Of a stretch of DNA of 64,000 nt, positions 1 through 64,000 are shown in pieces. This DNA is from an uncultured Rikenellaceae bacterium (GTDB taxonomy: Bacteria; Bacteroidota; Bacteroidia; Bacteroidales; VadinHA17). Where the stretch lies: the NCBI GenBank assembly GCA_964599235.1, contig CAZRDX010000052.1, positions 7,235-71,234 on the forward strand, given 5' to 3'. Position 1 is the stretch's first letter. The number at the start of each line of letters is the position of its first letter. The position numbers were made by a program, and so were the translations under genes. The notes beneath the pieces were generated by a model. The model had not been told where the DNA came from, made no database searches, and saw only the letters and a program-made list of their open reading frames with translations.

Positions 1-12
1 AAACAAGGGTGA

Positions 13-52
13 GCGGGAGGATCTCCCGCCTCATTTCTCAGCTCTTTTTTTT
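13..52 (+). terminator. Possible intrinsic terminator of an off-window upstream gene
   Basis: 7-bp GC-rich inverted repeat GCGGGAG / CTCCCGC (13-19 and 23-29, 3-nt loop) and a T8 run at 45-52. The T run lies 15 nt after the stem, further than usual, so the call is weak. Confidence 0.25.
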
Positions 53-58
53 GTAGCA

Positions 59-1321
59 GTGTCCTTGGGTCTGGCCTGGGCGATGCGTGGTCATTTCGGT
101 CATGAGTGGGGAGCTTCCTGGGCTGGTGCCGTAGGTGTTCTGGCACTGGTGCTGGTGACGGGGCGGCGCGACTGGGCCCGCAAAGCGCCCGTTCTGGCGG
201 TGCTGGGCGCCACAGGATGGGGTGCCGGCGGCATGATGAGCTATGGCCAGGTGGTGGGCTACTGCCGCAGCCTCTCTTTCCCCGACGCTCTTTACGGCTA
301 CACCATGCTCACCGTCATCGGTGCCTTGTACGGCTTTACCGGAGGGGGCCTCACAGGCCTGGGACTGGAAGAAGAGGAAAAGAAAAAGGCCGACTGGGCG
401 CGTCTCATGGCCGAGATGGTAGCCGGTGCCATTCTGGCCTGGGGGCTGCTGGTCTACCAGATGGAATGGCTGATGACGCCGCCGCGCAGCGAGTTGTGGG
501 CCGCCATGCTGGGCGCCGCCGGCGCCCTGGCGTGGTACCTCGGCCGCAACGGCTACCACCGCGCCCTGCGCACCGCCGCCTACAGCGCCCTGGGCGCCGG
601 ATTCGGCTTCTCCTTCGGCAACCTCATCCAGACCCTCGGCAGCACCTCCGGCCTGCATTACAACTGGTGGAACGTGATGGAGTTCTCCCTCGGTTTCTTC
701 GGCGGGCTGGGCATGATGTGGGGGGTCCTCACCACCTCCTGGCCCGTCAGTCGTCCCGCCGGCACTACCGGCAACGGCATAGCCGCCTTCCTGCTCTTTC
801 TTTTCATCCCCTTCACCAACCTGGTCAACGCCATGGGCAGTGCCCGTTTCATGGAACGGGCGACCCGTCTGAAGCTCGACGTGTCTCCCTCCTTCGGCAC
901 TCATCAGATGTGGGCTGCTGCCGGCGTGATGCTGCTCTTTGCCATCCTGCTCATGCTGGCATGGCGGCGCTGGGGCGGCGACGAAGCACAGGCCCGCCGG
1001 CGGGCCGTGCCGGCGTTGTTCTTCCTGATCACGCTCGAATACAACCTCTTCGCCTACCTGCAGCTCCTCTTCTTCCGGCAGCCTTTCAGCATGGGCCGCT
1101 CCGAGACCCTCTACATCTTCATCCTGGCGGCCCTCTTTTTCTGGTGGTATGCGGAGCTGCGCCGCAAAAACGCCCCGCCCGTCGACGGCGGCATCCAAGA
1201 AACACCGCAGCGCTGGACGACCATCCTCCTGCTGCTGGTCCTGGTGCTGCTGGTGCTCACCTTCATCTCCGTTCATGCCCACGGCCCGCTGCCGGGAGCC
1301 CACGAACGTTTCAGACCTTAA
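59..1321 (+). CDS. Polytopic membrane protein of unknown function
   Basis: 420-aa ORF with GTG at 59 (first in-frame ATG at 83). About 10 or more hydrophobic Gly/Ala/Leu/Trp-rich segments. G/C-rich third codon positions match the neighbouring genes. No family motif recognised. Confidence 0.6.
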   Translation: MSLGLAWAMRGHFGHEWGASWAGAVGVLALVLVTGRRDWARKAPVLAVLGATGWGAGGMMSYGQVVGYCRSLSFPDALYGYTMLTVIGALYGFTGGGLTGLGLEEEEKKKADWARLMAEMVAGAILAWGLLVYQMEWLMTPPRSELWAAMLGAAGALAWYLGRNGYHRALRTAAYSALGAGFGFSFGNLIQTLGSTSGLHYNWWNVMEFSLGFFGGLGMMWGVLTTSWPVSRPAGTTGNGIAAFLLFLFIPFTNLVNAMGSARFMERATRLKLDVSPSFGTHQMWAAAGVMLLFAILLMLAWRRWGGDEAQARRRAVPALFFLITLEYNLFAYLQLLFFRQPFSMGRSETLYIFILAALFFWWYAELRRKNAPPVDGGIQETPQRWTTILLLLVLVLLVLTFISVHAHGPLPGAHERFRP

Positions 1322-1328
1322 AAAAACG

Positions 1329-2564
1329 ATGCTTATGGAGCGCTCTCCCCATACAACCGCACGACGTACCCTCCCTTTTCGGGGGTGGTGGCTCACCTGT
1401 CTGGTCCTTTTTCTGGCACGGCCCGCCGGCGGGCAGGTGCAGGGCCTCGTCACCGGCGATCTTTTCCCGCTGCAGCATGAGCATGTCCACAGCAGTACAT
1501 TGGTGGAGCTGCCCGGTGGCGACCTGCTGTGTGCCTGGTTCGCCGGCAGCGGCGAACGCAAGGCCAATGACGTACGCATCATGGGTTGCCGCAAAAAACC
1601 GGGCCAGCCATGGAGCCTGCCCTTCCTGATGGCCGACACCCCCGGACTGCCCGACTGCAATCCGGTGCTCTTTCTCGACCGCAAGAAAAAACTCTGGCTT
1701 TTCTGGATCGTCGTACGTGCCAACCGCTGGGAGGCATCCCTGCTGAAATACCGCACCTCCACCCAGTACGCAGGGAAAGGAGCTCCCCGCTGGGAGTGGC
1801 AGGACGAGGTGCTCCTGCAACCCGGCGACACCTTCGCCACCACCATACACGCCCGTTTCCGGTCGATGGAGCTGCCCGAGTTGGCGTGGTCCGAGTACGC
1901 CCCGTCATACGAAGAGATGATCTACCGTGCGGCCCTCGACCCCGTGAAGCGCTCGATGGGGTGGATGACACGCACCCTGCCGCTGCAGCTCCCCTCGGGA
2001 CGCATCCTCCTGCCCCTCTACTCCGACGGTTACAATCTCTCGCTCATCGCCCGCAGCGACGACGACGGCACCTCATGGCAGGCCTCGCTGCCCATCGTGG
2101 GACGGGGCAACGTGCAGCCCGCCCTGGTCAGGAAAAAGGACGGCACCCTCATGGCCTGGATGCGCGACAACGGCGACGCCCCCGGCCGCATCATGACCAG
2201 CACCTCGCACGACGACGGTATCACCTGGACAGCCGCCCGCAAAAGCGACCTGCCCAACCCCGGCTCCAGCGTCGCCGTCATCGCCCTCCGCAACGGACAC
2301 TGGGTGATGGTGTACAACGACACCGAAAAGGGACGCCACCGTCTGGCGGTGAGCCTCTCCACCGACGAAGGAGAGAGCTGGCCCTTCACCCGTCACATAG
2401 AGAACGACCCCGGCGGAGAGGACAGCTACTCCTATCCCACCGTCATCCAGACACGGGACGGCATGATCCATGTCTCCTACTCCTGCTCACGCGGCGTCTT
2501 CGGTGAGACCATCCGCCACGCCCTCTTCGACGAGTCGTGGATCCTCGGCGACGAACACCCCTGA
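1329..2564 (+). CDS. BNR/Asp-box repeat sialidase-like protein (GH33-like, BNR_2 type)
   Basis: ORF 1149-2564 trimmed to ATG 1329, 7 nt after the previous stop. N-terminal signal-like segment WWLTCLVLFLARPAGG. Asp-box motifs ARSDDDGTSW, TSTSHDDGITW and LSLSTDEGESW. C-terminal YSYPTVIQTRDGMIHVSYS. No FRIP motif seen, so true sialidase activity is not assured. Confidence 0.75.
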   Translation: MLMERSPHTTARRTLPFRGWWLTCLVLFLARPAGGQVQGLVTGDLFPLQHEHVHSSTLVELPGGDLLCAWFAGSGERKANDVRIMGCRKKPGQPWSLPFLMADTPGLPDCNPVLFLDRKKKLWLFWIVVRANRWEASLLKYRTSTQYAGKGAPRWEWQDEVLLQPGDTFATTIHARFRSMELPELAWSEYAPSYEEMIYRAALDPVKRSMGWMTRTLPLQLPSGRILLPLYSDGYNLSLIARSDDDGTSWQASLPIVGRGNVQPALVRKKDGTLMAWMRDNGDAPGRIMTSTSHDDGITWTAARKSDLPNPGSSVAVIALRNGHWVMVYNDTEKGRHRLAVSLSTDEGESWPFTRHIENDPGGEDSYSYPTVIQTRDGMIHVSYSCSRGVFGETIRHALFDESWILGDEHP

Positions 2565-2577
2565 TCACGCAGCGACG

Positions 2578-5520
2578 ATGAGACATCTCCTCCACATACC
2601 GTCCTTCCGGCTGCTGCTGCTACTGCCGCTGCTCTTCACCATGTGCGGTCATGGGGAGGATCCCGTGCAGGAGGTGGATCCGTTCATCGGCACGGGGGGT
2701 GAGGGACATCTCTGGCCGGGGGCTGCTCTTCCTTTCGGGATGGTACAGGTAAGCCCCGACACCCGTACCCACGGTCATGCCGCCTGCGGCGGCTACTACC
2801 ACCCCGACACCCTCATCCTGGGGTTCTCACATACCCATCTGCCAGGGGTGGGAGAGCCGGAATACCGCGATCTTCTGCTGATGCCGGTGACCGGCACACC
2901 GTGGCTCGCCACCTTTGGGGAAGGTAGGCCGCTCACCGGCTATTCCAGTCGCTACCGTCATACGGACGAGGAGGCCGTTCCGGGCTATTACCGCGTCTTC
3001 CTCGACGACCCCGGCATCACGGCCGAGGTGACGGCCACCGCTCGCTGTGCTCTGCACCGTTACACCTTCCCTGCCTCCGACAGCAGCGGGGTGATCATCG
3101 ATCTCACCTATCCCGGAGGCGCCGAGGCACTCATGCTGCGACGCCACGGCGACTGCGAGCTGGCAGGCTACCGCCGCTCCCACGGCTGGGCCTGGGACGA
3201 ACATCTTTATTTCGTGATCCGCTTCAGCAAACCCTTCACCGCCTTTCTCCCTGTTGTCAACGATACCCTGTGCCGCAACCGCGACAGCATCGCGGGGAAG
3301 AACATCCGGGCCCTCGTGACTTTTCCTACCAAGAAAAACGAACAGGTGCTCATCAAGGCAGGGCTCTCGGCCGTGAGCATCGACGGAGCAAGGAAGAACC
3401 TGGAGGCGGAGCTGAACACGTGGGATTTCCCGAAGGTACGACAAGCAGCCCGCTGCGCCTGGCAACGGGAGCTGCAACGCATCACCGTGGAAGGCGGCAC
3501 ACCCCGTGAACGGACCCTCTTCTATACCGCGATGTACCATGCCTTTCTGGCCCCGTACCTCTACATGGACGTCGACAGCCTCTACCGGGGTGTCGACCAC
3601 CGCATCCACCGGGCCCGCGGCTTCACCAATTACACTGTCTTTTCACTGTGGGACACCTACCGTGCGCTCCATCCCCTCTTCACGCTGGTGCAGCCCCGAC
3701 GTACGAACATCTTCATCCGCTCCCTCCTGGCCAAGTACGACGACGGAGGCCGTCTGCCCATGTGGCCGCTGGCAGGCAACTACACCGACGACATGATCGG
3801 CTACCATGCCGTGGCCGTCATTGCCGACGCCTGGATGAAAGGCCTCCGCGGTTACGACCCCGAAAAAGCCTGGCGGGCCATGAGTGAGGTGGCCAGGCTC
3901 GACAGACTGGGACTGCGCTACTACCGCGAGCGGGGGTACGTGCCCGACGACCGGCAGGGCGAGTCGGTGTCGAAGACACTGGAATATGCTTACGACGACT
4001 GGTGCATCGCCCGCATGGCCGCCGCCCTGGGCCACGGCGACAGCCTCATCTTCTACCAGCGGGCCCTATCCTACCGCAATGTCTTCGACACCGTCACCCT
4101 TTTCATGCGTCCGCGCCGCTGGGACCGGAGCTGGTTCTCCCCCTTCGATCCGCTCTCCGGCCATGGTTTCACTGAAGGAAATGGCTACCAGTACCTTTAT
4201 GTGCCCCACGACATGGAACATCTCATTGCGTTGATGGGGGGCGACTCCCTCTTCTGTGCATGGCTCGACACTCTTTTCACCCGTGAGGGCGGACACCGGG
4301 GCAAGGCCTGGATCGGGCAGTACAACCAGGGCAACGAGCCGAGCCACCATCTGGCATACCTGTACAGTTTCGCCGGCCGGCCGTGGAAGACCCAAGAGCG
4401 GGTGCACCGCATCATGGAGCAGTGCTACACCGACCGTCCGGACGGTATCAGCGGCAACGACGATGCGGGACAGATGTCGGCCTGGTACATCTTCTCCGCC
4501 CTGGGATTCTATCCCGTCCTGCCGGGTGCACCCTGGTACGTCCTGGGCACGCCGCTGTTCCCGCTGGTCACCCTGCACCTGTCCGGAGGTCGCACTTTCA
4601 CCATCGAGACGAGAGGCGGCGGAGAAGGCCGTTGTTTCATCCGGGCTGCCGAGCTGAACGGCCATCCTTTCCGCCGCACCTATCTCACCCATCAAGAGAT
4701 CATCCGGGGAGGCCGGCTGGTGCTCCATATGGACAGCCTGGCACACCCGGCCGCCCTGACGGAACGCCCTCCCTCCACCGGCATCCCACCACTGACACGG
4801 CGCCCCTGGCTGAAAGAGGGAAAACGCCTTTTCCTGGACAGCACGCTTATGATCCTTGCCTGTGACCATGCGGATGCGGTGATCCGTTACACGCTCGACG
4901 GTACCCTCCCCGGGCCGGACGCAGCCCGTTATACGGGTCCTTTCGTCGTGGACAGCAGCGTCATCCTGACCATGACGGCCCGGGCACCGGGGATGCTTCC
5001 CTCGGCACCCGTCACCATCCGGCTGGAAAAGGCCCGTCCCCTGCCCGCCTCCTCCACCGCATCCCTGGCACCGGGCCTGCACTACAGCTATTACGAACGT
5101 TTCTTCGTCACCACCGGCGATCTGCTCCTGATCCCCCCTCTCACCTCCGGCATCACCCCCCGGGTGGATCTCTCCGTATCGCCACGCACCACCTACTTCG
5201 GCCTGCGCTTCACCGGTTACCTCCGGGTACCTGCCACCGGCATCTATACCTTCTTCCTCGCCTCTAACGACGGCAGCACCCTTTATCTCGACGACCGGAG
5301 GGTGGTGGAGAACGACGGCAACCACCCCCTGGTGGAAGAGTGGGGCAGCATCGCCCTGGAAAAAGGCATGCACAAGATGGAGGTACGGTACTTCCAGTGC
5401 GGCGGCAGCCGTGACCTCAGGCTCTCCTGGCAGGGACCGGACCTCCGCAAACAAGAGATCCCTGCACCACATCTTTTTCACGAAAAAAAATGGAAAGAAA
5501 GCACTCAACCAGAAAAATAG
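2578..5520 (+). CDS. GH92 alpha-mannosidase lipoprotein with C-terminal CHB_HEX_C-like plus PA14 cassette
   Basis: ORF 2470-5520 trimmed to ATG 2578 (lipobox LLFTMC). GH92 motifs VDPFIGTGGEGHLWPGAALPFGMVQVSPDT, GNEPSHHLAYLY and SGNDDAGQMSAWYIFSALGFYPV. C-terminal AVIRYTLDG then FTGYLRVPATGIYTFFLASNDGSTLYLDD (PA14-like). Confidence 0.9.
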   Translation: MRHLLHIPSFRLLLLLPLLFTMCGHGEDPVQEVDPFIGTGGEGHLWPGAALPFGMVQVSPDTRTHGHAACGGYYHPDTLILGFSHTHLPGVGEPEYRDLLLMPVTGTPWLATFGEGRPLTGYSSRYRHTDEEAVPGYYRVFLDDPGITAEVTATARCALHRYTFPASDSSGVIIDLTYPGGAEALMLRRHGDCELAGYRRSHGWAWDEHLYFVIRFSKPFTAFLPVVNDTLCRNRDSIAGKNIRALVTFPTKKNEQVLIKAGLSAVSIDGARKNLEAELNTWDFPKVRQAARCAWQRELQRITVEGGTPRERTLFYTAMYHAFLAPYLYMDVDSLYRGVDHRIHRARGFTNYTVFSLWDTYRALHPLFTLVQPRRTNIFIRSLLAKYDDGGRLPMWPLAGNYTDDMIGYHAVAVIADAWMKGLRGYDPEKAWRAMSEVARLDRLGLRYYRERGYVPDDRQGESVSKTLEYAYDDWCIARMAAALGHGDSLIFYQRALSYRNVFDTVTLFMRPRRWDRSWFSPFDPLSGHGFTEGNGYQYLYVPHDMEHLIALMGGDSLFCAWLDTLFTREGGHRGKAWIGQYNQGNEPSHHLAYLYSFAGRPWKTQERVHRIMEQCYTDRPDGISGNDDAGQMSAWYIFSALGFYPVLPGAPWYVLGTPLFPLVTLHLSGGRTFTIETRGGGEGRCFIRAAELNGHPFRRTYLTHQEIIRGGRLVLHMDSLAHPAALTERPPSTGIPPLTRRPWLKEGKRLFLDSTLMILACDHADAVIRYTLDGTLPGPDAARYTGPFVVDSSVILTMTARAPGMLPSAPVTIRLEKARPLPASSTASLAPGLHYSYYERFFVTTGDLLLIPPLTSGITPRVDLSVSPRTTYFGLRFTGYLRVPATGIYTFFLASNDGSTLYLDDRRVVENDGNHPLVEEWGSIALEKGMHKMEVRYFQCGGSRDLRLSWQGPDLRKQEIPAPHLFHEKKWKESTQPEK

Positions 5521-5570
5521 GTATTTAAATACCTATTTAAATGCCTATTAAAATACCTATTTAAATAGGT
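5519..5570. repeat. AT-rich tandem array of four 12-bp units with two perfect 16-bp palindromes
   Basis: Units read directly: aggtatttaaat / acctatttaaat / gcctattaaaat / acctatttaaat, then aggt. AGGTATTTAAATACCT (5519-5534) and ACCTATTTAAATAGGT (5555-5570) are perfect palindromes. The array starts inside the TAG stop of the GH92 gene and ends 9 nt before ATG 5580. Confidence 0.85.
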
Positions 5571-5579
5571 AGATAGCAT

Positions 5580-6899
5580 ATGAAAGAAAGACACGGTAAG
5601 CGGAACAGAACGAGATCTCCGGAAGGGCATCCCGCGACAGCGTCACGCAGGAGCGGAAAGGAGAACACAGGCACGGTCCTGACATCATGTGTGTTCATCT
5701 TCTTTCTGCTGTTTTCCGTCGGGTGCCGCACCGACGGAGAGGCGGGGGGCGGCCGTTCCATTGGCTGGGACGACGACGGCATGCTGGTGATCGACGGGCG
5801 TCGCATTTTCCTCCTCGGCAGTTACCATCTTCCGGCAGGTGAGGCACCTTTTGCGCAGCTGGAGCGGGAGGGGTACAACTATGTGAAGGTTCCGCCGGTG
5901 AGGGCGCTCCTCGACAAGGCCGCTGCACACCACTTGCGTACATGGGTGGTCACCGGTTCGCTGCACGGGGGCACGGCTGCCGCCGACAGCAGCCGCATCG
6001 TCGCCCTCCTCGACACGCTGGCCTCCCATCCGGCTCTTCTGTGCTGGGAAACGGAAGATGAGCCGGCCTTCACCTGGAGGGCTGACACGCCACGCATCGC
6101 CCCCGAACCCCTCATCCGCACCTACCGTCTCCTGAAACGAATCGACCCCCTTCATCCCGTCTACACCAACCATGCCCCCCTCAATCTGGTCACCACCCTC
6201 CGCCTCTACAACCCTGCCACCGACATCGTCGCCTGCGATATCTACCCCATCCTGCCCCGCGGTATACGGCCCCAGTATGCGCTCAACGACGACGGCCGTC
6301 ACGGCGATCTCCTCAACTGCTACCCAAGTCAGGTTGGAGAGTATGTCGATAAGATGAAACGCGTGGGCGAAGGGAAAAAACCGGTGTTCATGGTTCTGCA
6401 GGCCTTTGCCTGGGAGATGTTGCGACCTCCGGCCGACCGTGACACCTCCATGGTGCTCTATCCCACCTACCGCCAGTCGCGCTATATGGCCTGGGATGCC
6501 ATCGTCCACGGCGCCAACGGGATCTTGTACTGGGGCAGGGCCTACACCCCACCCGGCACCCCCTTCCTGTCCGACCTGGCACGGGTGACCCGCGAGCTGG
6601 CCTCCCTGCAAGCCATCCTCACCGAACGTGACGAAGAGATCAACTTCCACATCACCTACCACGAGACCGGTCACTCCGTCGACGCCGGAGTGGAAATGAT
6701 CCTTAAAAAACACGGGAAACTTTACTATCTTATCACTGTGAACTCCGACAAGAACCCCCTCAGGGTGACCCTGAACGGCATGGAAGAATTCCGCCGGGCC
6801 AGGGTACTGACAGAGAACAGATCGCTCACCATCCGGGATGGTGCGCTCACAGACACTTACAAACCTTTTGATGTGCACATCTATGAACTGGAAAAATGA
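5580..6899 (+). CDS. Putative TIM-barrel (clan GH-A-like) glycoside hydrolase lipoprotein, family unassigned
   Basis: 439-aa ORF with lipobox FLLFSVGC after an unusually long basic N-terminus. WETEDEPAF resembles the acid/base strand of clan A hydrolases. VFMVLQAFAWE may be the nucleophile strand. GANGILYWG lies near the C-terminus. Family not recognised by eye. Confidence 0.55.
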   Translation: MKERHGKRNRTRSPEGHPATASRRSGKENTGTVLTSCVFIFFLLFSVGCRTDGEAGGGRSIGWDDDGMLVIDGRRIFLLGSYHLPAGEAPFAQLEREGYNYVKVPPVRALLDKAAAHHLRTWVVTGSLHGGTAAADSSRIVALLDTLASHPALLCWETEDEPAFTWRADTPRIAPEPLIRTYRLLKRIDPLHPVYTNHAPLNLVTTLRLYNPATDIVACDIYPILPRGIRPQYALNDDGRHGDLLNCYPSQVGEYVDKMKRVGEGKKPVFMVLQAFAWEMLRPPADRDTSMVLYPTYRQSRYMAWDAIVHGANGILYWGRAYTPPGTPFLSDLARVTRELASLQAILTERDEEINFHITYHETGHSVDAGVEMILKKHGKLYYLITVNSDKNPLRVTLNGMEEFRRARVLTENRSLTIRDGALTDTYKPFDVHIYELEK

Positions 6900-6906
6900 A
6901 AGAACG

Positions 6907-7788
6907 ATGCCGAGGATCTTCTCCTTTTTTCGCCGTCCTTTTCGGCTGATGCTGGCATGTTGGCTGCTAGGTACCCTTTTCGCCTGTTCGCGCCGTGATG
7001 CTGAGGTGACCGATTATCCTCTGGAGCGGGTATTGCAGCTTTTCCATGATGAACGGGCGCCGCAGGTGCTGGTGACGGCACACCGGGCGCGTCACACCCG
7101 CTACCCCGAAAATTCCCTGGCAGCCATTCGCGATGCCATTGCCGGGGGTGCCGACATCGTCGAGGTGGATGTACGTACCACCCGCGACGGACGCATGATC
7201 CTGATGCACGACAGTGACATCGACCGCACCACCGACGGCCGGGGCAAGGTCAAGGATCTCACCTGGAAAGAACTGCAGCAATACCATCTGCAAGGAGGCG
7301 GCGACACCTGCCGCATCCCTCTCCTCGAAGAGGCCCTGCTGACAGCCCGCGGCCGGATCATGGTCGACCTCGACATGAAAGGCGTACATGTCCTCCCCCT
7401 GGTCCGAATGGTACAGCATACCGGCACCGCCCGCCAGGTGATCTTCTTCGATGCCGACACGGCTGTCCTCGACAGTGTGCTGCTGGTCGACAGTACGCTG
7501 ATGATCATGCCGCGTGCCCATGACACCGCCGAGCTGCGGAGGCTCCTCATCCGCTACGACGCCCCCGTCGTCCATATCGACGACAGCTTTTTCACTCCCG
7601 AGGTCGTCCGGGCCATCCGTGACGACGGCGCCCGGGTATGGATCAACGCCCTGGGCAAACCCGACCTCATGGCCGCTGCCGGCATCTGGAAAGGTTATAA
7701 GGAACTGACCGGCGGCGGCGCGGGCATCCTCCAGACCGACCGGCCCGTGAGACTAAACATATACCTGACAAAGCAAGGATTACGATAA
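6907..7788 (+). CDS. Glycerophosphodiester phosphodiesterase (GDPD) family lipoprotein
   Basis: ORF 6838-7788 trimmed to ATG 6907 (lipobox GTLFAC). GDPD motifs HRARHTRYPENSLAAIRDAIAGGADIVEVDVRTTRDGRMILMHDSDIDRTTDG. Confidence 0.85.
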   Translation: MPRIFSFFRRPFRLMLACWLLGTLFACSRRDAEVTDYPLERVLQLFHDERAPQVLVTAHRARHTRYPENSLAAIRDAIAGGADIVEVDVRTTRDGRMILMHDSDIDRTTDGRGKVKDLTWKELQQYHLQGGGDTCRIPLLEEALLTARGRIMVDLDMKGVHVLPLVRMVQHTGTARQVIFFDADTAVLDSVLLVDSTLMIMPRAHDTAELRRLLIRYDAPVVHIDDSFFTPEVVRAIRDDGARVWINALGKPDLMAAAGIWKGYKELTGGGAGILQTDRPVRLNIYLTKQGLR

Positions 7789-7800
7789 AACCGTTCAGAC

Positions 7801-10161
7801 ATGAAAAAGAGAACCATCCAGTCCAGGCCATGCGGAGGATCTCTCGGCAGACTCTTACCGGGAGTCGTAATGTTCTTCCTGTTCTCTTCACTTCTCCCGG
7901 CTGCCGGTGACGGCGAGGGCACGATCGTCCAGCCCGTCGACCCCCAGCCGGTGATGGAGGTACGCACCTGGCAGATGCATGTCGGCGACCTCCCGCTAGA
8001 GCAGGTGTTCGGCTCATACGACCGCACACAATGGCAGCGGCGTCCCCTGGGCATACGCTGGTGGAACAAATACCAGGTACGCTGGTTCCGGCAGCGCATC
8101 ACCGTACCGCCCGAGATGGACGGCCGCGACATCATCCTGCATGCTGCCACCTCGGCACGGGGGTTGCAGGCCTATATCGACGGCCGCCCCGTCATCCGCA
8201 CCAACGGCTCCAAAGCCCGGGGGGTGGTGATGCGCCGCGCCGCCGCCGGCACCACCTTCACCCTGGCCATACGCGTACAGAACGACGACTACAGCTGCCG
8301 TCTTTACCAGGCCGACCTGGTGGGCATGCCGGCTGGCTATGCCGACTTCCTCGAGACGCTCCGGGCATGGCACCGCTTGAACCCCGGCGAGGGGCTGGCG
8401 ATCCGCCGGTGGCGGTGGAAGAAGAACGCCTCTGCCCGGGCCTCCTCACCCGGTTACGACGACAGCCGTTGGGACACCCTCGCCGCGGGTGAGTCGTGGC
8501 AGGGAGAGGAGGAACATGCCTGGTACCGCACCCGCATCACCCTCCCCGACAGCATCGACGGCTTCGCCGTCGAGGGAAAGGTGTGGCTCACAGCCAACGG
8601 CAACGACCAATGCGAGATATGGATCGACGGCCGTCACGTGGCCGGCCCCCGCGGGGAATGCCGCACCCTCCTCACTCCCGACGGCAAGCCGGGAAAAACG
8701 TTCTTTCTCGCCATACGCGTGCAGAACAGCCGCGGCAGCGGCGCCCTCCGCTATGCCCGCCTCATCACCCAGCAGGAGATCGAGATGAAAGCCTCCCTGC
8801 AGCAGCTGCTCCACCGCCTCGACCGTGTCGACAGGTACTTCCGCATGAGCGTCATCCCCCGCAGCGACCAGATCAAAGATCTCACCGCCCTGCTGCAAAA
8901 ATACGTCCGGCCCTTCTCCCCTCCGGAGGAACGACTGGAAGAACTCAGGATGCTGCTCAGCCAGAAGGAAAAGCTTTATGCCCGCACTCCCGTCTTTGTC
9001 GTCCCCCCCTATCTGCAGGATGCCGAGGACGACGGTATCACCATCATGTGGGAGACAGCCTATCCCTCCTATGGCAAGGTGATCTACGGCAGGGGACAAA
9101 GCCTGGATGATACGCTGGTGGAGCTGCCCGAACCTGCCACGCTTCATGAGGTGACCCTCCCCGGACTGAAGAAGAACACGCAATACACCTACCGGGTGGT
9201 CGCAGGCAGCCTGGCCAGCCCCCTCCATACCTTCCATACCAAAAAAGAGCGCAACGACCCCCTCAAGTTCATCGTCTACGGCGACAGCCGCACCCTCTCC
9301 AAAGTACACGAACATCTCATCCAACTGATGGTGCCGGAAAAACCGGACTTCATCGCCAACGTGGGCGACGTGGTGAGCCGCGGCTCCCGTCTCGACGAAT
9401 GGATCGACGAACACTTTTACCCTATCCGTCACATCAGCGGTGACGTACCCATCTACATCTCCATTGGCAACCACGAATACGGCGGCTTCGAGGGGGGAGT
9501 CCCCCCCTTCGAACAGCGCGTGCACAACCCTGTCAACACCACCGGCAGCACCGAGTACTACTACTCGTTCGATTACGGCAACGCCCACTTCATCTTTCTC
9601 GACCCCAACGAATATGAGTTTCCCCACGGCGACGGCATCCTGCCGGGAAGCCAGCAGTACAAATGGTTTGTCAGCGACCTGAAGAAGGCCAAGGAGAAAA
9701 GCGAGTGGATCTTCGTCTTCATGCACCAGCCCCCTTATTCGGAATGCTGGTCGGGCGGTTACTACGACGGCGAGCCTCCGCTGCGGCGTTACATCGTCCC
9801 CCTCATCGAGGAGGCGGGTGTCGACATCGTTTTCTCCGGCCATACGCACGACTATGAGCGGGGTCTCCCGCACCCGCCCTACGACCCCGCAACAGGACAG
9901 GGCAACAATGCCGTCTACATCATCACCGGCGGCGGCGGGGCCAGTCTCGACAACCACAAATACCGCGACTGGCCCCAGATCGACCTGCCCGACCACCCCG
10001 CCGACCCCGACAGCAACGAATACGACGGAGGAAAATATTACGAGTTCCATTACATCGTCGTCGAGATCAACGGAAAACATCTTTCATTCAAAGCTATCAG
10101 AATGAGAGGCGACGGCACCTACGGCGGAGTGCTCGACCAGTTCGAACTGCAACACAAATAG
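7801..10161 (+). CDS. Purple-acid-phosphatase-like metallophosphoesterase with two N-terminal sugar-binding-like domains
   Basis: 786-aa ORF with a signal peptide. Two GH2-N-type galactose-binding-like segments ([43 protein letters not shown]). Calcineurin-type motifs [24 protein letters not shown] and GHTHDYER. Confidence 0.8.
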
Positions 10162-10179
10162 AACCAAACAGAACGATCC

Positions 10180-12399
10180 ATGAGAATGCACAGGAAGATA
10201 ACATCGATGAGACTTGCCCAATGGTCCTTGCTGATGCTGCTGATGTTCGTGCCGGCTCTGCCGGCCGCGTCCCAGCCTTATCACGACCGGCCTTTCCTGC
10301 AGGATTTTGCCAGAAAATATCCTTTTGGCGATCGCAACTTCCCCAAATGGCAGCTTTTCCAGGTGGCTGCCGACCGCAACGGTCGCATCCAGGTGCGCTC
10401 CAGCAAATATCTGCTCAAGCCGGGCGGAAAATACCTTGTACGCGATGACCTTTATCCTTTTCTTAATGATGTGAACATCCGCGCCCTCGGGAAATACCGC
10501 GACCAGTTCGTCTATCTCTCCGAGGGCTCCCTTTTCAGCAATGCCTGGGCCGGCAAGTTCTGGGTCGATCACGACCTGGAAGATGCTTCTGCTTTCTGTC
10601 TGGGGAACGATTTTGATTTTCTGCTGGCCTCCGACGGGCTGCTGGAATATTATCGCGACGGCCAAGCTGTCTGGAAAAAGGAGTGGGGCGAGCTGCTGCC
10701 TCTGGAGATGCTGTGGGACGACCGAGAGGGCCGCTTTCTTCTGCTGACGGATGACCGTCTTTACACCTTCGATCCTGCGGCCATGAAGCTGAACGAGGTT
10801 CATCGCGGTGCTTCGCTCACCACGATGACGCTGATGAAAGGATCGCTGGTGCTGGGCAGCCGTCACGGCTATTATCTTGTCGACCGTCACACCTTTCGTC
10901 AGACCCAGTCGCTGCAGGAAAGGCTGCCGTGGCCCGAGCTGACCAGGGTGCGTTACCTCCACGGCCGTCTCTGGTTCGGCTCCACGCGCGGCGCCTTCGT
11001 CCTGCGTGAGGATGGACAGTTCGACTACTATGCCTCGAAAAGATGGCTTGTCGACGACCGGGTGGTCGACCTCGCCGAAGGCCCCGGGCGCAGCATCCTG
11101 GTGCTCACCTCACGCGGGCTGAGCATCATCGATTTCAAACCCATGACGCTCGCCGAAAAAGCAGCCTATTTCGAGAAGGTGCAACGTCTGCGCCACATCC
11201 GTTACGGTTTCCAGTCACGGGCCAACCTGCGCATCCCCGGCGATCTCACCACTGCTTACATGGTCGACTCCGACAACGACGGCCTGTGGACCTCGATGTA
11301 CCTGGCCGGCGAGCTGTACCGCTATGCGGTGACCCGCTCGCCGGAGGCGCTGCAGAATGCCTACGAGGCTTTCGAGGCCATGGAACGTCTCACCGAGATC
11401 AGCGGCATCCCCGGCTTCCCCGCCCGTACCTATGAACGCGACGGCTACCAGTCGAGCGACCGCGACCCCGAGATGCCCGAGGAGCAGAAGATCTGGCGAC
11501 TCACTCCCGACGGCCGCTGGCGGTGGAAATCAACCACCAGCAGCGACGAATCGTGCGGCCACTTCTTCGTCTATGCTCTCTTCGCCGACATCGTCCCCGA
11601 CAAGGAATGGCGCGACAGGGCCATCCACCAGATCAGGATCGAGACCGACCACATCATCAACCACGACTGGTACCTGGTGACATGGAACGGCAAACCTACC
11701 CAGTGGGGACGCTGGAACCCCGAATATGTCAACAGCTTCCCCATCAACGTGGGCGACCGGCGTCTCAACTCCACCCTTATCATCGCCTTCCTACAGACCG
11801 CCTACCACTTCACCGGCGATGAGATCTACAAGGATAAAGCCTACGAGCTGATGGAACAGCACGGCTACCTGGAGAACATCCTCCGGCCCGCCTCGGTGAT
11901 CGGTTATGTGGAAGGCCAGCCGCTCAGCGACGGCTGGAACCATTCCGACGACGAAATGTACTTCCTCACCGCCCGGGCCCTGATCAAGTACGCCTTCACC
12001 GACGAACTTCGGAAAAAGTTCTTCGAGACCGTCAAAAGCCACTGGGAGCTCGAAAGACCGGAGAAAAACCCGCTCTGGAACTTCATCTATGCACAGGTGG
12101 GCGGCAAGGAGTACGACCTGGACAACAGCATCTGGTGGCTGAAGGAGTTCCCGCTCGACCTGGTGAGCTGGAACGTCGACAACACCTGGCGCAAGGACAT
12201 CGACCTGCTGGAACCCAACTTCATGCGACGCACCACCAGGAAGGTGCTGCCACCCGACGAATGTCCCATGACCCTCCACAACAGCGCCTACGAGATCAAA
12301 GGCGGTGACGGCGGAAGACGCGAATACCCGCCCTACATCTACACCCTGCCTTACTGGCTGGGACGTTATATAGGAGCGATCACGGAAGAAGAAAAATAA
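10180..12399 (+). CDS. Secreted protein of unknown function, paralog A: N-terminal beta-propeller-like region plus C-terminal helical domain
   Basis: 739-aa ORF with signal peptide MRLAQWSLLMLLMFVPALPAASQ. Collinear similarity to the 16837-19053 product: MTLAEKAAYF, DSDNDGLWTSMYLAGELYRYAVT, DGRWRWKSTTSSDESCGH, PLDLVSWNVDN, LPYWLGRYIG. No catalytic family recognised. Confidence 0.7.
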   Translation: MRMHRKITSMRLAQWSLLMLLMFVPALPAASQPYHDRPFLQDFARKYPFGDRNFPKWQLFQVAADRNGRIQVRSSKYLLKPGGKYLVRDDLYPFLNDVNIRALGKYRDQFVYLSEGSLFSNAWAGKFWVDHDLEDASAFCLGNDFDFLLASDGLLEYYRDGQAVWKKEWGELLPLEMLWDDREGRFLLLTDDRLYTFDPAAMKLNEVHRGASLTTMTLMKGSLVLGSRHGYYLVDRHTFRQTQSLQERLPWPELTRVRYLHGRLWFGSTRGAFVLREDGQFDYYASKRWLVDDRVVDLAEGPGRSILVLTSRGLSIIDFKPMTLAEKAAYFEKVQRLRHIRYGFQSRANLRIPGDLTTAYMVDSDNDGLWTSMYLAGELYRYAVTRSPEALQNAYEAFEAMERLTEISGIPGFPARTYERDGYQSSDRDPEMPEEQKIWRLTPDGRWRWKSTTSSDESCGHFFVYALFADIVPDKEWRDRAIHQIRIETDHIINHDWYLVTWNGKPTQWGRWNPEYVNSFPINVGDRRLNSTLIIAFLQTAYHFTGDEIYKDKAYELMEQHGYLENILRPASVIGYVEGQPLSDGWNHSDDEMYFLTARALIKYAFTDELRKKFFETVKSHWELERPEKNPLWNFIYAQVGGKEYDLDNSIWWLKEFPLDLVSWNVDNTWRKDIDLLEPNFMRRTTRKVLPPDECPMTLHNSAYEIKGGDGGRREYPPYIYTLPYWLGRYIGAITEEEK

Positions 12400-12470
12400 C
12401 CGCAGCATATGCTACAGACCACCTGTCTCCCGCCATTGCCAGGCCGGAGAGATCAAAAAACAGAGAAACC

Positions 12471-13856
12471 ATGAGAAAGATCCTGTCCCTTTTCCCTCTT
12501 CTTCTTGTCTCCTGCACCACGGGTACGCAACAGAAAAACCTTCATATCATCCTCCTTCCCATGGAAGAAAAACAGATCACCTTCACCACGCACAACCATG
12601 TACTGGACAACAACGACAACTTCTCCTCCGACGATCTTTTTCTCTGTTACGACACCCGTGGGACGGTGTATAACGAGGACATAGGCAACTGCCAGAGTAT
12701 CGAGAAGGTGAACATCGCCACGGGTGAGGAGACGGTGTTGTGGGATCCTCCTTCGATCACGGGCGACCGGGCTGCGCCGGGCGTGGGGGCGGTCTCGTAC
12801 CATCCTTACGAGGACAAGGTGATCTTCATCCACGGGCCCAACATCAACGAGGTGAAGGAGCGGGGTTACTACGGCAAAACCAACCGCACGGCGCTGGAGG
12901 TGGCTGCCGACGGCAGCAGGAGGCACAACCTGGTGGAGATGCGGGACGTGACCCACAACCCCACCCCTCCCGGTGCCCACCGCGGCGGCACCCACCGCCA
13001 TGAATACTGCCGCGACGGCAGCCGCATCGGCTTCACCTACGACGATTTCCTCGTGCGCAACATCGACAGGACCATCGGATACATGGAGGCCAACCCCGCC
13101 ACGCCAGCGGGATACACAAAGTTTTTCGCCGTGATCCTCCGTCCTGCCGAAAAGGGGAAAGCCCGTCCCGGTGAGATCGAGAAAGCTTACGGCGACTCGT
13201 GGGTCGACAGTGCCGGCACCATGCGTGCTTTCATCGGCAAGGTACGCCGTGAGAAGGGAGGTTACGACGAGGACCTCTTCGTTGCCGACATCCCGAAGGA
13301 GGTGGACATCACCACCGCCTTCCCCGGCACGCGGGACACCTATCCTGCTCCCCCTGAGGGCATCGTCATCCGGCGTCTCACGCGGGGCTTGCATGTGAGC
13401 GGCATTGTCCGGGGCTCCTGCGACGGCACACGCATCGCCTTTGCCGCCGCCGACCGTGCCGGCATCCCACAGCTCTTCGTCATCCGTGCCGACGGCAGCC
13501 AGCGACAACCTCGTCAGGTGACCCGTCTCACCCATCCCGTCGAGGCCCTGCGGTGGCATCCCTCCGGCAGGTGGATCCTCTTTCTCAGCGACGGGCACCT
13601 GATGGCTGCCTGGGTGGGCCGGGAACAACACCCCTACGGCACACTGGTGCAACTCACCCGCGAGAAAAAAGAACGGCAACAGCTTGTCCTCTCCCACGAC
13701 GGTACCCTCGCCGCCTATGACCTCCCCACCCCCACCCGCAACGAAAAAAACGAGGTGGTGAAAGATGCCTCAGGCCACGACTTCCGCCAGATCTGGGTGA
13801 TGAGGATCGACTGGGAAAAGGTGAAAGCAGCCCTGCCTAATGAAAAGAAACGATGA
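12471..13856 (+). CDS. DUF3748 (YidR-like) beta-propeller lipoprotein
   Basis: 461-aa ORF with lipobox LLLVSC. Segments ITFTTHNHVLDNN, VNIATGEE, VIFIHGPN, GGTHRHEY and IGFTYDD follow the order of E. coli YidR-type DUF3748 proteins as I recall them. Confidence 0.7.
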   Translation: MRKILSLFPLLLVSCTTGTQQKNLHIILLPMEEKQITFTTHNHVLDNNDNFSSDDLFLCYDTRGTVYNEDIGNCQSIEKVNIATGEETVLWDPPSITGDRAAPGVGAVSYHPYEDKVIFIHGPNINEVKERGYYGKTNRTALEVAADGSRRHNLVEMRDVTHNPTPPGAHRGGTHRHEYCRDGSRIGFTYDDFLVRNIDRTIGYMEANPATPAGYTKFFAVILRPAEKGKARPGEIEKAYGDSWVDSAGTMRAFIGKVRREKGGYDEDLFVADIPKEVDITTAFPGTRDTYPAPPEGIVIRRLTRGLHVSGIVRGSCDGTRIAFAAADRAGIPQLFVIRADGSQRQPRQVTRLTHPVEALRWHPSGRWILFLSDGHLMAAWVGREQHPYGTLVQLTREKKERQQLVLSHDGTLAAYDLPTPTRNEKNEVVKDASGHDFRQIWVMRIDWEKVKAALPNEKKR

Positions 13857-16819
13857 ACAACCTCCAAAAGATTACGAGCATGTCCAGGATCCTTCCCCTA
13901 CCCCTGCTCCTTTCGGCTCTCTTCCTTTCATGTCATCATCAGAAGGACGAGGGTCCGCTCACCGCCTACGTCGATCCTATGATCGGCACGGGTTTTCACG
14001 GTCACACCTTCCCAGGTGCTGTCCGGCCCTACGGCATGGTGCAGGTGAGTCCCGACACCCGTCTCAACGAGTGGGACAACTGTTCGGGCTATCACTACTC
14101 CAACCCCACGATCATGGGGTTCACCCACACCCACTTCAGCGGCACGGGCGGCGGCGGCGGCTCCGACATCCTCTTCATGCCCGACACGGGACGGGAGAAG
14201 TTCGAGGCAGGACCTGAGAATGAGCCTCTCAAGGGGTATCGTTCGGTTTATTCTCACGCTCATGAAGATGCCGAGGCAGGTTACTACCGGGTACTGCTCG
14301 ATGACAACCACATCACCGTCGAGCTCACCGCCACACCCCGTTGTGCTTTCCATCGTTACACCTATCCTGCCGGTGACGACGGCTGGGTGATCCTCGACCT
14401 GGAGCACGGCAACGAGGACCAGCCCGACAGTCTCTTCCTCGACACCACGTCCCTGATGACCGCAGCCCGTGAGCTCTCCGGCTACCGTGCCGCCTCAGGC
14501 GGCCTCGACGGACCCAAGGTCTGGTATTTCGTCGCCCGTTTCAGCAAACCGGTGAAGCATCTCTCCGTCATCTCTGCGGATGGTTCCGGACATCCCCCCA
14601 AAAGGCTGAAGGCCATCCTGCATTTCGATGTCAGCGACGCCCAGCCGCTGCTGCTCAAGGTGGCGCTCTCCCCCGTCAGCATCGAAGGGGCCCGCCGTAA
14701 CCTCGAACAGGAGATCCCGGGGTGGGACTTCGGGAAGGTACGTTCCCAGGCCCGTCGGGCCTGGGAAGAGGAGCTGGGCAAGATCACCATTCATGGCGCC
14801 ACGCGCCGCCAGATGCGCACCTTCTACACCGCCATGTATCACAGCTTCATCCATCCCAGCCTCTACAGCGACGTCGACGGCCGTTATCTCAGCAGCAACG
14901 GCAGGATGTACCATGCCGCAGACTTCACCAACTACACCAACTTTTCTCTCTGGGACACCTGGCGTGCCCTCCATCCTCTGCAGACGATCATCAACCGCCG
15001 GCGTACGCTCGACTTCATCCGCACCTTCCTCGAGCGGTACGAACATTCGGGCAACATGCCCATCATGGAGTTCTCCGGCAACGAACGTTATGCGATGATC
15101 GGCTACCATTCGCTGCCTGTGGTGGCCGATGCCTGGGCCAAGGGCATCCGCGGCTATGACTGCGACGAAGCCCTTCGTGCCATGATCCACCTGGCCAACA
15201 GCCCCCGCGCAGGAAAAAAATACTATCTCTCCTACGGCTTCATCCCGTACGATCTGGCTGCCCAGTCGGTATCACGCACGCTGGAGTACGCCTACGACGA
15301 CTGGTGCATCACACGCCTGGCCGAAGACCATGACAGCGCCGCCTTCTCCCTCTTCAACCAGCGGGGCCAGTTCTACCGCAACCTCTTCAAGGAAGATGTG
15401 AAGTTCATGGTGCCCCGGAGCAGTGAATACACCTGGCTGGAGGATTTCAATCCCGGCGAGAGCTCGTCGAACTACACCGAGGCCAATGCCTGGCAGTACA
15501 CGCCCAGTGTCTTCCAGGACATCTACGGCCTGATCGGCCTGATGGGCGGCGACAGTGCCTTCGTCGACTGGCTCGACCGTCTCTTCACCACACCTGTGGA
15601 CACCCAAGTGATGAAGGTGATCGATGCTTCGGGACAGATCGGCCAGTATGCCCATGGCAACGAGCCGAGCCACCACATCGCCTACCTCTACGACTATGCC
15701 GGGGCGCCGTGGAAAACGCAAGCACGTGTGCGGCAGATCCTCACGGAGCTGTACGACGACACTCCCGCAGGCATCAGCGGCAACGACGACGCCGGCCAGA
15801 TGTCGGCATGGTACGTGCTCAGCTCCCTGGGCCTGTATGCCGTGACGCCCGGACTCGACTATTTCACTCTGGGCGTGCCTCTCTTCGACCGGGCGGAGAT
15901 CCATCTGGAGAACGGCAAGACCTTCGTGATCCGTGCCGAGCACAATGCCCCCGATCATCCTTATGTGCAGGAAGTCACCCTCAACGGCCGGCCCTGGCCG
16001 TATGTTTACCTCCCGGCGGATAAGATCCTTGAGGGGGGTGAGCTGGTCTTCACGCTGGGCCCCCGCCCCGACAAGAGCCGGGGCACAGCCCCCGCCTACC
16101 GCCCGCCGCTGCCGCATTATGAGGCGATACCTTTGCCGGTGATCACCTTCCCCAGCCGCATTTTCCTCGACCGCACGCAGGTAAGGCTCTCCTGTCCTGC
16201 TCCGGGAGCCGTGATCCGCTACACCCTCGACGGCCGCGAGCCCGACGAACGGTCGCCCCGGTACACCTCGCCACTGACCATCACCCGCAGCCTCACCCTG
16301 CGCGCCCGCTGCTACCTGCCGGGACGGGGAGGCGGCTATGCCGTGGCCCAGACCTTCCGCAAAGCCACCCTCACACCCCCCACCACCCTCCGGCAACCCC
16401 GGCCGGGCCTGCGTTATACCTACCGCGAAGGACTGATCAGCTCCACTGCCGAACTCGACAAATACCCCGTCAGGAACCGGGGGATCATCGCCACCTTCAA
16501 CGTCGACTCGATCCGTGACCAGCGTCCTTTCAGTTACCGCTTCACGGGCTACCTCCAGGCACCCCTCGACGGACTCTACCGCTTCTACCTCGAATCGAAC
16601 GACGGGGCCGTCCTCTATCTCGACGGGGAAAAGATCATCGACAACGACGGTGGTCATCCCGCCCAGGCCCTGCTGACAAGCGTGGGACTGAAAAAAGGAT
16701 ACCACACCATCCGGGTCGACTATTTCCAGCTGGGACGCGCCAAGAAACTGGTAGTGAAATGGCAACCGCCCGGCCGGAACGAAATGGAAGAGATCCCGGC
16801 CCGGGCTCTATGGCACTGA
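13853..16819 (+). CDS. GH92 alpha-mannosidase lipoprotein with C-terminal CHB_HEX_C-like plus PA14 cassette
   Basis: 988-aa ORF whose ATG overlaps the previous stop (ATGA at 13853-13856). Lipobox LFLSC. GH92 motifs VDPMIGTGFHGHTFPGAVRPYGMVQVSPDT, GNEPSHHIAYLY and SGNDDAGQMSAWYVLSSLGLYAV. C-terminal AVIRYTLDG and FTGYLQAPLDGLYRFYLESNDGAVLYLDG. Confidence 0.9.
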   Translation: MNNLQKITSMSRILPLPLLLSALFLSCHHQKDEGPLTAYVDPMIGTGFHGHTFPGAVRPYGMVQVSPDTRLNEWDNCSGYHYSNPTIMGFTHTHFSGTGGGGGSDILFMPDTGREKFEAGPENEPLKGYRSVYSHAHEDAEAGYYRVLLDDNHITVELTATPRCAFHRYTYPAGDDGWVILDLEHGNEDQPDSLFLDTTSLMTAARELSGYRAASGGLDGPKVWYFVARFSKPVKHLSVISADGSGHPPKRLKAILHFDVSDAQPLLLKVALSPVSIEGARRNLEQEIPGWDFGKVRSQARRAWEEELGKITIHGATRRQMRTFYTAMYHSFIHPSLYSDVDGRYLSSNGRMYHAADFTNYTNFSLWDTWRALHPLQTIINRRRTLDFIRTFLERYEHSGNMPIMEFSGNERYAMIGYHSLPVVADAWAKGIRGYDCDEALRAMIHLANSPRAGKKYYLSYGFIPYDLAAQSVSRTLEYAYDDWCITRLAEDHDSAAFSLFNQRGQFYRNLFKEDVKFMVPRSSEYTWLEDFNPGESSSNYTEANAWQYTPSVFQDIYGLIGLMGGDSAFVDWLDRLFTTPVDTQVMKVIDASGQIGQYAHGNEPSHHIAYLYDYAGAPWKTQARVRQILTELYDDTPAGISGNDDAGQMSAWYVLSSLGLYAVTPGLDYFTLGVPLFDRAEIHLENGKTFVIRAEHNAPDHPYVQEVTLNGRPWPYVYLPADKILEGGELVFTLGPRPDKSRGTAPAYRPPLPHYEAIPLPVITFPSRIFLDRTQVRLSCPAPGAVIRYTLDGREPDERSPRYTSPLTITRSLTLRARCYLPGRGGGYAVAQTFRKATLTPPTTLRQPRPGLRYTYREGLISSTAELDKYPVRNRGIIATFNVDSIRDQRPFSYRFTGYLQAPLDGLYRFYLESNDGAVLYLDGEKIIDNDGGHPAQALLTSVGLKKGYHTIRVDYFQLGRAKKLVVKWQPPGRNEMEEIPARALWH

Positions 16820-16836
16820 CTGCAAAAACAAAAAGA

Positions 16837-19053
16837 ATGAGAAATTTCTTCCTGCTTTTCCTGATGACCCTTTCCCTCGTCTTACGGGGAGGTATTCCCG
16901 ATGAGCCTTTCTGGCAGGAGTATCATGTCCCTTATCCTCTGGCGGGGGATGCTGCCGACGTACGTGCGGTGGCCGTGACACCGGGCGATGTGGTGTGGGC
17001 CGGCACACGGGCCGGGCTTTTTTACCTCGACACCGTCAAGCATCAGTGGGAGGCTGCCCTCCCGCCGCAGGAGCAGGGTCCCGTTTTCGATCTCTTCGTT
17101 GACAAGGAGGGCACGCTCTGGGCGGCATCCTGGAACGGTCTCTATGCTTTCCATGGCCTCCAACGTGAGAAGGTCGAGGAGGTGGAGGGTCCGGTGAGTG
17201 TGGTCGGCAGTGCCGGCAACCATCTGCTGGTGACGGGTCCTGCCGGCATGTGGCGCCGTGACGGCCTCAAATGGAAGCCAGGGGAGATGCCTTTCTCGCG
17301 TGAGGACCGTTGTCTCTTCGATGACGGAAAAGGAGGCTTTTACCTGGCCACCGGCCGGGGCTTATGGCATCAAAAGGGCGACGGCACCCTGCGTCATCTC
17401 TGGCAGCCCTCCCATCTCCTCAGCGACAACGTGTACGCCGTGGCCCGGGGAAAGAACAAGGAGATCTGGGCAGGAGGACTGGGAGGGATCACCCTTCTCA
17501 CCGCCGCCAAGGACACCCGTCTCTCGACGATCGAGGCTGCCGAGGGGCTTCCCGACATCCATGTGCGATGCATCCGTCGTTCACCGGCGGGTGTGATGTG
17601 GGTAGGCACCGACAGGGGGGTGGTGCGTTTCCTGGGCACCCGCCATTCGCTGCGTCACAGCCGCCGATGGCTCCTCGACGACCGTGTGCGCGACATCGCC
17701 TTCGACAGCCGCGGCAACGCCTGGATCGCCACGGCAGCCGGTGTCAGCGCCATCAAGAAAAAACAGATGACCCTCGCAGAAAAAGCGGAATACTATCACC
17801 GTCTTCTGATGCGGCGGCACGTACGTGACCCCTGGCTCGTGGAAAAATGCCGTCTCCTGGTTCCCGGTGACACCGCCCGCTGGGAGCCTATGGACGACGA
17901 TAACGACGGCCAGTACACCGCCATGTACCTGGCCATGGAGAGCTACCGCTATGCGGTCACGCACGACCCCCAGGCCCGCGAGAACGCCGTGCGGGCCTTC
18001 CACGCCCTGTGTTTCCTGCAGCAGGTCACCGGCACCGACGGCTTTGTGGCGCGGACCGTCATCCCCGCCACATGGAAAAGGATGGCCGACCCCAACGAGA
18101 GGATCAGCGACAGAGCCTTCGCCGACCGTCTGGTCCGCAACCCCCGCGACAAAAAGGTGGAGAAACACTGGAGACCCTCCGCCGACGGCAGATGGCTGTG
18201 GAAAGGAGACACCAGCAGCGATGAGATCACGGGACACATGTACGGCTATACGGTCTTCTGGGAGCTGATCGCCCGCCACGACACCATCCTGCACCGCGAG
18301 GTACGCGACCAGGTCACCCGCATCGTCGACTACATCATCACAGGAGGATATGTCCTGAAAGACCTCGACGGCACCCATACCAAATGGGGCGTGTGGGATC
18401 CTGCCCACCTCAACCATGACCCCGAGTGGGCACCGGAGCGGGGGATCAATTCACTGGAGATCCTCTCCTACCTTACACTGGCCTACCAGGTGAGCGGCCA
18501 CGAACGGTACCGGAAAGAATACCGCCGGCTCATCGACGAGCATCATTATGCCCAGAACGCTTTGCATGCCAAGACGGTGATGCCGGGATGGCGTACCTAC
18601 ATCGACGACGAACTGGTGGCCCTGGCCTACCCTGCCCTGATGCTGTATGAAAAAGATCCCGTTCTGATCGACCTCTACAAAAAGAGCATGGACAACTGGT
18701 ATGCTGCCTGCCGCAACGACGACAGTCCTTTTTATTATTTCACCTACAATGCTTTCCGCGGAAAAGAGTCCCGTCTGGAGCGCGGCGTGCTTTTCCTGCG
18801 GGACAATCCGCTCGACCTGGTGCGGTGGCGTGTCGACAACAGCCGGCGTGAGGATCTAACCCTCACCCACAAGCCCATCCTCGAGGACACGGAGACCAGC
18901 CGGCTGGTGCCACCCAGTGAGCGGGGGATCATGCGGTGGGACAAGAACCCCTGGGCGGCCGTCCAGGGTGACGGCGGCCACACCGAGGCCAGCCCCACCT
19001 TCTGGCTTCTGCCCTACTGGATGGGCAGATATTACGGTTACATCAATGAATGA
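16837..19053 (+). CDS. Secreted protein of unknown function, paralog B: Reg_prop-like beta-propeller plus C-terminal helical domain
   Basis: ORF 16759-19053 trimmed to ATG 16837 (MRNFFLLFLMTLSLVL). Repeated strands VWAGTRAGLFYL, LWAASWNGLYAF, FYLATGRGLWHQ, IWAGGLGGITLL, MWVGTDRGVVRF and AWIATAAGVSAI resemble the two-component-regulator propeller repeat. The C-terminal half is collinear with paralog A. Confidence 0.7.
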   Translation: MRNFFLLFLMTLSLVLRGGIPDEPFWQEYHVPYPLAGDAADVRAVAVTPGDVVWAGTRAGLFYLDTVKHQWEAALPPQEQGPVFDLFVDKEGTLWAASWNGLYAFHGLQREKVEEVEGPVSVVGSAGNHLLVTGPAGMWRRDGLKWKPGEMPFSREDRCLFDDGKGGFYLATGRGLWHQKGDGTLRHLWQPSHLLSDNVYAVARGKNKEIWAGGLGGITLLTAAKDTRLSTIEAAEGLPDIHVRCIRRSPAGVMWVGTDRGVVRFLGTRHSLRHSRRWLLDDRVRDIAFDSRGNAWIATAAGVSAIKKKQMTLAEKAEYYHRLLMRRHVRDPWLVEKCRLLVPGDTARWEPMDDDNDGQYTAMYLAMESYRYAVTHDPQARENAVRAFHALCFLQQVTGTDGFVARTVIPATWKRMADPNERISDRAFADRLVRNPRDKKVEKHWRPSADGRWLWKGDTSSDEITGHMYGYTVFWELIARHDTILHREVRDQVTRIVDYIITGGYVLKDLDGTHTKWGVWDPAHLNHDPEWAPERGINSLEILSYLTLAYQVSGHERYRKEYRRLIDEHHYAQNALHAKTVMPGWRTYIDDELVALAYPALMLYEKDPVLIDLYKKSMDNWYAACRNDDSPFYYFTYNAFRGKESRLERGVLFLRDNPLDLVRWRVDNSRREDLTLTHKPILEDTETSRLVPPSERGIMRWDKNPWAAVQGDGGHTEASPTFWLLPYWMGRYYGYINE

Positions 19054-20315
19054 ACGATCTCATGAAGAACCGGTCAACCATGCCCGTGAAGCGTAACAAG
19101 CTTTTCACAGCCCTCTCGGCCGTGGGACCCGGTCTGTTCCTTATCGGCTACAACATCGGCACGGGCAGTGTCACCACCATGGCCAAGGTAGGTGCGGAAT
19201 ACGGCATGGCCCTCACCTGGGCCCTGGCACTCTCCGCACTCTTCACCTTCGTGCTGATGGTGGCATACGGCAAGATGACCCTCACCACAGGCCACACCGC
19301 TCTTTACAACATCCGTCATCATATCCCCGGCGGAACGCTGCTGGCCCTCTACATCATGGCCGCACTGATCATCGGAGAGCTTTTCTCTCTGGTAGGGATC
19401 ATGGGCATCGTCAGCGAACTGCTCAGCGAGGGAAGCCGTCTGATCGGCGGCGGTCTGTCTCCTTTTCTGATCACCCTCCTCCTCACGGCAGGGCTTTATC
19501 TCCTGCTCTGGTACGGACACTACCGGTCGTTCGAAAAAGTGCTCATCTTCTTTGTCATCCTCATGGCTCTCTCTTTCATGGTGGTCTTTTTTCTCGTTCA
19601 TCCCGATCTTTCAGCCATAGTCCGGGGGATGATCCCTTCCCTGCCTCAGGGGAAAGGCTCTTTTGCACTGGTGGCTGCCATCGCCGGCACCACCTGTTCG
19701 GCAGCGGTTTTCATCATGCGCAGCACCGTGGTGGCTGAAAAAGGATGGGGACCCGATGATCTGGAAAAGGAGAAGAAGGATGCAGCCGTTTCGGCCACCA
19801 CCATGTTCCTCCTCAGCTTCATCATCATGGCGGTAGCGGCAGGCACGTTGCATGTCAGGGGGTTACGGATGGAGAACACCAGGGAGCTGATCGTTCTTTT
19901 GGAGCCCCTGGGCGGCCGCGTCGCCGCCTTCATCCTCATCCTGGGCATCGCCGGCGCCGGTCTCTCCACCATCTTTCCCATCATCCTCATCGCCCCCTGG
20001 CTTATCAGCGACTTCACCGGCCGGGAACGCAACATACGTTCCCCCCTGTACCGGCTGCTGGGGCTGGCAGGTCTTCTCTTCGGCTTCGGCTCGCTCCTCG
20101 TCGAGGCCACCCCGCCGGTCATCATGGTCTTCTCTCAGGCCTTCCAGGCGCTGATCCTGCCCGCTGTGAGCATCCCTGTGCTCTTCCTCCTCAACGACCG
20201 ACGCCTGAACCACCGCCCCGGCATCATGCTCAATATCGGGACAGGAGCCGTGGTCCTTTTCAGCCTTCTGACCAGTTATTTTGCCGTTGTTTCCTTGTTC
20301 ATACCCAAGAGCTAA
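19050..20315 (+). CDS. Nramp-fold (APC superfamily) transporter with degenerate metal-binding motifs
   Basis: 421-aa polytopic ORF whose ATG overlaps the previous stop (ATGA 19050-19053). GPGLFLIGYNIGTGSVTTMAKVGAEYGMALTW aligns by eye with the Nramp TM1 region, but the DPGN motif is replaced (IGTGS). No MPH motif in the TM6-equivalent IAGTTCSAAVFIMRS. Confidence 0.75.
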   Translation: MNDLMKNRSTMPVKRNKLFTALSAVGPGLFLIGYNIGTGSVTTMAKVGAEYGMALTWALALSALFTFVLMVAYGKMTLTTGHTALYNIRHHIPGGTLLALYIMAALIIGELFSLVGIMGIVSELLSEGSRLIGGGLSPFLITLLLTAGLYLLLWYGHYRSFEKVLIFFVILMALSFMVVFFLVHPDLSAIVRGMIPSLPQGKGSFALVAAIAGTTCSAAVFIMRSTVVAEKGWGPDDLEKEKKDAAVSATTMFLLSFIIMAVAAGTLHVRGLRMENTRELIVLLEPLGGRVAAFILILGIAGAGLSTIFPIILIAPWLISDFTGRERNIRSPLYRLLGLAGLLFGFGSLLVEATPPVIMVFSQAFQALILPAVSIPVLFLLNDRRLNHRPGIMLNIGTGAVVLFSLLTSYFAVVSLFIPKS

Positions 20316-20333
20316 CAAACAAGTATCTATGAT

Positions 20334-21083
20334 ATGGTGATCAGTATCAGCAACAACAAACAGGAGCTTGGGCGGCGCGCGGCCGCCCAGGGGGCATCGT
20401 TCATAAGGCAAGCCCTCGCACACCATGGTGAGGCAACCATCATCGTAGCCACAGGTGCCTCGCAGTTCGAGATGCTTGACCATCTGGTGAAAGAAGAGAT
20501 CGACTGGTCGAGAGTGACCGCCTTCCACCTGGATGAATACATCGGCCTGCCCTTCACCCATCCCGCCTCGTTCCGAAGGTATCTGAAAGAGCGTTTCGTT
20601 GACAAGGTCCCTCTCAAACAGTTCCATTATGTCAATGGCGAAGCGGACGACCCGGTCGAGGAGTGCCGGAGGCTGGGTGAACTGATCCGCGACCGGCGCG
20701 TCGATGTGGCTTTCATCGGCATCGGAGAGAACGGACACATTGCTTTCAACGATCCGCCGGCCGACTTCGAGACAAGTGAGCCTTATCTGGTGGTCGAGCT
20801 GGATGAGGCCTGCCGTCGCCAGCAGCTGGGCGAAGGATGGTTCTCCTCGCTCGAGGAGGTGCCCCACAAAGCGATCAGCATGTCGGTCAGACAGATCCTC
20901 AAGTCGGAGAAGATCATCTGCTCGGTCCCCGACCGGCGGAAAGCCGTGGCGGTGAAGAACAGCGTCGAAGGGCCTGTCACGCCCGAGGTGCCCGCCTCGA
21001 TCCTGCAGACCCATCCCGCCACATGGCTCTTCCTCGACAAAGCATCTGCCAGTCTTTTGAACGATAAACGAGAAGAACCATGA
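20334..21083 (+). CDS. nagB: Glucosamine-6-phosphate deaminase/isomerase family protein
   Basis: 249-aa [30 protein letters not shown] and [20 protein letters not shown] are typical of the NagB/6-phosphogluconolactonase superfamily. Confidence 0.85.
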
Positions 21084-22540
21084 AAACCCTTCTTGGCCTT
21101 TTAGTGACATGGTTCATTCCGCTATTCAGCGGGATGGCCCAGGACATCCCCGACCTGGACAGCCGGCGGGAGCTGTTCGTCGACACCTTTCTCATAGAAA
21201 GCATGGAAGGAACCCGTCTGGTCATGCACCATCCTGTCGACGAAGGAGAGGTGATGCCTTTTGACCGGCCGTGGGAAGGAGCTTTCAGCGCTTATGTCAC
21301 CGTGATCCGGGACGGTGATCTCTACCGCCTGTACTACCGGGGCATGCCCCAGGGACACCACGACGGCAGCCGTCAGGAGGTGACCTGCTACGCCGAGTCG
21401 AACGACGGGATCCACTGGCACAAGCCCGATCTGGGCCTTTTCGAGGTGCACGGCACCCGGCACAACAACGTCGTCCTGGCAGAGGCCGCTCCTGTGACCC
21501 ATAACTTCTCTCCCTTTCTCGACACACGCCCCGGCGTGCCCGCCGAAGAACGTTACAAAGCCCTGGGCGGCACCGCCCACAGCGGACTCATCGCCTGGTG
21601 CTCGGCCGACGGCATCCACTGGAAAAAAATGCAGCAACGGCCGGTACTCACCTGGGACGACGTCCCGTCGGTGAACGGCCCCTTCGACTCGCAGAACGTC
21701 TCCTTCTGGTCGGAGCAGGAAAAGAAATATCTCTGCTACTTCCGAGTATGGGAAGAAGTGGCAGGGAAAAAGTACCGTTCGGTGGCCCGGGCCGTCTCGG
21801 ATGATTTCCTCCACTGGCAACAACCGGTGGTGATGGATTTTGGCAACACGCCCCGGGAACAGCTTTACACCAACCAGACCGCTCCCTATTTCCGTGCCCC
21901 GCACATTTACATCTCCGTGGCAGCCCGCTTCATGCCGCACCGTCAGGTGCTCACCGAGGAACAGGCCAGGAACCTCCATGTGGATCCCCGCTATTTCCGC
22001 GACTGCTCCGACGCGGTGCTGATGTCGTCACGAGGGGGCAACCGTTATTTCCGGACTTTCATGGAAGGGTTCGTTCGTCCTGGCATCGGTCTGGACAACT
22101 GGGTCTCCCGGTCCAACTATCCTGCCCTGAACATCGTCCCCACGGGGCCTGAGGAGATGTCCCTTTACCTCAACCAGGACTACGCCCAACCCACCGCCCA
22201 CCTCCACCGCTATTCTCTGCGTACCGACGGCTTCGTCTCGGTGAACGCCCCTTACAGTGGAGGCACGCTGACCACCCGTCCTTTCCGTTTTCACGGTGAC
22301 ACTTTATTCCTCAATTTCTCCACCTCGGCCGCCGGCTACATCCTGGTGGAGATCCTCGACGAGCAGGGTACTCCCATCCCTGGCTATACGAAAGAGGAGG
22401 CCCGCGAGCTCATCGGCAATGAGATCGACAAGGCTGTCCCCTGGCCGGGGGACCAAACCCTCTCCCCCCTACGGGGACGAACGATACGCCTGCGTTTTTT
22501 CATGAAAGACGCCGATCTATACAGTTTCCGTTTCAAATGA
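21080..22540 (+). CDS. Secreted uncharacterised protein, putative beta-propeller plus beta-sandwich glycoside hydrolase
   Basis: 486-aa ORF with start overlapping the nagB stop (ATGA 21080-21083). Signal peptide [21 protein letters not shown]. Recurrent W/F-rich strand patterns ([29 protein letters not shown]). The C-terminal sandwich-like tail ends [17 protein letters not shown]. Family not recognised. Confidence 0.55.
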
Positions 22541-25398
22541 GCCGATCCGTCATGAAAAGATTCTCTTTCCTGTTCGTTCTCTTCTTCTTTCTGATCCTTC
22601 TGCTGCCGGCATGTCATCGCCAGCAGGTGGAGAAGATCCCCTGGAAGGAGGGATTCATCCGGCTGGTGGTGGTACGCGACGATATCCTCCACGTTACGGT
22701 ATCACCTACGAGGGAACTGAACGAACGTCCCAGCCTCGTGATCGACGGTGATCCGGTGGTCATAACCTCATGGGACAAAAAAGAGGACGAACATTTTCTG
22801 ACCCTCACCACCTCACGGCTGGTGGCCCGCCTTAACAAGAGAACGGGCGAACTACGCATCACCCGTCATAACGGCACCCCCGTCCTATGTGCCGGGGCTC
22901 CCCGTTTCACCCCCTTCACCCTCCGCGGCGAGGAGGACACCGTTTACAGCATCCTCCAGTCTTTCCGTCCCACCTCAGATGAGTCGCTTTACGGCCTGGG
23001 ACAACACCAGGACGGAGTGGTCGACCTGCGCGGACACGACCGTACTCTCTTCCAGGAGAACACCATCGCAGCCGTGCCTTTTCTTGTATCGACGAACAAC
23101 TACGGCATCCTCTGGGACAATTACTCTCTCACCAGGTTCCACGACGGGCAGGAAGGGATGACGATGTGGTCAAAGGTGGCCGATGCGGTGGACTATTACG
23201 TCGTCACCGGTGACGATCTTGACGGGGTCATCGCCGGCTACCGTCATCTCACGGGTAAACCGCCCCTCTACGGCCGCTGGGCTTACGGTTACTGGCAGAG
23301 CCGTGAGCGTTATCACACGCAGTATGAGCTCACGAAGGTCGTGCGCGAATACCGCCGTCGCGGCCTGCCCCTCGACAACATCGTCCAGGACTGGATGTAC
23401 TGGGGCAGACACGGCTGGAACGCCCTGCAGTTCGACAGCACACGTTTTCCCCATCCGCGCGAGATGATCGACACGGTCCACCAGCTCCACGCCCACATCA
23501 TGATCTCCGTATGGCCTAACTTCGGCAAAGAGACGGAAGTATACCGGGAAATGAAAGAGAGAGGGTTCCTCATCACGGGTGAGAACGGTCAGAGCCGGGG
23601 TCTGTACGATCCATACAACCCTGCCGCACGCGACTTCTACTGGCATTGGCTGGAGAAGAACCTTTTTTCGCTGGGCATCGATGCCTGGTGGATGGATGCC
23701 ACGGAACCCGAGGTGGGAGGCCTCACTCTCGAGGAGCGTGTGGCCGCCCTCGAAGGCCTGGGCCGCACCGCCCTGGGGCCCCTGGCACGATATCTCAACA
23801 CTTACTCGCTGATGTCGGCGCGAGGGGTGTATGAACACCAACGGCAACGTACCGACAGAAAACGCGTATACATCCTCACCCGTTCGGCCTGGGCAGGCCA
23901 GCAACGCTACGCCGCCACCACCTGGTCGGGGGATATCCATGCACGATGGGACGTCTTCCGCAACCAGATCACCGCCGGCATCCATTTCTCCCTCTCCGGC
24001 CTGCCATACTGGACCACCGACATTGGCGCGTTCCTCCCCGACAACCCCCTGGGCAACCGTGACAATGCCTACCGTGAGCTCTATCTGCGCTGGTTCCAGT
24101 TCGGGGCTTTCTGCCCCATCTTCCGCTCCCACGGTTCGGGCACGCCACGCGAGATCTACCGGTTCGGAGGCGAGAAGAGCTGGACCTATGCTCCGCTCCG
24201 GCGTTTCGACCGGCTGCGGTACCGTCTCCTTCCTTACCTCTATTCCCTAGCGTGGCAGGTGACCGCGCATGACTACACGCTGATGCGCGGGCTGGCGATG
24301 GACTTCCCCGGAGACACGCTGGCCTGCCGGCTCGGCGACGAATACATGTTCGGCCCCGCCTTCCTGGTGGCACCCGTCACCCGCCCACTCTATTTCCACC
24401 GCAACTATACCGGCGCCGTACTGCCTCCTGCTGCCCTGCGTGACGAGCAGGGACGCCGGGGTGGCCTCACCATCCGCTTCTTCAACGGCACCGGCCTGGA
24501 CACCCTCGTCGCAACAGGCAGGATCACCCGTCTCGACGTCGACTGGAACGACGGCTCCTCCCGCCCGCCGACCGTACACCCTTATCATTACAGCATACGC
24601 ATGAACGGTACCCTCCTTCCTCCCGAAAGCGGCATCTACACCTTCGTCACCACCTCCAACGACGGTATACGGCTGATCGTTGGCGACACCACCGTCATCG
24701 AGAACTGGACCCCGCACGGCGCCACCATGGACATGGGAGAGATCAGACTGGAGAAAGACAAAAACTACCCTTTCACCGTCGAATATTTCCAGACCCTGGG
24801 CAGTGCCGTCACGCGTATCGCCTGGATCCCCCCCTCGGTACGCGACACCCTGCACGAGCAGGAGATCCCGCCGGTACGACCGTGGGAGGTCTATCTCCCG
24901 GCGGGCACAGCCTGGTACGACTTCTGGCGTGGCATCCGTCATCCCGGCGGGCAACACATACGCGTGCCGGCACCCCTCGACGAGATGCCTCTCTTCGTCC
25001 GGGAAGGAACGATCCTGCCCATGGGACCACCCCTGCAATGGGCCGACCAGCACGCCACCGACACCCTCGAACTGAGGATCTACCCCGGACAGAACGGCTC
25101 CTTCACCCTCTACGAGGATGAGAACGACAACTACAATTACGAAAAAGGTACCTACGCCCTGACCCCCATCACATGGGACGAGAAAAGCCAAACCCTCACC
25201 CTGGCCAAGAGAAAAGGATCGTTCCCCGGGATGTCGCAAGAACATACCTTCCGCATCGTCTGGGTGGACAAGGATCACGGTGCCGGCCCCCGCTTCACCT
25301 CCTGTGCCGACACCACCGTCAGGTACACGGGCAGGACCCTGACCGTGGCACGTCCCGACAAAAAGAGCAAGAAACCCTTCAATCAACAAAAAAAATGA
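22537..25398 (+). CDS. GH31 alpha-glycosidase (alpha-glucosidase/alpha-xylosidase type) lipoprotein with inserted PA14 domain
   Basis: 953-aa ORF with ATGA overlap at 22537-22540 and lipobox LLLPAC. GH31 motifs GIDAWWMDATEPE, TWSGDI, FRSHG and LPAGTAWYDFW...MPLFVREGTILPMG. PA14-like insert SIRMNGTLLPPESGIYTFVTTSNDGIRLIVGD at about nt 24466-24835. Confidence 0.9.
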   Translation: MSRSVMKRFSFLFVLFFFLILLLPACHRQQVEKIPWKEGFIRLVVVRDDILHVTVSPTRELNERPSLVIDGDPVVITSWDKKEDEHFLTLTTSRLVARLNKRTGELRITRHNGTPVLCAGAPRFTPFTLRGEEDTVYSILQSFRPTSDESLYGLGQHQDGVVDLRGHDRTLFQENTIAAVPFLVSTNNYGILWDNYSLTRFHDGQEGMTMWSKVADAVDYYVVTGDDLDGVIAGYRHLTGKPPLYGRWAYGYWQSRERYHTQYELTKVVREYRRRGLPLDNIVQDWMYWGRHGWNALQFDSTRFPHPREMIDTVHQLHAHIMISVWPNFGKETEVYREMKERGFLITGENGQSRGLYDPYNPAARDFYWHWLEKNLFSLGIDAWWMDATEPEVGGLTLEERVAALEGLGRTALGPLARYLNTYSLMSARGVYEHQRQRTDRKRVYILTRSAWAGQQRYAATTWSGDIHARWDVFRNQITAGIHFSLSGLPYWTTDIGAFLPDNPLGNRDNAYRELYLRWFQFGAFCPIFRSHGSGTPREIYRFGGEKSWTYAPLRRFDRLRYRLLPYLYSLAWQVTAHDYTLMRGLAMDFPGDTLACRLGDEYMFGPAFLVAPVTRPLYFHRNYTGAVLPPAALRDEQGRRGGLTIRFFNGTGLDTLVATGRITRLDVDWNDGSSRPPTVHPYHYSIRMNGTLLPPESGIYTFVTTSNDGIRLIVGDTTVIENWTPHGATMDMGEIRLEKDKNYPFTVEYFQTLGSAVTRIAWIPPSVRDTLHEQEIPPVRPWEVYLPAGTAWYDFWRGIRHPGGQHIRVPAPLDEMPLFVREGTILPMGPPLQWADQHATDTLELRIYPGQNGSFTLYEDENDNYNYEKGTYALTPITWDEKSQTLTLAKRKGSFPGMSQEHTFRIVWVDKDHGAGPRFTSCADTTVRYTGRTLTVARPDKKSKKPFNQQKK

Positions 25399-27311
25399 AA
25401 AAAGGCTGTTTACTCTCTTTCCTTTTCCTTTCCGCAGGTCTCCTTTCCGCCCAGCATCCTGATGATATCCGGCTTCCTTACAATCATCCGGGTCTTATCG
25501 TCGATCTGGGGGTAGGGCTGTGGGGCAATCCGGTGCCTGTCGACTGGGACGGCGACGGTGACAACGACCTGCTGGTGACCGGTCGTGACAAGCCCTCCCG
25601 CGGAATGTACTATTTCGAGAACCTTGGCAACGGCACCTTCTCCGCAGGGCGACGCATCGCCGACGGCTTGCGTAACCTCACCGTCTCATGGATCGACGGG
25701 GAGATGGTACTGTGCACGCCGGGCGTGATGTACCGCCATTTCCGGAAAGATCTCTTCAGCCGTCCGGAGAAGATCCCGTACAAGCAGGAGTTTTACAGCG
25801 GGCGTACCAACCAGTGGAAGCTGGCCGACTACGACGGCGACGGCGTATATGACCTGCTCATCGGCGCCAGCGACTGGCGCGAGTACGGCTGGGACGATGC
25901 CTACAACGCTCAGGGAGAGTGGACGAACGGTCCCTTGCACGGGTACGTCTATTGGGTGAAGAACCTGGGCACCAATGAAAAACCCAGATACGGCCACGCC
26001 GAACACCTCATGGCCGCCGGCCGGCCGGTGGATGTCTACGGTAAGCCCTCGCCCAACCTGGTCGACTGGGACGGCGACGGCGATCTGGACCTGCTCTGCG
26101 GCGAGTTCCTCGACCGCATCACCCTCTTCGAGAACACCGGCACACGCACATCCCCCCGCTATGCGGCAGGTCGTTTTCTGAAGGTGAACGGCCGGGTCCT
26201 CCATCTCGAACTGGAGATGCCCGAGGTGGTGGTCTACGACTGGGACAGTGACAGCGACCCCGACATCGTCGTCGGCATGGAGGACGGTCGTGTCCTGCTG
26301 GTGGAGAACACCGGCCCGGATGACCGGGGCATGCCTCTCCTGGCTCCGCCCGTCTATTTCCGTCAGCAGGCACGCTGGGTGATGTGCGGCGCTCTCTCCA
26401 CCCCCTGTGCGGTCGACTGGGACGGCGACGGCGACCAGGACCTCATCTCCGGGAACACTGCAGGTTTTCTGGAGTTCTTTGAGAACCTGGGCGGCGGCGC
26501 CACGCCCCGCTGGGCGGCCCCCGTCCGTCTCACCGCCGGCGACACCGTCTTCCGCACCATGGCCGGCAACAACCTCTCCATCCAGGGTCCTGCAGAAGCC
26601 AAGTGGGGCTATACCGTCCCCTATGTGGCCGACTGGAACATGGACGGCCTGCCCGATATCATCATCAACGACATCACCGGCAGGATACGCTGGTTGCCCA
26701 ACACCGGCACACGCCACCGGCCTCGTCTCGACACTGCCCGCCCCGTGAAGGTCGACTGGCAGGGCACCCCACCCAAGCCGGCATGGAACTGGTGGAACCC
26801 CGCCCCCACCGAGCTGGTGGTGCAGTGGCGCACACGACCCGTGGTGCTCGACCTCAACCACGACGGCCTCAACGACCTGATCATCCTCGACCATGAAGGA
26901 TACCTGGCCTACTTCGAAAGGAAAAGATCCGACGACGAACTGCTGCTGCGCCCCGGCCGGCGAATCTTCCTCGACGAACGAGGCAATCCCCTGCGACTCA
27001 ACGACGGCACGGCCGGCCACAGCGGCCGCCGTAAGATCGACCTGGTCGACTGGGACGGCGACGGCGACCTCGACCTGCTGGTCAACACGGTCAACACCGC
27101 CCTCTACCGCAACACCGGCGAATACCGCTTCCGTTTTATAGGCAACCTCTCCGGTGCCGTCCTGGGAGGCCACAGCACCTGCCCCACCACCGTCGACTGG
27201 AACGGCGACGGCATCCCCGACCTGCTCACCGGCGCCGAAGACGGCTTCTTCTACTACCTCCCCCGCCACAGCTGGAAAGAGATGCAAAAAGGTGTGAAAA
27301 CAAAAAAGTGA
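25395..27311 (+). CDS. FG-GAP/VCBS repeat beta-propeller protein (tandem paralog 1)
   Basis: ORF 25173-27311 trimmed to ATG 25395 (ATGA overlap with the GH31 stop; signal MKKGCLLSFLFLSAGLLSAQ). Nine Ca-binding-type motifs such as VDWDGDGDNDLL, ADYDGDGVYDLL, VDWDGDGDLDLL (twice), VDWDGDGDQDLI and VDWNGDGIPDLL. Confidence 0.8.
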   Translation: MKKGCLLSFLFLSAGLLSAQHPDDIRLPYNHPGLIVDLGVGLWGNPVPVDWDGDGDNDLLVTGRDKPSRGMYYFENLGNGTFSAGRRIADGLRNLTVSWIDGEMVLCTPGVMYRHFRKDLFSRPEKIPYKQEFYSGRTNQWKLADYDGDGVYDLLIGASDWREYGWDDAYNAQGEWTNGPLHGYVYWVKNLGTNEKPRYGHAEHLMAAGRPVDVYGKPSPNLVDWDGDGDLDLLCGEFLDRITLFENTGTRTSPRYAAGRFLKVNGRVLHLELEMPEVVVYDWDSDSDPDIVVGMEDGRVLLVENTGPDDRGMPLLAPPVYFRQQARWVMCGALSTPCAVDWDGDGDQDLISGNTAGFLEFFENLGGGATPRWAAPVRLTAGDTVFRTMAGNNLSIQGPAEAKWGYTVPYVADWNMDGLPDIIINDITGRIRWLPNTGTRHRPRLDTARPVKVDWQGTPPKPAWNWWNPAPTELVVQWRTRPVVLDLNHDGLNDLIILDHEGYLAYFERKRSDDELLLRPGRRIFLDERGNPLRLNDGTAGHSGRRKIDLVDWDGDGDLDLLVNTVNTALYRNTGEYRFRFIGNLSGAVLGGHSTCPTTVDWNGDGIPDLLTGAEDGFFYYLPRHSWKEMQKGVKTKK

Positions 27312-29308
27312 CCCTCATGCTGCGTATTCTCCCCACCTTGCTGCTATCATCCTCCCTGCTGCTCCTCTCCTGCAGCAGGAAGGAAAAATCCACCTGTTAC
27401 AACCCTTATCTTCGCGGTCCTGCCAAACTGGAATATCAGCACCCGGGACTGGTCGTCGACCTCGATGTAGGGTTCAAGGCCGATCCTATGCCCATGGACT
27501 TTGACGGCGACGGCGACCTCGACCTCCTCGTCTCGGAGTCCGGTGCCTATACCGAGGCGGGTGTCTACTATTTCGAGAACATCACAGGGCCGGTGACCAT
27601 GCCTCTCTTCCGTTACCATGGACGTATCTCCAGCGAGCGTTTCCGTCTGGGTTACGACGGCATGTGTTTCGAGGTCTCCTTCGTCCACGGACACACCCAT
27701 GTGCTCACACCCGACCGGGTCAACCAGCAACTGCTCATTTACCGCGATGTGCCGCAGAACGTCTTCTGGGACCGTCGGGAGATGCCCCTCCCCGCCACAG
27801 GATGGGTGAAAGGCACGAAATACAACTCGTGGAAGATGCTTGACTTCGATCACGACGGCCGCCTGGATCTCCTCTGCGGTCTCTCCACACGAGGGGGACG
27901 CAGCACGCTGCTTTTTTTCCGCAATACGGCGAACGACACCCTGCCGCACTACGCACCTCCGCAGATCCTCCTCTCGCACGAACAGCTGCCGGACGAGATG
28001 AAAGACCTCAAGATGGAGACGGCCCTGGCCGACTTCGATGGCGACGGTGATATCGATTTTGTGGCTGTCGATCATTTTGCACGTTTTGTCTATTTCGAGA
28101 ACCGCGGCACCCCGTCACAGGCCCGTTTTGCCGGTCCGCACTATCTGACCAATGACAGCCTGCCCCTGCAGATGGTTTCCCATTACGGCGGGGCCACCAA
28201 GATAACCGCTCTCGACTGGGACGGCGATGGTCATCCCGACCTGCTGGCCGGCGACGAGGACGGCAAGGTCTCGCTTCTTCTTTTGCGGGGAACAGACGAG
28301 AACGGCCTCCCTCGTTTCGATCCGCCCCGTTTTTTTCGTCAGGAGGCCCTTTATGTCGATCTGGGTGCACTCACGGCGCCGCGGGTATACGACTGGGATC
28401 ATGATGGCCGCGACGATCTCCTCTGCGGCAATGGTCTGGGGAGCATCGTCTTCCTGCGCAACCTGGGCGGCTATCCTCCGCGATGGGACGCTCCCGTGCT
28501 GCTGCAAGCCGGCGGCCACACCATCAACCTGCGTCCTCCCTCCGCCAACTGGGGCTATACCACCCTCGATGTAGGGTTATGGGACGAGGATGACCTGCCC
28601 GACCTTCTCGTCAACAACCATGATGGCAAGGTGGTATGGTTCCGCAATAAGGGGTCGCAGGCTCATCCCGTGCTGGAGGCCGCACAGCCGGTGAAAGTGG
28701 ACTGGCACGGTCAGCCGCAGCGTCCCCCCTGGGTGCCCGGCCACGGTGCTCCCGACGACCTCATCGCCCCCTGGCGCACCTCCCCCCTCATTTACGACTT
28801 CAACGACGACGGCTTCAACGATCTCGTCATGCTCGATGCCCACGGCTACCTGGCCGTCTACCTCAGGAAAAAGAAAGCCGACGGCACACTCATCCTCACC
28901 CCTCCCCGGCGCAGCTTCGTTGACACGGCAGGTCATCCCATCCTGCTCAACCAACGCACCGGCTCCAGCTCCGGCAGGCTCAAGATCGACCTGGACGACT
29001 GGGACGGCGACGGCCTGGATGACCTGATCGTCTCGTCCAAACCCGCCGTCGACTGGTTCAAGGGCCAGGGCATCCGTCACGGCATGATGACCCTCGTCTA
29101 CATGGGCCGTATTATCTCCCGCACCCTCATGGGACATACCGACGGCCCCGTCACCTGCGACTGGAACCACGACCATATCCCCGACCTGCTGGTAGGCACC
29201 GAAACGGGCGCTTTCTGGTACTGGCAGAGGGAAAACATAAAAGTGACTACCACCATGACTACCACCGGACCGCAACGACCGGCAGCTTACCCCTATTTCA
29301 AAAGATAA
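27308..29308 (+). CDS. FG-GAP/VCBS repeat beta-propeller lipoprotein (tandem paralog 2)
   Basis: 666-aa ORF with GTG 27308 overlapping the previous TGA (alternative ATG at 27317). Lipobox LLLLSC. Nine motifs such as MDFDGDGDLDLL, ADFDGDGDIDFV, LDWDGDGHPDLL and DDWDGDGLDDLI. Collinear with paralog 1 (YQHPGLVVDLDVG vs YNHPGLIVDLGVG; YYFEN in both). Confidence 0.8.
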   Translation: MTLMLRILPTLLLSSSLLLLSCSRKEKSTCYNPYLRGPAKLEYQHPGLVVDLDVGFKADPMPMDFDGDGDLDLLVSESGAYTEAGVYYFENITGPVTMPLFRYHGRISSERFRLGYDGMCFEVSFVHGHTHVLTPDRVNQQLLIYRDVPQNVFWDRREMPLPATGWVKGTKYNSWKMLDFDHDGRLDLLCGLSTRGGRSTLLFFRNTANDTLPHYAPPQILLSHEQLPDEMKDLKMETALADFDGDGDIDFVAVDHFARFVYFENRGTPSQARFAGPHYLTNDSLPLQMVSHYGGATKITALDWDGDGHPDLLAGDEDGKVSLLLLRGTDENGLPRFDPPRFFRQEALYVDLGALTAPRVYDWDHDGRDDLLCGNGLGSIVFLRNLGGYPPRWDAPVLLQAGGHTINLRPPSANWGYTTLDVGLWDEDDLPDLLVNNHDGKVVWFRNKGSQAHPVLEAAQPVKVDWHGQPQRPPWVPGHGAPDDLIAPWRTSPLIYDFNDDGFNDLVMLDAHGYLAVYLRKKKADGTLILTPPRRSFVDTAGHPILLNQRTGSSSGRLKIDLDDWDGDGLDDLIVSSKPAVDWFKGQGIRHGMMTLVYMGRIISRTLMGHTDGPVTCDWNHDHIPDLLVGTETGAFWYWQRENIKVTTTMTTTGPQRPAAYPYFKR

Positions 29309-29345
29309 CATCCCCTGTGTCATAACTCCCAAAAACAACCGACCC

Positions 29346-32111
29346 ATGTCACGAACCCTTCTTTCTCTCTTTCTTCTGCTCCTGCTGCTTCCTCTTCCGG
29401 CACAGGAGACCGAGCTCCTTTACCTTTCGGGGCAGGATGCGGCCAACCCGTTGGAGTGGGAGTTCATGGTCGACGGCGGTCGACGGGCCGGCCGCTGGGA
29501 TCATATCCCCGTCCCTTCCTGCTGGGAGTTGCAGGGCTACGGCACCTACAACTACGGCAAAGACAAGATCAAAGCCTCCGAGACGGGGCATTACCGCACC
29601 CGCTTCATGATCCCCCCACGATGGAGATCACGACGTATCTTCTTGGTCTTCGGCGGAGTGATGACCGACACCGAGGTGAAGGTCAACGGACACAGCGCGG
29701 GCCCGGTGCATCAGGGTGGATTTTACCGTTTCCGTTACGACATCACCCCTCTGGTGCATCCGTACGATACCAACCTTCTGGAGGTGACGGTGCACAAGAT
29801 GTCGTCCAACGAGCGCATCAATCTCGCTGAGCGCCGCAGCGACTACTGGATCTTCGGCGGCATCTACCGTCCCGTATGGCTCGAGGCCGTGCCCCCCGAA
29901 CACATCACCTGGAACGCCGTCGACGGGCGGGCCGACGGCACCCTCCGGCTGGCCGTACATGTCGAAGGGCTTACAGACAACGCCGAGGTGCAGGTACAGG
30001 TGTACGACCTCGCAGGAAAAGTAATGGGCAGCCTCTCCCCGCAACGCATCAGGAAAAAGGATACTGTCGTCATCCTCACGGGAAAGATAGATGAGGTGCA
30101 CCCCTGGAGTGCGGAGGATCCTGTTCTTTATTATGCTGATGTCTCCCTCCTCAGGAAAGGACGACGATTGCATACCGTAAGGGAGCGTTTCGGTTTTCGG
30201 ACCTTTGAGGTGATACCCGGCGAAGGGCTTTTCCTCAACGGACACCGTATTGTCCTGAAAGGATGCAACCGGCACAGCTTCCGTCCCGCCACGGGGCGTG
30301 CCCTCAGCCGGAACGACTGCCGCGACGACGTGCGCCTGATCAAAGAGATGAACATGAACGCCGTACGTATGTCGCACTATCCTCCCGATCCCTGGTTCCT
30401 CGATTTTTGCGACGAGGAAGGTCTTTATGTCCTTGATGAGCTGGCCGGATGGCAGAAACCACCCTACGACACCCCCACAGGCCAAAGACTGGTGAAAGAG
30501 ATGGTGACACGCGATCTCAACCACCCCTCCATCCTGTTCTGGGACAATGGTAACGAGGGAGGATGGAACACCGCCCTTGACGACGAGTTCGCCAGGTACG
30601 ATCTGCAGCAACGCCCTGTCCTCCACCCCTGGGCTTTTTTCGGAGGCATCGACACCGACCATTACGAAAGCTACGAGAGTGTGGAGAAAAAACTGGCCTC
30701 CGGCCGCATCTTCATGCCCACAGAGCATCTTCACGGTCTCTACGACGGTGGTCTGGGAGCAGGGCTGGACGACTTCTGGCGCCTGATGTGGGGCCATCCT
30801 CTCACCGGGGGGATGTTCCTCTGGGTCTTTGCCGACGAGGGGGTGGTCCGTACCGACCGTCACTGCACCCTCGACGTCGACGGCAACCACGCCCCCGACG
30901 GCATCCTGGGACCGCATCACGAGAAAGAAGCAAGCTTCTTCACCATCCGCGAGATATGGTCGCCGGTGTACATCGAGACGGGCGACACGGTACCGGACAA
31001 CTTTCCTCTCAGCATCCCGGTGGAGAACAGGTACGATCATCTCAACCTGCGTCGCTGCACTTTCTCCTGGCAGCTGGTACGGTGGCCCGCTCCCGGCGAT
31101 GCTGTCAGCGCCGTGACGGTGCTGTCTTCAGGGACGATGGCCGGCCCCAATGTACCCCCGCACCGCCGGGGGTGGCTTCATCCCCCGCTCCCCCCGACAG
31201 CCTTGCGGGAAGCCGAGGGCTTCCTCCTCACCGCCCGCGACCCTGAGGGACGCCCGCTCTTCACCTGGTCGTGGCCCCTCCGTAACAACGCCGCACTCAT
31301 CACCCCCTTCCTGCCGGGACGGGGAAAGGAGCCCGCCTCCTTGCCCGGCGACACATCCTGGATCATCCGTTCAGGCAACTACACTTTTTACTTCGACAGA
31401 AAAGAAGGCACCCTGCAGGAGGTACGCCAGGGCAGCCACCGTATCCCTTTTGGCGGGGGCCCCTTCATCGTCCCCGCACGCAAGGCCCGGCCCCGCATCA
31501 TGCCCCACACCCGTCTCGTCAGGAACGACACCGCCCTCATCCTCATCACCGAGCATCATCCTTTTTTCCGTACGCTGCGATGGACCATCCTCCCCGACGG
31601 ATGGCTGCGTCTGGACTATGCCTTCCCCTACGACGGGGAGGTCGACAACCTGGGCATCAGCTTCCTCTATCCCGAAGAGAGGGTCAGAGGCATGAAATGG
31701 CAAGGCAAAGGACCCTACCGTGTCTGGAAGAACCGCCTCAAAGGTGCTACCTACGGCGTGTGGCAGAACGACTACAACAGCTTCGCCCCGGCCACCGCAT
31801 GGGACTATCCCGAGTTCCCCGGCTACTATGCTGATCTTACGTGGGTGGTGCTCGACACCGACGACGGGCCTGTCACCCTCCTTACGCCCGATGATCACCG
31901 TTTCCTGCGTCTCTACCGTCAGCCCGAAGGGTACGAACCGCGGCATGCCCGCATGATCTGGCCGGAAGGGGATATCTCCCTGTTGCATGCCATCCCACCC
32001 ATCGGCACCAAGTTCCATGACCCTGCCGATCTGGGTCCCTCGGGACAAAAGAACCGGGTGACCGGCCTCCACCGCGGCACCCTTTACTTTCATTTCGGTG
32101 CACTGCCATGA
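29346..32111 (+). CDS. GH2 family glycoside hydrolase (beta-galactosidase/beta-glucuronidase-like)
   Basis: 921-aa ORF with a signal peptide. GH2 motifs SDYWIFGGIYRPVWLEAVP, NGHRIVLKGCNRHSF, NMNAVRMSHYPPDPWFLDFCDEEGLYVLDE and HPSILFWDNGNEGG. Confidence 0.9.
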   Translation: MSRTLLSLFLLLLLLPLPAQETELLYLSGQDAANPLEWEFMVDGGRRAGRWDHIPVPSCWELQGYGTYNYGKDKIKASETGHYRTRFMIPPRWRSRRIFLVFGGVMTDTEVKVNGHSAGPVHQGGFYRFRYDITPLVHPYDTNLLEVTVHKMSSNERINLAERRSDYWIFGGIYRPVWLEAVPPEHITWNAVDGRADGTLRLAVHVEGLTDNAEVQVQVYDLAGKVMGSLSPQRIRKKDTVVILTGKIDEVHPWSAEDPVLYYADVSLLRKGRRLHTVRERFGFRTFEVIPGEGLFLNGHRIVLKGCNRHSFRPATGRALSRNDCRDDVRLIKEMNMNAVRMSHYPPDPWFLDFCDEEGLYVLDELAGWQKPPYDTPTGQRLVKEMVTRDLNHPSILFWDNGNEGGWNTALDDEFARYDLQQRPVLHPWAFFGGIDTDHYESYESVEKKLASGRIFMPTEHLHGLYDGGLGAGLDDFWRLMWGHPLTGGMFLWVFADEGVVRTDRHCTLDVDGNHAPDGILGPHHEKEASFFTIREIWSPVYIETGDTVPDNFPLSIPVENRYDHLNLRRCTFSWQLVRWPAPGDAVSAVTVLSSGTMAGPNVPPHRRGWLHPPLPPTALREAEGFLLTARDPEGRPLFTWSWPLRNNAALITPFLPGRGKEPASLPGDTSWIIRSGNYTFYFDRKEGTLQEVRQGSHRIPFGGGPFIVPARKARPRIMPHTRLVRNDTALILITEHHPFFRTLRWTILPDGWLRLDYAFPYDGEVDNLGISFLYPEERVRGMKWQGKGPYRVWKNRLKGATYGVWQNDYNSFAPATAWDYPEFPGYYADLTWVVLDTDDGPVTLLTPDDHRFLRLYRQPEGYEPRHARMIWPEGDISLLHAIPPIGTKFHDPADLGPSGQKNRVTGLHRGTLYFHFGALP

Positions 32112-32149
32112 TCCGGCTCATTCATCCTCAACAACCTTAACCTGCTGCC

Positions 32150-35100
32150 ATGAAACGATCCGCTCTGCTCTTCGTCGTCCTGTTCCCGCTGCTCTCACTT
32201 TCCTGTCACCGTCGGGCCTCGCTCACCCCATTCGATCTGCGATGTGAGTATGTCACCGACCCGACAGGCCTGGATGTCTCGGTTCTCCGTCCCCGTCTCT
32301 CCTGGCGGCTGCCCGGAGATGTGCCTGGTCAGCGTCAGACGGCCTGGCAGGTGCTGGCCGCCTCGTCGCCCGGGCTGCTGGATCCCGACCATGCCGACCT
32401 GTGGAACAGCGGCACGGTGGTCTCCGGCCAGTCTGTCCAGGTGGTTTATGGAGGGCGGTCTTTGCGTCCCCGTCAGGAGGTATGGTGGAAGGTACGTATC
32501 TGGGACCGGCACGGACGGGTGTCGGCCTGGAGCGACGCCGCCCGCTGGGAGACGGGGATCCACCCCTCCCGGTGGCAGGCTGCGTGGATCGGCTCGCCGG
32601 TGATGCCTCCCCGCAAACCGGGCGGTCCCAACCCGGCCTACCACTTCCGCAAGACCTTCTCCCTCACCTCCCCGCCCCGCAAAGGACGGGCCTATATCAG
32701 CGGGCTCGGCTATCATGAGTTGTACATCAATGGCCACAGGGTGGGCGACCACGTCCTCTCCCCCCACCAGTCCAACTACACCTACCGCGACACCGGCAGG
32801 TTTCCTTTCAAAGAGGTACGGCACATGTCCTACCGTGTCTATTATGAGACTTACGACATCACCCCCTACCTGCAGGAAGGAAGGAACAGCGTGGGGGTGC
32901 TTCTTGGCAATGGCTGGTTCTTCCAGCATGAACGCGACGAGGACACGATCTACAACTACGGTCTTCCCCGTCTCATCATACGTCTGGAGATGGCCGGCGA
33001 CGAAGACACACTGGTGGTGGTGAGCGACACCACCTGGCGCACCGCCACCGGCCCCATCCTCCACAACGGCATCTATACGGGAGAGATCTACGATGCACGT
33101 CGCGAACTCAGGGGATGGACCATGCCGGACTACGACGACCGATCCTGGCCGGCGGCGGTACAGCGTGCCGCCCCCCTCGGTCCTCTCATGGGGCAGATCG
33201 CCCCGGCCGACCGGCGTATCCGCGAGATCATCCCCGTACGTCGTGAACGTCTCGACGACACCACGTGGCGGTACGACCTCGGTGAGATGATCTCGGGATG
33301 GGTACGGCTGCAGGTAAAGGGCCCACGCGGCCTGCCCGTCACCCTGAAGTTCCTCGAAGAACAGGGACCCCAGTACGGCCAGACCGACATCTATATCCTG
33401 CGGGGCGACAGTCTCGAGACGTGGGAACCCCGTTTCACCTGGCACGCTTTCCGCCGGGTGATCGTCACCACACCCCGGCCTCCCGACACGCTCCGGATCA
33501 CCGGCATCGTCGTGAACACCGACGTGCCGGTCACCGGCCGCTTCGAATGTTCCAACGGTCTTCTCACCCGTCTCAATGACAACTTCATCCGTACCCAACA
33601 GGGCAACATGCACGGAGGAGTGACCAGCGACTGTCCCCACCGTGAACGACGGGGCTATACCGGCGACGGTCAGATAGCCGCCCGGGCTGCCATCTACAAC
33701 TTCGACATGGCTGCCTTTTACACCAAATGGATCGGCGACATGGCCGACGGTCAGAACCGCGAGACCGGCTTCGTGCCCTATACCGTCCCCTTCGAAGGGG
33801 GCTGGGGCGGCACCCCGTGGGGCTCGGCTTACATCATCATCCCCTGGTACATGTACCTCTACTACGGCGACACCACCATCGTCCGCCGGCACTGGCAGGG
33901 GATGGTGAAGTACATCGACTACCTGGAAAACCGCTTGGTGCCCCCCGGCATCGTCGACGAACAGCTGCTGGGCGAGTGGGTGCCTCCCCAGCCCGAACAG
34001 ATACCCAAAGACCTCGTAAGTACCGCCTACTTCCACCACGACCTGCAGATCATGGAACATCTTGCGCACGTGCTGGAAAAAGAGTCAGAAGCCGACCGGT
34101 TCCGGGCCCTGGCACACCGTGTGAAGGAAGGATTCAACAAGCAGTGGTTCCACAAGGAGGAGATGTCCTATTCCATAGGCCGTCAGGGGGCCAATGTCTT
34201 TGCCCTGGGCTTCGACCTGGTTCCCCGCCGCTACACAGGGGATGTTTTCCGGACGCTCGTCGATCATCTTATCAACGATACCGAAGGACACTTCGACACC
34301 GGCATGATGGGTACGCCTTTGCTGTTGCAGGTGCTGGCGAAGTATGGTCGCAACGAACTGGCCTATACTCTGATGAACCAGACCGACTACCCCTCTTTCG
34401 GGCTGGAGATGCTCAAAGGCTCCACCACCTTGTGGGAAACATGGGACGGCACCCTTTCTCACAGCCATCCCATGTTCGGCAGTGTATGTGAGTGGCTGTA
34501 CAACAGCCTGGCAGGTATCCGCCCCGACCCTGCCGCCCCGGGGTTCCGACATATCCTCATCCACCCCCTGCCTGTGTCAGACCTGCAGCATGTCACGGCC
34601 ACCCATCTCACCCCTTACGGGCCGGTCACCTCTTCCTGGAGACAGGAGGGCGACGACCTGGTGCTGGAGGTGACGGTGCCGCCCAACACCACTGCCGCCG
34701 TCTCGATCCCCGCCACCGACGAGGGGAGTGTCACGGCCCGGGGGGTCTATGGTCAGCCGGGTGTGGGCGTCCATGCCGTCGGCTATGAAAAGGGGCGTAT
34801 GCTCTTTGAGACCTGTGCGGGAGAATACCGTTTTGTCTCGCACGGTGCGGCGGCGCTCCTGCCCCGTTCGTTGCCCACGGCACCGGTGGTGATGCCCCGC
34901 GACACGCTCTCATGGTCGGGCGACACTCTCCGGGTGACCATGGCCACCCCCCATGCCGGAGCCGTCATACGTTTCACCCTCGACGGCACGCTCCCCGACA
35001 CCACCTCCTCCCTCTACGGACAACCCCTGCTGATCACCCGCGACACCCGCGTGAAAGCGCGTATCTTCCTCCCCGACGGCACGGCCGGACCTGTGGCCCA

Positions 35101-35578
35101 CCGTGACTACACTTTCCTGCGCCGGGGTATCCATGGCCTGCATTATGCTTATTACGCCGGTCTCTGGCAGCAGGTGCCCGACTTCACGCGCCTGCATCCC
35201 TCAGCCCGCGGCACCCTGCCCGCCCTCTGTCTGGACAGCCTGCCCCACAACAAAGACCGTTTCGCCCTGCGTCTGACCTCATGGCTGCGCGTACCCGTAA
35301 CGGGGACCTACACGATCTACCTCATCTCCAACGACGGCAGCCGTCTCTACCTCGACGGCCGGGAGCTCATCGTCAACGACGGCCCCCACGGGGCCCGCGA
35401 ACGTTCAGCCACCACCCACCTCACACAGGGCATCCACCAGCTGACCATCGGCTATATGCAGGTGGGCGGAGGCTACTACCTCGCCCTGGAATGGAAAGGC
35501 CCGGGAAGAAAAAGGGAAAAAATACCGCCATCGCTCTTTTTCCTCGACGAAGAACAGGCAAAAAAAGCTGGAAAGTGA
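32150..35578 (+). CDS. GH78 alpha-L-rhamnosidase lipoprotein with C-terminal CHB_HEX_C-like plus PA14 cassette
   Basis: 1142-aa ORF with lipobox LLSLSC. Rhamnosidase N-terminal motif LRCEYVTDPTGLD...PRLSWRL. Catalytic-domain motif DCPHRERRGYTGDG. C-terminal AVIRFTLDG and LTSWLRVPVTGTYTIYLISNDGSRLYLDG. Confidence 0.9.
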   Translation: MKRSALLFVVLFPLLSLSCHRRASLTPFDLRCEYVTDPTGLDVSVLRPRLSWRLPGDVPGQRQTAWQVLAASSPGLLDPDHADLWNSGTVVSGQSVQVVYGGRSLRPRQEVWWKVRIWDRHGRVSAWSDAARWETGIHPSRWQAAWIGSPVMPPRKPGGPNPAYHFRKTFSLTSPPRKGRAYISGLGYHELYINGHRVGDHVLSPHQSNYTYRDTGRFPFKEVRHMSYRVYYETYDITPYLQEGRNSVGVLLGNGWFFQHERDEDTIYNYGLPRLIIRLEMAGDEDTLVVVSDTTWRTATGPILHNGIYTGEIYDARRELRGWTMPDYDDRSWPAAVQRAAPLGPLMGQIAPADRRIREIIPVRRERLDDTTWRYDLGEMISGWVRLQVKGPRGLPVTLKFLEEQGPQYGQTDIYILRGDSLETWEPRFTWHAFRRVIVTTPRPPDTLRITGIVVNTDVPVTGRFECSNGLLTRLNDNFIRTQQGNMHGGVTSDCPHRERRGYTGDGQIAARAAIYNFDMAAFYTKWIGDMADGQNRETGFVPYTVPFEGGWGGTPWGSAYIIIPWYMYLYYGDTTIVRRHWQGMVKYIDYLENRLVPPGIVDEQLLGEWVPPQPEQIPKDLVSTAYFHHDLQIMEHLAHVLEKESEADRFRALAHRVKEGFNKQWFHKEEMSYSIGRQGANVFALGFDLVPRRYTGDVFRTLVDHLINDTEGHFDTGMMGTPLLLQVLAKYGRNELAYTLMNQTDYPSFGLEMLKGSTTLWETWDGTLSHSHPMFGSVCEWLYNSLAGIRPDPAAPGFRHILIHPLPVSDLQHVTATHLTPYGPVTSSWRQEGDDLVLEVTVPPNTTAAVSIPATDEGSVTARGVYGQPGVGVHAVGYEKGRMLFETCAGEYRFVSHGAAALLPRSLPTAPVVMPRDTLSWSGDTLRVTMATPHAGAVIRFTLDGTLPDTTSSLYGQPLLITRDTRVKARIFLPDGTAGPVAHRDYTFLRRGIHGLHYAYYAGLWQQVPDFTRLHPSARGTLPALCLDSLPHNKDRFALRLTSWLRVPVTGTYTIYLISNDGSRLYLDGRELIVNDGPHGARERSATTHLTQGIHQLTIGYMQVGGGYYLALEWKGPGRKREKIPPSLFFLDEEQAKKAGK

Positions 35579-35605
35579 ACATTCACGAAAGGATAGGCAA
35601 AAAAG

Positions 35606-35640
35606 CTTTTGTCACGAAATGACAAAAGAGTTATTTTTAT
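35606..35640 (+). terminator. Hairpin plus U-rich tail after the GH78 gene (possible intrinsic terminator or attenuator)
   Basis: Perfect 9-bp inverted repeat CTTTTGTCA / TGACAAAAG (35606-35614 and 35620-35628, 5-nt loop CGAAA), followed 2 nt later by TTATTTTTAT. The stem has only 3 G:C pairs, so its strength is modest. Confidence 0.4.
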
Positions 35641-35647
35641 TGACCAG

Positions 35648-36415
35648 GTGACAAAGTATTGTTCCATCCTTCTTCTGCTGGCCTTTTCCCTGGCCGGCTG
35701 CCGTTCCGGTCCACACCGGGAGGAGGGGGAGGTTTCTTTTCCCCCAGGCACGGAAGATCGGGGCTGGCAACAGCTTTTCGATGGTCGTACCCTGAACGGC
35801 TGGCAGGCATTGGGGCTCGACAGCATCCCCACCGTTTACTGGCGTGTGGAAGACGGGACGATCCACAAGAGAGCGCGCGACCGGGTGGCACCCCTCCCTG
35901 ACGGCAGCCCGCCGCCTTCATGCGATCTGATGAGCCGCGACACCTTTCTCAATTTCGAACTGGCCTTTGAATGGAAGATCGCCCCGCTTGGCAACAGCGG
36001 CATCAAATACAACGTCTCGGAAAAGATGTCCCTGCGCTACGGCACCACCCACGCCCTGGGCTTCGAGTATCAGATCATTGATGATGCGCATTATTCCGAG
36101 CCTTTGTCACCCATGCAGCATACCGCCGCCCTGTATGCTCTGGTAGCTCCGGAGAACGCAGAACCACGACCTGCCGGCCGGTGGAACACCGGACGCATCA
36201 TCTTGCGGGGGCACCACGGAGAACACTGGCTCAACGGTAAGAAAGTGTTGGAATACGAGACGGGAACACCCCGTTTCGATTCTCTGGTACGCCACAGCAA
36301 ATACCACAAGTACCCGGGCTTCGCCCGCCGCCGCTACGGTCACATCGTCCTGCAGGACCATGCCGACGACGTATGGTTCCGTAACATCCGCATCCGTACT
36401 TTCGACAAACCATAA
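35648..36415 (+). CDS. DUF1080 (3-keto-disaccharide hydrolase family, PF06439-type) lipoprotein
   Basis: ORF 35609-36415 starts at TTG 35609, which lies inside the hairpin. I prefer GTG 35648, which gives MTKYCSILLLLAFSLAGC. DUF1080 pattern GWQQLFDGRTLNGWQ, YWRVEDGTI, and C-terminal GHIVLQDHADDVWFRNIRIR. Confidence 0.8.
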   Translation: MTKYCSILLLLAFSLAGCRSGPHREEGEVSFPPGTEDRGWQQLFDGRTLNGWQALGLDSIPTVYWRVEDGTIHKRARDRVAPLPDGSPPPSCDLMSRDTFLNFELAFEWKIAPLGNSGIKYNVSEKMSLRYGTTHALGFEYQIIDDAHYSEPLSPMQHTAALYALVAPENAEPRPAGRWNTGRIILRGHHGEHWLNGKKVLEYETGTPRFDSLVRHSKYHKYPGFARRRYGHIVLQDHADDVWFRNIRIRTFDKP

Positions 36416-36434
36416 CCCTCTTAAATCTCAAGCC

Positions 36435-37910
36435 ATGACCACACGAAGGAAATTCATTCGCAACAGTTCGGCCGGTCTGTTGGCCGGTTCTGCCGCCCTC
36501 TCGTTCTCGCCACGTTCGTATGCCCGCATCCTGGGTGCCAACGACCGTCTTCATGTGGCGGTGGTAGGCATACGAGGTCGCGGCGGCAGTCATATGAGGG
36601 CCTATGCCAAGATGAAGAACGTCGAGGTAAAGTACCTGGTCGACATTGATGAAAACCTTTTCAAGGCCCGTCTGGACGAGATGGATCAGCTGGCGGGATA
36701 TCGTCCCCGCACGGAATGGGACATGCGTCGTGTCTTCGATGACAAGGACCTCGATGTCGTCTCTTTCGCCACGCCCAACCACTGGCATGCCCTGGGCACG
36801 GTCTGGGCGGCCATGGCCGGCAAGCACGTGTATGTGGAGAAGCCGGCGATGCACAACATCTGGGAAGGCCGGCAGATGGTCCGCGCCGCCGAGCGCTACA
36901 ACGTGCTCATCCAGGTTGGTTTCCAGAACCGTTCCTTCGACACCACCAACCGTGCCATCCGTTTCATCCGCGAAGGTCATCTGGGAGAGATCTACCTGGC
37001 CCGCGGCCTCTGCTTCAAACCCCGCGGCGATATCGGCGTTTACCCCGACGGGCCGATGAAACCGGGGGAAAAGTTCCGTCTCAACGCCGAACGTTCGCGT
37101 TATGAGCCGCCTTACACCGAGGAGTATCTCCGCAAGGTCCACTACGACATGTGGCTCGGCCCCGCTCCCAAGAGACCATTCAACCGCAACCGTTTCCATT
37201 ACAACTGGCACTGGTTCTGGGATTACGGCAACGGCGACACCGGCAACCAGGGGCCTCACCAGTTCGATGTGGCTCGCTGGGCCCTGGGCGAAGAGGAGAT
37301 GCCTGTACGCGTCAGCTCCATCGGGGGCATCTACAAGTTCAAGTCGATGCAGGAGACCCCGAACACCCAGACCTCCATCTTCCAGTATGCCGACGGCAAG
37401 ATGCTGGAGTTCGGCACCCGTGGCCTCTACACCAACCCCGAAGGGATCCTTCTTCCCGACATCCGGCTCACCGATGACGGCAAGATCTCCAAAGGCTCCA
37501 AGGCCACACCGGTGAAGATCGGCACCCTCATCCTGGGCACCGAGGGATGGATGCAGATCGATGCGGGCGGCAACTGGCAGACCTTCTTCGGACGCAAGAA
37601 CGAACCGGGCCCCACCTCCGGCGAGAAAGACTCCTCGTACAACCCCATGGATCTCACCGGCGGCAGCAGCGGCGGCCACTTCGGTAATTTCATCCATGCC
37701 GTCCGCAACGGCGACCGTACACTTCTCTCCTGTGACATCGTCACGGGCTACCGCTCCACCTGCCTCCCCCTGCTCGCCAACATCTCCTACCGCGTAGGCA
37801 GGGAACTGCATATCGACCCCGCTACCGAAACCATCCTCCACGACGAGGAAGCATCCCGTCTGATGACCCGCGAATACCGGAAAGGATTTGAGGTACCAGA
37901 TCTTTCATAA
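36435..37910 (+). CDS. TAT-exported Gfo/Idh/MocA family NAD(P)-dependent oxidoreductase
   Basis: ORF 36360-37910 trimmed to ATG 36435. Twin-arginine signal TTRRKFIRNSSAGLLAGSAALSFSPRSYA. Rossmann start LHVAVVGIRGRGGSH. VVSFATPNHWH and VYVEKP are typical of the family. Confidence 0.9.
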   Translation: MTTRRKFIRNSSAGLLAGSAALSFSPRSYARILGANDRLHVAVVGIRGRGGSHMRAYAKMKNVEVKYLVDIDENLFKARLDEMDQLAGYRPRTEWDMRRVFDDKDLDVVSFATPNHWHALGTVWAAMAGKHVYVEKPAMHNIWEGRQMVRAAERYNVLIQVGFQNRSFDTTNRAIRFIREGHLGEIYLARGLCFKPRGDIGVYPDGPMKPGEKFRLNAERSRYEPPYTEEYLRKVHYDMWLGPAPKRPFNRNRFHYNWHWFWDYGNGDTGNQGPHQFDVARWALGEEEMPVRVSSIGGIYKFKSMQETPNTQTSIFQYADGKMLEFGTRGLYTNPEGILLPDIRLTDDGKISKGSKATPVKIGTLILGTEGWMQIDAGGNWQTFFGRKNEPGPTSGEKDSSYNPMDLTGGSSGGHFGNFIHAVRNGDRTLLSCDIVTGYRSTCLPLLANISYRVGRELHIDPATETILHDEEASRLMTREYRKGFEVPDLS

Positions 37911-37927
37911 ATAAAAACCCACCCACC

Positions 37928-38992
37928 ATGAGAACGCTGCAATACTTAAGTATCCTCACTCTCCTCCTGCTGACGGGCTGTCATCCTTCCGCCACGAAGG
38001 ACACGGCCGGCGCTTTACCGGTACGTGTGGATGTGGACACGGCCGCTCGTCGCGCCGATATCTTCATTGGCGGACAACCGTTCACCTCCTTTCTGTACAC
38101 CGACACGCTGGCGGCCCTCACCAAGCCGGTGCTGTGGCCCGTAATCTCCGCCGCCGGCGATACGCTCACCAGGGGGTTTCCCCTTCATCCCGTCCCGGGA
38201 GAACGTACCGACCATCCTCATCACATCGGCATCTGGTTCACCTACGGCAATGTCAATCACATCGATTTCTGGGGCAATTCGCCCGCCATGCCCGACTCTC
38301 TCCGGGACCGTCTGGGCTGGATAAGGAACGTGAAGATCCTGGAGGCTGCCGGCGGCGACAGCGTAGGCACCCTTGTCTACGAAGCTTCCTGGCAGGATTT
38401 CCGGGGTCGTCCTATGCTGCAGGAACATACGGTACTGACCTTCAGGGGAGACCGGCACGACCGCTTCGTGGAGCGCACCACCACCCTCACCGCCCTGGAC
38501 GATACCATCGTGTTCCATGACACCAAGGAAGGAATGATGGCCATCCGGGTGTCCCATCCCCTGGAACTGCCCTCAGACAAACCTTCCACCTTCACCGATG
38601 AACACGGGAACGTGACCATCGTGGGGGGAGCCCGGGACACCATCGCCAACGGCGATTATCTCACCAGCAGGGGGATCACAGGAAAAGATGCCTGGGGCAA
38701 AAGGGCCGAATGGGTCTGCCTCCACGGGAAAGTGAATGGCCAGGAAGAAAGCATCACCATTTTCGACCATCCGGGCAACCCCGGCCATCCCACCTACTGG
38801 CATGCCCGGGGCTACGGTCTTTTCTCGGTCAACCCCCTGGGCCAAAAGACCTTCAGTAAAGGAAAGGAAGAGCTCAACCTCACCCTCGCCCCCGGCGAGT
38901 CGGTCACCTTCCGCTACGGGATGCTCTTCCACAGCGGCCCGGTGAGCAAAGAGATGCTCGACCAGTACTATCAACAGTACATCACTCCCTGA
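37928..38992 (+). CDS. DUF6807 (PmoA-like) family lipoprotein
   Basis: 354-aa ORF with lipobox LLLTGC. LTKPVLWPV...GERTDHPHHIGIWFTYGNVNHIDFWGN and FDHPGNPGHPTYWHARGYGLFSVNP resemble the family usually found next to Gfo/Idh/MocA genes. Confidence 0.7.
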   Translation: MRTLQYLSILTLLLLTGCHPSATKDTAGALPVRVDVDTAARRADIFIGGQPFTSFLYTDTLAALTKPVLWPVISAAGDTLTRGFPLHPVPGERTDHPHHIGIWFTYGNVNHIDFWGNSPAMPDSLRDRLGWIRNVKILEAAGGDSVGTLVYEASWQDFRGRPMLQEHTVLTFRGDRHDRFVERTTTLTALDDTIVFHDTKEGMMAIRVSHPLELPSDKPSTFTDEHGNVTIVGGARDTIANGDYLTSRGITGKDAWGKRAEWVCLHGKVNGQEESITIFDHPGNPGHPTYWHARGYGLFSVNPLGQKTFSKGKEELNLTLAPGESVTFRYGMLFHSGPVSKEMLDQYYQQYITP

Positions 38993-39007
38993 GCTTTGTC
39001 CGCATGC

Positions 39008-39039
39008 AAAAAAAGGGTGTGCACTGCACACCCTTTTTT
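39008..39039. terminator. Bidirectional rho-independent terminator between the convergent DUF6807 and susD-like genes
   Basis: A7 (39008-39014), 8-bp stem GGGTGTGC / GCACACCC (39015-39022 and 39026-39033, 3-nt loop), T6 (39034-39039). Read directly. Confidence 0.75.
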
Positions 39040-39055
39040 GTCCCCACATTCTTCA

Positions 39056-40714
39056 TCAGTAGGGCTGGCCTGTTCCCTGGAGGAGCCAGAACTTCGACCA
39101 GGCACTGTTCTTACCATCATCTTCGGAGAAAACGGTTTCCTCGAGCCCTTCGATGGCCGCTTCGCAATTGTCACGGTTCAGGTCCAGTTCCTTGACCGAA
39201 TAGTAGAACCTCAGCGGCAGTGCATCTCTTTTCACTTCTTTTCCCGGTCTGAGGCGGGGATAACCTGTCCTTCTCCAGTCGAACCATGCTTCGGCCGCTG
39301 CGGTCCAGCTGGCGATCCATTTCTGTTCCATGATCTGACCAAGGGTACCGTCGAAGGCGACGGAGGGCTGGGCTATGTAGGTATCATAATCACCGACAAC
39401 GCGCCATGCAAGGAACGATTGACGGATACCCTCCTCGTAATGGCTTTGGGCATCCTCACCCGTCCACCCTTTGAGCGCCGCCTCAGCAATGATGAAATGC
39501 ACTTCCGAAGCGCTCAGCATACGCGCCACCAAGAGATCGCCCGAAGCCTGCTTGTACATGGTGGCCAGATGTGAAGCATGCGGGTTGTAGGAAGCCTGCT
39601 CCAGGTTGGGGTTGAGATTGTAAGCCTGGGGCACGATCGACCAGGCCGGCGGCAAGCCGACATAATCGGGATCCTCATCCAGCGGATAACCGTACTTCGC
39701 CTCGTACTGGGCAGCGATCGAGTCCCCGACATAACGCACTCCGCCTACGATCTCATCACGGAAATGATCGGCATAGTCCACCTTCAGCGGAATATCCACC
39801 TTCCTGGCCCAGACATGTAGACGGGGATCATTGAAATATTCCATCGTATCCACCAGGGTGGCACACATCTTCAACCGCATATAGGCTCCTTGCTTCTCCT
39901 GGTTGAAGACGGTATTGGAAGGCCAGGAGTCGGAAGCATTGGTACCCGGGAAACGCAGGTTGGCCTCTTCCGAAGCTCGCAGGATCAAAGGATAATCGTC
40001 GGGATGATCGACGATACGTTCAATCCCTTCACGGGCATACTCCGGCTCTTTATAGGAGAGCCTCATGTAATAACGCAAAGCCAGCGAATTGGCAAACTTG
40101 CGCCACTTACTCACGTTCCCTTCGTAGAGAACATCCTGGACGGCATCGATACCTTCCTGGGGGTTTCTGGCCAACAAGGCATTGGCCGTATCGAGGTCGG
40201 TCAGGATGCCGTGGTAGATATCCTGCTGGGCATCATAGGGAGGACGGATGTATTCTTCCTCTCCATTCTCTCCTTTCAGGGCCTTGGTATAAGGCGCATC
40301 GCCCCACAGGTCGGCGATCATGCCGAAGACATAGGCCCGGATGATCAGGGCCACGGCGCGGTGAAAATCAAGATGCATCTCCTCGGCCTTTTCCAGCATC
40401 GCCTGTGTATTGCGAAGCAGATCGTAATATCCCCCCCAGTCGCTGCTGCTGGGGTTCCAGTCATAGCTGTTGTGCGAGCCGGACCAGCCATCTTTCTGGG
40501 TGTGTTGCATCACTCCCGCCAGATCACCAAAACCAAGACGAACCACCCCCTGGCCTGTGCCGGCAATGACGGTGCTCATCAAAAGATTGGGATGCGCAAT
40601 GGCCGGATCCACCCCGTTGGGGTTCACATTCAGCTCATCCAAGTCCTTGCACGAAAAGACCGAAAAAGAAAAGAGGATGAGCAAAAGGATGATCCTGGAT
40701 CTGTATGTGTACAT
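39056..40714 (-). CDS. SusD/RagB-family nutrient-binding outer-membrane lipoprotein
   Basis: 552-aa ORF directly downstream of the susC-like gene (20-nt gap). Lipobox FSVFSC followed by acidic KDLDEL. Helical/TPR-like composition and a typical C-terminal W/F-rich tail. Confidence 0.9.
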   Translation of the reverse strand: MYTYRSRIILLLILFSFSVFSCKDLDELNVNPNGVDPAIAHPNLLMSTVIAGTGQGVVRLGFGDLAGVMQHTQKDGWSGSHNSYDWNPSSSDWGGYYDLLRNTQAMLEKAEEMHLDFHRAVALIIRAYVFGMIADLWGDAPYTKALKGENGEEEYIRPPYDAQQDIYHGILTDLDTANALLARNPQEGIDAVQDVLYEGNVSKWRKFANSLALRYYMRLSYKEPEYAREGIERIVDHPDDYPLILRASEEANLRFPGTNASDSWPSNTVFNQEKQGAYMRLKMCATLVDTMEYFNDPRLHVWARKVDIPLKVDYADHFRDEIVGGVRYVGDSIAAQYEAKYGYPLDEDPDYVGLPPAWSIVPQAYNLNPNLEQASYNPHASHLATMYKQASGDLLVARMLSASEVHFIIAEAALKGWTGEDAQSHYEEGIRQSFLAWRVVGDYDTYIAQPSVAFDGTLGQIMEQKWIASWTAAAEAWFDWRRTGYPRLRPGKEVKRDALPLRFYYSVKELDLNRDNCEAAIEGLEETVFSEDDGKNSAWSKFWLLQGTGQPY

Positions 40715-40734
40715 GGCTCTCAGATTTTCAGTGA

Positions 40735-43700
40735 TTAGAAAGTAAGATTGATCTTGAAACCTACGGGGATCACCCAGGGTTCCACATTGTACCTTTCGAT
40801 ACCCTGCTTGAAGCCCGAGGCCTCGGCCTGGAAGGCCCGCTCAGGATCGATGCCGATCTTGGCTTTGGTCCAGATCATGATGTTCCGGCTGTACAAGGAA
40901 ACAAGCAGGTCCTGCATGCGCAGTTTTTTCACAAAGTTCCCGGGCAAATGGTAACTGAGGGTGATCTCCCTGAGCTTCACAAAGTCGGCATCGAAAGTGG
41001 AGGGGGTCATGAAATCCCAGGGGTAGCTGACCACCCAGGGGGTATATGGGATGGGATTGTTCTCTCCCAGATTCTCGGAATAGCTGCCGTCGGCGTTCTT
41101 CACCACGCCCGGCACGAAGATACCGTCGTACACCGTGTAGCCGCTCCAGCTTTCGGGGAAACCGCCATACTCGGGAGTAGGCCCGCCCACCACATGGAAA
41201 CCGTTCTTGATCCATTCGTCCTCGTGGGCCACCAGCCAGTCGCGCAGTTCCTTGCCGCTACGTCCTCCGGGGTTGATGGCCCGGCGCAACCAGTCTTCCG
41301 AGTTGGCATCCTCAGCCATGTAACGGTAGGTCTGTGAAACGAACTGTCCGCCATGCCGCCAGTCGAACGTGGCACTCAGGACGAAACCTTTGTACGAGAG
41401 GGTGGTCTGTGCCCCGAAGAGGAAATCGGGATTGTAGTTACCGATCTTGTTGCGGGCATCGGCCACCTTGATCTCCTGCCATTCGTAATCACTCCCTCCG
41501 ATAATGGGATAGCCGTAATAAGGCGAATTGGGATCCGTGACACGGAGGATCTCGGCATCGTACAGGTCGCCGATATCATCCCCTTCGTACACCCAGGCTC
41601 CTCCTTTGGCATCGCTCCAGAACTTGATCAGGTCGACTCCCGGAGCGATACGGGTAAGACGGGTCCTGTTGCGTGAGAAATTGACCGACACATCCCACAC
41701 CAGGTCTCCCCGTCGGAGGGGTACCCCCCCGACCATGAACTCCCACCCGCGGCTCTCGATGAGGCCGGCGTTGACATTCACACTACTGAAACCAGAAGAG
41801 GTGGCAATGGGGATGTTACGGATGATCTGGTTCCGGTTGTCGATGTTGTAATAGGTTCCGTCAAAATGGACCCTGTCGTTGAAAAGACGCACCTCGGCAC
41901 CCACCTCCCACGAGGTGGCTTCCTCAGGCTTGAGGTTGGGTGTGAGGATGGTCCCCGGCTTGGCCAGACGGGTGGCCTCGCCCCACTGGCCGATATCGGA
42001 GTAGGTGGGATAGAGCTGGTAGGGAGGTGCGTCGTTCCCTACCTTGGCCCAGCCGGCACGCAGCTTGAGCAGATCGACCTGATCGCCCAGACTGAGCATT
42101 TTGTCCAGCAACATGCTGAGAGAGACGGAAGGATAGAAATACGACCGGCTCTCGGGAGGCAGGGTGCTCGACCAGTCGTTGCGGGCCGTCAGGTCGAGGT
42201 AGAGCATGCCGTTGTATGAGAGGTTGGCTGTTCCGTACAGGCTGTAGATGGCCTTCTGGCTGAGTGAGCTCCAATAGTTGAGCGAACCGCTCTTGATGTT
42301 CCGCACATTGTACACATTGGGCACTACCAGCCCGGCTCCCGGCTTGGAAGCATTGCCCGCCGTGGTGCTCTCCTGATAGAGGGCGTTCCCCCCTGCCGAG
42401 ATCACCACCCCGAACTTGCCCACCTCTTTGTCGAACGTGGCCAGAAAATCAGCATTCCGCTCATACCGCTGCAGGTTGATGATGCCGTATGCTCCGTTGT
42501 TGGGCTCCTTGGTGTAGCTGGGCGGGATCTTCGTCTCTCGCCTCTCCCCGTAACGGTCGATGGAATATCTTCCCCGCAGGCTCAGCGAAGGCAATACCTG
42601 CCAGGTGAGCGACATGTTGCCGAAGATACGGTTGCGGTTGAACATGTTGTCCACCTCATAGGCCAGGAAATAAGGGTTGTTGTACAGCCCGTTGGAGGGG
42701 GTGCGTTGCTGTAATCCCTCCTGGCCGGGCTCCCAGTAGTCGCGCAGCAGCTTAATGGGAATGTTCAGCGGCACCTTGTATGCCCACTCCAGCGGGTTGG
42801 TCCCCCGGTTGGAAGAAGGGCGGTTGTTCGACCAGGTGTTCGCAATACTGACGTTCATCGAAAAGGTGAGATCTTTCGTGGCATGGATGTCCGATCCGAC
42901 GGTCAGGTTGTTACGGTGCAGATCCGACCCCGGCACGATACCGCGGTTGGTCATGTTGGTCAACGAGATGCGGTAGTTGGCATTGTCGGTCCGGTTCATG
43001 ATCGACGCTCCGTTGGTGGAGGTGATGCCGGTCTGTACAAAATCCGCCACATTGTCGGGATACGACACGAGGGGGATGGGCACCTTGTTGCCGTTGGCAT
43101 CCAGGGGGCTGTGCCACTGAATGGCAAAGTAGCCCTTGTCACACTCCGGACCGGCACCGGCCGCCTGTGCCGGATCGACCACCAGGGTGCCGCCCACAAT
43201 ATCGGGAGTGAAAGGAAAATATCCCGAGGAGAAATGTTTCTGGGTATCAAAGTACTTGTACGGCATGTCAAACACCGTGTTGGTGCTGAGGGTGACGGTG
43301 ACCCCCTTGCTTTTCTTTCCTTTTTTGGTGGTGATGAGCACCACGCCGTTACCGGCCCGCGAACCATAGAGGGCTGCCGCACTGGGCCCTTTCAGGATGG
43401 TCACACTCTCGATGTCGTCGGGGTTGAGGTCGGAAATGGCATTCCCGTAGTCGACGATGTTGCGCTCACCGATCTGGCTGGTGTTGTTCAGTCCGTTGAT
43501 CATCGGCACGCCGTCGACGACGAAGAGGGGCTGGTTGTCACTGCTGAGCGAAGTGGCACCACGGATCACCATGCTCACCGACGAGCCTGTCCCTCCGGTG
43601 GAATTGACCGTCACACCGGCCACCTTGCCTGCCAGCGAATTGACCACGTTCTCCTGCACCACCTTGTTCAGCTCTTCACCATCCACCTTACCCACAGCAA

Positions 43701-44121
43701 AGCCCAGCGATTTCTCCTGGCGTGTGATGCCCAGGGCGGTGACCACCACCTCATCAAGGTTCTTCACGCTCTCTTTCATCACCACATCGATGACACGCCG
43801 GTCACCCACACGCTCTTCATGCGTCTCGTAACCCACAAAAGAAAAGACCAGGACGGCATCAGCTCCCGGCACACGGATGGCATAATGGCCGTCCCCCCCG
43901 GTGATCGTCCCGCTGCTGGTACCCTTGATCAGCACCGTCACACCAGGCAGCGACTGGCCATCCTCGGAAGTCACCGTGCCGGTCACCTCAAAACCCCGCT
44001 GAATGAACCGGACAGTACCCTCCCCCGCCCAAACGGCCATACCGAACCACTGGACTAGCAAGAAAAGTACCGCCGCCATCCGCAGGACTTTCCGGTTAGA
44101 GAAAATGAATCCCTGTTCCAT
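40735..44121 (-). CDS. SusC/RagA-family TonB-dependent outer-membrane transporter
   Basis: The ORF 40735-44154 begins at TTG; ATG 44121 or ATG 44079 is more likely. CarboxypepD_reg-like VTGTVTSEDGQSLPGVTVLIKGTSSGTITGGDGHYAI, plug motifs VVVTALGI and IESVTILKGPSAAALYGSRAGNGVVLITTKKG, and a terminal beta-strand ending in F. Confidence 0.9.
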   Translation of the reverse strand: MEQGFIFSNRKVLRMAAVLFLLVQWFGMAVWAGEGTVRFIQRGFEVTGTVTSEDGQSLPGVTVLIKGTSSGTITGGDGHYAIRVPGADAVLVFSFVGYETHEERVGDRRVIDVVMKESVKNLDEVVVTALGITRQEKSLGFAVGKVDGEELNKVVQENVVNSLAGKVAGVTVNSTGGTGSSVSMVIRGATSLSSDNQPLFVVDGVPMINGLNNTSQIGERNIVDYGNAISDLNPDDIESVTILKGPSAAALYGSRAGNGVVLITTKKGKKSKGVTVTLSTNTVFDMPYKYFDTQKHFSSGYFPFTPDIVGGTLVVDPAQAAGAGPECDKGYFAIQWHSPLDANGNKVPIPLVSYPDNVADFVQTGITSTNGASIMNRTDNANYRISLTNMTNRGIVPGSDLHRNNLTVGSDIHATKDLTFSMNVSIANTWSNNRPSSNRGTNPLEWAYKVPLNIPIKLLRDYWEPGQEGLQQRTPSNGLYNNPYFLAYEVDNMFNRNRIFGNMSLTWQVLPSLSLRGRYSIDRYGERRETKIPPSYTKEPNNGAYGIINLQRYERNADFLATFDKEVGKFGVVISAGGNALYQESTTAGNASKPGAGLVVPNVYNVRNIKSGSLNYWSSLSQKAIYSLYGTANLSYNGMLYLDLTARNDWSSTLPPESRSYFYPSVSLSMLLDKMLSLGDQVDLLKLRAGWAKVGNDAPPYQLYPTYSDIGQWGEATRLAKPGTILTPNLKPEEATSWEVGAEVRLFNDRVHFDGTYYNIDNRNQIIRNIPIATSSGFSSVNVNAGLIESRGWEFMVGGVPLRRGDLVWDVSVNFSRNRTRLTRIAPGVDLIKFWSDAKGGAWVYEGDDIGDLYDAEILRVTDPNSPYYGYPIIGGSDYEWQEIKVADARNKIGNYNPDFLFGAQTTLSYKGFVLSATFDWRHGGQFVSQTYRYMAEDANSEDWLRRAINPGGRSGKELRDWLVAHEDEWIKNGFHVVGGPTPEYGGFPESWSGYTVYDGIFVPGVVKNADGSYSENLGENNPIPYTPWVVSYPWDFMTPSTFDADFVKLREITLSYHLPGNFVKKLRMQDLLVSLYSRNIMIWTKAKIGIDPERAFQAEASGFKQGIERYNVEPWVIPVGFKINLTF

Positions 44122-44389
44122 AACAAAAGCAGTTAGTTTAGGTTTCAATGTCAATACGGGTAAAATACGTTCAGGGTCGTTTCAAAGAACTTCTTCTTTG
44201 GTTAAAAATAAGAATTTTTGGAAAGAACATCTTCCCATATTCACATTCTTTTGACTTTTTCACTGAAAAACAAGAAATTCTCCAATCAAGAAGGTGAAAA
44301 TACCATAAAGATCAGTCAAATTACCATAGATAAAAAGCGGTTATTTTACGTCTGAATAATAGTGTCATAACTTCTAAAAAGAAAATACG

Positions 44390-45589
44390 ATGAATTTTTC
44401 CAGAAGAAATGCTCATTCCGGCAGGGTGCTCATGCTGGCCCTGTTCTTTTCTGTTTTCTCTTTCCTGATCTCCTGTCATTCCGGCCCTACGGGACAGGAG
44501 AGTAAAAAGTCGTTCACCGGATATCTCACGACGGCCGGTGACAGCACCGACCGTTTCCAGGTAGCGGTGGTAAAAGGCACGCCTTATGAGATGGGGCAAC
44601 AGCTGGGCACGATGCTGAAGGATGAGATCACCGTCTGTCTGAACACTTTTCTGGCCGCTGCCCGTCAGGAGTCGCCCGAGGCTTTTGGTAATGAAGCTCT
44701 TGACAAGGCCTGGGAGGTGAATTCCCCCTTTATTGACGAACGGGTGAAAGAAGAGATGAAAGGGCTGGCCGATGCGACGGGTCTCGATCTTCAGGATATC
44801 CGGCGTGCCCACATGGTTCCTGTGGTAGGTACCTACTCCTGCAGCGGGGTGGTGGTATGGGGTCCTGCCACGGCCACGGGCCATACTTATCAGATACGCA
44901 ACCTCGATTTCTCCAAGGATGCCGGCCTGCAGGACCATCCTTTGGTGGTGGTCTACGTCCCCGACAGCGGCGCCGTACAGGTAAACGTCTCCTTCGCCGG
45001 ATACATCGCCTCGCACACCGGCATGAACGCCCGTCATCTGGTCTTTGGCGAGATCGGCGAGTCTCCCGCCTCGGAATATCCTTACGATCTGCACGGAGCC
45101 CATTTCAGCTTCCTTTTCCGCAAGATGATGTACGATGCCACCTCGCTGGACGACATCATCCGCACCATCAGGACCACCCCGCTCATCAAGCGTTATTTCC
45201 TCTTTTTCAGCGATGGCCGCGAAGCTTCCCAGGGTGGCGTGAAGGTGCTGGTCTCCACTCCCGACTCGGTCAAGTACCACATCTGGCGTGACAACGATCC
45301 CGACGACATCGATGCACCCAACGTCCTGCCCAACGTGGTGTACAACACCATGAACAACCCCGTGGCCTTCAAGATGCTCAAGGAATATTACGGCCGGTTC
45401 GATGCCGACAAGATGATCGAGCTCTCACGTGCGGTGGCCGACGAGGACGGCAACCTGATGAACGTCGTGTACGACGCTACCACCATGGAGATGTGGATAG
45501 CTTACGCCAACGGTCAGGAAGATGCCTCCCGGCAGGGATATGTCCGTCTTTCCCTGGACGAGCTGCTGGAACAGGCCGGTCTGAAATAG
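44390..45589 (+). CDS. Peptidase C45 / acyl-CoA:6-APA acyltransferase-like Ntn-hydrolase lipoprotein
   Basis: 399-aa ORF with lipobox FLISC. N-terminal VVKGTPYEMGQQLG. The internal Cys in VVGTYSCSGVVVWG is consistent with the self-processing nucleophile. IRNLDF follows. Confidence 0.65.
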   Translation: MNFSRRNAHSGRVLMLALFFSVFSFLISCHSGPTGQESKKSFTGYLTTAGDSTDRFQVAVVKGTPYEMGQQLGTMLKDEITVCLNTFLAAARQESPEAFGNEALDKAWEVNSPFIDERVKEEMKGLADATGLDLQDIRRAHMVPVVGTYSCSGVVVWGPATATGHTYQIRNLDFSKDAGLQDHPLVVVYVPDSGAVQVNVSFAGYIASHTGMNARHLVFGEIGESPASEYPYDLHGAHFSFLFRKMMYDATSLDDIIRTIRTTPLIKRYFLFFSDGREASQGGVKVLVSTPDSVKYHIWRDNDPDDIDAPNVLPNVVYNTMNNPVAFKMLKEYYGRFDADKMIELSRAVADEDGNLMNVVYDATTMEMWIAYANGQEDASRQGYVRLSLDELLEQAGLK

Positions 45590-45604
45590 GACTCTCTCCC
45601 TCCG

Positions 45605-46528
45605 ATGAAAAAGAGACTTTTCCCCCTTTTATGTCTGGTGGTGACAGGTTTCCTTCTGTACCGGCTGTGGGCCGGTCCGGAGGAGACGACCCTGCCTGTC
45701 AGTGAATATTATGCTTACGACCGTCAGATGCCGCTCGATGATTCTGTGCGGCCCGTCACCGACACCACCGCATACGATCTTTATTATGTCACCTACCGCA
45801 GTGTCCACGACCGGCAGGTCACTGCCCTGCTTTCCGTTCCCGTGGGGAGGGAGCGGCCTCTCCCTGTGGTGCTTCTGCTCCATGGCCTGGGCGACCGCAA
45901 GACGGTCGATTATGTGGAGGCGGGCAACCGCTACTTCCTCGATGCCGGTTATGCGGTGATGCGCATCGACATCTGCTGCCACGGCGACAGGAAGACGCAG
46001 GAGTGGGAGTTCGACCTCACCGGCCCGAACCGCTACCGCACCCGCGAGATGATGTCCCAGACCGTTTTCGATCTTCGGCGGGCCCTGGACTTCCTGGCCA
46101 CACGCCCCGAGGTGGACACTTCCCGCATCGGCTTCTTCGGCATCAGCCTCGGCGGCATCATCGGCACCATCTTCTGCGGCGTAGACGACCGGGTCAGGGT
46201 GCCGGTGATCGTGCTGGCCGGCGGCCGGATGAACCTGATGTTCGGCAAGAAAGCCCTCTCGAAGGAGACCCGCAACTATCTCAGCATCATCGACCCTATC
46301 AACTTCGTGCAGATGATCTCCCCCCGTCCCCTGCTGATGATCAACGCCGAACACGACGACATCGTCCCCCCCATCACCAGCCGTCTGCTTTACCGCAAGG
46401 CACGCAAGCCCAAAAGGATCATCTGGTACGATGCCCGTCATCATACCCTGCCCATCAACAAGGCCTATCCGGCGGCGATTAGCTGGTTCGAGACCTGGAT
46501 GCCCCCCGACACGAAGCAGGGGAACTGA
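45605..46528 (+). CDS. Alpha/beta hydrolase (esterase, dienelactone hydrolase/S9-like)
   Basis: 307-aa ORF with a signal/anchor segment, HG oxyanion motif LLLHGLGD, nucleophile elbow GISLGG, and late D and H residues (NAEHDDIVP, DARHH). Confidence 0.8.
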   Translation: MKKRLFPLLCLVVTGFLLYRLWAGPEETTLPVSEYYAYDRQMPLDDSVRPVTDTTAYDLYYVTYRSVHDRQVTALLSVPVGRERPLPVVLLLHGLGDRKTVDYVEAGNRYFLDAGYAVMRIDICCHGDRKTQEWEFDLTGPNRYRTREMMSQTVFDLRRALDFLATRPEVDTSRIGFFGISLGGIIGTIFCGVDDRVRVPVIVLAGGRMNLMFGKKALSKETRNYLSIIDPINFVQMISPRPLLMINAEHDDIVPPITSRLLYRKARKPKRIIWYDARHHTLPINKAYPAAISWFETWMPPDTKQGN

Positions 46529-46555
46529 AACCTCCACCTCCTTTTCCTCTCATCC

Positions 46556-48331
46556 ATGAAAAAAGTCCTGAAGATCACCCTCATCCTCCTGGCGGCATTG
46601 ATGGTGCTTGCATATTTTTATGTGGTCCTTCCGGTATGGGGCATACCTTTCAATGCGAAAAGGCACGGGCCGCCGCCGCTGACGCCGGCCTGGGCGCTGG
46701 AGTGCTGGCTGTGGGAAGATGATGAGAACACGGCCGCCCGTGTGGACGAGCTGCTCAGCGGCTACCGTGCCCACGACATCCCGGTACGCACCATCCTCAT
46801 CGACAGTCCCTGGAGCATGCGTTACAACGACTACACGGTCGACACACTACGCTATCCTCATCCCCGACGGTGGTTCCTGGCCTTGCAGGACAGCGGCTAC
46901 CGGGTGGTACTGTGGACCACCTCCATGGTGAACAGCTACTCGAAAGACACACGGATAAAGGATTCCCGCGACTGGTACGGGATGGCCCGCGACAGCGACT
47001 ATCTTTGCGGTAACGGCTATCAGTTCAAATGGTGGAAAGGACGCGGCGGCTTCATCGACTACACCAACCCCGCCGCCATGCGCTGGTGGCACGGCATGCA
47101 GCAGCAGGTCTTCGACCTCGGCATCGACGGGTGGAAACTCGACGGCACCGCCACCAACTTCTCCTCCCGCCTCGGCCCCCTGCTCCTCTTCTATCAGACC
47201 ACTTTCAAGGGATGGATGACCACCCGCCAGTACATGGACCATTACTACCGTGACGAATATTCTTACGGTCTGCAGCAGAACCCTTCGTTCGTGACCCTCT
47301 CGCGGGCGATGGACCGTCTGTACCATCCTGAGGGCTTTGCGCCGGTCGACGCCTCGCCGGTGAACTGGGTGGGCGACCAGGAACATTACTGGGAGTCGGA
47401 GGAACAACCGGATGAAAAATACCGGGGCACGGAAGGCGATCTGGCCTTCCGTGGCGTGCAGGGCTTTGAGTCGGCCATCCGCAGCATCCTGCGCTCTGCC
47501 CGCCGGGGATACAACATCGTCGGGTCGGACGTGGCGGGTTTTTCCGGCAAACACATCCCTCCCCGCCTCTACATCCGCTGGGCCCAGTTCTCCGCTTTCT
47601 GCGGCCTTTTCCTCAACGGAGGACACGGGGAGAGGGCTTTGTGGAAGAGAAGCGAACAGGAGCTGGAGATCATCCGGGAGTATTCGTGGCTGCATACCGA
47701 GCTGGTCCCCTACATGTACCATTATGTGGTAACGGCCCACCAAGGGGGACGCCGCCTGATGCAGCCGGTACGCGGAGATTACCAGTATCTTTTCGGTGAG
47801 TCGTTGCTGGCAGCACCCATCTACCGCGACCGGCCGGAGCGGGAGGTGCGTCTTCCCGCCGGCACCTGGCGCTACTGGTTCGACGACCGCAAGCTGCTCC
47901 GGGGACCGCAGACCTTCACCCGTTCCTATCCGCTTGACGAGTATCCCCTGTACGTCCGCGAGGGCGCCATCATCCCCGTAAAAGTATCCCGTCCTTACAC
48001 CGGTCTGGGCGACACCGCCTCGAAGGGATACCTCACCTTCCTTGTCTGGCCCGCCGAGGAAGGCCGCTTCGAGGTGTACCGCGAACACGACAGCAGCACC
48101 ATCCTCAGCTACCACCGGGATGAAAGGGGGCTCTCGCTCGTCCTCAGCGGAAAGAAAACACCACACATCCTCCGGATACATCTGGAGACACCCCCTGCCG
48201 GCATCCTGTTCGACGGCAGCCCGCTGCCTGACTCGCTCCGGCAATACGACAGCATCGGAAAAAAGCTCATCCTCCGCAACAGGACCTGGCAAAAGGGAGA
48301 ATATTTGATATCTTTGAGAAGACAACCCTGA
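46556..48331 (+). CDS. GH31-like glycoside hydrolase
   Basis: 591-aa ORF with an N-terminal membrane anchor or signal. GIDGWKLDG and VGSDVAGFSG lie in TIM-barrel positions. The C-terminal VRLPAGTWRYWFDD...YPLYVREGAIIPV is typical of the GH31 distal sandwich. The nucleophile context differs from the canonical WxDxNE. Confidence 0.7.
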   Translation: MKKVLKITLILLAALMVLAYFYVVLPVWGIPFNAKRHGPPPLTPAWALECWLWEDDENTAARVDELLSGYRAHDIPVRTILIDSPWSMRYNDYTVDTLRYPHPRRWFLALQDSGYRVVLWTTSMVNSYSKDTRIKDSRDWYGMARDSDYLCGNGYQFKWWKGRGGFIDYTNPAAMRWWHGMQQQVFDLGIDGWKLDGTATNFSSRLGPLLLFYQTTFKGWMTTRQYMDHYYRDEYSYGLQQNPSFVTLSRAMDRLYHPEGFAPVDASPVNWVGDQEHYWESEEQPDEKYRGTEGDLAFRGVQGFESAIRSILRSARRGYNIVGSDVAGFSGKHIPPRLYIRWAQFSAFCGLFLNGGHGERALWKRSEQELEIIREYSWLHTELVPYMYHYVVTAHQGGRRLMQPVRGDYQYLFGESLLAAPIYRDRPEREVRLPAGTWRYWFDDRKLLRGPQTFTRSYPLDEYPLYVREGAIIPVKVSRPYTGLGDTASKGYLTFLVWPAEEGRFEVYREHDSSTILSYHRDERGLSLVLSGKKTPHILRIHLETPPAGILFDGSPLPDSLRQYDSIGKKLILRNRTWQKGEYLISLRRQP

Positions 48332-48343
48332 AAGCCCGTTGCA

Positions 48344-49369
48344 ATGAAAAGGATCATCACCCTCATCACCGCATCGCTGCTCCTGTTGCCGGCGACAATT
48401 CTGTTCACCTCCTGCAGTCAGCGAAGGTCTTCTGAGGACAGAGGCAAGAGTTCACAACCCGCTCCTGTCACGCAGGCAGAACGTCTGGGATTTCCGGCGG
48501 GCAGCAAGGTGTTGATCCTGCATGCCGACGATGCTGGCATGTGCGAGGAGGCCAACGAGGCTGTCCGGTACCTTCTGGAACACGGTCTCATCCAGTCGAC
48601 ATCGGTGATGGCTCCCTGTCCGGCGGCCGACAGCATGCTGCTTTGGGCCAGGGCCCACCCCGACATGGATGTGGGCATGCATCTGACCCTCACGAGCGAA
48701 TGGCAAAGCTGGCGATGGGGACCGGTGAGCGATCCCGCGACCGTCCCCGGCCTTGTTGATCCCGACGGCATGCTGTGGCACGAGGTGCCCCAGGTGGTGG
48801 CCCACGCCACTCCCGACGAGGTGGAACGTGAGATACGTGCCCAGATCGACAAAGCCATCGCCCTGGGCCACCGTCCCACCCACCTCGACACCCACATGGG
48901 CACCCTCTATGCCTCCCCCGCCTTCGCCGAACGCTTCCTCAAGGTGGCAAAAGAATACCATATCCCCGCCAATGCCATCGACCTCTCCGATACGGCCGTG
49001 GCCCGTCAGTTCAGGGATGCGGGCTACCCCATCGACGACCGGATGATCGGCCTGCTGGAACATTACGACCTGCCCAAACTCGATTTCTTCACCAGCGCCC
49101 CCAAGGGCGAGACCTACAAAGACAAAAAGGAAAAGTTCAAGGCTCTCGTTCGCTCTCTCAGACCGGGTCTTACCGAGATCATTTTCCACCCTGCCGTGGA
49201 AAGCGACCATCTGAAAGAGATCACCAACTCCTGGCAACAAAGGGTCTGGGAATACAGAATGTTCACCGACCCCGAGATGATACGGTTCTTCCGGGAAGAA
49301 AGCATTGTCTTCACCAACTGGATCGAGATCATGCAACGATTTGAGGATCAGAAGAGTAAAAAACAATAA
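48344..49369 (+). CDS. ChbG/YdjC-family carbohydrate deacetylase lipoprotein
   Basis: 341-aa ORF with lipobox ILFTSC. YdjC motifs LILHADDAGM, VGMHLTLTSEW and THLDTHMG. Confidence 0.85.
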   Translation: MKRIITLITASLLLLPATILFTSCSQRRSSEDRGKSSQPAPVTQAERLGFPAGSKVLILHADDAGMCEEANEAVRYLLEHGLIQSTSVMAPCPAADSMLLWARAHPDMDVGMHLTLTSEWQSWRWGPVSDPATVPGLVDPDGMLWHEVPQVVAHATPDEVEREIRAQIDKAIALGHRPTHLDTHMGTLYASPAFAERFLKVAKEYHIPANAIDLSDTAVARQFRDAGYPIDDRMIGLLEHYDLPKLDFFTSAPKGETYKDKKEKFKALVRSLRPGLTEIIFHPAVESDHLKEITNSWQQRVWEYRMFTDPEMIRFFREESIVFTNWIEIMQRFEDQKSKKQ

Positions 49370-49402
49370 CTACGTATTCTCCTACGTAGCAACCTACGTA
49401 GG
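49370..49402. repeat. Three CTACGTA palindromic cores at exact 12-bp spacing, the last two forming a 9-bp hairpin
   Basis: TACGTA at 49371-49376, 49383-49388 and 49395-49400. CCTACGTAG (49381-49389) pairs with CTACGTAGG (49394-49402) around a 4-nt loop. The array starts 1 nt after the TAA stop of the deacetylase gene and lies about 64 nt upstream of the DUF2141 start. Confidence 0.85.
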
Positions 49403-49465
49403 GGGCCTCAAATAACGCAACAACGATCTGTATCACTGTAAGTTATAAAAACTTTCACCGAAAGG

Positions 49466-49960
49466 ATGGACAGGAGGTTCAGGGCAAGGTCGTATTCCGG
49501 GAGAGAGAGGGAGAAGGCCCAAAGGGGTCCCCGGCATCTTCCGTTTGTCCTCCTCATCCTGCTGGCCATGATCATCCTCTCTTCCCGGAGGGGCGAAGGA
49601 GTCGATCTCACCGTACGCATCACCGGCATCCGGGAAGTCAAGGGTCAGATGCAGCTTGGGCTGTACAACCGAGCGGAGGTTTTTCCGAAAGAAGGGAAGC
49701 AGTACCGTCTGGTGGAACGGCCCGTAACGGGCAAGGTGTTCATTTACACTTTCGAACAGCTTCCGGCGGGTGACTATGCGTTGGCGGTCTTCCAGGATCT
49801 TGACCGGGACGGGCTGATTGACAAGAACATGCTGGGTATCCCCACCGAGCCGTACGGTTTTTCCAACAATGTCCGTCCGCGTCTCTCGGCGCCTGCTTTT
49901 TCGCGGGCGCGCATCCGTCTGAACAGCGACACTACCATCGTGATCTCGCTCATTCACTGA
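49466..49960 (+). CDS. DUF2141 domain protein
   Basis: 164-aa ORF with an N-terminal anchor. GQMQLGLYN, GDYALAVFQDLDRDGLIDKNMLGIPTEPYGFSNN and APAFSRARI match the DUF2141 pattern. Confidence 0.8.
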   Translation: MDRRFRARSYSGREREKAQRGPRHLPFVLLILLAMIILSSRRGEGVDLTVRITGIREVKGQMQLGLYNRAEVFPKEGKQYRLVERPVTGKVFIYTFEQLPAGDYALAVFQDLDRDGLIDKNMLGIPTEPYGFSNNVRPRLSAPAFSRARIRLNSDTTIVISLIH

Positions 49961-49964
49961 TCTC

Positions 49965-51488
49965 TCATCTGGCCCAGGCGGGGAGGGCCATGCCGTGGAG
50001 ATGCAAGGCTCCCCATCCCAGCAGGTGGATATAAAAGTAGATGGTGAGCACGCCGGCCATGTTGAGCCAGAAACCGGTACGTATCATCGTACGGATCGGT
50101 ATCCTTCCGCTCCCGAAGACGATGGCATTGGGCGGTGTGGCCGTCGGCAGCATGAAAGCCAGCGAGGCTGCCATCGTCACCGGCACCATGACCATCAGCG
50201 GGTTCATGCCGATGCTCACGGCCAGACCGGCAAAGACCGGCAGCAGCATCTGGGTGGATGCCGTGTTGGAGGTAAGCTCCGTAAGGAACGACATCATCGT
50301 GATGATCGTCAGCAGGATCACCACCTGTCCGAAAGCACCCATGAAACGCAGCGACTCACCGAACCATACGGAGAGGCCGGAGACCTCGAACCCTTTGGCC
50401 AGGGCAAAACCTCCGCCGAACAGAAGGATCATGTTCCACGGCAGACGGTTGGCCGTGCTCCAGTCGAGGATCCTGTCGCCGGGACGGCTGCGCGAAGGGA
50501 TGAGGAAAAGCAGCACTGCCACAGCCACCGCCACGGTGCCATCATGGATGTACTCGGGATGACCGAACCAGGCGGCCCATCCCCGGATACGGAACCCTCC
50601 GAAGTCGATCCCCGCCCTGGTGATCCACAGCAGAGCCAGCACCAGGAAGAGGATACCCACCATCTTCTCTTCGTAGGTGCCGCGTCCCAGCTTACCGTAT
50701 TCCGTACGGAACGTACTGAGCTCCACCCTCTCCCACCGCTGCCTGGGACGATACATGAAATACAGCAATGACCAGGCGATGACCAGCATGGTCAGGCTCA
50801 CCGGCAGTCCCAGGATCATCCATTCGGAAAAAGTGATCTCCGGCGCCTCGGGGAAAAGGATGCTGAGCTGTTTGACCAGCACGAGATTGGGCGGTGTACC
50901 CACCAGGGTGGCCATTCCCCCGATCGAGGCGGCATAGGCAATGCCCAGGAACACAGCGATCGAATAGCGGTCGATCTCGGACTTACCCACCGTCTCCTCC
51001 AGTTCCAGCACGATGGAGAGGGCGATGGGCAGCATCATCATCGCCGTGGCGGTGTTGGAGATCCACATCGAGAGGAAGGCCGTGGCCACCATGAAGCCCA
51101 TCAGCATCCGGCCCGGCCCTACCCCCACCACCAGCAGAATCCTCAGGGCAATGCGTTTATGGAGGTTCCATTTTTCCATGGCCAGGGCCATCATGAAACC
51201 GCCCAGGAAAAGGAAAATGATGTCGTTGAAGTAGGTCCCCGCCACCACCTTGGCATTCAGGATACCCATCAGCGGGAAAAGCACGACGGGCAGCAGGGCC
51301 GTGACGGCCAGCGGCACCGCCTCGGTGACCCACCACACTGCCATCAGTGCCGCAATGGCCAGCATGCGCGTCACCTCCGGATGCCCGGGCTTAAGGTCCA
51401 GGAACGACCAGATCAACACATAGGACAACAACCCAAGAAAAATCCCCCACAGGGAAACATCACGGGACAAACCCTTCACACGTACCAT
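49965..51488 (-). CDS. DASS/SLC13-family sodium-coupled anion (di/tricarboxylate or sulfate) symporter
   Basis: 507-aa polytopic ORF. SNTATAMMMLPIA and SNTASTQMLLPV hairpin motifs, and PPNAIVFGSG. Confidence 0.85.
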   Translation of the reverse strand: MVRVKGLSRDVSLWGIFLGLLSYVLIWSFLDLKPGHPEVTRMLAIAALMAVWWVTEAVPLAVTALLPVVLFPLMGILNAKVVAGTYFNDIIFLFLGGFMMALAMEKWNLHKRIALRILLVVGVGPGRMLMGFMVATAFLSMWISNTATAMMMLPIALSIVLELEETVGKSEIDRYSIAVFLGIAYAASIGGMATLVGTPPNLVLVKQLSILFPEAPEITFSEWMILGLPVSLTMLVIAWSLLYFMYRPRQRWERVELSTFRTEYGKLGRGTYEEKMVGILFLVLALLWITRAGIDFGGFRIRGWAAWFGHPEYIHDGTVAVAVAVLLFLIPSRSRPGDRILDWSTANRLPWNMILLFGGGFALAKGFEVSGLSVWFGESLRFMGAFGQVVILLTIITMMSFLTELTSNTASTQMLLPVFAGLAVSIGMNPLMVMVPVTMAASLAFMLPTATPPNAIVFGSGRIPIRTMIRTGFWLNMAGVLTIYFYIHLLGWGALHLHGMALPAWAR

Positions 51489-51501
51489 GGATCACCTCCT
51501 T
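51489..51501 (-). promoter_or_regulatory. Perfect extended Shine-Dalgarno AAGGAGGTGATCC abutting the DASS start codon
   Basis: The + strand reads GGATCACCTCCTT, identical to the conserved 3-prime end of 16S rRNA. On the - strand this gives AAGGAGGTGATCC followed immediately by ATG (51488-51486), with GGAGG 6 nt from the ATG. Confidence 0.8.
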
Positions 51502-51609
51502 CCGGTTGAGCGTTTTGTGATCCTAAAATTATCGAAAATTCTCTCCTTTTGATCACAGGATTTTCTTATTTCAGGGAAGGAGAGTATATTTCGTTCATTA
51601 TTTCCTATT

Positions 51610-52095
51610 ATGTCATCCTCACGAACAAGGAAGAGGAGGGTACTGATCCTGGGCATCGGCAATTACCTGATGGGTGATGAAGGGGTGGGGATCCATGCGG
51701 TCCGTTATCTGGAAGAGCACAACTGGCAGGAAAAGGCAGATATCCTGGACGGAGGTACGGGAGGATTACCGTTGCTCTCGTTGTTCAGCCGTTATGAGCG
51801 GGTCATCCTTATCGATGCCACGGCCGACGGTTCAACGCCCGGCACGGTAAAGGTACGCCGGCCCCGTTTTGCCGCCGACTACCCTCCTTCCCTCGGTGCC
51901 CATGATCTGGGCCTGAAAGACCTGGTCGAAGCGGCCACCCTGTTGGACGAGCTCCCGCTCATCGACTTGGTGACCATCAGCATCCGACCGGAGGACCGGC
52001 TCTCCACCCGACTCTCCGAAGCGGTGCAAAAAGCCCTCCCCGTCGCAGAGAAAAAAGTGAGTGAACTGCTCAGGGATAAAGAATCCCAAAGGTGA
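51610..52095 (+). CDS. hyaD: [NiFe] hydrogenase maturation endopeptidase (HyaD/HybD family)
   Basis: 161-aa ORF. VLILGIGNYLMGDEGVGIHAV, ILIDA and LGAHD motifs. Confidence 0.9.
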   Translation: MSSSRTRKRRVLILGIGNYLMGDEGVGIHAVRYLEEHNWQEKADILDGGTGGLPLLSLFSRYERVILIDATADGSTPGTVKVRRPRFAADYPPSLGAHDLGLKDLVEAATLLDELPLIDLVTISIRPEDRLSTRLSEAVQKALPVAEKKVSELLRDKESQR

Positions 52096-52159
52096 CCCTC
52101 CTCATTGGATACTTTTCGGTTTTTTGTTACTTTTAGTACGAACAAAAAATTTTCAGAAC

Positions 52160-52417
52160 ATGTGTCTGGCCGTACCTGGTAAGATCATCTCCATTGACGA
52201 CAGCGATCCGGAGATGAAGATGGCGAAGGTCGATTTTGACGGAATGGTAACCGACATCTGTATCCAGTGGCTTCCTGAGAAGGTGAAGGTGGGGGATTAT
52301 GTGCTTGCGCATGTGGGCATGGCGCTGAACAGGATCGATGAGGAGGAGGCGTTGCAGACGCTGGAGGCGTTGCGACAGATGGGTGAGCCGGATGAAGGTA
52401 CGGTCCCGCCCTCGTAA
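52160..52417 (+). CDS. hypC: Hydrogenase assembly chaperone HypC/HupF family
   Basis: ORF 52061-52417 trimmed to ATG 52160, giving the canonical N-terminus MCLAVPGKIISI. 85 aa. VGDYVLAHVGMAL motif. Confidence 0.9.
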   Translation: MCLAVPGKIISIDDSDPEMKMAKVDFDGMVTDICIQWLPEKVKVGDYVLAHVGMALNRIDEEEALQTLEALRQMGEPDEGTVPPS

Positions 52418-52454
52418 GTGCCGGTGCTGCGGCGCCGGCCAGCATATTTCCGCG

Positions 52455-53477
52455 ATGTCGCCGCAGAGATCCATACACATCATCACCCGCAACGAAGCGA
52501 TGCGGACCTTGCTCACCCGTCTCGACAGGGTGGTGGACAGCCCCACCACGATCCTGCTGATCGGAGAGACGGGCGTGGGCAAAGAGATCCTGGCCGAATA
52601 CATCCACCGCAGCAGCAACCGGGCCGATCGGCCCTTCATCAAGATCAGCCTCTCCGCCGTACCCTCCGAACTGCTGGCCAGCGAACTGTTCGGCTACGAA
52701 CGGGGAGCTTTCACCGGCGCCCGTGAGAGCAGAAAAGGCCTTTTCGAGATGGCCCATACCGGCACTATCTTTCTCGATGATATCGATGATGTACCGGTGG
52801 AAATGCAGGTCAAGCTGCTGCGCTTCCTGGAGAACCGGGAGTTAAGGCGGGTGGGAGGCAGCCGCTCCATTCCCGTGGATGTACGCATTATCTCGGCCTC
52901 CAAAGTGCCCCTGGAAGAGATCGTACGGCAACGGAACTTCCGGGAAGATCTTTTTTACCGGCTCAATGTCCTGCCTTTCCATATCCCGCCGTTGCGTGAA
53001 CGACGCGACGACATCCCGCTGCTGACCGACTATTTTGTCAGGCATTACGGTGGCGGGAAGGAGGTTCGTTTCACTCCGGAGGCCATGTCGGCGATGATGG
53101 CCTACCACTGGCCGGGCAACGTACGGGAACTGCGCAACGTGGTACAACGGGTCCTGGCTTTCGCCGACGAGACCGTCCGCCGTTCCGACCTCCCCCCCGA
53201 AGTGCTGCGATACTCCGCCGTGGAACAGATAATCGAGGCCTGTCGCACCTGCTTCCTGGTGAAAGGGATGAAACTCACCGACATCGTTTCTTGCGTGGAG
53301 AGCAACCTGCTCCGGGAGGCTTTGCGAAAAAGCGGCGGCAACCAGTCGGAAGCTGCCCGTCTCCTTCAGCTGAGCCTCTCCACCTTCCGCGACAAAATGG
53401 CCAAATATGCCCATCACACCCCGAAATGTCCTCCTCCGAAGGCCAACCCCAAAAAAACGGGTCACGGAACCTCGTAA
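52455..53477 (+). CDS. Sigma-54-dependent transcriptional activator (bEBP) lacking an N-terminal sensory/receiver domain
   Basis: ORF 52338-53477 overlaps hypC out of frame and is trimmed to ATG 52455. The AAA+ domain starts within about 25 aa (Walker A GETGVGKE), then GAFTGA (ERGAFTGA), Walker B FLDDIDD, ELRNV, and a C-terminal Fis-type HTH GGNQSEAARLLQLSLSTFRDKM. Confidence 0.85.
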   Translation: MSPQRSIHIITRNEAMRTLLTRLDRVVDSPTTILLIGETGVGKEILAEYIHRSSNRADRPFIKISLSAVPSELLASELFGYERGAFTGARESRKGLFEMAHTGTIFLDDIDDVPVEMQVKLLRFLENRELRRVGGSRSIPVDVRIISASKVPLEEIVRQRNFREDLFYRLNVLPFHIPPLRERRDDIPLLTDYFVRHYGGGKEVRFTPEAMSAMMAYHWPGNVRELRNVVQRVLAFADETVRRSDLPPEVLRYSAVEQIIEACRTCFLVKGMKLTDIVSCVESNLLREALRKSGGNQSEAARLLQLSLSTFRDKMAKYAHHTPKCPPPKANPKKTGHGTS

Positions 53478-53607
53478 GTTTTCCTGCGGCTGTCCGCAGA
53501 TCGCTCATCCTTTTCCCATCTGTCTCCGCACCCGCAAAAAATCCCAACAACTCACAACCCTCTGTATATCTGAACCGTACAAATTCTCCCCCCACTCCTG
53601 CAGCTCG

Positions 53608-53623
53608 TGGCACAACCCTTGAC
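53608..53623 (+). promoter_or_regulatory. Candidate sigma-54 (-24/-12) promoter upstream of the hydrogenase structural genes
   Basis: TGGCACAACCCTTGAC: TGGCAC then 5 nt then TTGA, which is the correct -24/-12 spacing. The -12 element reads GA instead of the consensus GC. It lies 27 nt upstream of ATG 53650 and 32 nt upstream of GTG 53655. Confidence 0.45.
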
Positions 53624-53654
53624 CTAAGGCAAGGAGGGAGCAATAAGAAATGTT

Positions 53655-53873
53655 GTGGACTCCCACGAATTCATATGGCCGGGGGAGGTGGTGGGACTGA
53701 TGGTCCACGAGCGGGCCTGTCATTTGAGGGTCCATCTGCCGGACCGTCTGATGGATGTATGTATCAGCGGGGAGGAGGTGTTCCGTCTGGGCGACCGTGT
53801 GATCATCGAAGGACATCTCGTGGTGGGTACGGTCCGGAAAACCACCACCCTGTATGACGAGGAAGATCAGTAA
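53655..53873 (+). CDS. Small hypothetical protein (72 aa), possible first gene of the hydrogenase structural operon
   Basis: GTG-start ORF ending 17 nt before the small-subunit gene. Third codon positions are mostly G/C, like the neighbouring genes. It is preceded by AAGGAGGG (53631-53638). No family recognised. Confidence 0.35.
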   Translation: MDSHEFIWPGEVVGLMVHERACHLRVHLPDRLMDVCISGEEVFRLGDRVIIEGHLVVGTVRKTTTLYDEEDQ

Positions 53874-53890
53874 TCCCAAATACCAGCATC

Positions 53891-55006
53891 ATGCCTGAAA
53901 AAAGACCTACTGTGTACGAGGAAGTGATCGCGAAAGGTTATTCGCGGCGTGATTTCCTCAAGTTCTGCGGGATGATGGGGGCTTTGCTGGGTCTGGAGTT
54001 CAGCAGTGTGGGTCGCATCGTGAGAGCGATGGAGACCCGTCCCCGTCCGCCCGTATTGTGGCTGCATTTCCAGGAGTGCACCTGTTGCAGCGAGTCGTTC
54101 ATTCGTTCGTCGCACCCCATCGTGGCGGACATCCTGCTCGACAAGGTGTCGCTCGACTACACCGAGACGCTGATGGCTGCGGCAGGTCATCAGGCCGAGG
54201 CCAACCTCCGCGACACGATGAAGCAATACCATGGGGAATACATCCTGATGGTGGAGGGATCTGTTCCTGTCAAGGACAAAGCCTATTGCTGCATCGCAGG
54301 GCGCACGGCCTACGACATTTTGCAGGAGGCGGCCGAGGGTGCCAAAGCCGTCATTGCATGGGGCAACTGTGCCGTGTCGGGCTGTGTACAGGGAGCTGCC
54401 CCCAACCCGACGGGGGCCACGCCCGTCCACAAGCTGGTGCGCGGCAAGCCGGTCATCAACGTCCAGGGTTGCCCGCCCATCGCCGAGGTGATGGCCGGGG
54501 TGGTGGTGTATCTCCTGACCTTCAACCGGTTCCCCGACCTCGACGGTCTGGGACGACCGAAAGCCTTCTTCTCCAGGCGGGTCCACGACACCTGTTATCG
54601 TCGTCCCAATTTCGATGCGGGCCTTTTTGTAGAGACCTTCGATGACGAGAACGCCCGCCGGGGCTACTGTCTCTACAAGATCGGTTGTCGCGGACCGGTG
54701 ACCTACAACTCCTGCGGGGTGATGCGCTGGAACGACGGCACCAGCTTCCCCATCCAGTCGGGACACCCCTGTATTGGTTGCAGTGAAGCCAATTTCTGGG
54801 ATAACGGACCTTTCTACAGTCACCTCTCCAGCTTCCCGGGCTTTGGCGTGGAGACCACCGCCGATGACATCGGGCTGGCCGTGGGGGCCGTGACCGCTGC
54901 GGGCATCACCGCCCATGCCATCGTGACCAACATACGCAAGCGGAAGATGATCCGCAAAGGGATCATCCACCCCGAAGAAGAGAATGATGATCAAGAAAGG
55001 AGTTAA
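53891..55006 (+). CDS. hyaA: [NiFe] hydrogenase small subunit (TAT-exported, membrane-bound uptake type)
   Basis: 371-aa ORF. Twin-arginine signal SRRDFLKFCGMMGALLGL. Cys clusters LHFQECTCCSES, GNCAVSGC, GCPP, and C-terminal CYRRPNFDAG...CLYKIGCRGP...CIGCSE. C-terminal hydrophobic anchor. Confidence 0.95.
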   Translation: MPEKRPTVYEEVIAKGYSRRDFLKFCGMMGALLGLEFSSVGRIVRAMETRPRPPVLWLHFQECTCCSESFIRSSHPIVADILLDKVSLDYTETLMAAAGHQAEANLRDTMKQYHGEYILMVEGSVPVKDKAYCCIAGRTAYDILQEAAEGAKAVIAWGNCAVSGCVQGAAPNPTGATPVHKLVRGKPVINVQGCPPIAEVMAGVVVYLLTFNRFPDLDGLGRPKAFFSRRVHDTCYRRPNFDAGLFVETFDDENARRGYCLYKIGCRGPVTYNSCGVMRWNDGTSFPIQSGHPCIGCSEANFWDNGPFYSHLSSFPGFGVETTADDIGLAVGAVTAAGITAHAIVTNIRKRKMIRKGIIHPEEENDDQERS

Positions 55007-55008
55007 TC

Positions 55009-56727
55009 ATGGCCAAGAGAATTGTTGTCGACCCCATCACACGCATCGAAGGACATCTGCGTATCGAAGCCGAAGTGCGCGACGGACGCATCGTCGATGC
55101 ATACAGCTCCGGCACCATGGTGCGGGGCATTGAGAAGATCCTGCGGGGCCGTGACCCCCGCGATGCCTGGGCATTCACCGAGCGGGTGTGTGGTGTATGC
55201 ACCACGGTCCATGCCCTGGCCTCGGTACGTTGTGTGGAGGATGCCCTTGACATCGTCGTACCTCCCAATGCCGAGCTGATCCGCAACCTGATGTTCGTCA
55301 CCCAGTTCATGCACGACCACGTGGTCCATTTCTACCATCTGCATGCGCTCGACTGGGTGGATCTGATCTCTGCGCTGAAGGCCGATCCCGAAGCCACTTC
55401 GCAGCTGGCCATGTCGATCTCTCCCTGGCCGAAGAGTTCCCGGGGCTATTTCTCCGACCTGCAGCAGCGCCTGAAGCGCTTTGTGGAGAGCGGTCAACTG
55501 GGTATCTTCCGCAACGGCTACTGGGGCCACAAGGCTTACCGTCTGCCGCCGGAGGTCAACCTGTTAGGGGTGGCCCACTACCTGGAAGCCCTCGAATGGC
55601 AGAAGGAGATCGTCAAGGTCCACACCATCCTGGGAGGAAAGAACCCCCATCCCAATTATCTGGTGGGCGGTGTGCCCTGTGCCATCAACATCGACGAGGA
55701 GAATGCGCTCAACAGCGAACGTCTGGCCATGATCGGCCGGCTGCTGAAGGAGGCGAAAACTTTCGTCGAGCAGGTTTATGTTCCCGACCTTCTTGCCGTA
55801 GCCTCGTATTACAAAGACTGGGGTTCTATTGGCGGAGGACTGACGAACTACCTGGTCTATGGCGACCTGCCCACCGCCGGCATCCGTGAGCCGGGGCTTT
55901 TCAAGTTCCCCCGCGGCATCATCCTCGACCGCAACCTGAACGAGGTGGTGGAGGTGGATGGCGCCGAGGCCGAGGAGATCCAGGAGTTCATCGCCCATTC
56001 CTGGTACAGCTATCAGGAAGGTGACGAGACAGGCAAGCATCCCTGGGACGGCGAGACCGAGTTCAATTTCACCGGTCCCGAGCCGCCTTACGAGCAGCTG
56101 AACGTGGAGGGCAAGTACAGCTGGCTGAAGACACCCCGCTGGAAAGGCAAGCCCATGGAGGTAGGGCCGTTGGCGCGGGTGCTGGTGGGCTATGCTTCGG
56201 GTCGCGACGAGTTCCGTGAGGTGGTGGAGATGGCCCTGGAGAAGCTGCAGGTACCGGTGGATGCGCTCTTCTCGACGCTGGGACGTACGGCCGCCCGCGG
56301 GCTGGAGACACTGCTCGTCGCCCGCTGGGCCCGGGAGTTCTACGACCAGCTGCTCAGCAACATCCGCGCAGGCGACACCCGCACCTTCAACCACGAAAGG
56401 TGGGAGCCGCGCATGTGGCCCGCCGAAGCAAAAGGTGTGGGCATGAGCGAAGCTCCCCGGGGAGCCCTGGCACACTGGATACGTATCCGCGACGGACTCA
56501 TCGAGAACTATCAGATGGTGGTGCCCAGTACCTGGAATGCCTCACCACGCGACCCGGCAGGACAACGCTCCGCTTATGAAGCAGCCCTCATAGACACCCC
56601 CGTGGCCGATCCCGAACAACCGCTCGAGATCCTGCGGACGATCCATTCGTTCGATCCCTGTATCGCCTGCGCCGTCCATCTCTACGACGAGAACGGCACC
56701 TACGTCCACCAGGTACAGGTGTTCTGA
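55009..56727 (+). CDS. hyaB: [NiFe] hydrogenase large subunit
   Basis: 572-aa ORF. DPITRIEGHLRIE, N-terminal RVCGVCTTVH, and C-terminal DPCIACAVH followed by a 15-aa extension, the expected substrate of the maturation protease. Confidence 0.95.
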   Translation: MAKRIVVDPITRIEGHLRIEAEVRDGRIVDAYSSGTMVRGIEKILRGRDPRDAWAFTERVCGVCTTVHALASVRCVEDALDIVVPPNAELIRNLMFVTQFMHDHVVHFYHLHALDWVDLISALKADPEATSQLAMSISPWPKSSRGYFSDLQQRLKRFVESGQLGIFRNGYWGHKAYRLPPEVNLLGVAHYLEALEWQKEIVKVHTILGGKNPHPNYLVGGVPCAINIDEENALNSERLAMIGRLLKEAKTFVEQVYVPDLLAVASYYKDWGSIGGGLTNYLVYGDLPTAGIREPGLFKFPRGIILDRNLNEVVEVDGAEAEEIQEFIAHSWYSYQEGDETGKHPWDGETEFNFTGPEPPYEQLNVEGKYSWLKTPRWKGKPMEVGPLARVLVGYASGRDEFREVVEMALEKLQVPVDALFSTLGRTAARGLETLLVARWAREFYDQLLSNIRAGDTRTFNHERWEPRMWPAEAKGVGMSEAPRGALAHWIRIRDGLIENYQMVVPSTWNASPRDPAGQRSAYEAALIDTPVADPEQPLEILRTIHSFDPCIACAVHLYDENGTYVHQVQVF

Positions 56728-56780
56728 CGGAATCAGCAGATGATCATCTCGGAACACAAAAACCGGAAAAAAGAGAAGTC

Positions 56781-57455
56781 ATGACCAAGATCAAAAGAAT
56801 ATATGTCTGGGAGATCCCGGTACGCTTCTACCATTGGGTGAACATGGCATGCATCATCGTGCTGAGCATCACGGGATATTTTATCGGGAATCCTCCCGCC
56901 ATCCAGCACAGTACCGAAGCTTATGCCAACTATTGGTTCGGAATCAACCGGTTCATCCATTTCCTGGCGGCTTACATCTTTTTCTTCAACTTCCTGTTGC
57001 GCATCTACTGGGCCTTTGCAGGCAACCGGTACGCCAGCTGGAGGAATTTCATCCCATACCGCAAGGAGCAGTGGAAAGAGATCCTGGAAGTCCTGAAGGT
57101 GGACATCCTGCAGTTGAAGACCTGGACTTTCGAATCCAAGGGGCACAATGCCCTGGCCAGTTTCACCTATTTCATCATGTTCCTGGCCTTCATCCTTCAG
57201 TGTCTTACCGGTTTCGGGATGTATGCTGCCATGAGCAGGTCGTGGTTCCCTCAGTTGTTTGCCTGGTTCGTCCCGCTGGTAGGGGGTGACATGGCCGCCC
57301 GGCACATCCATCACATCCTGATGTGGGTGTTCATCATCTTTGCGATGATCCATGTCTACCTGGTGGTGTACCACGACTATGTGGAACGTACGGGGGTAGC
57401 TTCCTCGATGATCAGCGGGTGGAAGTTCGTCACCGACGGGAAGCACGAGGAGTGA
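56781..57455 (+). CDS. hyaC: Ni/Fe-hydrogenase b-type cytochrome subunit
   Basis: 224-aa ORF with four TM segments. VWEIPVRFYHWVN N-terminus and conserved His residues (RFIHF, HHILMW, HVYLV). Confidence 0.9.
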   Translation: MTKIKRIYVWEIPVRFYHWVNMACIIVLSITGYFIGNPPAIQHSTEAYANYWFGINRFIHFLAAYIFFFNFLLRIYWAFAGNRYASWRNFIPYRKEQWKEILEVLKVDILQLKTWTFESKGHNALASFTYFIMFLAFILQCLTGFGMYAAMSRSWFPQLFAWFVPLVGGDMAARHIHHILMWVFIIFAMIHVYLVVYHDYVERTGVASSMISGWKFVTDGKHEE

Positions 57456-59126
57456 TCATTCGTCCGCTGCTGCTGCGAGCAGTTCGCGGGCGTTGAGCAG
57501 GGCGGCTTCGCTCAGCTCGCGGCCGCTGAGCATGCGGGCGATCTCGGTGACCCGCTCGTCGGGCGAGAGTTTTTTCACGCTTGTCCGGGTATGCCCGTCG
57601 GTCTCTTCCTTGTACACCAAGTAGTGGTCCTCGCCCCTGCTGGCGATCTGGGGCAGGTGGGTGATGTTGATCACCTGCATGTGACGGCTCATGCGGGCGA
57701 TGATGCGCCCCATGCGGTCGGCGATATCCCCGGAGACGCCGCTGTCGATCTCGTCGAAGACGATGGTGGGCAGACCCCGCGTGGCGGTGAGGAGCGACTT
57801 GAGGCTCAGCATGATCCTCGAGAGCTCGCCGCCCGAGGCCACCTTGCCGATCTCGCGGGGAGCACCCTGACGTGTGGCGGAGAAGAGGAACAACACCTTG
57901 TCGAAACCTTCGGGGCCCGGTTCTTCGCGTCGTTCCAGCCGTATCTCGAAGCGTGCAGAGGGGATGCCCAGCTCCCGCAGCAGGGCGGTCACCTGACGGG
58001 CGGTCTCCTCCCGCACCCCCTCGCGACGGCGGGTGAGCTCGTCACCCAGCTGTAAGACCTGCGCATGCTGTTCTTCCATCTCTTTCTCCAGACGGTTGAG
58101 ACGGGTATCATAAGAGGTGATGGTGTTGATCTTGCGGTCGAGCTCTTTCTGCAGTTCGAGGAGCTCCGCTACATCCGACACATGGTGTTTGTCAAGGAGA
58201 TGGTAGAGGGTGTTGAGACGTTCGCGCAGCTCCCCGGCACGCGCAGGGTCGTACTCGGTATCCTGTCCCCGCACCTCCATCTCGGCCGCCAGGTCCTGCA
58301 GTTCGAGGTAGACGCTCTCGAGACGCTGCACATATTCCTCGCTCCGGGGCAGGTAAGACCCTATCCGTTCGAGGGTGTGGATCACCTCGCGCAGACGGTC
58401 GGTGACGGCACCTTCCTCCCTGCCTGCAAGCTCTTCCCAGGCGCTCATCAGTGCGCTCTTGATCTCGCCGGCATGATCGAGGAGCTGCAGCTCCTGCTCC
58501 AGCTCCTCCTGTTCCCCTTCGCGCAGCCCGGCTGCCTCCAGCTCTTCGTACTGGAACCGGTAATAGTCGAGGTCGGCAGTGGCACGGGCAGCCTGTTCAC
58601 GCAGTTCTTCCAGTTCTTTCTCCGTCATTCTGAAAGCTTCGTAGGCGGCACGGTACTTGGCCAGCAGGGTGTCGCTCCCGCCGAAAGCATCGAGCACCTT
58701 CATCTGGAAGGCGGGAGAGGAAAGGAGAACCCCCTGATGCTGGGAGTGGACATCGATAAGGGTACGTCCGAGACGCTGCAATACGGCCAGCGTCACGGGC
58801 GTATCGTTGATGAAGGCCCGCGACTTGCCCGCCGGCGTGATCTCGCGCCGGATGAGCGTCTCCTCCTCATAGTCGAGGTCCTCCTCCTCGAAGAAAGACT
58901 TCAGCTCATAGTTACGCAGATCGAAGAGTGCCTCCACCACACATTTGCGTTCCTTGTCGAGCAATACGCCGGTGTCGGCCCGCTTGCCCGTCACCAGGTC
59001 GAGTGCCCCCAGGATGATCGACTTGCCGGCACCCGTCTCGCCCGAAAGGATCGTCAGGCCGGGACCAAAGGTGAGCTCCACCTCGTCGATGAGCGCATAA
59101 TTCCGGATGAGAAGCGATCGAAGCAT
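57456..59126 (-). CDS. recN: DNA repair protein RecN
   Basis: 556-aa ORF. MLRSLLIRNYALIDEVELTFGPGLTILSGETGAGKSI N-terminus, long coiled-coil middle, and C-terminal SGGELSRIMLSLK and TIVFDEIDSGVSG. Confidence 0.95.
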   Translation of the reverse strand: MLRSLLIRNYALIDEVELTFGPGLTILSGETGAGKSIILGALDLVTGKRADTGVLLDKERKCVVEALFDLRNYELKSFFEEEDLDYEEETLIRREITPAGKSRAFINDTPVTLAVLQRLGRTLIDVHSQHQGVLLSSPAFQMKVLDAFGGSDTLLAKYRAAYEAFRMTEKELEELREQAARATADLDYYRFQYEELEAAGLREGEQEELEQELQLLDHAGEIKSALMSAWEELAGREEGAVTDRLREVIHTLERIGSYLPRSEEYVQRLESVYLELQDLAAEMEVRGQDTEYDPARAGELRERLNTLYHLLDKHHVSDVAELLELQKELDRKINTITSYDTRLNRLEKEMEEQHAQVLQLGDELTRRREGVREETARQVTALLRELGIPSARFEIRLERREEPGPEGFDKVLFLFSATRQGAPREIGKVASGGELSRIMLSLKSLLTATRGLPTIVFDEIDSGVSGDIADRMGRIIARMSRHMQVINITHLPQIASRGEDHYLVYKEETDGHTRTSVKKLSPDERVTEIARMLSGRELSEAALLNARELLAAAADE

Positions 59127-59186
59127 CGTCAGTGAACAGCTTGGCAGAAGGTAAAACTAATGAAAATTTTCCTCAGAGGAAAGGGC

Positions 59187-60143
59187 TCACTGCGCCTTGA
59201 GCATCTTGTCGTACTTCTGTACGTTGGCCGGGTCGATCTCTTTCATGATGAGGTAGACCCGGTGTTTCTCGTCGGGGAAGGATTCGGAAAAGATGTTGAT
59301 GATCTCATCCCTCTTGGCATCGAGCACCACATTGAGGAAGAGCATGTAAGGGTCGGGTTTGTGGCGGTAGACATCGCGCAGCAGTTCGAGGCTGCTGGCG
59401 ATCTCGGCCCTTCCCTGGGCCAGCTGACTCTCCATCACGTCGAGGCCTTTCCTGTGGTAACGGTAGATGAACTCCCGCACCGGCGCGTAGTTGTTGTCGA
59501 GGATGTTCTGGATCAGCCAGTAACGGTTGCGGTTGCGGTTCCCGGAAAAAGGTTTCCACCCCGGCTCCACGGCGTTCTGCGCATTGCTGACGATCTGCTG
59601 GGCCTTGAGAAAATAAGGGGTACCCCCCTTCATGCTGAACGAATCGTAATCGAGACCGATGATGATGTAGGCATAATAGGCCAGCACCGAAGTCAGATTG
59701 GAAAGAAAAGTGGTCTCATCGAACTCCAGCGGCTGGAACTCCACATAGGTGAACTGGAACTGGTTGTCGATGAAATTGAACATCGTGGTGTTGTAAGCCG
59801 TGTTGTAGACCGGACGGCTCGACTGAATATGGAGCGTGCCCTTGAACTGGTCGGAAGAGATCTGTTCGGTGAGGTTGATCAGCAACGTGCACTCGATGCG
59901 TTCGTTGGGGTCGAACTTGTTGTTGGTCCAGACCGTATTGTTCATAAACTCGTAAATGGCCCGCTGCAGGTTACGGAACTTCTCCTGGTACGATCCCTGG
60001 ATCTTCTGGGCAGAGACGGAGACGTTGCACATCAACTCCTGGGCTGCAACCTGCCGGGGGAAGAGAAGGAGCAGCATCAGGACAGCCAGGACCGGTGCCG
60101 TCCGGGCAGATGTATACCGCATGCTGTTGGCCCGAAAGGTCAT
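59187..60143 (-). CDS. DUF4835 family protein (PorD-type, type IX secretion associated)
   Basis: 318-aa ORF whose start overlaps the coaBC stop by 4 nt. Signal peptide then QELMCNVSVSAQKIQGS and the FTYVEFQPLEFDE pattern. Conserved position between coaBC and recN as in other Bacteroidota. Confidence 0.75.
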   Translation of the reverse strand: MTFRANSMRYTSARTAPVLAVLMLLLLFPRQVAAQELMCNVSVSAQKIQGSYQEKFRNLQRAIYEFMNNTVWTNNKFDPNERIECTLLINLTEQISSDQFKGTLHIQSSRPVYNTAYNTTMFNFIDNQFQFTYVEFQPLEFDETTFLSNLTSVLAYYAYIIIGLDYDSFSMKGGTPYFLKAQQIVSNAQNAVEPGWKPFSGNRNRNRYWLIQNILDNNYAPVREFIYRYHRKGLDVMESQLAQGRAEIASSLELLRDVYRHKPDPYMLFLNVVLDAKRDEIINIFSESFPDEKHRVYLIMKEIDPANVQKYDKMLKAQ

Positions 60144-61351
60144 AGGAAGACTTCCTGGAGGTATTTGAGGATGTCCTCGGCCACCTCGATCTTGGATTTG
60201 AGGGGATATTCCTTCTGGTTGCCCACTTTGTCGATGATGGTGATCTTGTTGGTATCGTAGCCGAATCCTGCCCCTTCGTCGCGAAGGGTGTTGAGGACGA
60301 TGTAATCGAGGTTCTTCTTGCGTATCTTCTCCATGGCGTTCTGCAACTCGTTCTCTGTCTCGAGCGCGAAGCCTACGAGGATCTGTTTGTTGGTCTTCAT
60401 GCGTCCCAGTTCGGCGGCGATGTCGGGGGTAGGCACCAGACGGATCACCAGTTCTTCCCGGTCGCTTTTGACCTTCTGGTCGAAGCGTTCGGCCGGGCGG
60501 AAGTCGGCCACGGCCGCAGCCAGGATGGCCACGTCGCTGGCGGGGAACTCATTTTTTGCCGCCTCGTACATCTCTTCGGCCGAAGTGACGCGGATGACGC
60601 GTATCTTAGGTGAGATGTTGACCCCTTCCACGGGACCGAGGATGAGGGTGGCCTCGGCGCCCATCTGGACCGCTTTCTCGGCCAGGGCGATGCCCATCTT
60701 GCCTGAGGAGTGGTTGCCGATGTAACGCACCGGGTCGATGGCTTCATAGGTAGGTCCGCCGGTGATGAGGATGCGCTTGCCTGCGATCTTGGTCTTTTTC
60801 TTGGGATGACGGGCGAAGAAAGCCTTCATCTCGAGGACGATCTCTTCGGGCTCCATCATCCTGCCCTTTCCCTTGAGGCCGCTGGCCAGCTCTCCCTCGG
60901 GGGATTCGAGCACCTGCACACCCCGTTGCCGGAGGAGCTCCAGGTTCTCCTGCATGGAGTGATGGCCGAACATGTCCATGTCCATGGCCGGTGCCACCAC
61001 CACCGGGCATCGCGCCGAAAGATAGGTGGTGATCAGCAGATTATCACTGATGCCGTGGGCCATCTTGCCCAGCGTGGCTGCGGTGGCGGGAGCGATGAGC
61101 AGCACATCGGCCCAGCGCCCCAGGTCGATGTGACTGTACCACTTGCCGGAAGCGGGATTGAAAGGCTCACTATAAACACGGCTCTCCGAAAGCACCGACA
61201 AGGTCAGGGGCGTGATGAAATCCTTGGCCGCAGGCGTCATGATCACCTTCACGTCAGCCCGCTCCTTCTTCAGCAGACGGACCAGATGAGCCGCCTTGTA
61301 GGCAGCAATGCTGCCCGTGACCCCCAACAGTATTTTCTTACCCTTCAGCAT
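60140..61351 (-). CDS. coaBC: Bifunctional phosphopantothenoylcysteine decarboxylase / phosphopantothenate-cysteine ligase
   Basis: 403-aa ORF. KILLGVTGSIAAYKA, PAMDMDM, ITGGPTYEAIDPVRYIGNHSSGKMG and AAVADFRP. Confidence 0.95.
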   Translation of the reverse strand: MLKGKKILLGVTGSIAAYKAAHLVRLLKKERADVKVIMTPAAKDFITPLTLSVLSESRVYSEPFNPASGKWYSHIDLGRWADVLLIAPATAATLGKMAHGISDNLLITTYLSARCPVVVAPAMDMDMFGHHSMQENLELLRQRGVQVLESPEGELASGLKGKGRMMEPEEIVLEMKAFFARHPKKKTKIAGKRILITGGPTYEAIDPVRYIGNHSSGKMGIALAEKAVQMGAEATLILGPVEGVNISPKIRVIRVTSAEEMYEAAKNEFPASDVAILAAAVADFRPAERFDQKVKSDREELVIRLVPTPDIAAELGRMKTNKQILVGFALETENELQNAMEKIRKKNLDYIVLNTLRDEGAGFGYDTNKITIIDKVGNQKEYPLKSKIEVAEDILKYLQEVFL

Positions 61352-61356
61352 CGGGG

Positions 61357-61698
61357 TCAGACGGCTTGCTCCTCTTCTTCCTGCTCATCCGCATAGCGGT
61401 AATAGATCTTCCCTTCCTTGAACTCTTCCAGGGCAATGGAGGTGGGCTTGGGAAGACGCTCATAGTAACGGGAGATCTCGATCTGCTCCTTGTTCTCCAT
61501 CACCTCCTCCAGATTGTCGGTGTAATAGGCGAACTCTTCCAGCTTCTTGTTAAGCTCCTGCTTGAGGTCCATGGCGATCTGATTGGCCCTTTTGGAGCAG
61601 ATGACCACCGTCTCGTAGATGTTGCCCGTGATCTCATCCAGTTTGTTGATGTCCTGGGTCACCGTCGTCACGGGTGCTTTGGTACGTTTGTAATCCAT
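61357..61698 (-). CDS. rpoZ: DNA-directed RNA polymerase subunit omega (Bacteroidota type)
   Basis: 113-aa ORF. NIYETVVICSKRANQI core and acidic C-terminus. Conserved position between bamD and coaBC. Confidence 0.7.
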   Translation of the reverse strand: MDYKRTKAPVTTVTQDINKLDEITGNIYETVVICSKRANQIAMDLKQELNKKLEEFAYYTDNLEEVMENKEQIEISRYYERLPKPTSIALEEFKEGKIYYRYADEQEEEEQAV

Positions 61699-61724
61699 AT
61701 TTTAAAAATTTTACGTTTTTCCGT

Positions 61725-62540
61725 TTATCTTGATGTCAGGTAATTATTGGCGTTGCGGTAGATCTTCTCGGCATCCTTGCGGAATTTGCTGTCGGGGAAC
61801 TCATCGATGAAGGAATAATAATCATCGACAGCTTCCTGGAATCTCTCAGCCTGTTTGGATGGAACGCTGTGGAGTGCATACAGATACCGGGAACGAAGGC
61901 GGAGGTACAACAGATCCTCACGGAACTTCGAGTCAGGGTAATCTTCCAGGCTGTTACCGATGGCCACGATGGCCGACTTGTAATATTCCAGCCGGTAATA
62001 AAGACGTGCCGCGAGGTAGGATTTCTCAGCCAGTTTATCATTGAGCTCTTTGGTGAGCTCGTCGATCTGTTTGTTGTATTTGCTGTTCGGGAAGCGGGTT
62101 TTGTGCAGGGTAAAAGCATTGAGCGCATTGTAGGTGTAACGCTGGTCCAGCTCCGGACGGGGGGAGAGTTTGTAATAACAATAGCCCATGAGGAAATCTG
62201 CCTCTTCGGCATGTTCGCTGTTGAGGTAAGTATGGGTGAAGGTCTCGAAATAATGGCTTGCCATCACAAAATCCCCCATTTCGTAATAAGCCTTGGCATG
62301 AAGATAATCGAGTTCCTCCGATTTGGTGGTACCTCTGAAGTGGGGAATGATCTGTTCGATAAGCCCGATAGCCTGGGTATATTTACCCAGCGCATAATAC
62401 TCCTTGGCCTTCTCGTATTTGAGGTCATAGTCCTGGCTCTTCAGCAGCTTGTCATACTCACCACAGGAGGCGGCCAGCATCGTCAATGCCAGAAAAGCTG
62501 TGAGCGAAATGAATGTACCACGTGATCCTTTACCCGCCAT
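61725..62540 (-). CDS. bamD: Outer membrane protein assembly factor BamD (TPR lipoprotein)
   Basis: 271-aa ORF with lipobox MLAASC. TPR-like repeats (YEKAKEYYALGKYTQAI, YLHAKAYYEMGDFVMA, LMGYCYYKLS). Confidence 0.85.
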   Translation of the reverse strand: MAGKGSRGTFISLTAFLALTMLAASCGEYDKLLKSQDYDLKYEKAKEYYALGKYTQAIGLIEQIIPHFRGTTKSEELDYLHAKAYYEMGDFVMASHYFETFTHTYLNSEHAEEADFLMGYCYYKLSPRPELDQRYTYNALNAFTLHKTRFPNSKYNKQIDELTKELNDKLAEKSYLAARLYYRLEYYKSAIVAIGNSLEDYPDSKFREDLLYLRLRSRYLYALHSVPSKQAERFQEAVDDYYSFIDEFPDSKFRKDAEKIYRNANNYLTSR

Positions 62541-62680
62541 CGTTTGTTCGATACCCTTGTCCTACCGTTCTCCCGGCACCATTTCAAACGCGCAAAAGTA
62601 ATGAATATTTTCCATTTAAACATGAAAAAAAGATTTTGCATGACTGCTCTACAAATATTTTTTGGTAGGGGGAAAAAGCG

Positions 62681-62688
62681 TAACTTTG
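62681..62688 (+). promoter_or_regulatory. Bacteroidota-type -7 promoter element TAACTTTG (TAnnTTTG)
   Basis: Exact match to the TAnnTTTG consensus, 47 nt upstream of GTG 62736. A TTTG lies at 62661-62664, a 16-nt gap that is shorter than I expect for the -33 element. Confidence 0.35.
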
Positions 62689-62735
62689 CTCCCTGTTCGT
62701 CAGACTTTGATTACTAACCCTAAAATTGTTATACA

Positions 62736-63986
62736 GTGGACCTTTTTGAAAAACTTTCGATAGACAACACCTCCCTGGGCAAGCATCACGAATATGCCGA
62801 CGGGTACATGATGTTTCCCAAGCTGGAAGGGGAGATCCAGCCCTGGATGATGTTCCGGGGCAAGCGGGTGCTCACCTGGAGCCTGAACAACTACATCGGG
62901 CTGGCCAATCATCCCGAGGTACGCAAGGTGGATGCCGAAGCGGCCCGGGAGTGGGGGCTGGCCTATCCGATGGGAGCCCGCATGATGTCGGGCCAGACGA
63001 CACAGCATGAACAGCTGGAACAGGAGCTGGCCGATTTTGTGGGCAAGGAGAGTGCTTATCTGCTCAACTACGGTTATCAGGGCATGCTGTCGATCATCGA
63101 TGCCCTGGTCGACCGCAAGGATGTGATCGTCTACGACTCGGAGTCGCATGCCTGTATCCTGGACGGTCTGCGCCTGCATATGGGCAAACGTTTCGTATAC
63201 CAGCACAACGACATGGAGAATCTGGAGACCCAGCTCAGGCGGGCGGTGAAGCTGGCCGACCAGAACGGCGGCGCCGTGCTGCTGATCACCGAGGGTGTGT
63301 TCGGCATGGCCGGCGACCTGGGACGGCTTGACAAGATCGTGGAGCTGAAGAAAAAATACAATTTCCGCATCCTGGTGGACGATGCCCACGGTTTCGGCAC
63401 GATGGGCCCCGAGGGGGCCGGCACGGGCACCCACTTCGGCCAGGACGTGCAGGACGAGATCGACGTCTATTTCGCCACTTTTGCCAAGGCCATGGCCGGC
63501 ATCGGCGGTTTCGTGGCCAGCACCAAAGAGGTGGTACGCTACCTGCGTTTCAATATGCGGTCGCAGATCTTCGCCAAGTCGCTCCCTATGGCGATGGTCA
63601 TCGGAGCCCGCAAGCGTCTGGAGCTGCTGAAGACACAGCCCGAACTGCGGGAAAAGCTGTGGCATATCGTGCGACTGCTGCAGGAAGGACTGAAAGAGGC
63701 AGGGATGAACATCGGTAACACCGAGTCGCCCGTCACCCCTGTCTTCCTCGAAGGCAACGAGTTCGAAGGAGCCAACCTGGTGGTCGACCTGCGGGAGAAC
63801 CACAAGGTGTTCTGTTCCATCGTCATTTACCCCGTCGTGCCGAAAGGCACCATCATGCTGCGCCTCATCCCCACGGCCGTCCACACCGAAGAGGACGTGC
63901 GCTACACCATTGACGCCTTCAAGGCCATCAGCGACAAGCTGAAATACGGAAAATACAACAAGGAGAAGGTGGTTTTTGAACAATGA
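62736..63986 (+). CDS. Alpha-oxoamine synthase family PLP enzyme (KBL/BioF/serine-palmitoyltransferase-like)
   Basis: 416-aa ORF with a GTG start. LTWSLNNYIGLANHPEV, DDAHGFG, and the PLP-lysine context TFAKAMAGIGG. Confidence 0.85.
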   Translation: MDLFEKLSIDNTSLGKHHEYADGYMMFPKLEGEIQPWMMFRGKRVLTWSLNNYIGLANHPEVRKVDAEAAREWGLAYPMGARMMSGQTTQHEQLEQELADFVGKESAYLLNYGYQGMLSIIDALVDRKDVIVYDSESHACILDGLRLHMGKRFVYQHNDMENLETQLRRAVKLADQNGGAVLLITEGVFGMAGDLGRLDKIVELKKKYNFRILVDDAHGFGTMGPEGAGTGTHFGQDVQDEIDVYFATFAKAMAGIGGFVASTKEVVRYLRFNMRSQIFAKSLPMAMVIGARKRLELLKTQPELREKLWHIVRLLQEGLKEAGMNIGNTESPVTPVFLEGNEFEGANLVVDLRENHKVFCSIVIYPVVPKGTIMLRLIPTAVHTEEDVRYTIDAFKAISDKLKYGKYNKEKVVFEQ

Positions 63987-64000
63987 CCACCGGACAGCTA

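Follow-up and report, generated by a model that had tools for sequence, protein, structure and literature searches.

The HTCS sensors of Bacteroides, such as BT4663, BT4673, and BT3049 (PDB 4a2l/4a2m, 3ott/3va6, and 3v9f), are encoded in glycan-utilisation loci and contain two propellers, Y_Y_Y, a transmembrane (TM) segment, a histidine kinase, a receiver, and an AraC HTH. Another described propeller is Vgb, the virginiamycin/streptogramin B lyase (PDB 2qc5 and 2z2o), a single-domain cytoplasmic lyase with seven blades. The (alpha/alpha)6 or six-hairpin enzymes (AGE/cellobiose 2-epimerases, GH127/GH146, GH9, GH76, GH88/GH105, and PL27) have conserved acidic and basic residues at helix N-termini and are also found in glycan loci. 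In six-hairpin glycosidases, the active site is on the face of the helix N-terminal ends; the AGE-family enzymes known so far consist of one domain and are located in the cytoplasm. BT1020, from the RG-II PUL of B. thetaiotaomicron, is said to have been described by Ndeh et al. in 2017 as a fusion of two modules, a sialidase-like propeller of GH143 and an (alpha/alpha)6 barrel of GH142. Reportedly, its propeller acts on an ulosonic acid and its six-hairpin glycosidase on the neighbouring sugar.

We analysed a window of 64,000 nucleotides with two genes, A and B, that encode one propeller followed by a six-hairpin barrel (Table 1). The propeller is clearly homologous to those of the HTCS sensors (profile E = 2e-54 for 4a2l to 2e-33; Foldseek E ~ 1e-13, rmsd 3.4–3.8 Å over ~300 columns), and A and B also lie in a glycan-utilisation locus, but they have none of the other HTCS modules. 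Structurally, Vgb falls into the same class (Foldseek E ~ 6e-13, TMt 0.73), with a resemblance limited to the propeller scaffold (11–12% identity). The barrel has the overall fold of the six-hairpin enzymes but no family-level sequence similarity to them, and none of these enzymes in the PDB carries such a propeller fusion. The likeness to BT1020 is only an analogy, based on BNR_2 sialidase-like proteins being the family's commonest neighbours and occurring fused to the family module: A and B themselves carry a propeller of the Reg_prop rather than the BNR type, and no BT1020 structure was among the 50 best barrel fold matches from Foldseek.

Table 1. Features of the window, with positions counted from its first nucleotide.
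Feature	Coordinates	Strand	Basis or remark
BNR_2 sialidase-like propeller	1422..2564	+	Pfam BNR_2 E = 1e-52; ORF from 1149, ortholog alignment from ~1422
GDPD, upstream of A beyond the metallophosphoesterase gene	6838..7788		Pfam
Purple-acid-type metallophosphoesterase, 18 nt upstream of A	7801..10161	+	Pfam
Paralog A (A-type subfamily), 739 aa	10180..12399	+	ORF; signal peptide, diverged 7-blade propeller, (alpha/alpha)6 barrel
A signal peptide region MRMHRKITSMRLAQWSLLMLLMFVPALPAASQPY, no Cys	10180..10281	+	Translation, inspection
A linker helix MTLAEKAAYFEKVQRLRHIR and barrel domain	11143..12396	+	Alignment to B and family profile A1
A motif DSDNDG (DxDxDG-type)	11266..11283	+	Translation; conservation 96–100% in 56 non-redundant members
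A motif TSSDESCGH	11536..11562	+	Translation, conservation
DUF3748 propeller protein, between A and B	12471..13856	+	Pfam
GH92 + PA14, alpha-mannosidase family, between A and B	13853..16819	+	Pfam
Paralog B (B-type subfamily), 738 aa from ATG 16837	16837..19053	+	ORF, Reg_prop match
B signal peptide region MRNFFLLFLMTLSLVLRGGIPDEP, no Cys	16837..16908	+	Translation, inspection
B seven-bladed Reg_prop beta-propeller, aa 25–311	16909..17769	+	AF2 model, 28 strands
Propeller loop RHSRRWLLDDRVR, blade 7, adjoins domain junction	17653..17691	+	A2 invariant columns; R277 and W278 invariant
B linker helix MTLAEKAEYYHRLLMRRHVR and (alpha/alpha)6 barrel, aa 311–738	17767..19050	+	AF2 model
B motif DDDNDG, N-terminus of barrel helix 357–375	17893..17910	+	Conservation, AF2 model, translation
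B motif TSSDEITGH, N-terminus of barrel helix 461–477	18211..18237	+	Conservation, AF2 model, translation
B motif NSRRED (N668, R671, D673 conserved)	18838..18855	+	Conservation, translation
Secreted 486-aa protein, conserved downstream partner of B-type genes	21080..22540	+	
SusD-like + SusC-like pair	39056..44154	-	Pfam; marks the locus as a PUL

Two exported paralogs with an HTCS-like propeller

An earlier note, made from the window's sequence, had described A and B as collinear paralogs, with DUF3748 and GH92 genes between them. Pfam identifies both intervening genes, and by BLASTP the two proteins are 32% identical over 673 columns (E = 4e-82), in a collinear alignment from A115/B91 to both C-termini that contains all five of the motif pairs it had quoted. 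The ORF of B spans 16759–19053, and the ATG at 16837, 17 nt past the GH92 stop, starts the signal peptide. Because both N-termini are hydrophobic and free of Cys, we consider them to be SPI-like signal peptides, in line with the note. (The N-terminal helix of B, residues 2–15, has a low pLDDT of 64 in the AF2 model.) Lipoprotein signals were rejected for both proteins for lack of a Cys.

Close, intact orthologs exist elsewhere for A (91% identity over the barrel domain and 83% over the full length) and for B (83% and 74%), so both are real genes. Orthologs of A, at up to 91% over the barrel, are found in Bacteroidota and Ignavibacteriota, and none of them carries a Pfam annotation; orthologs of B occur in about a dozen phyla. 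One close relative has lost B, which is thus dispensable; this loss counts against an enzymatic role. The A-type and B-type genes belong to a single large bacterial family, still uncharacterised, in which they form two subfamilies of ancient divergence.

The note had also counted six or more W-[AVI]-G-T-x-x-G-[LV] strands, clearest in B, and compared them to the sensor propeller of hybrid two-component regulators. In B we located seven of these blade motifs (at residues 54, 95, 131, 169, 211, 255, and 296), B matches Pfam Reg_prop with E = 3.3e-16, and the top Foldseek matches of its propeller are BT4673, BT4663, BT3049, and Vgb. The full-length model of B is confident (pLDDT 95.3, pTM 0.93), and residues 274–283 form a 10-residue loop in it. 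The blades of A have diverged below Pfam detection, yet they can be aligned with those of B. As the note stated, neither protein has a Pfam match to a TM, HisKA/HATPase, or receiver domain, nor to an HTH, and no anti-sigma domain was found by Pfam. The shared structural class with Vgb accounts for the JGI name “streptogramin lyase.” That the propeller's nearest relatives are sensors, and that public annotation reads “regulator,” counts against an enzyme.

Given this homology, A and B could be non-catalytic periplasmic glycan binders or sensors that feed transport or modulate signalling, for example via an adjoining ECF sigma/anti-sigma pair. An ECF sigma gene is at most two genes away from a family member at 14 of the 82 loci that we compared, no catalytic mechanism could be assigned, and public annotation as “regulator / ligand-binding sensor domain” agrees. 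But A and B lack every signalling module sought above, up to three family copies per locus would be odd for a sensor, and the module occurs fused to enzyme-type modules (GH20, BNR_2, and LamG/Big_2). Also, about 20 invariant charged or polar residues at ~30% overall identity look more like an active site, and to our knowledge, almost all six-hairpin barrels encoded in PULs are enzymes. We consider a non-catalytic role unlikely.

The C-terminal barrel and its conserved residues

AlphaFold2 confidently models the C-terminal domain of ~425 aa as an (alpha/alpha)6 barrel (pLDDT 93–95; for the barrel of B, pLDDT 93.3 and pTM 0.93), which agrees with its earlier description as helical with acidic clusters. 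The domain had no match above cut-off in Pfam (2025 copy) or NCBIfam (June 2026) and no relative among PDB sequences (2026) in sequence and profile searches, so its proposed place outside characterised families stands. Its weak Pfam signals are scattered, sub-threshold, and all in different families of the six-hairpin clan; the best, GH127, scores 14.7 bits against a cut-off of 24.9 and covers the first hairpin only. The note had suggested a structural comparison with (alpha/alpha)6 enzymes, and Foldseek against the PDB (April 2026) indicated the same overall fold. The significant matches are all (alpha/alpha)6 proteins, mostly carbohydrate-active enzymes (cellobiose and GlcNAc 2-epimerases, GH146, GH127, GH9, GH76, GH88, and PL27), and all are remote (TM <= 0.48, probability 1.0).

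The best of these matches are epimerases rather than hydrolases, which, weak as they are, counts against a hydrolase. Conceivably, the barrel works as a sugar epimerase or isomerase of AGE-superfamily-like type, acting on the reducing-end sugar of an imported oligosaccharide or on a freed N-acyl-hexosamine in a sialic-acid-type pathway. The ten best matches are 2-epimerases of cellobiose or glucose (the matches also include a GlcNAc 2-epimerase family protein), H328 and H467 are conserved across the family, and nearby DHDPS-family aldolase, SSF symporter, BNR_2, YdjC, and NagB-like genes resemble sialic acid catabolism. (In the closest relative, a sialic-acid-type cassette of DHDPS aldolase, SSF symporter, and two BNR_2 genes lies directly upstream.) However, TM for the epimerases is only 0.39–0.47 with rmsd 8–10 Å, no member matches Pfam GlcNAc_2-epim even at E <= 10, and export and propeller fusion set A and B apart from known AGE-family enzymes. 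The conservation pattern is dominated by carboxylate clusters rather than by a His pair. An epimerase therefore seems improbable.

About 20 polar residues of the barrel are at least 90% conserved among 56 members that share less than 60% identity, and equally so among 63 members that are more divergent still. In the AF2 model, these near-invariant residues lie at the N-termini of the barrel helices; they include the motifs DxDNDG, SSDE..H, and NxxRxD (D355-N-D357-G, R406, K456, S460-S-D462-E463...H467, D509, T515, Y571, N668..R671.D673, and Y727). A keeps every family-invariant residue except D509, which is T501 in A. The DxDxDG-type motif may be a Ca2+ loop, or it may supply a catalytic Asp pair or carboxylate. 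The family has no conserved Cys, which rules out the Cys-Zn mechanism of GH127/146.

Family members and their neighbourhoods

The family comprises 3217 clusters at 50% identity, from at least 530 species genomes and about a dozen phyla, and A-type and B-type genes are co-located in many Bacteroidota loci. Its module is fused to a complete GH20 hexosaminidase (P0245), to BNR_2 (P0267, on two independent contigs), and to Big_2/LamG modules (P0135). Judged against Pfam, NCBIfam, the PDB, and the full-text literature, this very large propeller + (alpha/alpha)6 family has never been characterised. CAZy gains families yearly, so the family could already be classified, for example in a recent CAZy family absent from these resources, and our finding would then be an annotation gap. 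There is little chance of this: Pfam, NCBIfam, PDB sequences, and Foldseek-PDB hold no family-level match, a full-text literature search returned no paper on the propeller + six-hairpin barrel architecture, and source names among the 240 listed matches were only “hypothetical,” “regulator,” “sensor domain,” and “streptogramin lyase.”

Conservation and synteny with glycan loci hold in related and distant genomes. The note had linked the family to GH92 and phosphoesterases; both are present at the locus, and purple-acid phosphatase (PAP, cluster c5) recurs in 12 of the 82 loci, directly adjacent to the family gene in 7. The GH92 link is not conserved: co-occurrence across genomes was 3/82 loci, so that GH92 is a lineage-specific accessory and its linkage to the family is incidental. 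The conserved partners are instead BNR_2 proteins, the commonest (17/82 loci, directly adjacent in 12), PAP, YdjC (8–9 loci), and SusC/D-ECF sigma, with SusC/D within 10 kb of family genes in 12 loci. TAT-signal GFO/IDH/MocA proteins occur in 15 of the 82. The purple-acid-type metallophosphoesterase is syntenic at two loci (L006 and L086), and DUF3748 is kept beside A-type genes in L007, L086, and Dyadobacter loci. The window's BNR_2 protein is no more than a distant relative of GH33. In compact Cytophagales PULs, three family copies occur together with BNR_2, YdjC, and PAP; of the genes within 10 kb there, none that is recurrent or related to a gene of the window falls in a classified GH family. 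Outside Bacteroidota, neighbourhoods are heterogeneous (in Armatimonadota locus L002, the family gene has no adjacent glycan genes), which counts against an enzymatic reading.

Sulfatases adjoin the family gene in 8 loci, and genes for a KDG-type aldolase and a PfkB kinase recur. These would suit a barrel that acts on unsaturated, uronic, or ulosonic substrates. In place of a classical Koshland glycosidase, it would be a polysaccharide lyase or, following a lyase, an unsaturated uronyl hydrolase of the GH88/GH105 kind. GH88, unsaturated glucuronyl hydrolase, and PL27 structures are among the fold matches, single members weakly match Glyco_hydro_88, Hepar_II_III_N, and C5-epim_C, and the conserved basic residues R406, K456, H467, and R671 suit an acidic substrate. 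We doubt this reading, as the matches are at noise level and inconsistent between members, no recognised lyase recurs in family loci, and the FG-GAP proteins show no resemblance to lyases of solved structure.

A predicted glycan-processing family

The note had proposed a carbohydrate-active or glycan-sensing family; this is supported, and of these two candidates, we favour the carbohydrate-active one. Most likely, A and B represent a new family of glycan-processing enzymes. At a probability of roughly 55%, we predict new six-hairpin glycan-active enzymes, probably hydrolases of an anionic glycan. Both proteins would be exported by SPI, in Bacteroidota most likely to the periplasm, the compartment in which oligosaccharides are trimmed after import. 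The barrel would be the catalytic domain, with a putative active site formed by the conserved polar residues at the helix N-termini, and the propeller, whose one invariant loop (R277-W278) adjoins the domain junction, probably serves to bind or position the glycan. As activity, hydrolysis of a glycosidic bond is the most likely, the substrate being an anionic glycan, putatively one that carries an ulosonic or nonulosonic acid, phosphate, or both. Its action may precede or follow that of the enzymes that recur beside it (the BNR_2 sialidase-like enzyme, a purple-acid phosphatase or GDPD, and a YdjC-type deacetylase), and the A-type and B-type proteins would differ in linkage or substrate specificity.

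Two exported propeller-barrel proteins

Both of the open reading frames described in the earlier note are present. Paralog A encodes 739 amino acids, and the frame of paralog B spans 16759-19053; its start at ATG 16837, which lies 17 nt past the stop of the GH92 gene, begins a typical signal peptide and gives a protein of 738 amino acids. The two proteins are collinear to their C-termini, with 32% identity over 673 columns (BLASTP of A versus B, E = 4e-82), and all five of the motif pairs quoted in the note are found in this alignment. A and B are embedded in a tight array of + strand genes, with gaps of -95 to +109 nt (mostly -4 to +71). Signal peptides had been claimed for both, and both N-termini are indeed hydrophobic; because they also lack Cys, A and B look like soluble proteins exported by SPI and not like lipoproteins.

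The propeller repeat that had been read in B (of the type W-[AVI]-G-T-x-x-G-[LV]) is there as seven blade motifs, at residues 54, 95, 131, 169, 211, 255, and 296 (a spacing of about 41 residues), and Pfam's Reg_prop matches B with E = 3.3e-16. The blades of A have diverged and fall under Pfam detection. A full-length AF2 model of B, built from 56 sequences (pLDDT 95.3, pTM 0.93), begins with an N-terminal signal helix of low confidence. Its 28 strands form a 7-bladed propeller (residues ~25-311), and a linker helix (MTLAEKA..RH.R) then leads into a helical barrel that runs to residue 738. In a model of the C-terminal 420 residues of B, built from a 32-sequence alignment (pLDDT 93.3, pTM 0.93), this barrel has 11-12 long helices and the six-hairpin (alpha/alpha)6 fold. 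We also considered whether some members consist of the barrel only, but the short matches begin in the middle of the propeller or at the linker helix, and we take them to be truncated gene calls.

When the barrel was compared to the PDB with Foldseek, all 14 of the matches at E ≤ 1e-3 were (alpha/alpha)6 proteins (cellobiose, glucose, and GlcNAc 2-epimerases, GH146, and GH9). At weaker E values, the matches included GH127, GH76, GH88, PL27, an oxidosqualene cyclase, and a C4 thioester domain. All of these matches are remote (TM ≤ 0.48, rmsd 8-13 Å, 8-14% identity). Full-length B matched propellers only, over ~300 columns, with the periplasmic sensors BT4673, BT4663, and BT3049 of hybrid two-component systems (HTCS) and Vgb lyase ranked first. 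Since these matches cover the propeller alone, the two-domain architecture is absent from solved structures, and we came across no account of it in full-text literature searches.

The propeller is common to this family and to HTCS sensors. Against PDB sequences, the family profile matched HTCS sensors with E = 2e-54 (4a2l), 3e-52, and 2e-33, always at profile positions ~40-306; the barrel part of the profile matched no PDB sequence. Pfam detected the Reg_prop propeller in 60 of 63 divergent members. However, the signalling modules of HTCS are missing. As the earlier note had it, Pfam finds no transmembrane segment, kinase, or receiver in A or B (or any HTH), and among A, B, and 63 relatives there was no second tandem propeller, Y_Y_Y, TM, HisKA/HATPase_c, receiver, or AraC-type HTH. 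The model of B has a single propeller and then the barrel, versus two tandem propellers in HTCS. Because all of the signalling modules are absent, A and B are not HTCS.

Conserved residues and the classification of the barrel

Among 56 members that share less than 60% identity, the residues conserved in at least 90% (B numbering) are K316, H328, R330, D355-N356-D357-G358 (96-100%), T361, Y364, R406, W445, W455, K456, T459-S460-S461-D462-E463, H467, D509, G512, T515, W517, Y571, W664, N668, R671, D673, and Y727. The conserved set was also found in the more divergent 63-member alignment, and A retains all of it except D509 (T501 in A). D353, too, is at least 90% conserved. D353-x-D355-x-D357-G358 (DDDNDG in B and DSDNDG in A) fits DxDxDG, an established calcium-loop motif, which makes this a putative Ca2+-binding site. 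In the propeller, only G261, R277, and W278 are invariant; these positions take in a 10-residue loop of blade 7 that adjoins the domain junction.

In the AF2 model of B, helices 357-375, 461-477, 529-553, 588-604, and 721-732 carry the conserved motifs at their N-terminal ends. The helix-N-terminal face is the active-site face in six-hairpin enzymes, and the model thus suggests that the motifs are on the active-site face of the barrel. A dense constellation of invariant polar residues at the canonical face of a six-hairpin fold is one reason to favour a catalytic role. That A and B are a non-catalytic binder or sensor would suit a propeller of the HTCS type, but given this constellation we consider it rather unlikely.

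The earlier note could not place the C-terminal domain in a family, and our searches agree: Pfam and NCBIfam gave no match above their cut-offs, and phmmer and hmmsearch against the PDB returned only noise. Whether we used single sequences or profiles (A1 and A2), searches of Pfam, NCBIfam, and PDB sequences matched the propeller alone and nothing in the barrel. We also ran permissive Pfam scans member by member, on 32 close relatives and on 63 divergent ones. These gave scattered sub-threshold matches, all of them within the six-hairpin clan but to different families. PF07944 (DUF1680, the catalytic domain of GH127/GH146) matched 10 of 32 and 4 of 63 members in the first hairpin only; B scored 14.7 bits versus a cut-off of 24.9, over domain residues 30-108 only. 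The other sub-threshold matches were to the C5-epimerase C-terminus, GH76, GH88, and heparinase N. For GH76, GH88, GH9, and heparinase-type families, no Pfam match was above threshold, and the matches were in single members only (E = 0.004-0.04). Such scattered matches are insufficient to place the barrel in a described family. The pattern supports kinship of fold or clan and, as far as sequence goes, speaks against the barrel belonging to a family described so far.

Several specific readings can be weighed against these data. GH127/GH146 enzymes are beta-L-arabinofuranosidases with a Cys nucleophile and a Cys/Glu zinc site, and no Cys is among the columns conserved in at least 90% of the 56 non-redundant members, which excludes their mechanism. 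If the barrel were an AGE-like epimerase, the conserved H328 and H467 might correspond to the AGE catalytic His pair. The fold matches to the AGE superfamily have TM 0.39-0.47 (rmsd 8-10 Å, 10-14% identity), and Pfam's GlcNAc_2-epim matched none of the 32 and 63 members even at E ≤ 10; we think this reading very unlikely. Chemistry of the lyase or unsaturated-uronyl hydrolase type, to which the GH88, PL27, and heparinase matches would point, is similarly improbable, as those matches are remote or sub-threshold. We rejected readings of the barrel as a terpene cyclase (DxDD), LanC, or a thioester domain: A and B are exported, are found in polysaccharide utilisation loci (PULs), and lack conserved Cys, and such structures were only low-ranked fold matches. 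Finally, given the searches described here, there is only a small chance that CAZy already includes the family. Overall, the barrel has a six-hairpin fold and belongs to no described family in Pfam, NCBIfam, or the PDB. What is new is the sequence family and its domain architecture; the enzyme fold and the genomic setting were already known.

Spread of the family and its neighbours in other genomes

In an exhaustive profile search of sequences clustered at 50% identity, 3217 cluster representatives matched at E ≤ 1e-3, of which 775 matched at E ≤ 1e-30. When each GTDB species was scanned through a single genome, at least 530 loci encoded family members. By record titles, the family occurs in Bacteroidota (Bacteroidales, Cytophagales, Chitinophagales, and Flavobacteriales), Ignavibacteriota, Calditrichota, KSB1, Planctomycetota, Verrucomicrobiota, Armatimonadota, Hydrogenedentota, Sumerlaeota, Acidobacteriota, and Nitrospirota. 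The sources name members only as "hypothetical protein," "regulator," "ligand-binding sensor domain-containing protein," or "streptogramin lyase." Among the matches listed, the closest orthologs of B are from uncultured Rikenellaceae MAGs (83% and 78% identity over the barrel, 74-77% at full length), and the closest ortholog of A is 91% identical over the barrel domain and 83% at full length. An exact copy of the window's protein A is not on record in public assemblies; these relatives, together with matches labelled Bacteroidota, make Bacteroidales the probable source of the window.

A-type and B-type proteins are ancient subfamilies. About 20 loci from four Bacteroidota orders have one clearly A-like gene (37-63% identity to A and ~25-32% to B) and one B-like gene (42-58% to B), and 24 of 82 loci have two or three family copies. 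A-type proteins, which were found in Bacteroidota and Ignavibacteriota, are without any Pfam annotation. A and B need not occur as a pair. In L086/L087, the closest relative, B is not intact: the gene after GH92 (L086 16841-18520; L087 16834-18513) encodes a 559-residue chimera of B residues 1-107 (45% identity) and the ortholog of unk486 (81%), a 486-residue protein without a family. Most of B and the Nramp-like and NagB-like genes were thus deleted while A was kept, so B is dispensable in this lineage.

We surveyed gene context by comparing the window's proteins (tblastn) to 82 loci from other genomes, with flanks of 10 kb on either side, and by clustering neighbouring ORFs without prior labels. 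In this sample, which is biased towards B-type relatives, the recurrent neighbours were BNR_2 (17 of 82 loci, directly adjacent in 12), GFO/IDH/MocA with a TAT signal (15), ECF sigma (14), SusC/SusD (12, within 10 kb and all in Bacteroidota), the purple-acid-type metallophosphoesterase or PAP (12, directly adjacent in 7), c7, a weakly ceramidase-like protein (11), an SSF symporter (9), YdjC (8-9), sulfatase (8), PhoPQ-related (7), PfkB+HAD (6), DHDPS aldolase (6), GDPD (5-7), and DUF3748 (4-5), on which a full-text literature search found nothing relevant. The co-occurrence with GH92 that the earlier note had proposed is not a conserved feature (3 of 82 loci). We considered whether the BNR_2 partner is a bona fide GH33 sialidase, but the similarity is distant and partial (E ~ 1e-8), so we call it "sialidase-like."

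Larkinella, Spirosoma, and Dyadobacter have a compact module in common, in which SusD-SusC-(anti-sigma)-ECF sigma and PAP are divergent from B-YdjC-BNR_2-A-A'. Of the genes within 10 kb of this module that recur or have relatives in the window, none belongs to a classified GH family. In the compact PULs of Cytophagales (L047, L068, L045, and L072), two further proteins that recur among the 82 loci are encoded downstream of SusD: a 428-residue protein whose only match is a weak N-terminal one to neutral ceramidase (11 loci), and a PhoPQ-activated pathogenicity-related (PqaA-like) protein (7 loci). In Dyadobacter, B-type genes come after a gene for a PfkB kinase + HAD phosphatase fusion (6 loci).

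In L006, the core of the window's locus in Bacteroidota is BNR_2-PAP-A-B-unk486-FG-GAP-SusD-SusC. In L086, the genes directly upstream of A are an AraC regulator and DHDPS-SSF-BNR_2-unk428-BNR_2-GDPD-PAP, which resemble a cassette for sialic-acid-type harvest and catabolism. In Ignavibacteriota (L001), two family copies lie among GH78+PA14, GH172, 3-keto-disaccharide hydrolases, and GFO oxidoreductases; in an Armatimonadota locus (L002), no neighbouring gene is obviously related to glycans. There are also fusion proteins: in P0245 the propeller-barrel module comes after a complete GH20 hexosaminidase, P0267 joins BNR_2 to that module and is present on two independent contigs, and P0135 (3111 residues) combines family domains with Big_2 and LamG modules.

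The locus in the window and a proposed role

Along the window, the genes are unk428-like, BNR_2, GH92+PA14, unk439, GDPD, PAP, A, DUF3748, GH92+PA14, B, Nramp-like, NagB-like, unk486, GH31+PA14, two FG-GAP genes, GH2, GH78+PA14, 3-keto-disaccharide hydrolase, GFO/IDH/MocA, and DUF6807, followed by SusD/SusC and then by an esterase, GH31, and YdjC. With SusD/SusC, two GH92, two GH31, GH2, and GH78, this is a PUL.

Features of the window around paralogs A and B
Feature	Position	Strand	Remark
unk428 homolog	23-1312	+	5' edge of window; 65% identity to the 428-aa protein of L086
PA14-bearing glycosidase genes (two GH92, GH31, GH78)	2470-5520, 13853-16819, 22537-25398, 32150-35578	+	
unk439	5580-6899	+	439 aa; no Pfam or NCBIfam family
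PAP	7801-10161	+	
Paralog A	10180-12399	+	
Paralog B	16837-19053	+	
Nramp-family transporter and glucosamine-6-phosphate isomerase/6-phosphogluconolactonase-like gene	19050-21083	+	between B and unk486
unk486	21080-22540	+	486 aa, secreted; no Pfam family, no PDB sequence relative
Two tandem FG-GAP/VCBS-repeat proteins	25173-29308	+	~640 and 666 aa
3-keto-disaccharide hydrolase (DUF1080), GFO/IDH/MocA oxidoreductase, and DUF6807	35609-38992	+	
SusD/SusC	39056-44154	opposite	
Sigma-54-dependent activator and NiFe hydrogenase small subunit	52338-55006	+	beyond glycan locus; unrelated to family

The unannotated 428-residue protein of L086 to which the edge gene is homologous lies between two BNR_2 genes, and because DHDPS aldolase, SSF symporter, and AraC regulator genes are upstream of it there, the window probably cuts a sialic-acid-type cassette. 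The only signal for unk439 is a weak sequence match in the PDB to the GH158 glycoside hydrolase 9oro (E = 1e-4, residues 137-226). unk486 weakly matches GH130 beta-1,2-mannobiose phosphorylase in NCBIfam (E = 3e-5). In four other loci (L003, L004, L006, and L007; 56-76% identity), its counterpart immediately follows the B-type gene, which makes unk486 a further candidate for a new enzyme family of this type of locus. Homologs of the Nramp-like and NagB-like genes were near a family gene in none of the 82 related loci.

Three exo-glycosidases, the two GH92 proteins and the GH78 protein, have the C-terminal pair CHB_HEX_C_1/Fn3_assoc + PA14, one GH31 protein has an internal PA14 domain, and the GH78 of L001 has the same architecture as the window's. 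The first FG-GAP gene probably starts at ATG 25395 and not at 25173; FG-GAP orthologs are present in L006, L007, L082, and L086, and we rejected the idea that these are PL11-like lyases, as they have no relative among solved structures. The kinds of genes in the DUF1080-GFO/IDH/MocA-DUF6807 block also flank family members in Ignavibacteriota (L001 1772-4486 and 13396-14762), which suggests an oxidative (3-keto) route of glycoside cleavage alongside the family.

Several family copies in PULs that otherwise lack depolymerases, and the fusions to exo-glycosidase modules, again favour catalysis, and on balance we lean towards a catalytic, glycan-active role for the barrel. Its many conserved basic residues would fit an anionic substrate, as would the sialidase-like, phosphatase/phosphodiesterase, deacetylase, sulfatase, and keto-acid-aldolase partners. 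The decoration on the substrate is most likely a ulosonic or nonulosonic acid and/or phosphate. In being paired with, and fused to, a sialidase-like propeller, the family may be analogous to BT1020, the GH143-GH142 protein of the RG-II PUL.

A more far-reaching reading, with a probability of roughly one in three, is that A and B are founders of a new CAZy-type glycoside hydrolase family, in which a six-hairpin catalytic barrel has recruited an HTCS-type ligand-binding propeller. Its members would then act as the main depolymerase in a widespread and unrecognised type of PUL (BNR_2 + PAP + YdjC + several family paralogs). Across about a dozen bacterial phyla, such PULs would degrade microbial glycans (such as EPS, capsule, or LPS-core-like material) decorated with ulosonic or nonulosonic acids and phosphate.

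The family, which comprises 3217 clusters (50% identity) and is encoded by at least 530 species genomes, is among the larger remaining blocks of PUL-encoded "hypothetical" or "regulator" proteins. It would not overturn current understanding, but it is a solid and testable target for CAZyme discovery, and cultured hosts (Larkinella, Dyadobacter, Spirosoma, Arenibacter, Kriegella, and Draconibacterium) allow direct tests. The family also suggests that soils, sediments, digesters, and guts contain a glycan target which has yet to be described and for which sialidase-like, phosphatase, and deacetylase helpers are needed. If the family is enzymatic, then it would add a new catalytic family to the toolbox for glycan degradation, a widespread misannotation as "regulator" would be corrected, and a propeller common to HTCS sensors and enzymes would bear on how glycan sensors evolved.

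Follow-up and report, generated by a model that had tools for sequence, protein, structure and literature searches.

A DUF6807 lipoprotein as the probable partner of a Tat-exported Gfo/Idh/MocA dehydrogenase in "oxidise, then cut" glycoside cleavage

The window, a 64,000-nucleotide stretch of DNA from an uncultured Rikenellaceae bacterium, holds a co-directional array of ~38 kb (from about 1149 to 38992) with genes for BNR, GH92 (two), GDPD, metallophosphoesterase, Nramp, GH31, FG-GAP (two), GH2, and GH78 proteins. Its last genes are a trio on the + strand encoding a DUF1080 lipoprotein (35648 to 36415), a Tat-exported dehydrogenase of the Gfo/Idh/MocA (GFO) family (36435 to 37910), and a DUF6807 lipoprotein (37928 to 38992); Pfam assignments bear out the presence and order of the three genes claimed by the sequence-only reading. 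The intergenic gaps, of 19 and 17 nt, contain no structure predicted by folding, and the trio is seemingly packed as an operon, with small gaps and a single strong terminator past DUF6807. Upstream lies the gene for a GH78 alpha-L-rhamnosidase with a C-terminal PA14 domain (32150 to 35578, + strand; Pfam Bac_rhamnosid6H, 2e-90, four further rhamnosidase domains, and PA14), which also precedes the trio in two relatives (L083 and L086).

Between the GH78 and DUF1080 genes, an AU-rich palindrome with a 9–10 bp stem (CTTTTGTCACGAAATGACAAAAG, 35606 to 35628) is terminator-like on both strands. The hairpin previously reported after GH78 is present, but it is weak and not exceptional (-12.5 kcal/mol, z = -1.5; 13 of 200 shuffles fold equally well), and may act in weak termination or as an operator-like site. 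At the other end, a strong bidirectional intrinsic terminator (about 39008 to 39039), made up of an A-tract, a GGGTGTGCACTGCACACCC stem-loop, and a T-tract (-22.2 kcal/mol, z = -3.9; none of 200 shuffles fold equally well), separates the trio from the convergent import pair of the locus. This pair comprises a SusD-like protein (39056 to 40714, - strand; Pfam SusD-like_2, 1.4e-79) and a SusC-like TonB-dependent transporter (40735 to 44154, - strand; Plug, TonB_dep_Rec_b-barrel, and CarboxypepD_reg domains), and such a pair also follows DUF6807 in four relatives (L001, L081, L083, and L085). Among the relatives' loci, the trio is found outside glycoside hydrolase arrays too, which qualifies the earlier suggestion that it may deal with a linkage beyond the reach of the GH enzymes.

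The open reading frame at 35609 to 36415 matches PF06439 (3keto-disac_hyd, DUF1080) with 148 bits (cut-off 26.8; 3.6e-43). Its start codon is most likely the GTG at 35648, which gives MTKYCSILLLLAFSLAGC, a lipoprotein signal with the lipobox LAGC, and a protein of 255 aa, in agreement with the 253–264 aa of its relatives. The second frame (36360 to 37910; PF01408, PF19051, and PF22725) starts at ATG 36435 with MTTRRKFIRNSSAGLLAGSAALSFSPRSYA and encodes 491 aa (486–495 aa in relatives); its twin-arginine motif reads TRRKFI, exactly as quoted before. The third gene encodes 354 aa matching PF14100 (DUF6807) with 254 bits (cut-off 27; 2.3e-75), and the N-terminus, MRTLQYLSILTLLLLTGC, includes the lipobox LTGC.

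Genes of the first two types form the core of the BT2156-2160 and AL1-5 systems, in which a glycoside is converted into its 3-keto form and then cleaved (Liou 2020; Liu 2021, PMC8121099; Nasseri 2024, bioRxiv 10.1101/2024.03.25.586180). In this route of oxidation, elimination, hydration, and reduction, carried out by BT2157/BT2158 and AL2/AL3, the Tat-GFO (BT2158/AL3) performs the first oxidation with an NAD that it binds tightly and that 3-keto-glucose recycles, while the DUF1080 protein (BT2157/AL2) is a 3-keto-alpha-glucoside lyase and glycal hydratase (PMC8121099; bioRxiv 10.1101/2024.03.25.586180). The published in vitro system is very slow, and its authors suspected an absent component; they also note that the active acceptor is depleted as 3-keto-glucose isomerises to its furanose form. 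These well-studied operons function without DUF6807, and their enzymes need no obligate complexes. The redox cleavage suggested earlier for DUF1080 and the Tat-GFO thus matches an experimentally established pathway, the glucoside-3-dehydrogenase AL3 being closest to the window GFO by sequence, fold, and NCBIfam, and is not new, because it has already been published. What is new is DUF6807 as a partner of the GFO enzyme.

The DUF1080 protein of the window is predicted to be a 3-keto-glycoside 1,2-lyase and 2-hydroxy-3-keto-glycal hydratase of the BT2157/AL2 type. It holds E-x-Q (FEYQ) and Q-x-H (LQDH) motifs like the conserved DUF1080 sites, its PDB relatives are 4JQT (7.5e-47) and 8TDA (4.2e-29), and its orthologues are syntenic at 43-68% identity. 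The code of 8TDA, a DUF1080 entry, adjoins those of the AL3 entries 8TDF/8TDH.

The dehydrogenase is a distant relative of BT2158/AL3. Its top NCBIfam match is BT_2158_fam (E = 9e-38), and its best PDB sequence match is AL3 (8TDF/8TDH, 1e-23); the C3 oxidisers AL3, DgpA, and levoglucosan dehydrogenase come before the C1 oxidisers AAOR (7e-11) and GFOR (6e-10), and GH109 follows at 3e-5. The AF2 model (pLDDT 73.8) is best matched in Foldseek by 8TDF_A (E = 5e-21, TM 0.63/0.68), with other GFO folds scoring nearly equal. Within the clade of this protein, the EKP lysine motif, Q164, and H275 do not vary; its catalytic His lines up with AL3 H252, and the preceding Asp is replaced by Asn, the same pattern as in the active glucuronide-3-dehydrogenase P2B11 (N205/H209). 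Since the NCBIfam match scores 130 bits where the equivalog cut-off is 750, and identity to AL3 in the structural comparison is only 20%, the substrate and the regiochemistry are inferred rather than established, and homology is what suggests oxidation at C3 and not at C1.

The co-conservation of DUF6807 with Tat-GFO genes, for which a neighbourhood census had been proposed, is very strong. The census covered 79 of 80 fetched loci from several phyla, namely those in which gene calling recovered DUF6807. A GFO gene lies at most four genes from DUF6807 in 60 of the 79 loci and is lacking within that distance in 19, and 69 of 73 GFO genes share the strand of DUF6807. GFO genes make up 33% of immediate neighbours, 4.7% of positions 2-4, and 0.4% at five or more genes away, an enrichment beside DUF6807 with an odds ratio of 118 and p = 1e-32, although such p-values overstate significance because the loci are phylogenetically non-independent. 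An RRxF motif is present in 58 of 74 nearby GFO proteins, including essentially all of those of about 450-500 aa. Reciprocally, DUF6807 lies downstream of the GFO gene for all three window-type GFO orthologues taken from other genomes, and DUF6807 subclades track the clade of the adjacent GFO (6 changes on the tree versus 15.8 expected; 0 of 500 shuffles).

DUF1080 is the second commonest neighbour (21 of 79 loci), accounting for 20 of 559 genes within four of DUF6807 versus none of 484 farther off. The two domains are fused, in either order, in four of ten multidomain representatives; other fusion partners of DUF6807 include an esterase and, in one protein, a lactonase-type propeller, a hint that some members, at least, take part in C1 (lactone) chemistry. 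Relatives retain the synteny of all three genes down to a DUF6807 identity of 44-48%, and the three proteins diverge in parallel (DUF1080/GFO/DUF6807 identities of 68/86/75, 66/82/66, 49/72/55, and 43/66/48%). Co-conservation of the full trio holds within the window's own clade across phyla, in MAGs labelled Bacteroidales, Calditrichota, Ignavibacteria, and Deferribacteres, but not for the family at large: GFO and DUF6807 make up the conserved core, with DUF1080 as a facultative member. A TIM-barrel gene replaces or accompanies DUF1080 in some relatives, and some loci hold DUF6807 beside both DUF1080 and TIM-barrel lyases, so DUF6807 is no simple replacement for either. In most DUF6807 loci, DUF6807 is the sole non-GFO partner nearby, with no known lyase.

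The searched literature contains no solved structure or functional study of DUF6807, in keeping with the earlier claim that its role is undefined. The AF2 model (pLDDT 86.5, pTM 0.85) is all-beta, lacks transmembrane helices apart from the signal peptide, and is predicted to adopt a galactose-mutarotase-like β-sandwich, a sugar-handling supersandwich. In Foldseek the model is best matched by GalM-type mutarotases (E = 3e-7, TM about 0.4, rmsd 9-11 Å). The likeness is confined to the fold: sequence search retrieved no PDB relative, HHalign against E. coli GalM gave a probability of 0.1, no second Pfam family matched, and the GalM catalytic motif and residues could not be mapped onto the protein. 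About 16 polar or aromatic residues (R82, D95, H96, H98, N110, W115, D198, K200, R207, W262, D280, N284, R294, Y296, G297, and N302) are near-invariant among members at 30-44% identity. With these residues, the predicted fold, and a size of 3288 clusters at 50% identity, the family looks like one of enzymes. The 'PmoA' label of PF14100 is a misnomer, as the AMO/PmoA Pfam family is unmatched even at E = 10.

On balance, the trio is rather likely to be one exported module that cleaves glycosides by an oxidise-then-eliminate (3-keto) route and not by classical glycosidase chemistry. The Tat-GFO would be exported already folded and carrying a non-exchanging NAD(P), and would oxidise a hydroxyl, most likely the C3-OH, of an imported glycoside or oligosaccharide. 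The resulting acidification of H2 would let the aglycone or next sugar leave by 1,2-elimination, after which the 2-hydroxy-3-keto-glycal would be hydrated; these are steps of the type catalysed by the DUF1080 lipoprotein in the Bacteroides and Alistipes systems. The dehydrogenase would then reduce the released 3-keto-sugar and restore its own cofactor, so that the net reaction would be a hydrolysis. DUF6807 would be a third exported component that most likely processes the keto-sugar made by the dehydrogenase, although any catalytic role is one that we infer. The most likely roles are an extra 3-keto-glycoside lyase/hydratase for stereochemistry outside the range of DUF1080, or a mutarotase-type ring/anomer isomerase holding the 3-keto-sugar in its reducible pyranose form. 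As a regular neighbour of such dehydrogenases across phyla, DUF6807 probably supplies an enzyme that has been missing from the known "oxidise, then cut" route.

DUF6807 could instead be non-catalytic: anchored by its lipid, it would bind glycans and so capture the oligosaccharide, or would serve as a scaffold keeping the soluble Tat-exported dehydrogenase at the membrane beside SusCD. The galactose-mutarotase-like fold is also a non-catalytic domain in many CAZymes, widely serving for sugar binding in GH31, GH36, and PL enzymes; the window protein and most relatives carry lipoboxes, and DUF6807 subclades co-diversify with the GFO clade, as would be expected of interacting proteins. This is nevertheless unlikely. 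The near-invariant charged and aromatic residues, which include a D-H-x-H loop and persist over about 3300 clusters, resemble an active site more than a binding surface; in some members a plain signal peptide takes the place of the lipid anchor, the fusions to DUF1080, lactonase, and esterase point to catalysis, and the BT and AL enzymes work without obligate complexes.

Quite unlikely, too, is a module acting on free aldoses, where the GFO enzyme would be a periplasmic aldose 1-oxidoreductase resembling Zymomonas GFOR or Caulobacter AAOR, and DUF6807 a true aldose mutarotase that provides it with the right anomer of sugars freed by the GH78, GH2, or GH92 neighbours. Both of those Tat-exported, NADP-locked enzymes are detectable relatives of the window GFO, the locus is rich in monosaccharide-releasing exo-glycosidases, and the mutarotase-like fold and the lactonase-type fusion fit this chemistry. 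However, C3 oxidisers outrank C1 oxidisers by sequence, DUF6807 shows no GalM catalytic motif or profile similarity, and DUF1080 is left without a role, despite being adjacent and fused to DUF6807 elsewhere and having 3-keto-glycosides as the substrates of its sole characterised activity. Least probable is a Tat-GFO working as a self-contained NAD-dependent glycosidase of the GH109/GH4/GH188 type, with oxidation, elimination, hydration, and reduction in a single active site and with DUF1080 and DUF6807 as dispensable helpers or acting on other substrates. GH109 enzymes (2IXA, 6T2B), which have the GFO fold and bind NAD, can be recognised as relatives by sequence or fold, as can NAD-dependent sulfoquinovosidases (8QC5, 8QC6), and most DUF6807 loci have only a GFO gene and no known lyase nearby, but the GH109 match is far weaker than that of AL3, a DUF1080 lyase/hydratase gene lies 19 nt upstream in synteny across phyla, and neither the strict linkage of GFO to DUF6807 nor the fusion of DUF6807 to DUF1080 would be explained.

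Compared with known systems, the proposed oxidise-then-eliminate module shares the GFO fold, bound NAD, and transient C3 oxidation followed by elimination with GH109 alpha-N-acetylgalactosaminidases and GH188-type sulfoquinovosidases, which often carry export signals as well; those enzymes perform all steps partner-free, whereas the window GFO, a much weaker match to them, keeps dedicated partner genes. With GFOR and AAOR it shares export through the Tat pathway with the cofactor already bound, and a ping-pong redox cycle in which two sugars react and the cofactor is not exchanged, but these oxidise free aldoses at C1 and lack DUF1080 and DUF6807 partners. GalM (aldose 1-epimerase, PF01263) handles sugars with the supersandwich fold class predicted for DUF6807, but is cytoplasmic, whereas DUF6807 is exported and lipidated. 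PmoA, a particulate methane monooxygenase subunit, shares nothing but a historical label with this soluble all-beta lipoprotein. The closest parallel is BT2156-BT2160 of Bacteroides thetaiotaomicron and AL1-AL5 of Alistipes, which likewise place an exported Tat-GFO beside an exported DUF1080 lipoprotein with E-x-Q and Q-x-H motifs in a glycan-utilisation context. Unlike these operons, the window lacks a TIM-barrel beta-lyase (BT2156/AL1) among its Pfam-annotated genes, a second cytoplasmic GFO (BT2159/AL4), and the DUF6377 regulator; its GFO enzyme falls below the NCBIfam equivalog cut-off and has N-x3-H instead of D-x3-H; and the module is embedded in a 38-kb glycoside hydrolase array with SusCD and includes the DUF6807 gene that the BT and AL operons do not have.

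Three consecutive, co-directional genes at positions 35606–38992, on the + strand, are assigned by Pfam to PF06439, the Gfo/Idh/MocA dehydrogenase (GFO) family, and PF14100, in the order and with the families that the sequence-only reading had proposed. The first one, encoding a DUF1080 lipoprotein (3keto-disac_hyd; 35648–36415), matches PF06439 with 148.2 bits (cut-off 26.8) over profile positions 1–187 of 187. The second, a GFO dehydrogenase with a Tat signal (36435–37910), matches PF01408, PF19051, and PF22725, and the third, a DUF6807 lipoprotein (37928–38992), matches PF14100 with 254.1 bits (cut-off 27) over positions 3–269 of 270. Each of them is present in one copy within the window, where no xylose-isomerase-like TIM-barrel gene was found. 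The mechanically called ORF starts lie too far upstream for the DUF1080 and GFO genes, and have been corrected; the resulting lengths of both proteins agree with those of their relatives. For the DUF1080 protein, GTG 35648 is the most plausible start, giving a product of 255 aa with the lipoprotein signal MTKYCSILLLLAFSLAGC, while the GFO starts at ATG 36435, with the N-terminus MTTRRKFIRNSSAGLLAGSAALSFSPRSYA and a length of 491 aa. The N-terminus of the DUF6807 protein, MRTLQYLSILTLLLLTGC, holds a lipobox. These signals predict that all three products are exported, the GFO via the Tat route; R4, R5, and F7 of its twin-arginine signal are invariant in 30 homologues, and the Tat export predicted earlier is borne out by this signal.

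The gaps within the trio are of only 19 and 17 nt, and folding revealed no structure in them. The hairpin previously noticed after the GH78 gene does exist, at 35606–35628 in the GH78/DUF1080 interval, but it is weak (−12.5 kcal/mol, z = −1.5). It consists of a perfect AU-rich inverted repeat, TTTTGTCA-N5-TGACAAAA, just 5′ of the DUF1080 start, which could be a weak terminator or, alternatively, a protein-binding operator. A strong bidirectional terminator (−22.2 kcal/mol, z = −3.9) is located at approximately 39008–39039, between the DUF6807 gene and a convergent SusD/SusC pair.

The DUF1080 protein, a typical member of its family with a single domain, has PDB relatives at E-values from 7.5e-47 to 2.5e-27 (8TDA among these, at about 4e-29). 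Its FEYQ and LQDH motifs align with the same motifs of 4JQT, and their link to the E164/Q166 and Q273/H275 numbering of BT2, the DUF1080 protein of Bacteroides thetaiotaomicron, is based on motif resemblance and on the published list of conserved residues (bioRxiv 10.1101/2024.03.25.586180). Regarding the GFO, its top NCBIfam match is BT_2158_fam (NF058561), with 130 bits over profile positions 1–285 of 487 versus a curated equivalog cut-off of 750, and an assignment as a BT2158/AL3-type equivalog is rejected on this score. Its best PDB sequence matches are 8TDF and 8TDH (E = 1e-23), both structures of AL3, the Tat-signal GFO of the Alistipes system. They are followed by the C3-oxidising DgpA and levoglucosan dehydrogenase, and more weakly by the C1 oxidisers AAOR and GFOR, and by GH109. 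The AF2 model of the GFO, with a pLDDT of only 73.8, retrieves 8TDF_A first in Foldseek (E = 4.9e-21, TM 0.63/0.68), with other GFO enzymes close behind. The protein comprises a Rossmann domain bearing an EKP lysine motif and a C-terminal substrate domain with an aligned catalytic His. The YVEKP motif, Q164, and H275 are invariant within its clade, and H275 aligns with h223 of 8TDF, that is, the catalytic H252 of AL3. Asp248, which neighbours the catalytic His in AL3, corresponds to Asn271 in the window GFO; Asn271/H275 matches the N205/H209 arrangement found in the active glucuronide-3-dehydrogenase P2B11 (bioRxiv 10.1101/2024.03.25.586180). Identity within the clade is 86% for the nearest relative, approximately 70% for Zobellia and Maribacter, and 66% for Calditrichota and Ignavibacteria. 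From the NCBIfam, PDB, Foldseek, and active-site residue results, the GFO is read as a glycoside 3-dehydrogenase-like enzyme of a separate and distant clade, and not as a BT2158 orthologue.

The DUF6807 protein yields a confident, all-beta AF2 model (pLDDT 86.5, pTM 0.85). Foldseek relates it mostly to galactose mutarotases and to the mutarotase-like domains of GH36, OpgD, and polysaccharide lyases, with E-values down to 3e-7, although with a TM of only about 0.4. A PDB sequence search with the DUF6807 profile gave no match even at E = 10, comparison of this profile with E. coli GalM by HHalign was negative (probability 0.12), and a permissive Pfam scan (E <= 10) found no second family, PF01263 included. 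Without an HHalign signal, the catalytic His/His/Asp/Glu of GalM are not mappable onto the protein. A designation as aldose 1-epimerase/galactose mutarotase (PF01263) is not upheld, since the likeness lies in fold class and not in profile. The fold class, as modelled, is secure, but membership in the mutarotase family is not. Among 65 representatives at 30–44% identity, R82, D95, H96, H98, N110, W115, D198, K200, R207, W262, D280, N284, R294, Y296, G297, and N302 are (near-)invariant, a pattern characteristic of active sites that bind sugars. The model is less confident in the D-H-P-H-H loop, as expected if this loop depends on a ligand or a metal. The all-beta soluble model behind a lipoprotein signal, with no other Pfam family, rules out the polytopic membrane protein PmoA of methane oxygenases (AMO/PmoA), and the label "PmoA" is a misnomer for DUF6807.

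The DUF6807 family comprises more than 6000 matches at 90% clustering, and 3288 clusters at 50% identity (E <= 1e-3). Its gene neighbourhood was surveyed in 80 of 594 relatives from GTDB species genomes, with 10-kb flanks, covering Bacteroidota, Acidobacteriota, Calditrichota, and Ignavibacteria. A GFO directly adjoins DUF6807 on the same strand in 49/80 loci, and in seven more a DUF1080 gene stands between the two (DUF6807-DUF1080-GFO). Pfam confirms a GFO in 42/78 upstream and 10/80 downstream neighbours. Partner families were also defined by annotation-free all-against-all clustering of the genes within four positions of DUF6807, in the 79 loci where its gene was recovered. The GFO is the top family (60/79 loci; 69 of the 73 genes on the same strand), bearing out the suspected co-conservation. 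DUF1080 ranks second, always on the same strand, and its occurrence in 21/79 loci means that its earlier presentation as an obligatory member was overstated; the third family reaches only 11/79. Of the immediate neighbours, 33% are GFOs, versus 4.7% of the genes at positions 2–4 and 0.4% of those at a distance of five or more genes, and the odds ratio of 118 at immediate positions (p = 1e-32, for loci that are not independent) rules out chance adjacency. The RRxF motif occurs in 58 of the 74 nearby GFOs, including essentially all of those of approximately 450–500 aa. Reciprocally, three orthologues of the window-type GFO, picked in other genomes, all have DUF6807 downstream.

The whole trio recurs in the window gene order, with parallel divergence, in relatives labelled as Bacteroidales, Calditrichota, Ignavibacteria, and Deferribacteres, where rhamnosidases (GH78 or GH106) or GH2 often lie upstream of it. 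In the DUF6807 tree, proteins beside window-type GFOs group together across phyla, with six changes of GFO type versus 15.8 expected, a value reached in none of 500 shuffles. GFO and DUF6807 therefore move and diversify together, and a generic DUF6807, indifferent to its GFO partner, is ruled out because its subclades track the GFO clade. DUF1080 is the fusion partner in four of the ten multidomain DUF6807 representatives, with DUF6807 placed first in some and second in others. In the remaining ones, the partner is a lactonase-type propeller, a metallo-beta-lactamase domain, peptidase S51, AhpC, or an esterase; the database proteins P0143, P0136, and P0215 provide the examples with a 7-bladed lactonase-type propeller, a metallo-beta-lactamase domain, and an AhpC/thioredoxin-like domain. 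The lactonase fusion hints that some DUF6807 members may pair with C1-oxidising (lactone-forming) dehydrogenases.

Other arrangements are also found. In the Calditrichota locus L002 (9152–12274), a DUF1080 gene precedes two tandem DUF6807 genes, and a GFO is absent within 10 kb. The Verrucomicrobia cosmid Lac161 holds a PF14100 gene in a putative operon, flanked by two proteins with reported beta-galactosidase activity, one of which is a membrane-bound-dehydrogenase/cytochrome c protein (PMC5342196); Lac161 is possibly a second, cytochrome-linked context for DUF6807. It is the sole context report retrieved by a literature search on DUF6807, PF14100, PmoA family protein, and PmoA-like proteins in PULs, which found no functional study, in agreement with the earlier statement that the role of this family is undefined.

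The window trio closes a co-directional array of approximately 38 kb, from about 1149 to 38992. The part before the trio (1149–35578) codes for a BNR/sialidase-like protein, two GH92 alpha-mannosidases, a GDPD glycerophosphodiesterase, a purple-acid-phosphatase-like metallophosphoesterase, DUF3748, an Nramp metal transporter, GH31-PA14, two FG-GAP proteins, GH2, and GH78-PA14, and past the SusCD pair there are an esterase, a GH31, and a YdjC gene. The enzyme mix of the array suggests a phosphodiester-containing mannose/rhamnose heteroglycan as its target. Metallophos, YdjC, GH92, and FG-GAP genes also adjoin the GFO–DUF6807 pair in Ignavibacteria and Zobellia. Four long ORFs of the locus (5580–6899, 10180–12399, 21080–22540, and 44390–45589) have no Pfam match; the last one, with a product of 399 aa and divergent from SusC, has counterparts of 389–395 aa, also without Pfam match, at the same position in the related loci L081, L083, and L085. 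The called product of the YdjC-family gene of L083 (20818–21065, running off the locus), of 525 aa, matches both YdjC and DUF1080, and would be a second fusion tying DUF1080 to the same glycan system; the window YdjC (48344–49369, 341 aa) is unfused, and the window holds no second DUF1080. At 52338–56727, genes for the small (PF14720/PF01058) and large (PF00374) subunits of a [NiFe]-hydrogenase come after one for a sigma-54 activator. These genes fit a hydrogen-using vent bacterium. The sequence stems from a metagenome assembly of a hydrothermal vent, and it is present in just two runs, both of DNA, one of them from a hydrothermal vent metagenome.

The trio is proposed to function as a periplasmic oxidise-eliminate-hydrate-reduce unit for glycoside cleavage, with substrate fed by the adjoining SusCD. 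The GFO would oxidise the glycoside, most likely at C3 and with a non-exchanging NAD, DUF1080 would eliminate and/or hydrate, and the GFO would then reduce the freed keto-sugar, recycling its cofactor, while DUF6807 would act on keto-sugar intermediates. DUF6807 may represent an enzyme family that has so far gone unrecognised, combining a mutarotase-like fold with an active site made up of D-H-x-H, D/K, and R/Y, and serving as dedicated catalytic partner of Tat-exported, NAD-locked GFOs. It would work either as a 3-keto-glycoside lyase/hydratase of a third class, non-homologous to the TIM-barrel and DUF1080 enzymes, or as a ring/anomer isomerase of 3-keto-aldoses, and this proposal as a whole falls just short of an even chance.

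The lyase/hydratase role is the likelier of the two, if itself short of an even chance, and is suggested by DUF6807 being the only non-GFO partner in most loci, by the lack of a TIM-barrel lyase in the window, and by the DUF1080 fusions, which would join consecutive steps. A plain replacement of the TIM-barrel beta-lyase BT2156 is weakened by the Zobellia and Ignavibacteria loci, which have both. The role as ring or anomer isomerase, suggested by the mutarotase fold class, also fits the observations but is the less likely of the two. It would also account for two observations of Nasseri et al.: the 3-keto-glucose product isomerises mainly to the furanose, depleting the form that the dehydrogenase can reduce, and the reconstituted system is very slow, a missing component being suspected (bioRxiv 10.1101/2024.03.25.586180). 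If true, this role would lift the furanose trap limiting cofactor recycling, and DUF6807 would be the suspected component. Three rivals share the probability left by these two roles: oxidation of free aldoses at C1 with a true mutarotase, to which the lactonase fusion lends a hint and the GalM comparison none; a self-sufficient GH109-like GFO, disfavoured by the weak GH109 match and by the GFO–DUF6807 linkage; and a non-catalytic DUF6807 binder or anchor, compatible with a lipoprotein, if less so with the active-site-like residue pattern.

Oxidative, non-Koshland glycoside cleavage has been established only recently, in gut Bacteroidales, and is regarded as a broad-specificity way into alpha-, beta-, and thio-glycosides and other recalcitrant ones. 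The window locus and its relatives point to a different build of the same pathway in environmental Bacteroidota, Calditrichota, Ignavibacteria, and Acidobacteriota, whose most conserved feature is DUF6807, with its approximately 3300 clusters at 50% identity and its misleading label. Assigning a reaction to this family would correct thousands of annotations, could account for the slowness of the reconstituted pathway, and would show how periplasmic NAD-locked dehydrogenases keep turning over. Orthologues in the cultivable, non-pathogenic Zobellia (in a GFO-DUF6807-TIM cluster) and in Pedobacter and Mucilaginibacter (in DUF6807-DUF1080-GFO clusters) make the question testable.

Like the window, the published 3-keto systems BT2156–BT2160 (B. 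thetaiotaomicron) and AL1–AL5 (Alistipes) have a core in which DUF1080 adjoins a Tat-signal GFO. Liu et al. found that BT2157 (DUF1080) uses up 3-keto-trehalose, and proposed BT2158 as a cofactor-locked, Tat-exported oxidant (PMC8121099). By NMR and crystallography, Nasseri et al. characterized AL3/BT3 (Tat-GFO) as oxidising glycosides at C3, through transhydrogenation involving a 3-keto-sugar, the TIM-barrel AL1/BT1 as a 3-keto-beta-glucoside lyase, and the DUF1080 AL2/BT2 as a 3-keto-alpha-glucoside lyase and glycal hydratase (bioRxiv 10.1101/2024.03.25.586180). The redox glycoside-cleavage module of the sequence-only reading is thus right in its chemistry class, but this class, that of DUF1080 with a Tat-GFO, is already published for both systems. 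The idea that the trio takes on a linkage beyond the reach of the GH enzymes is a conjecture. What is new is DUF6807, and the value of the analysis lies in the robust, cross-phylum placing of this uncharacterised family in a known pathway, with concrete, testable roles.
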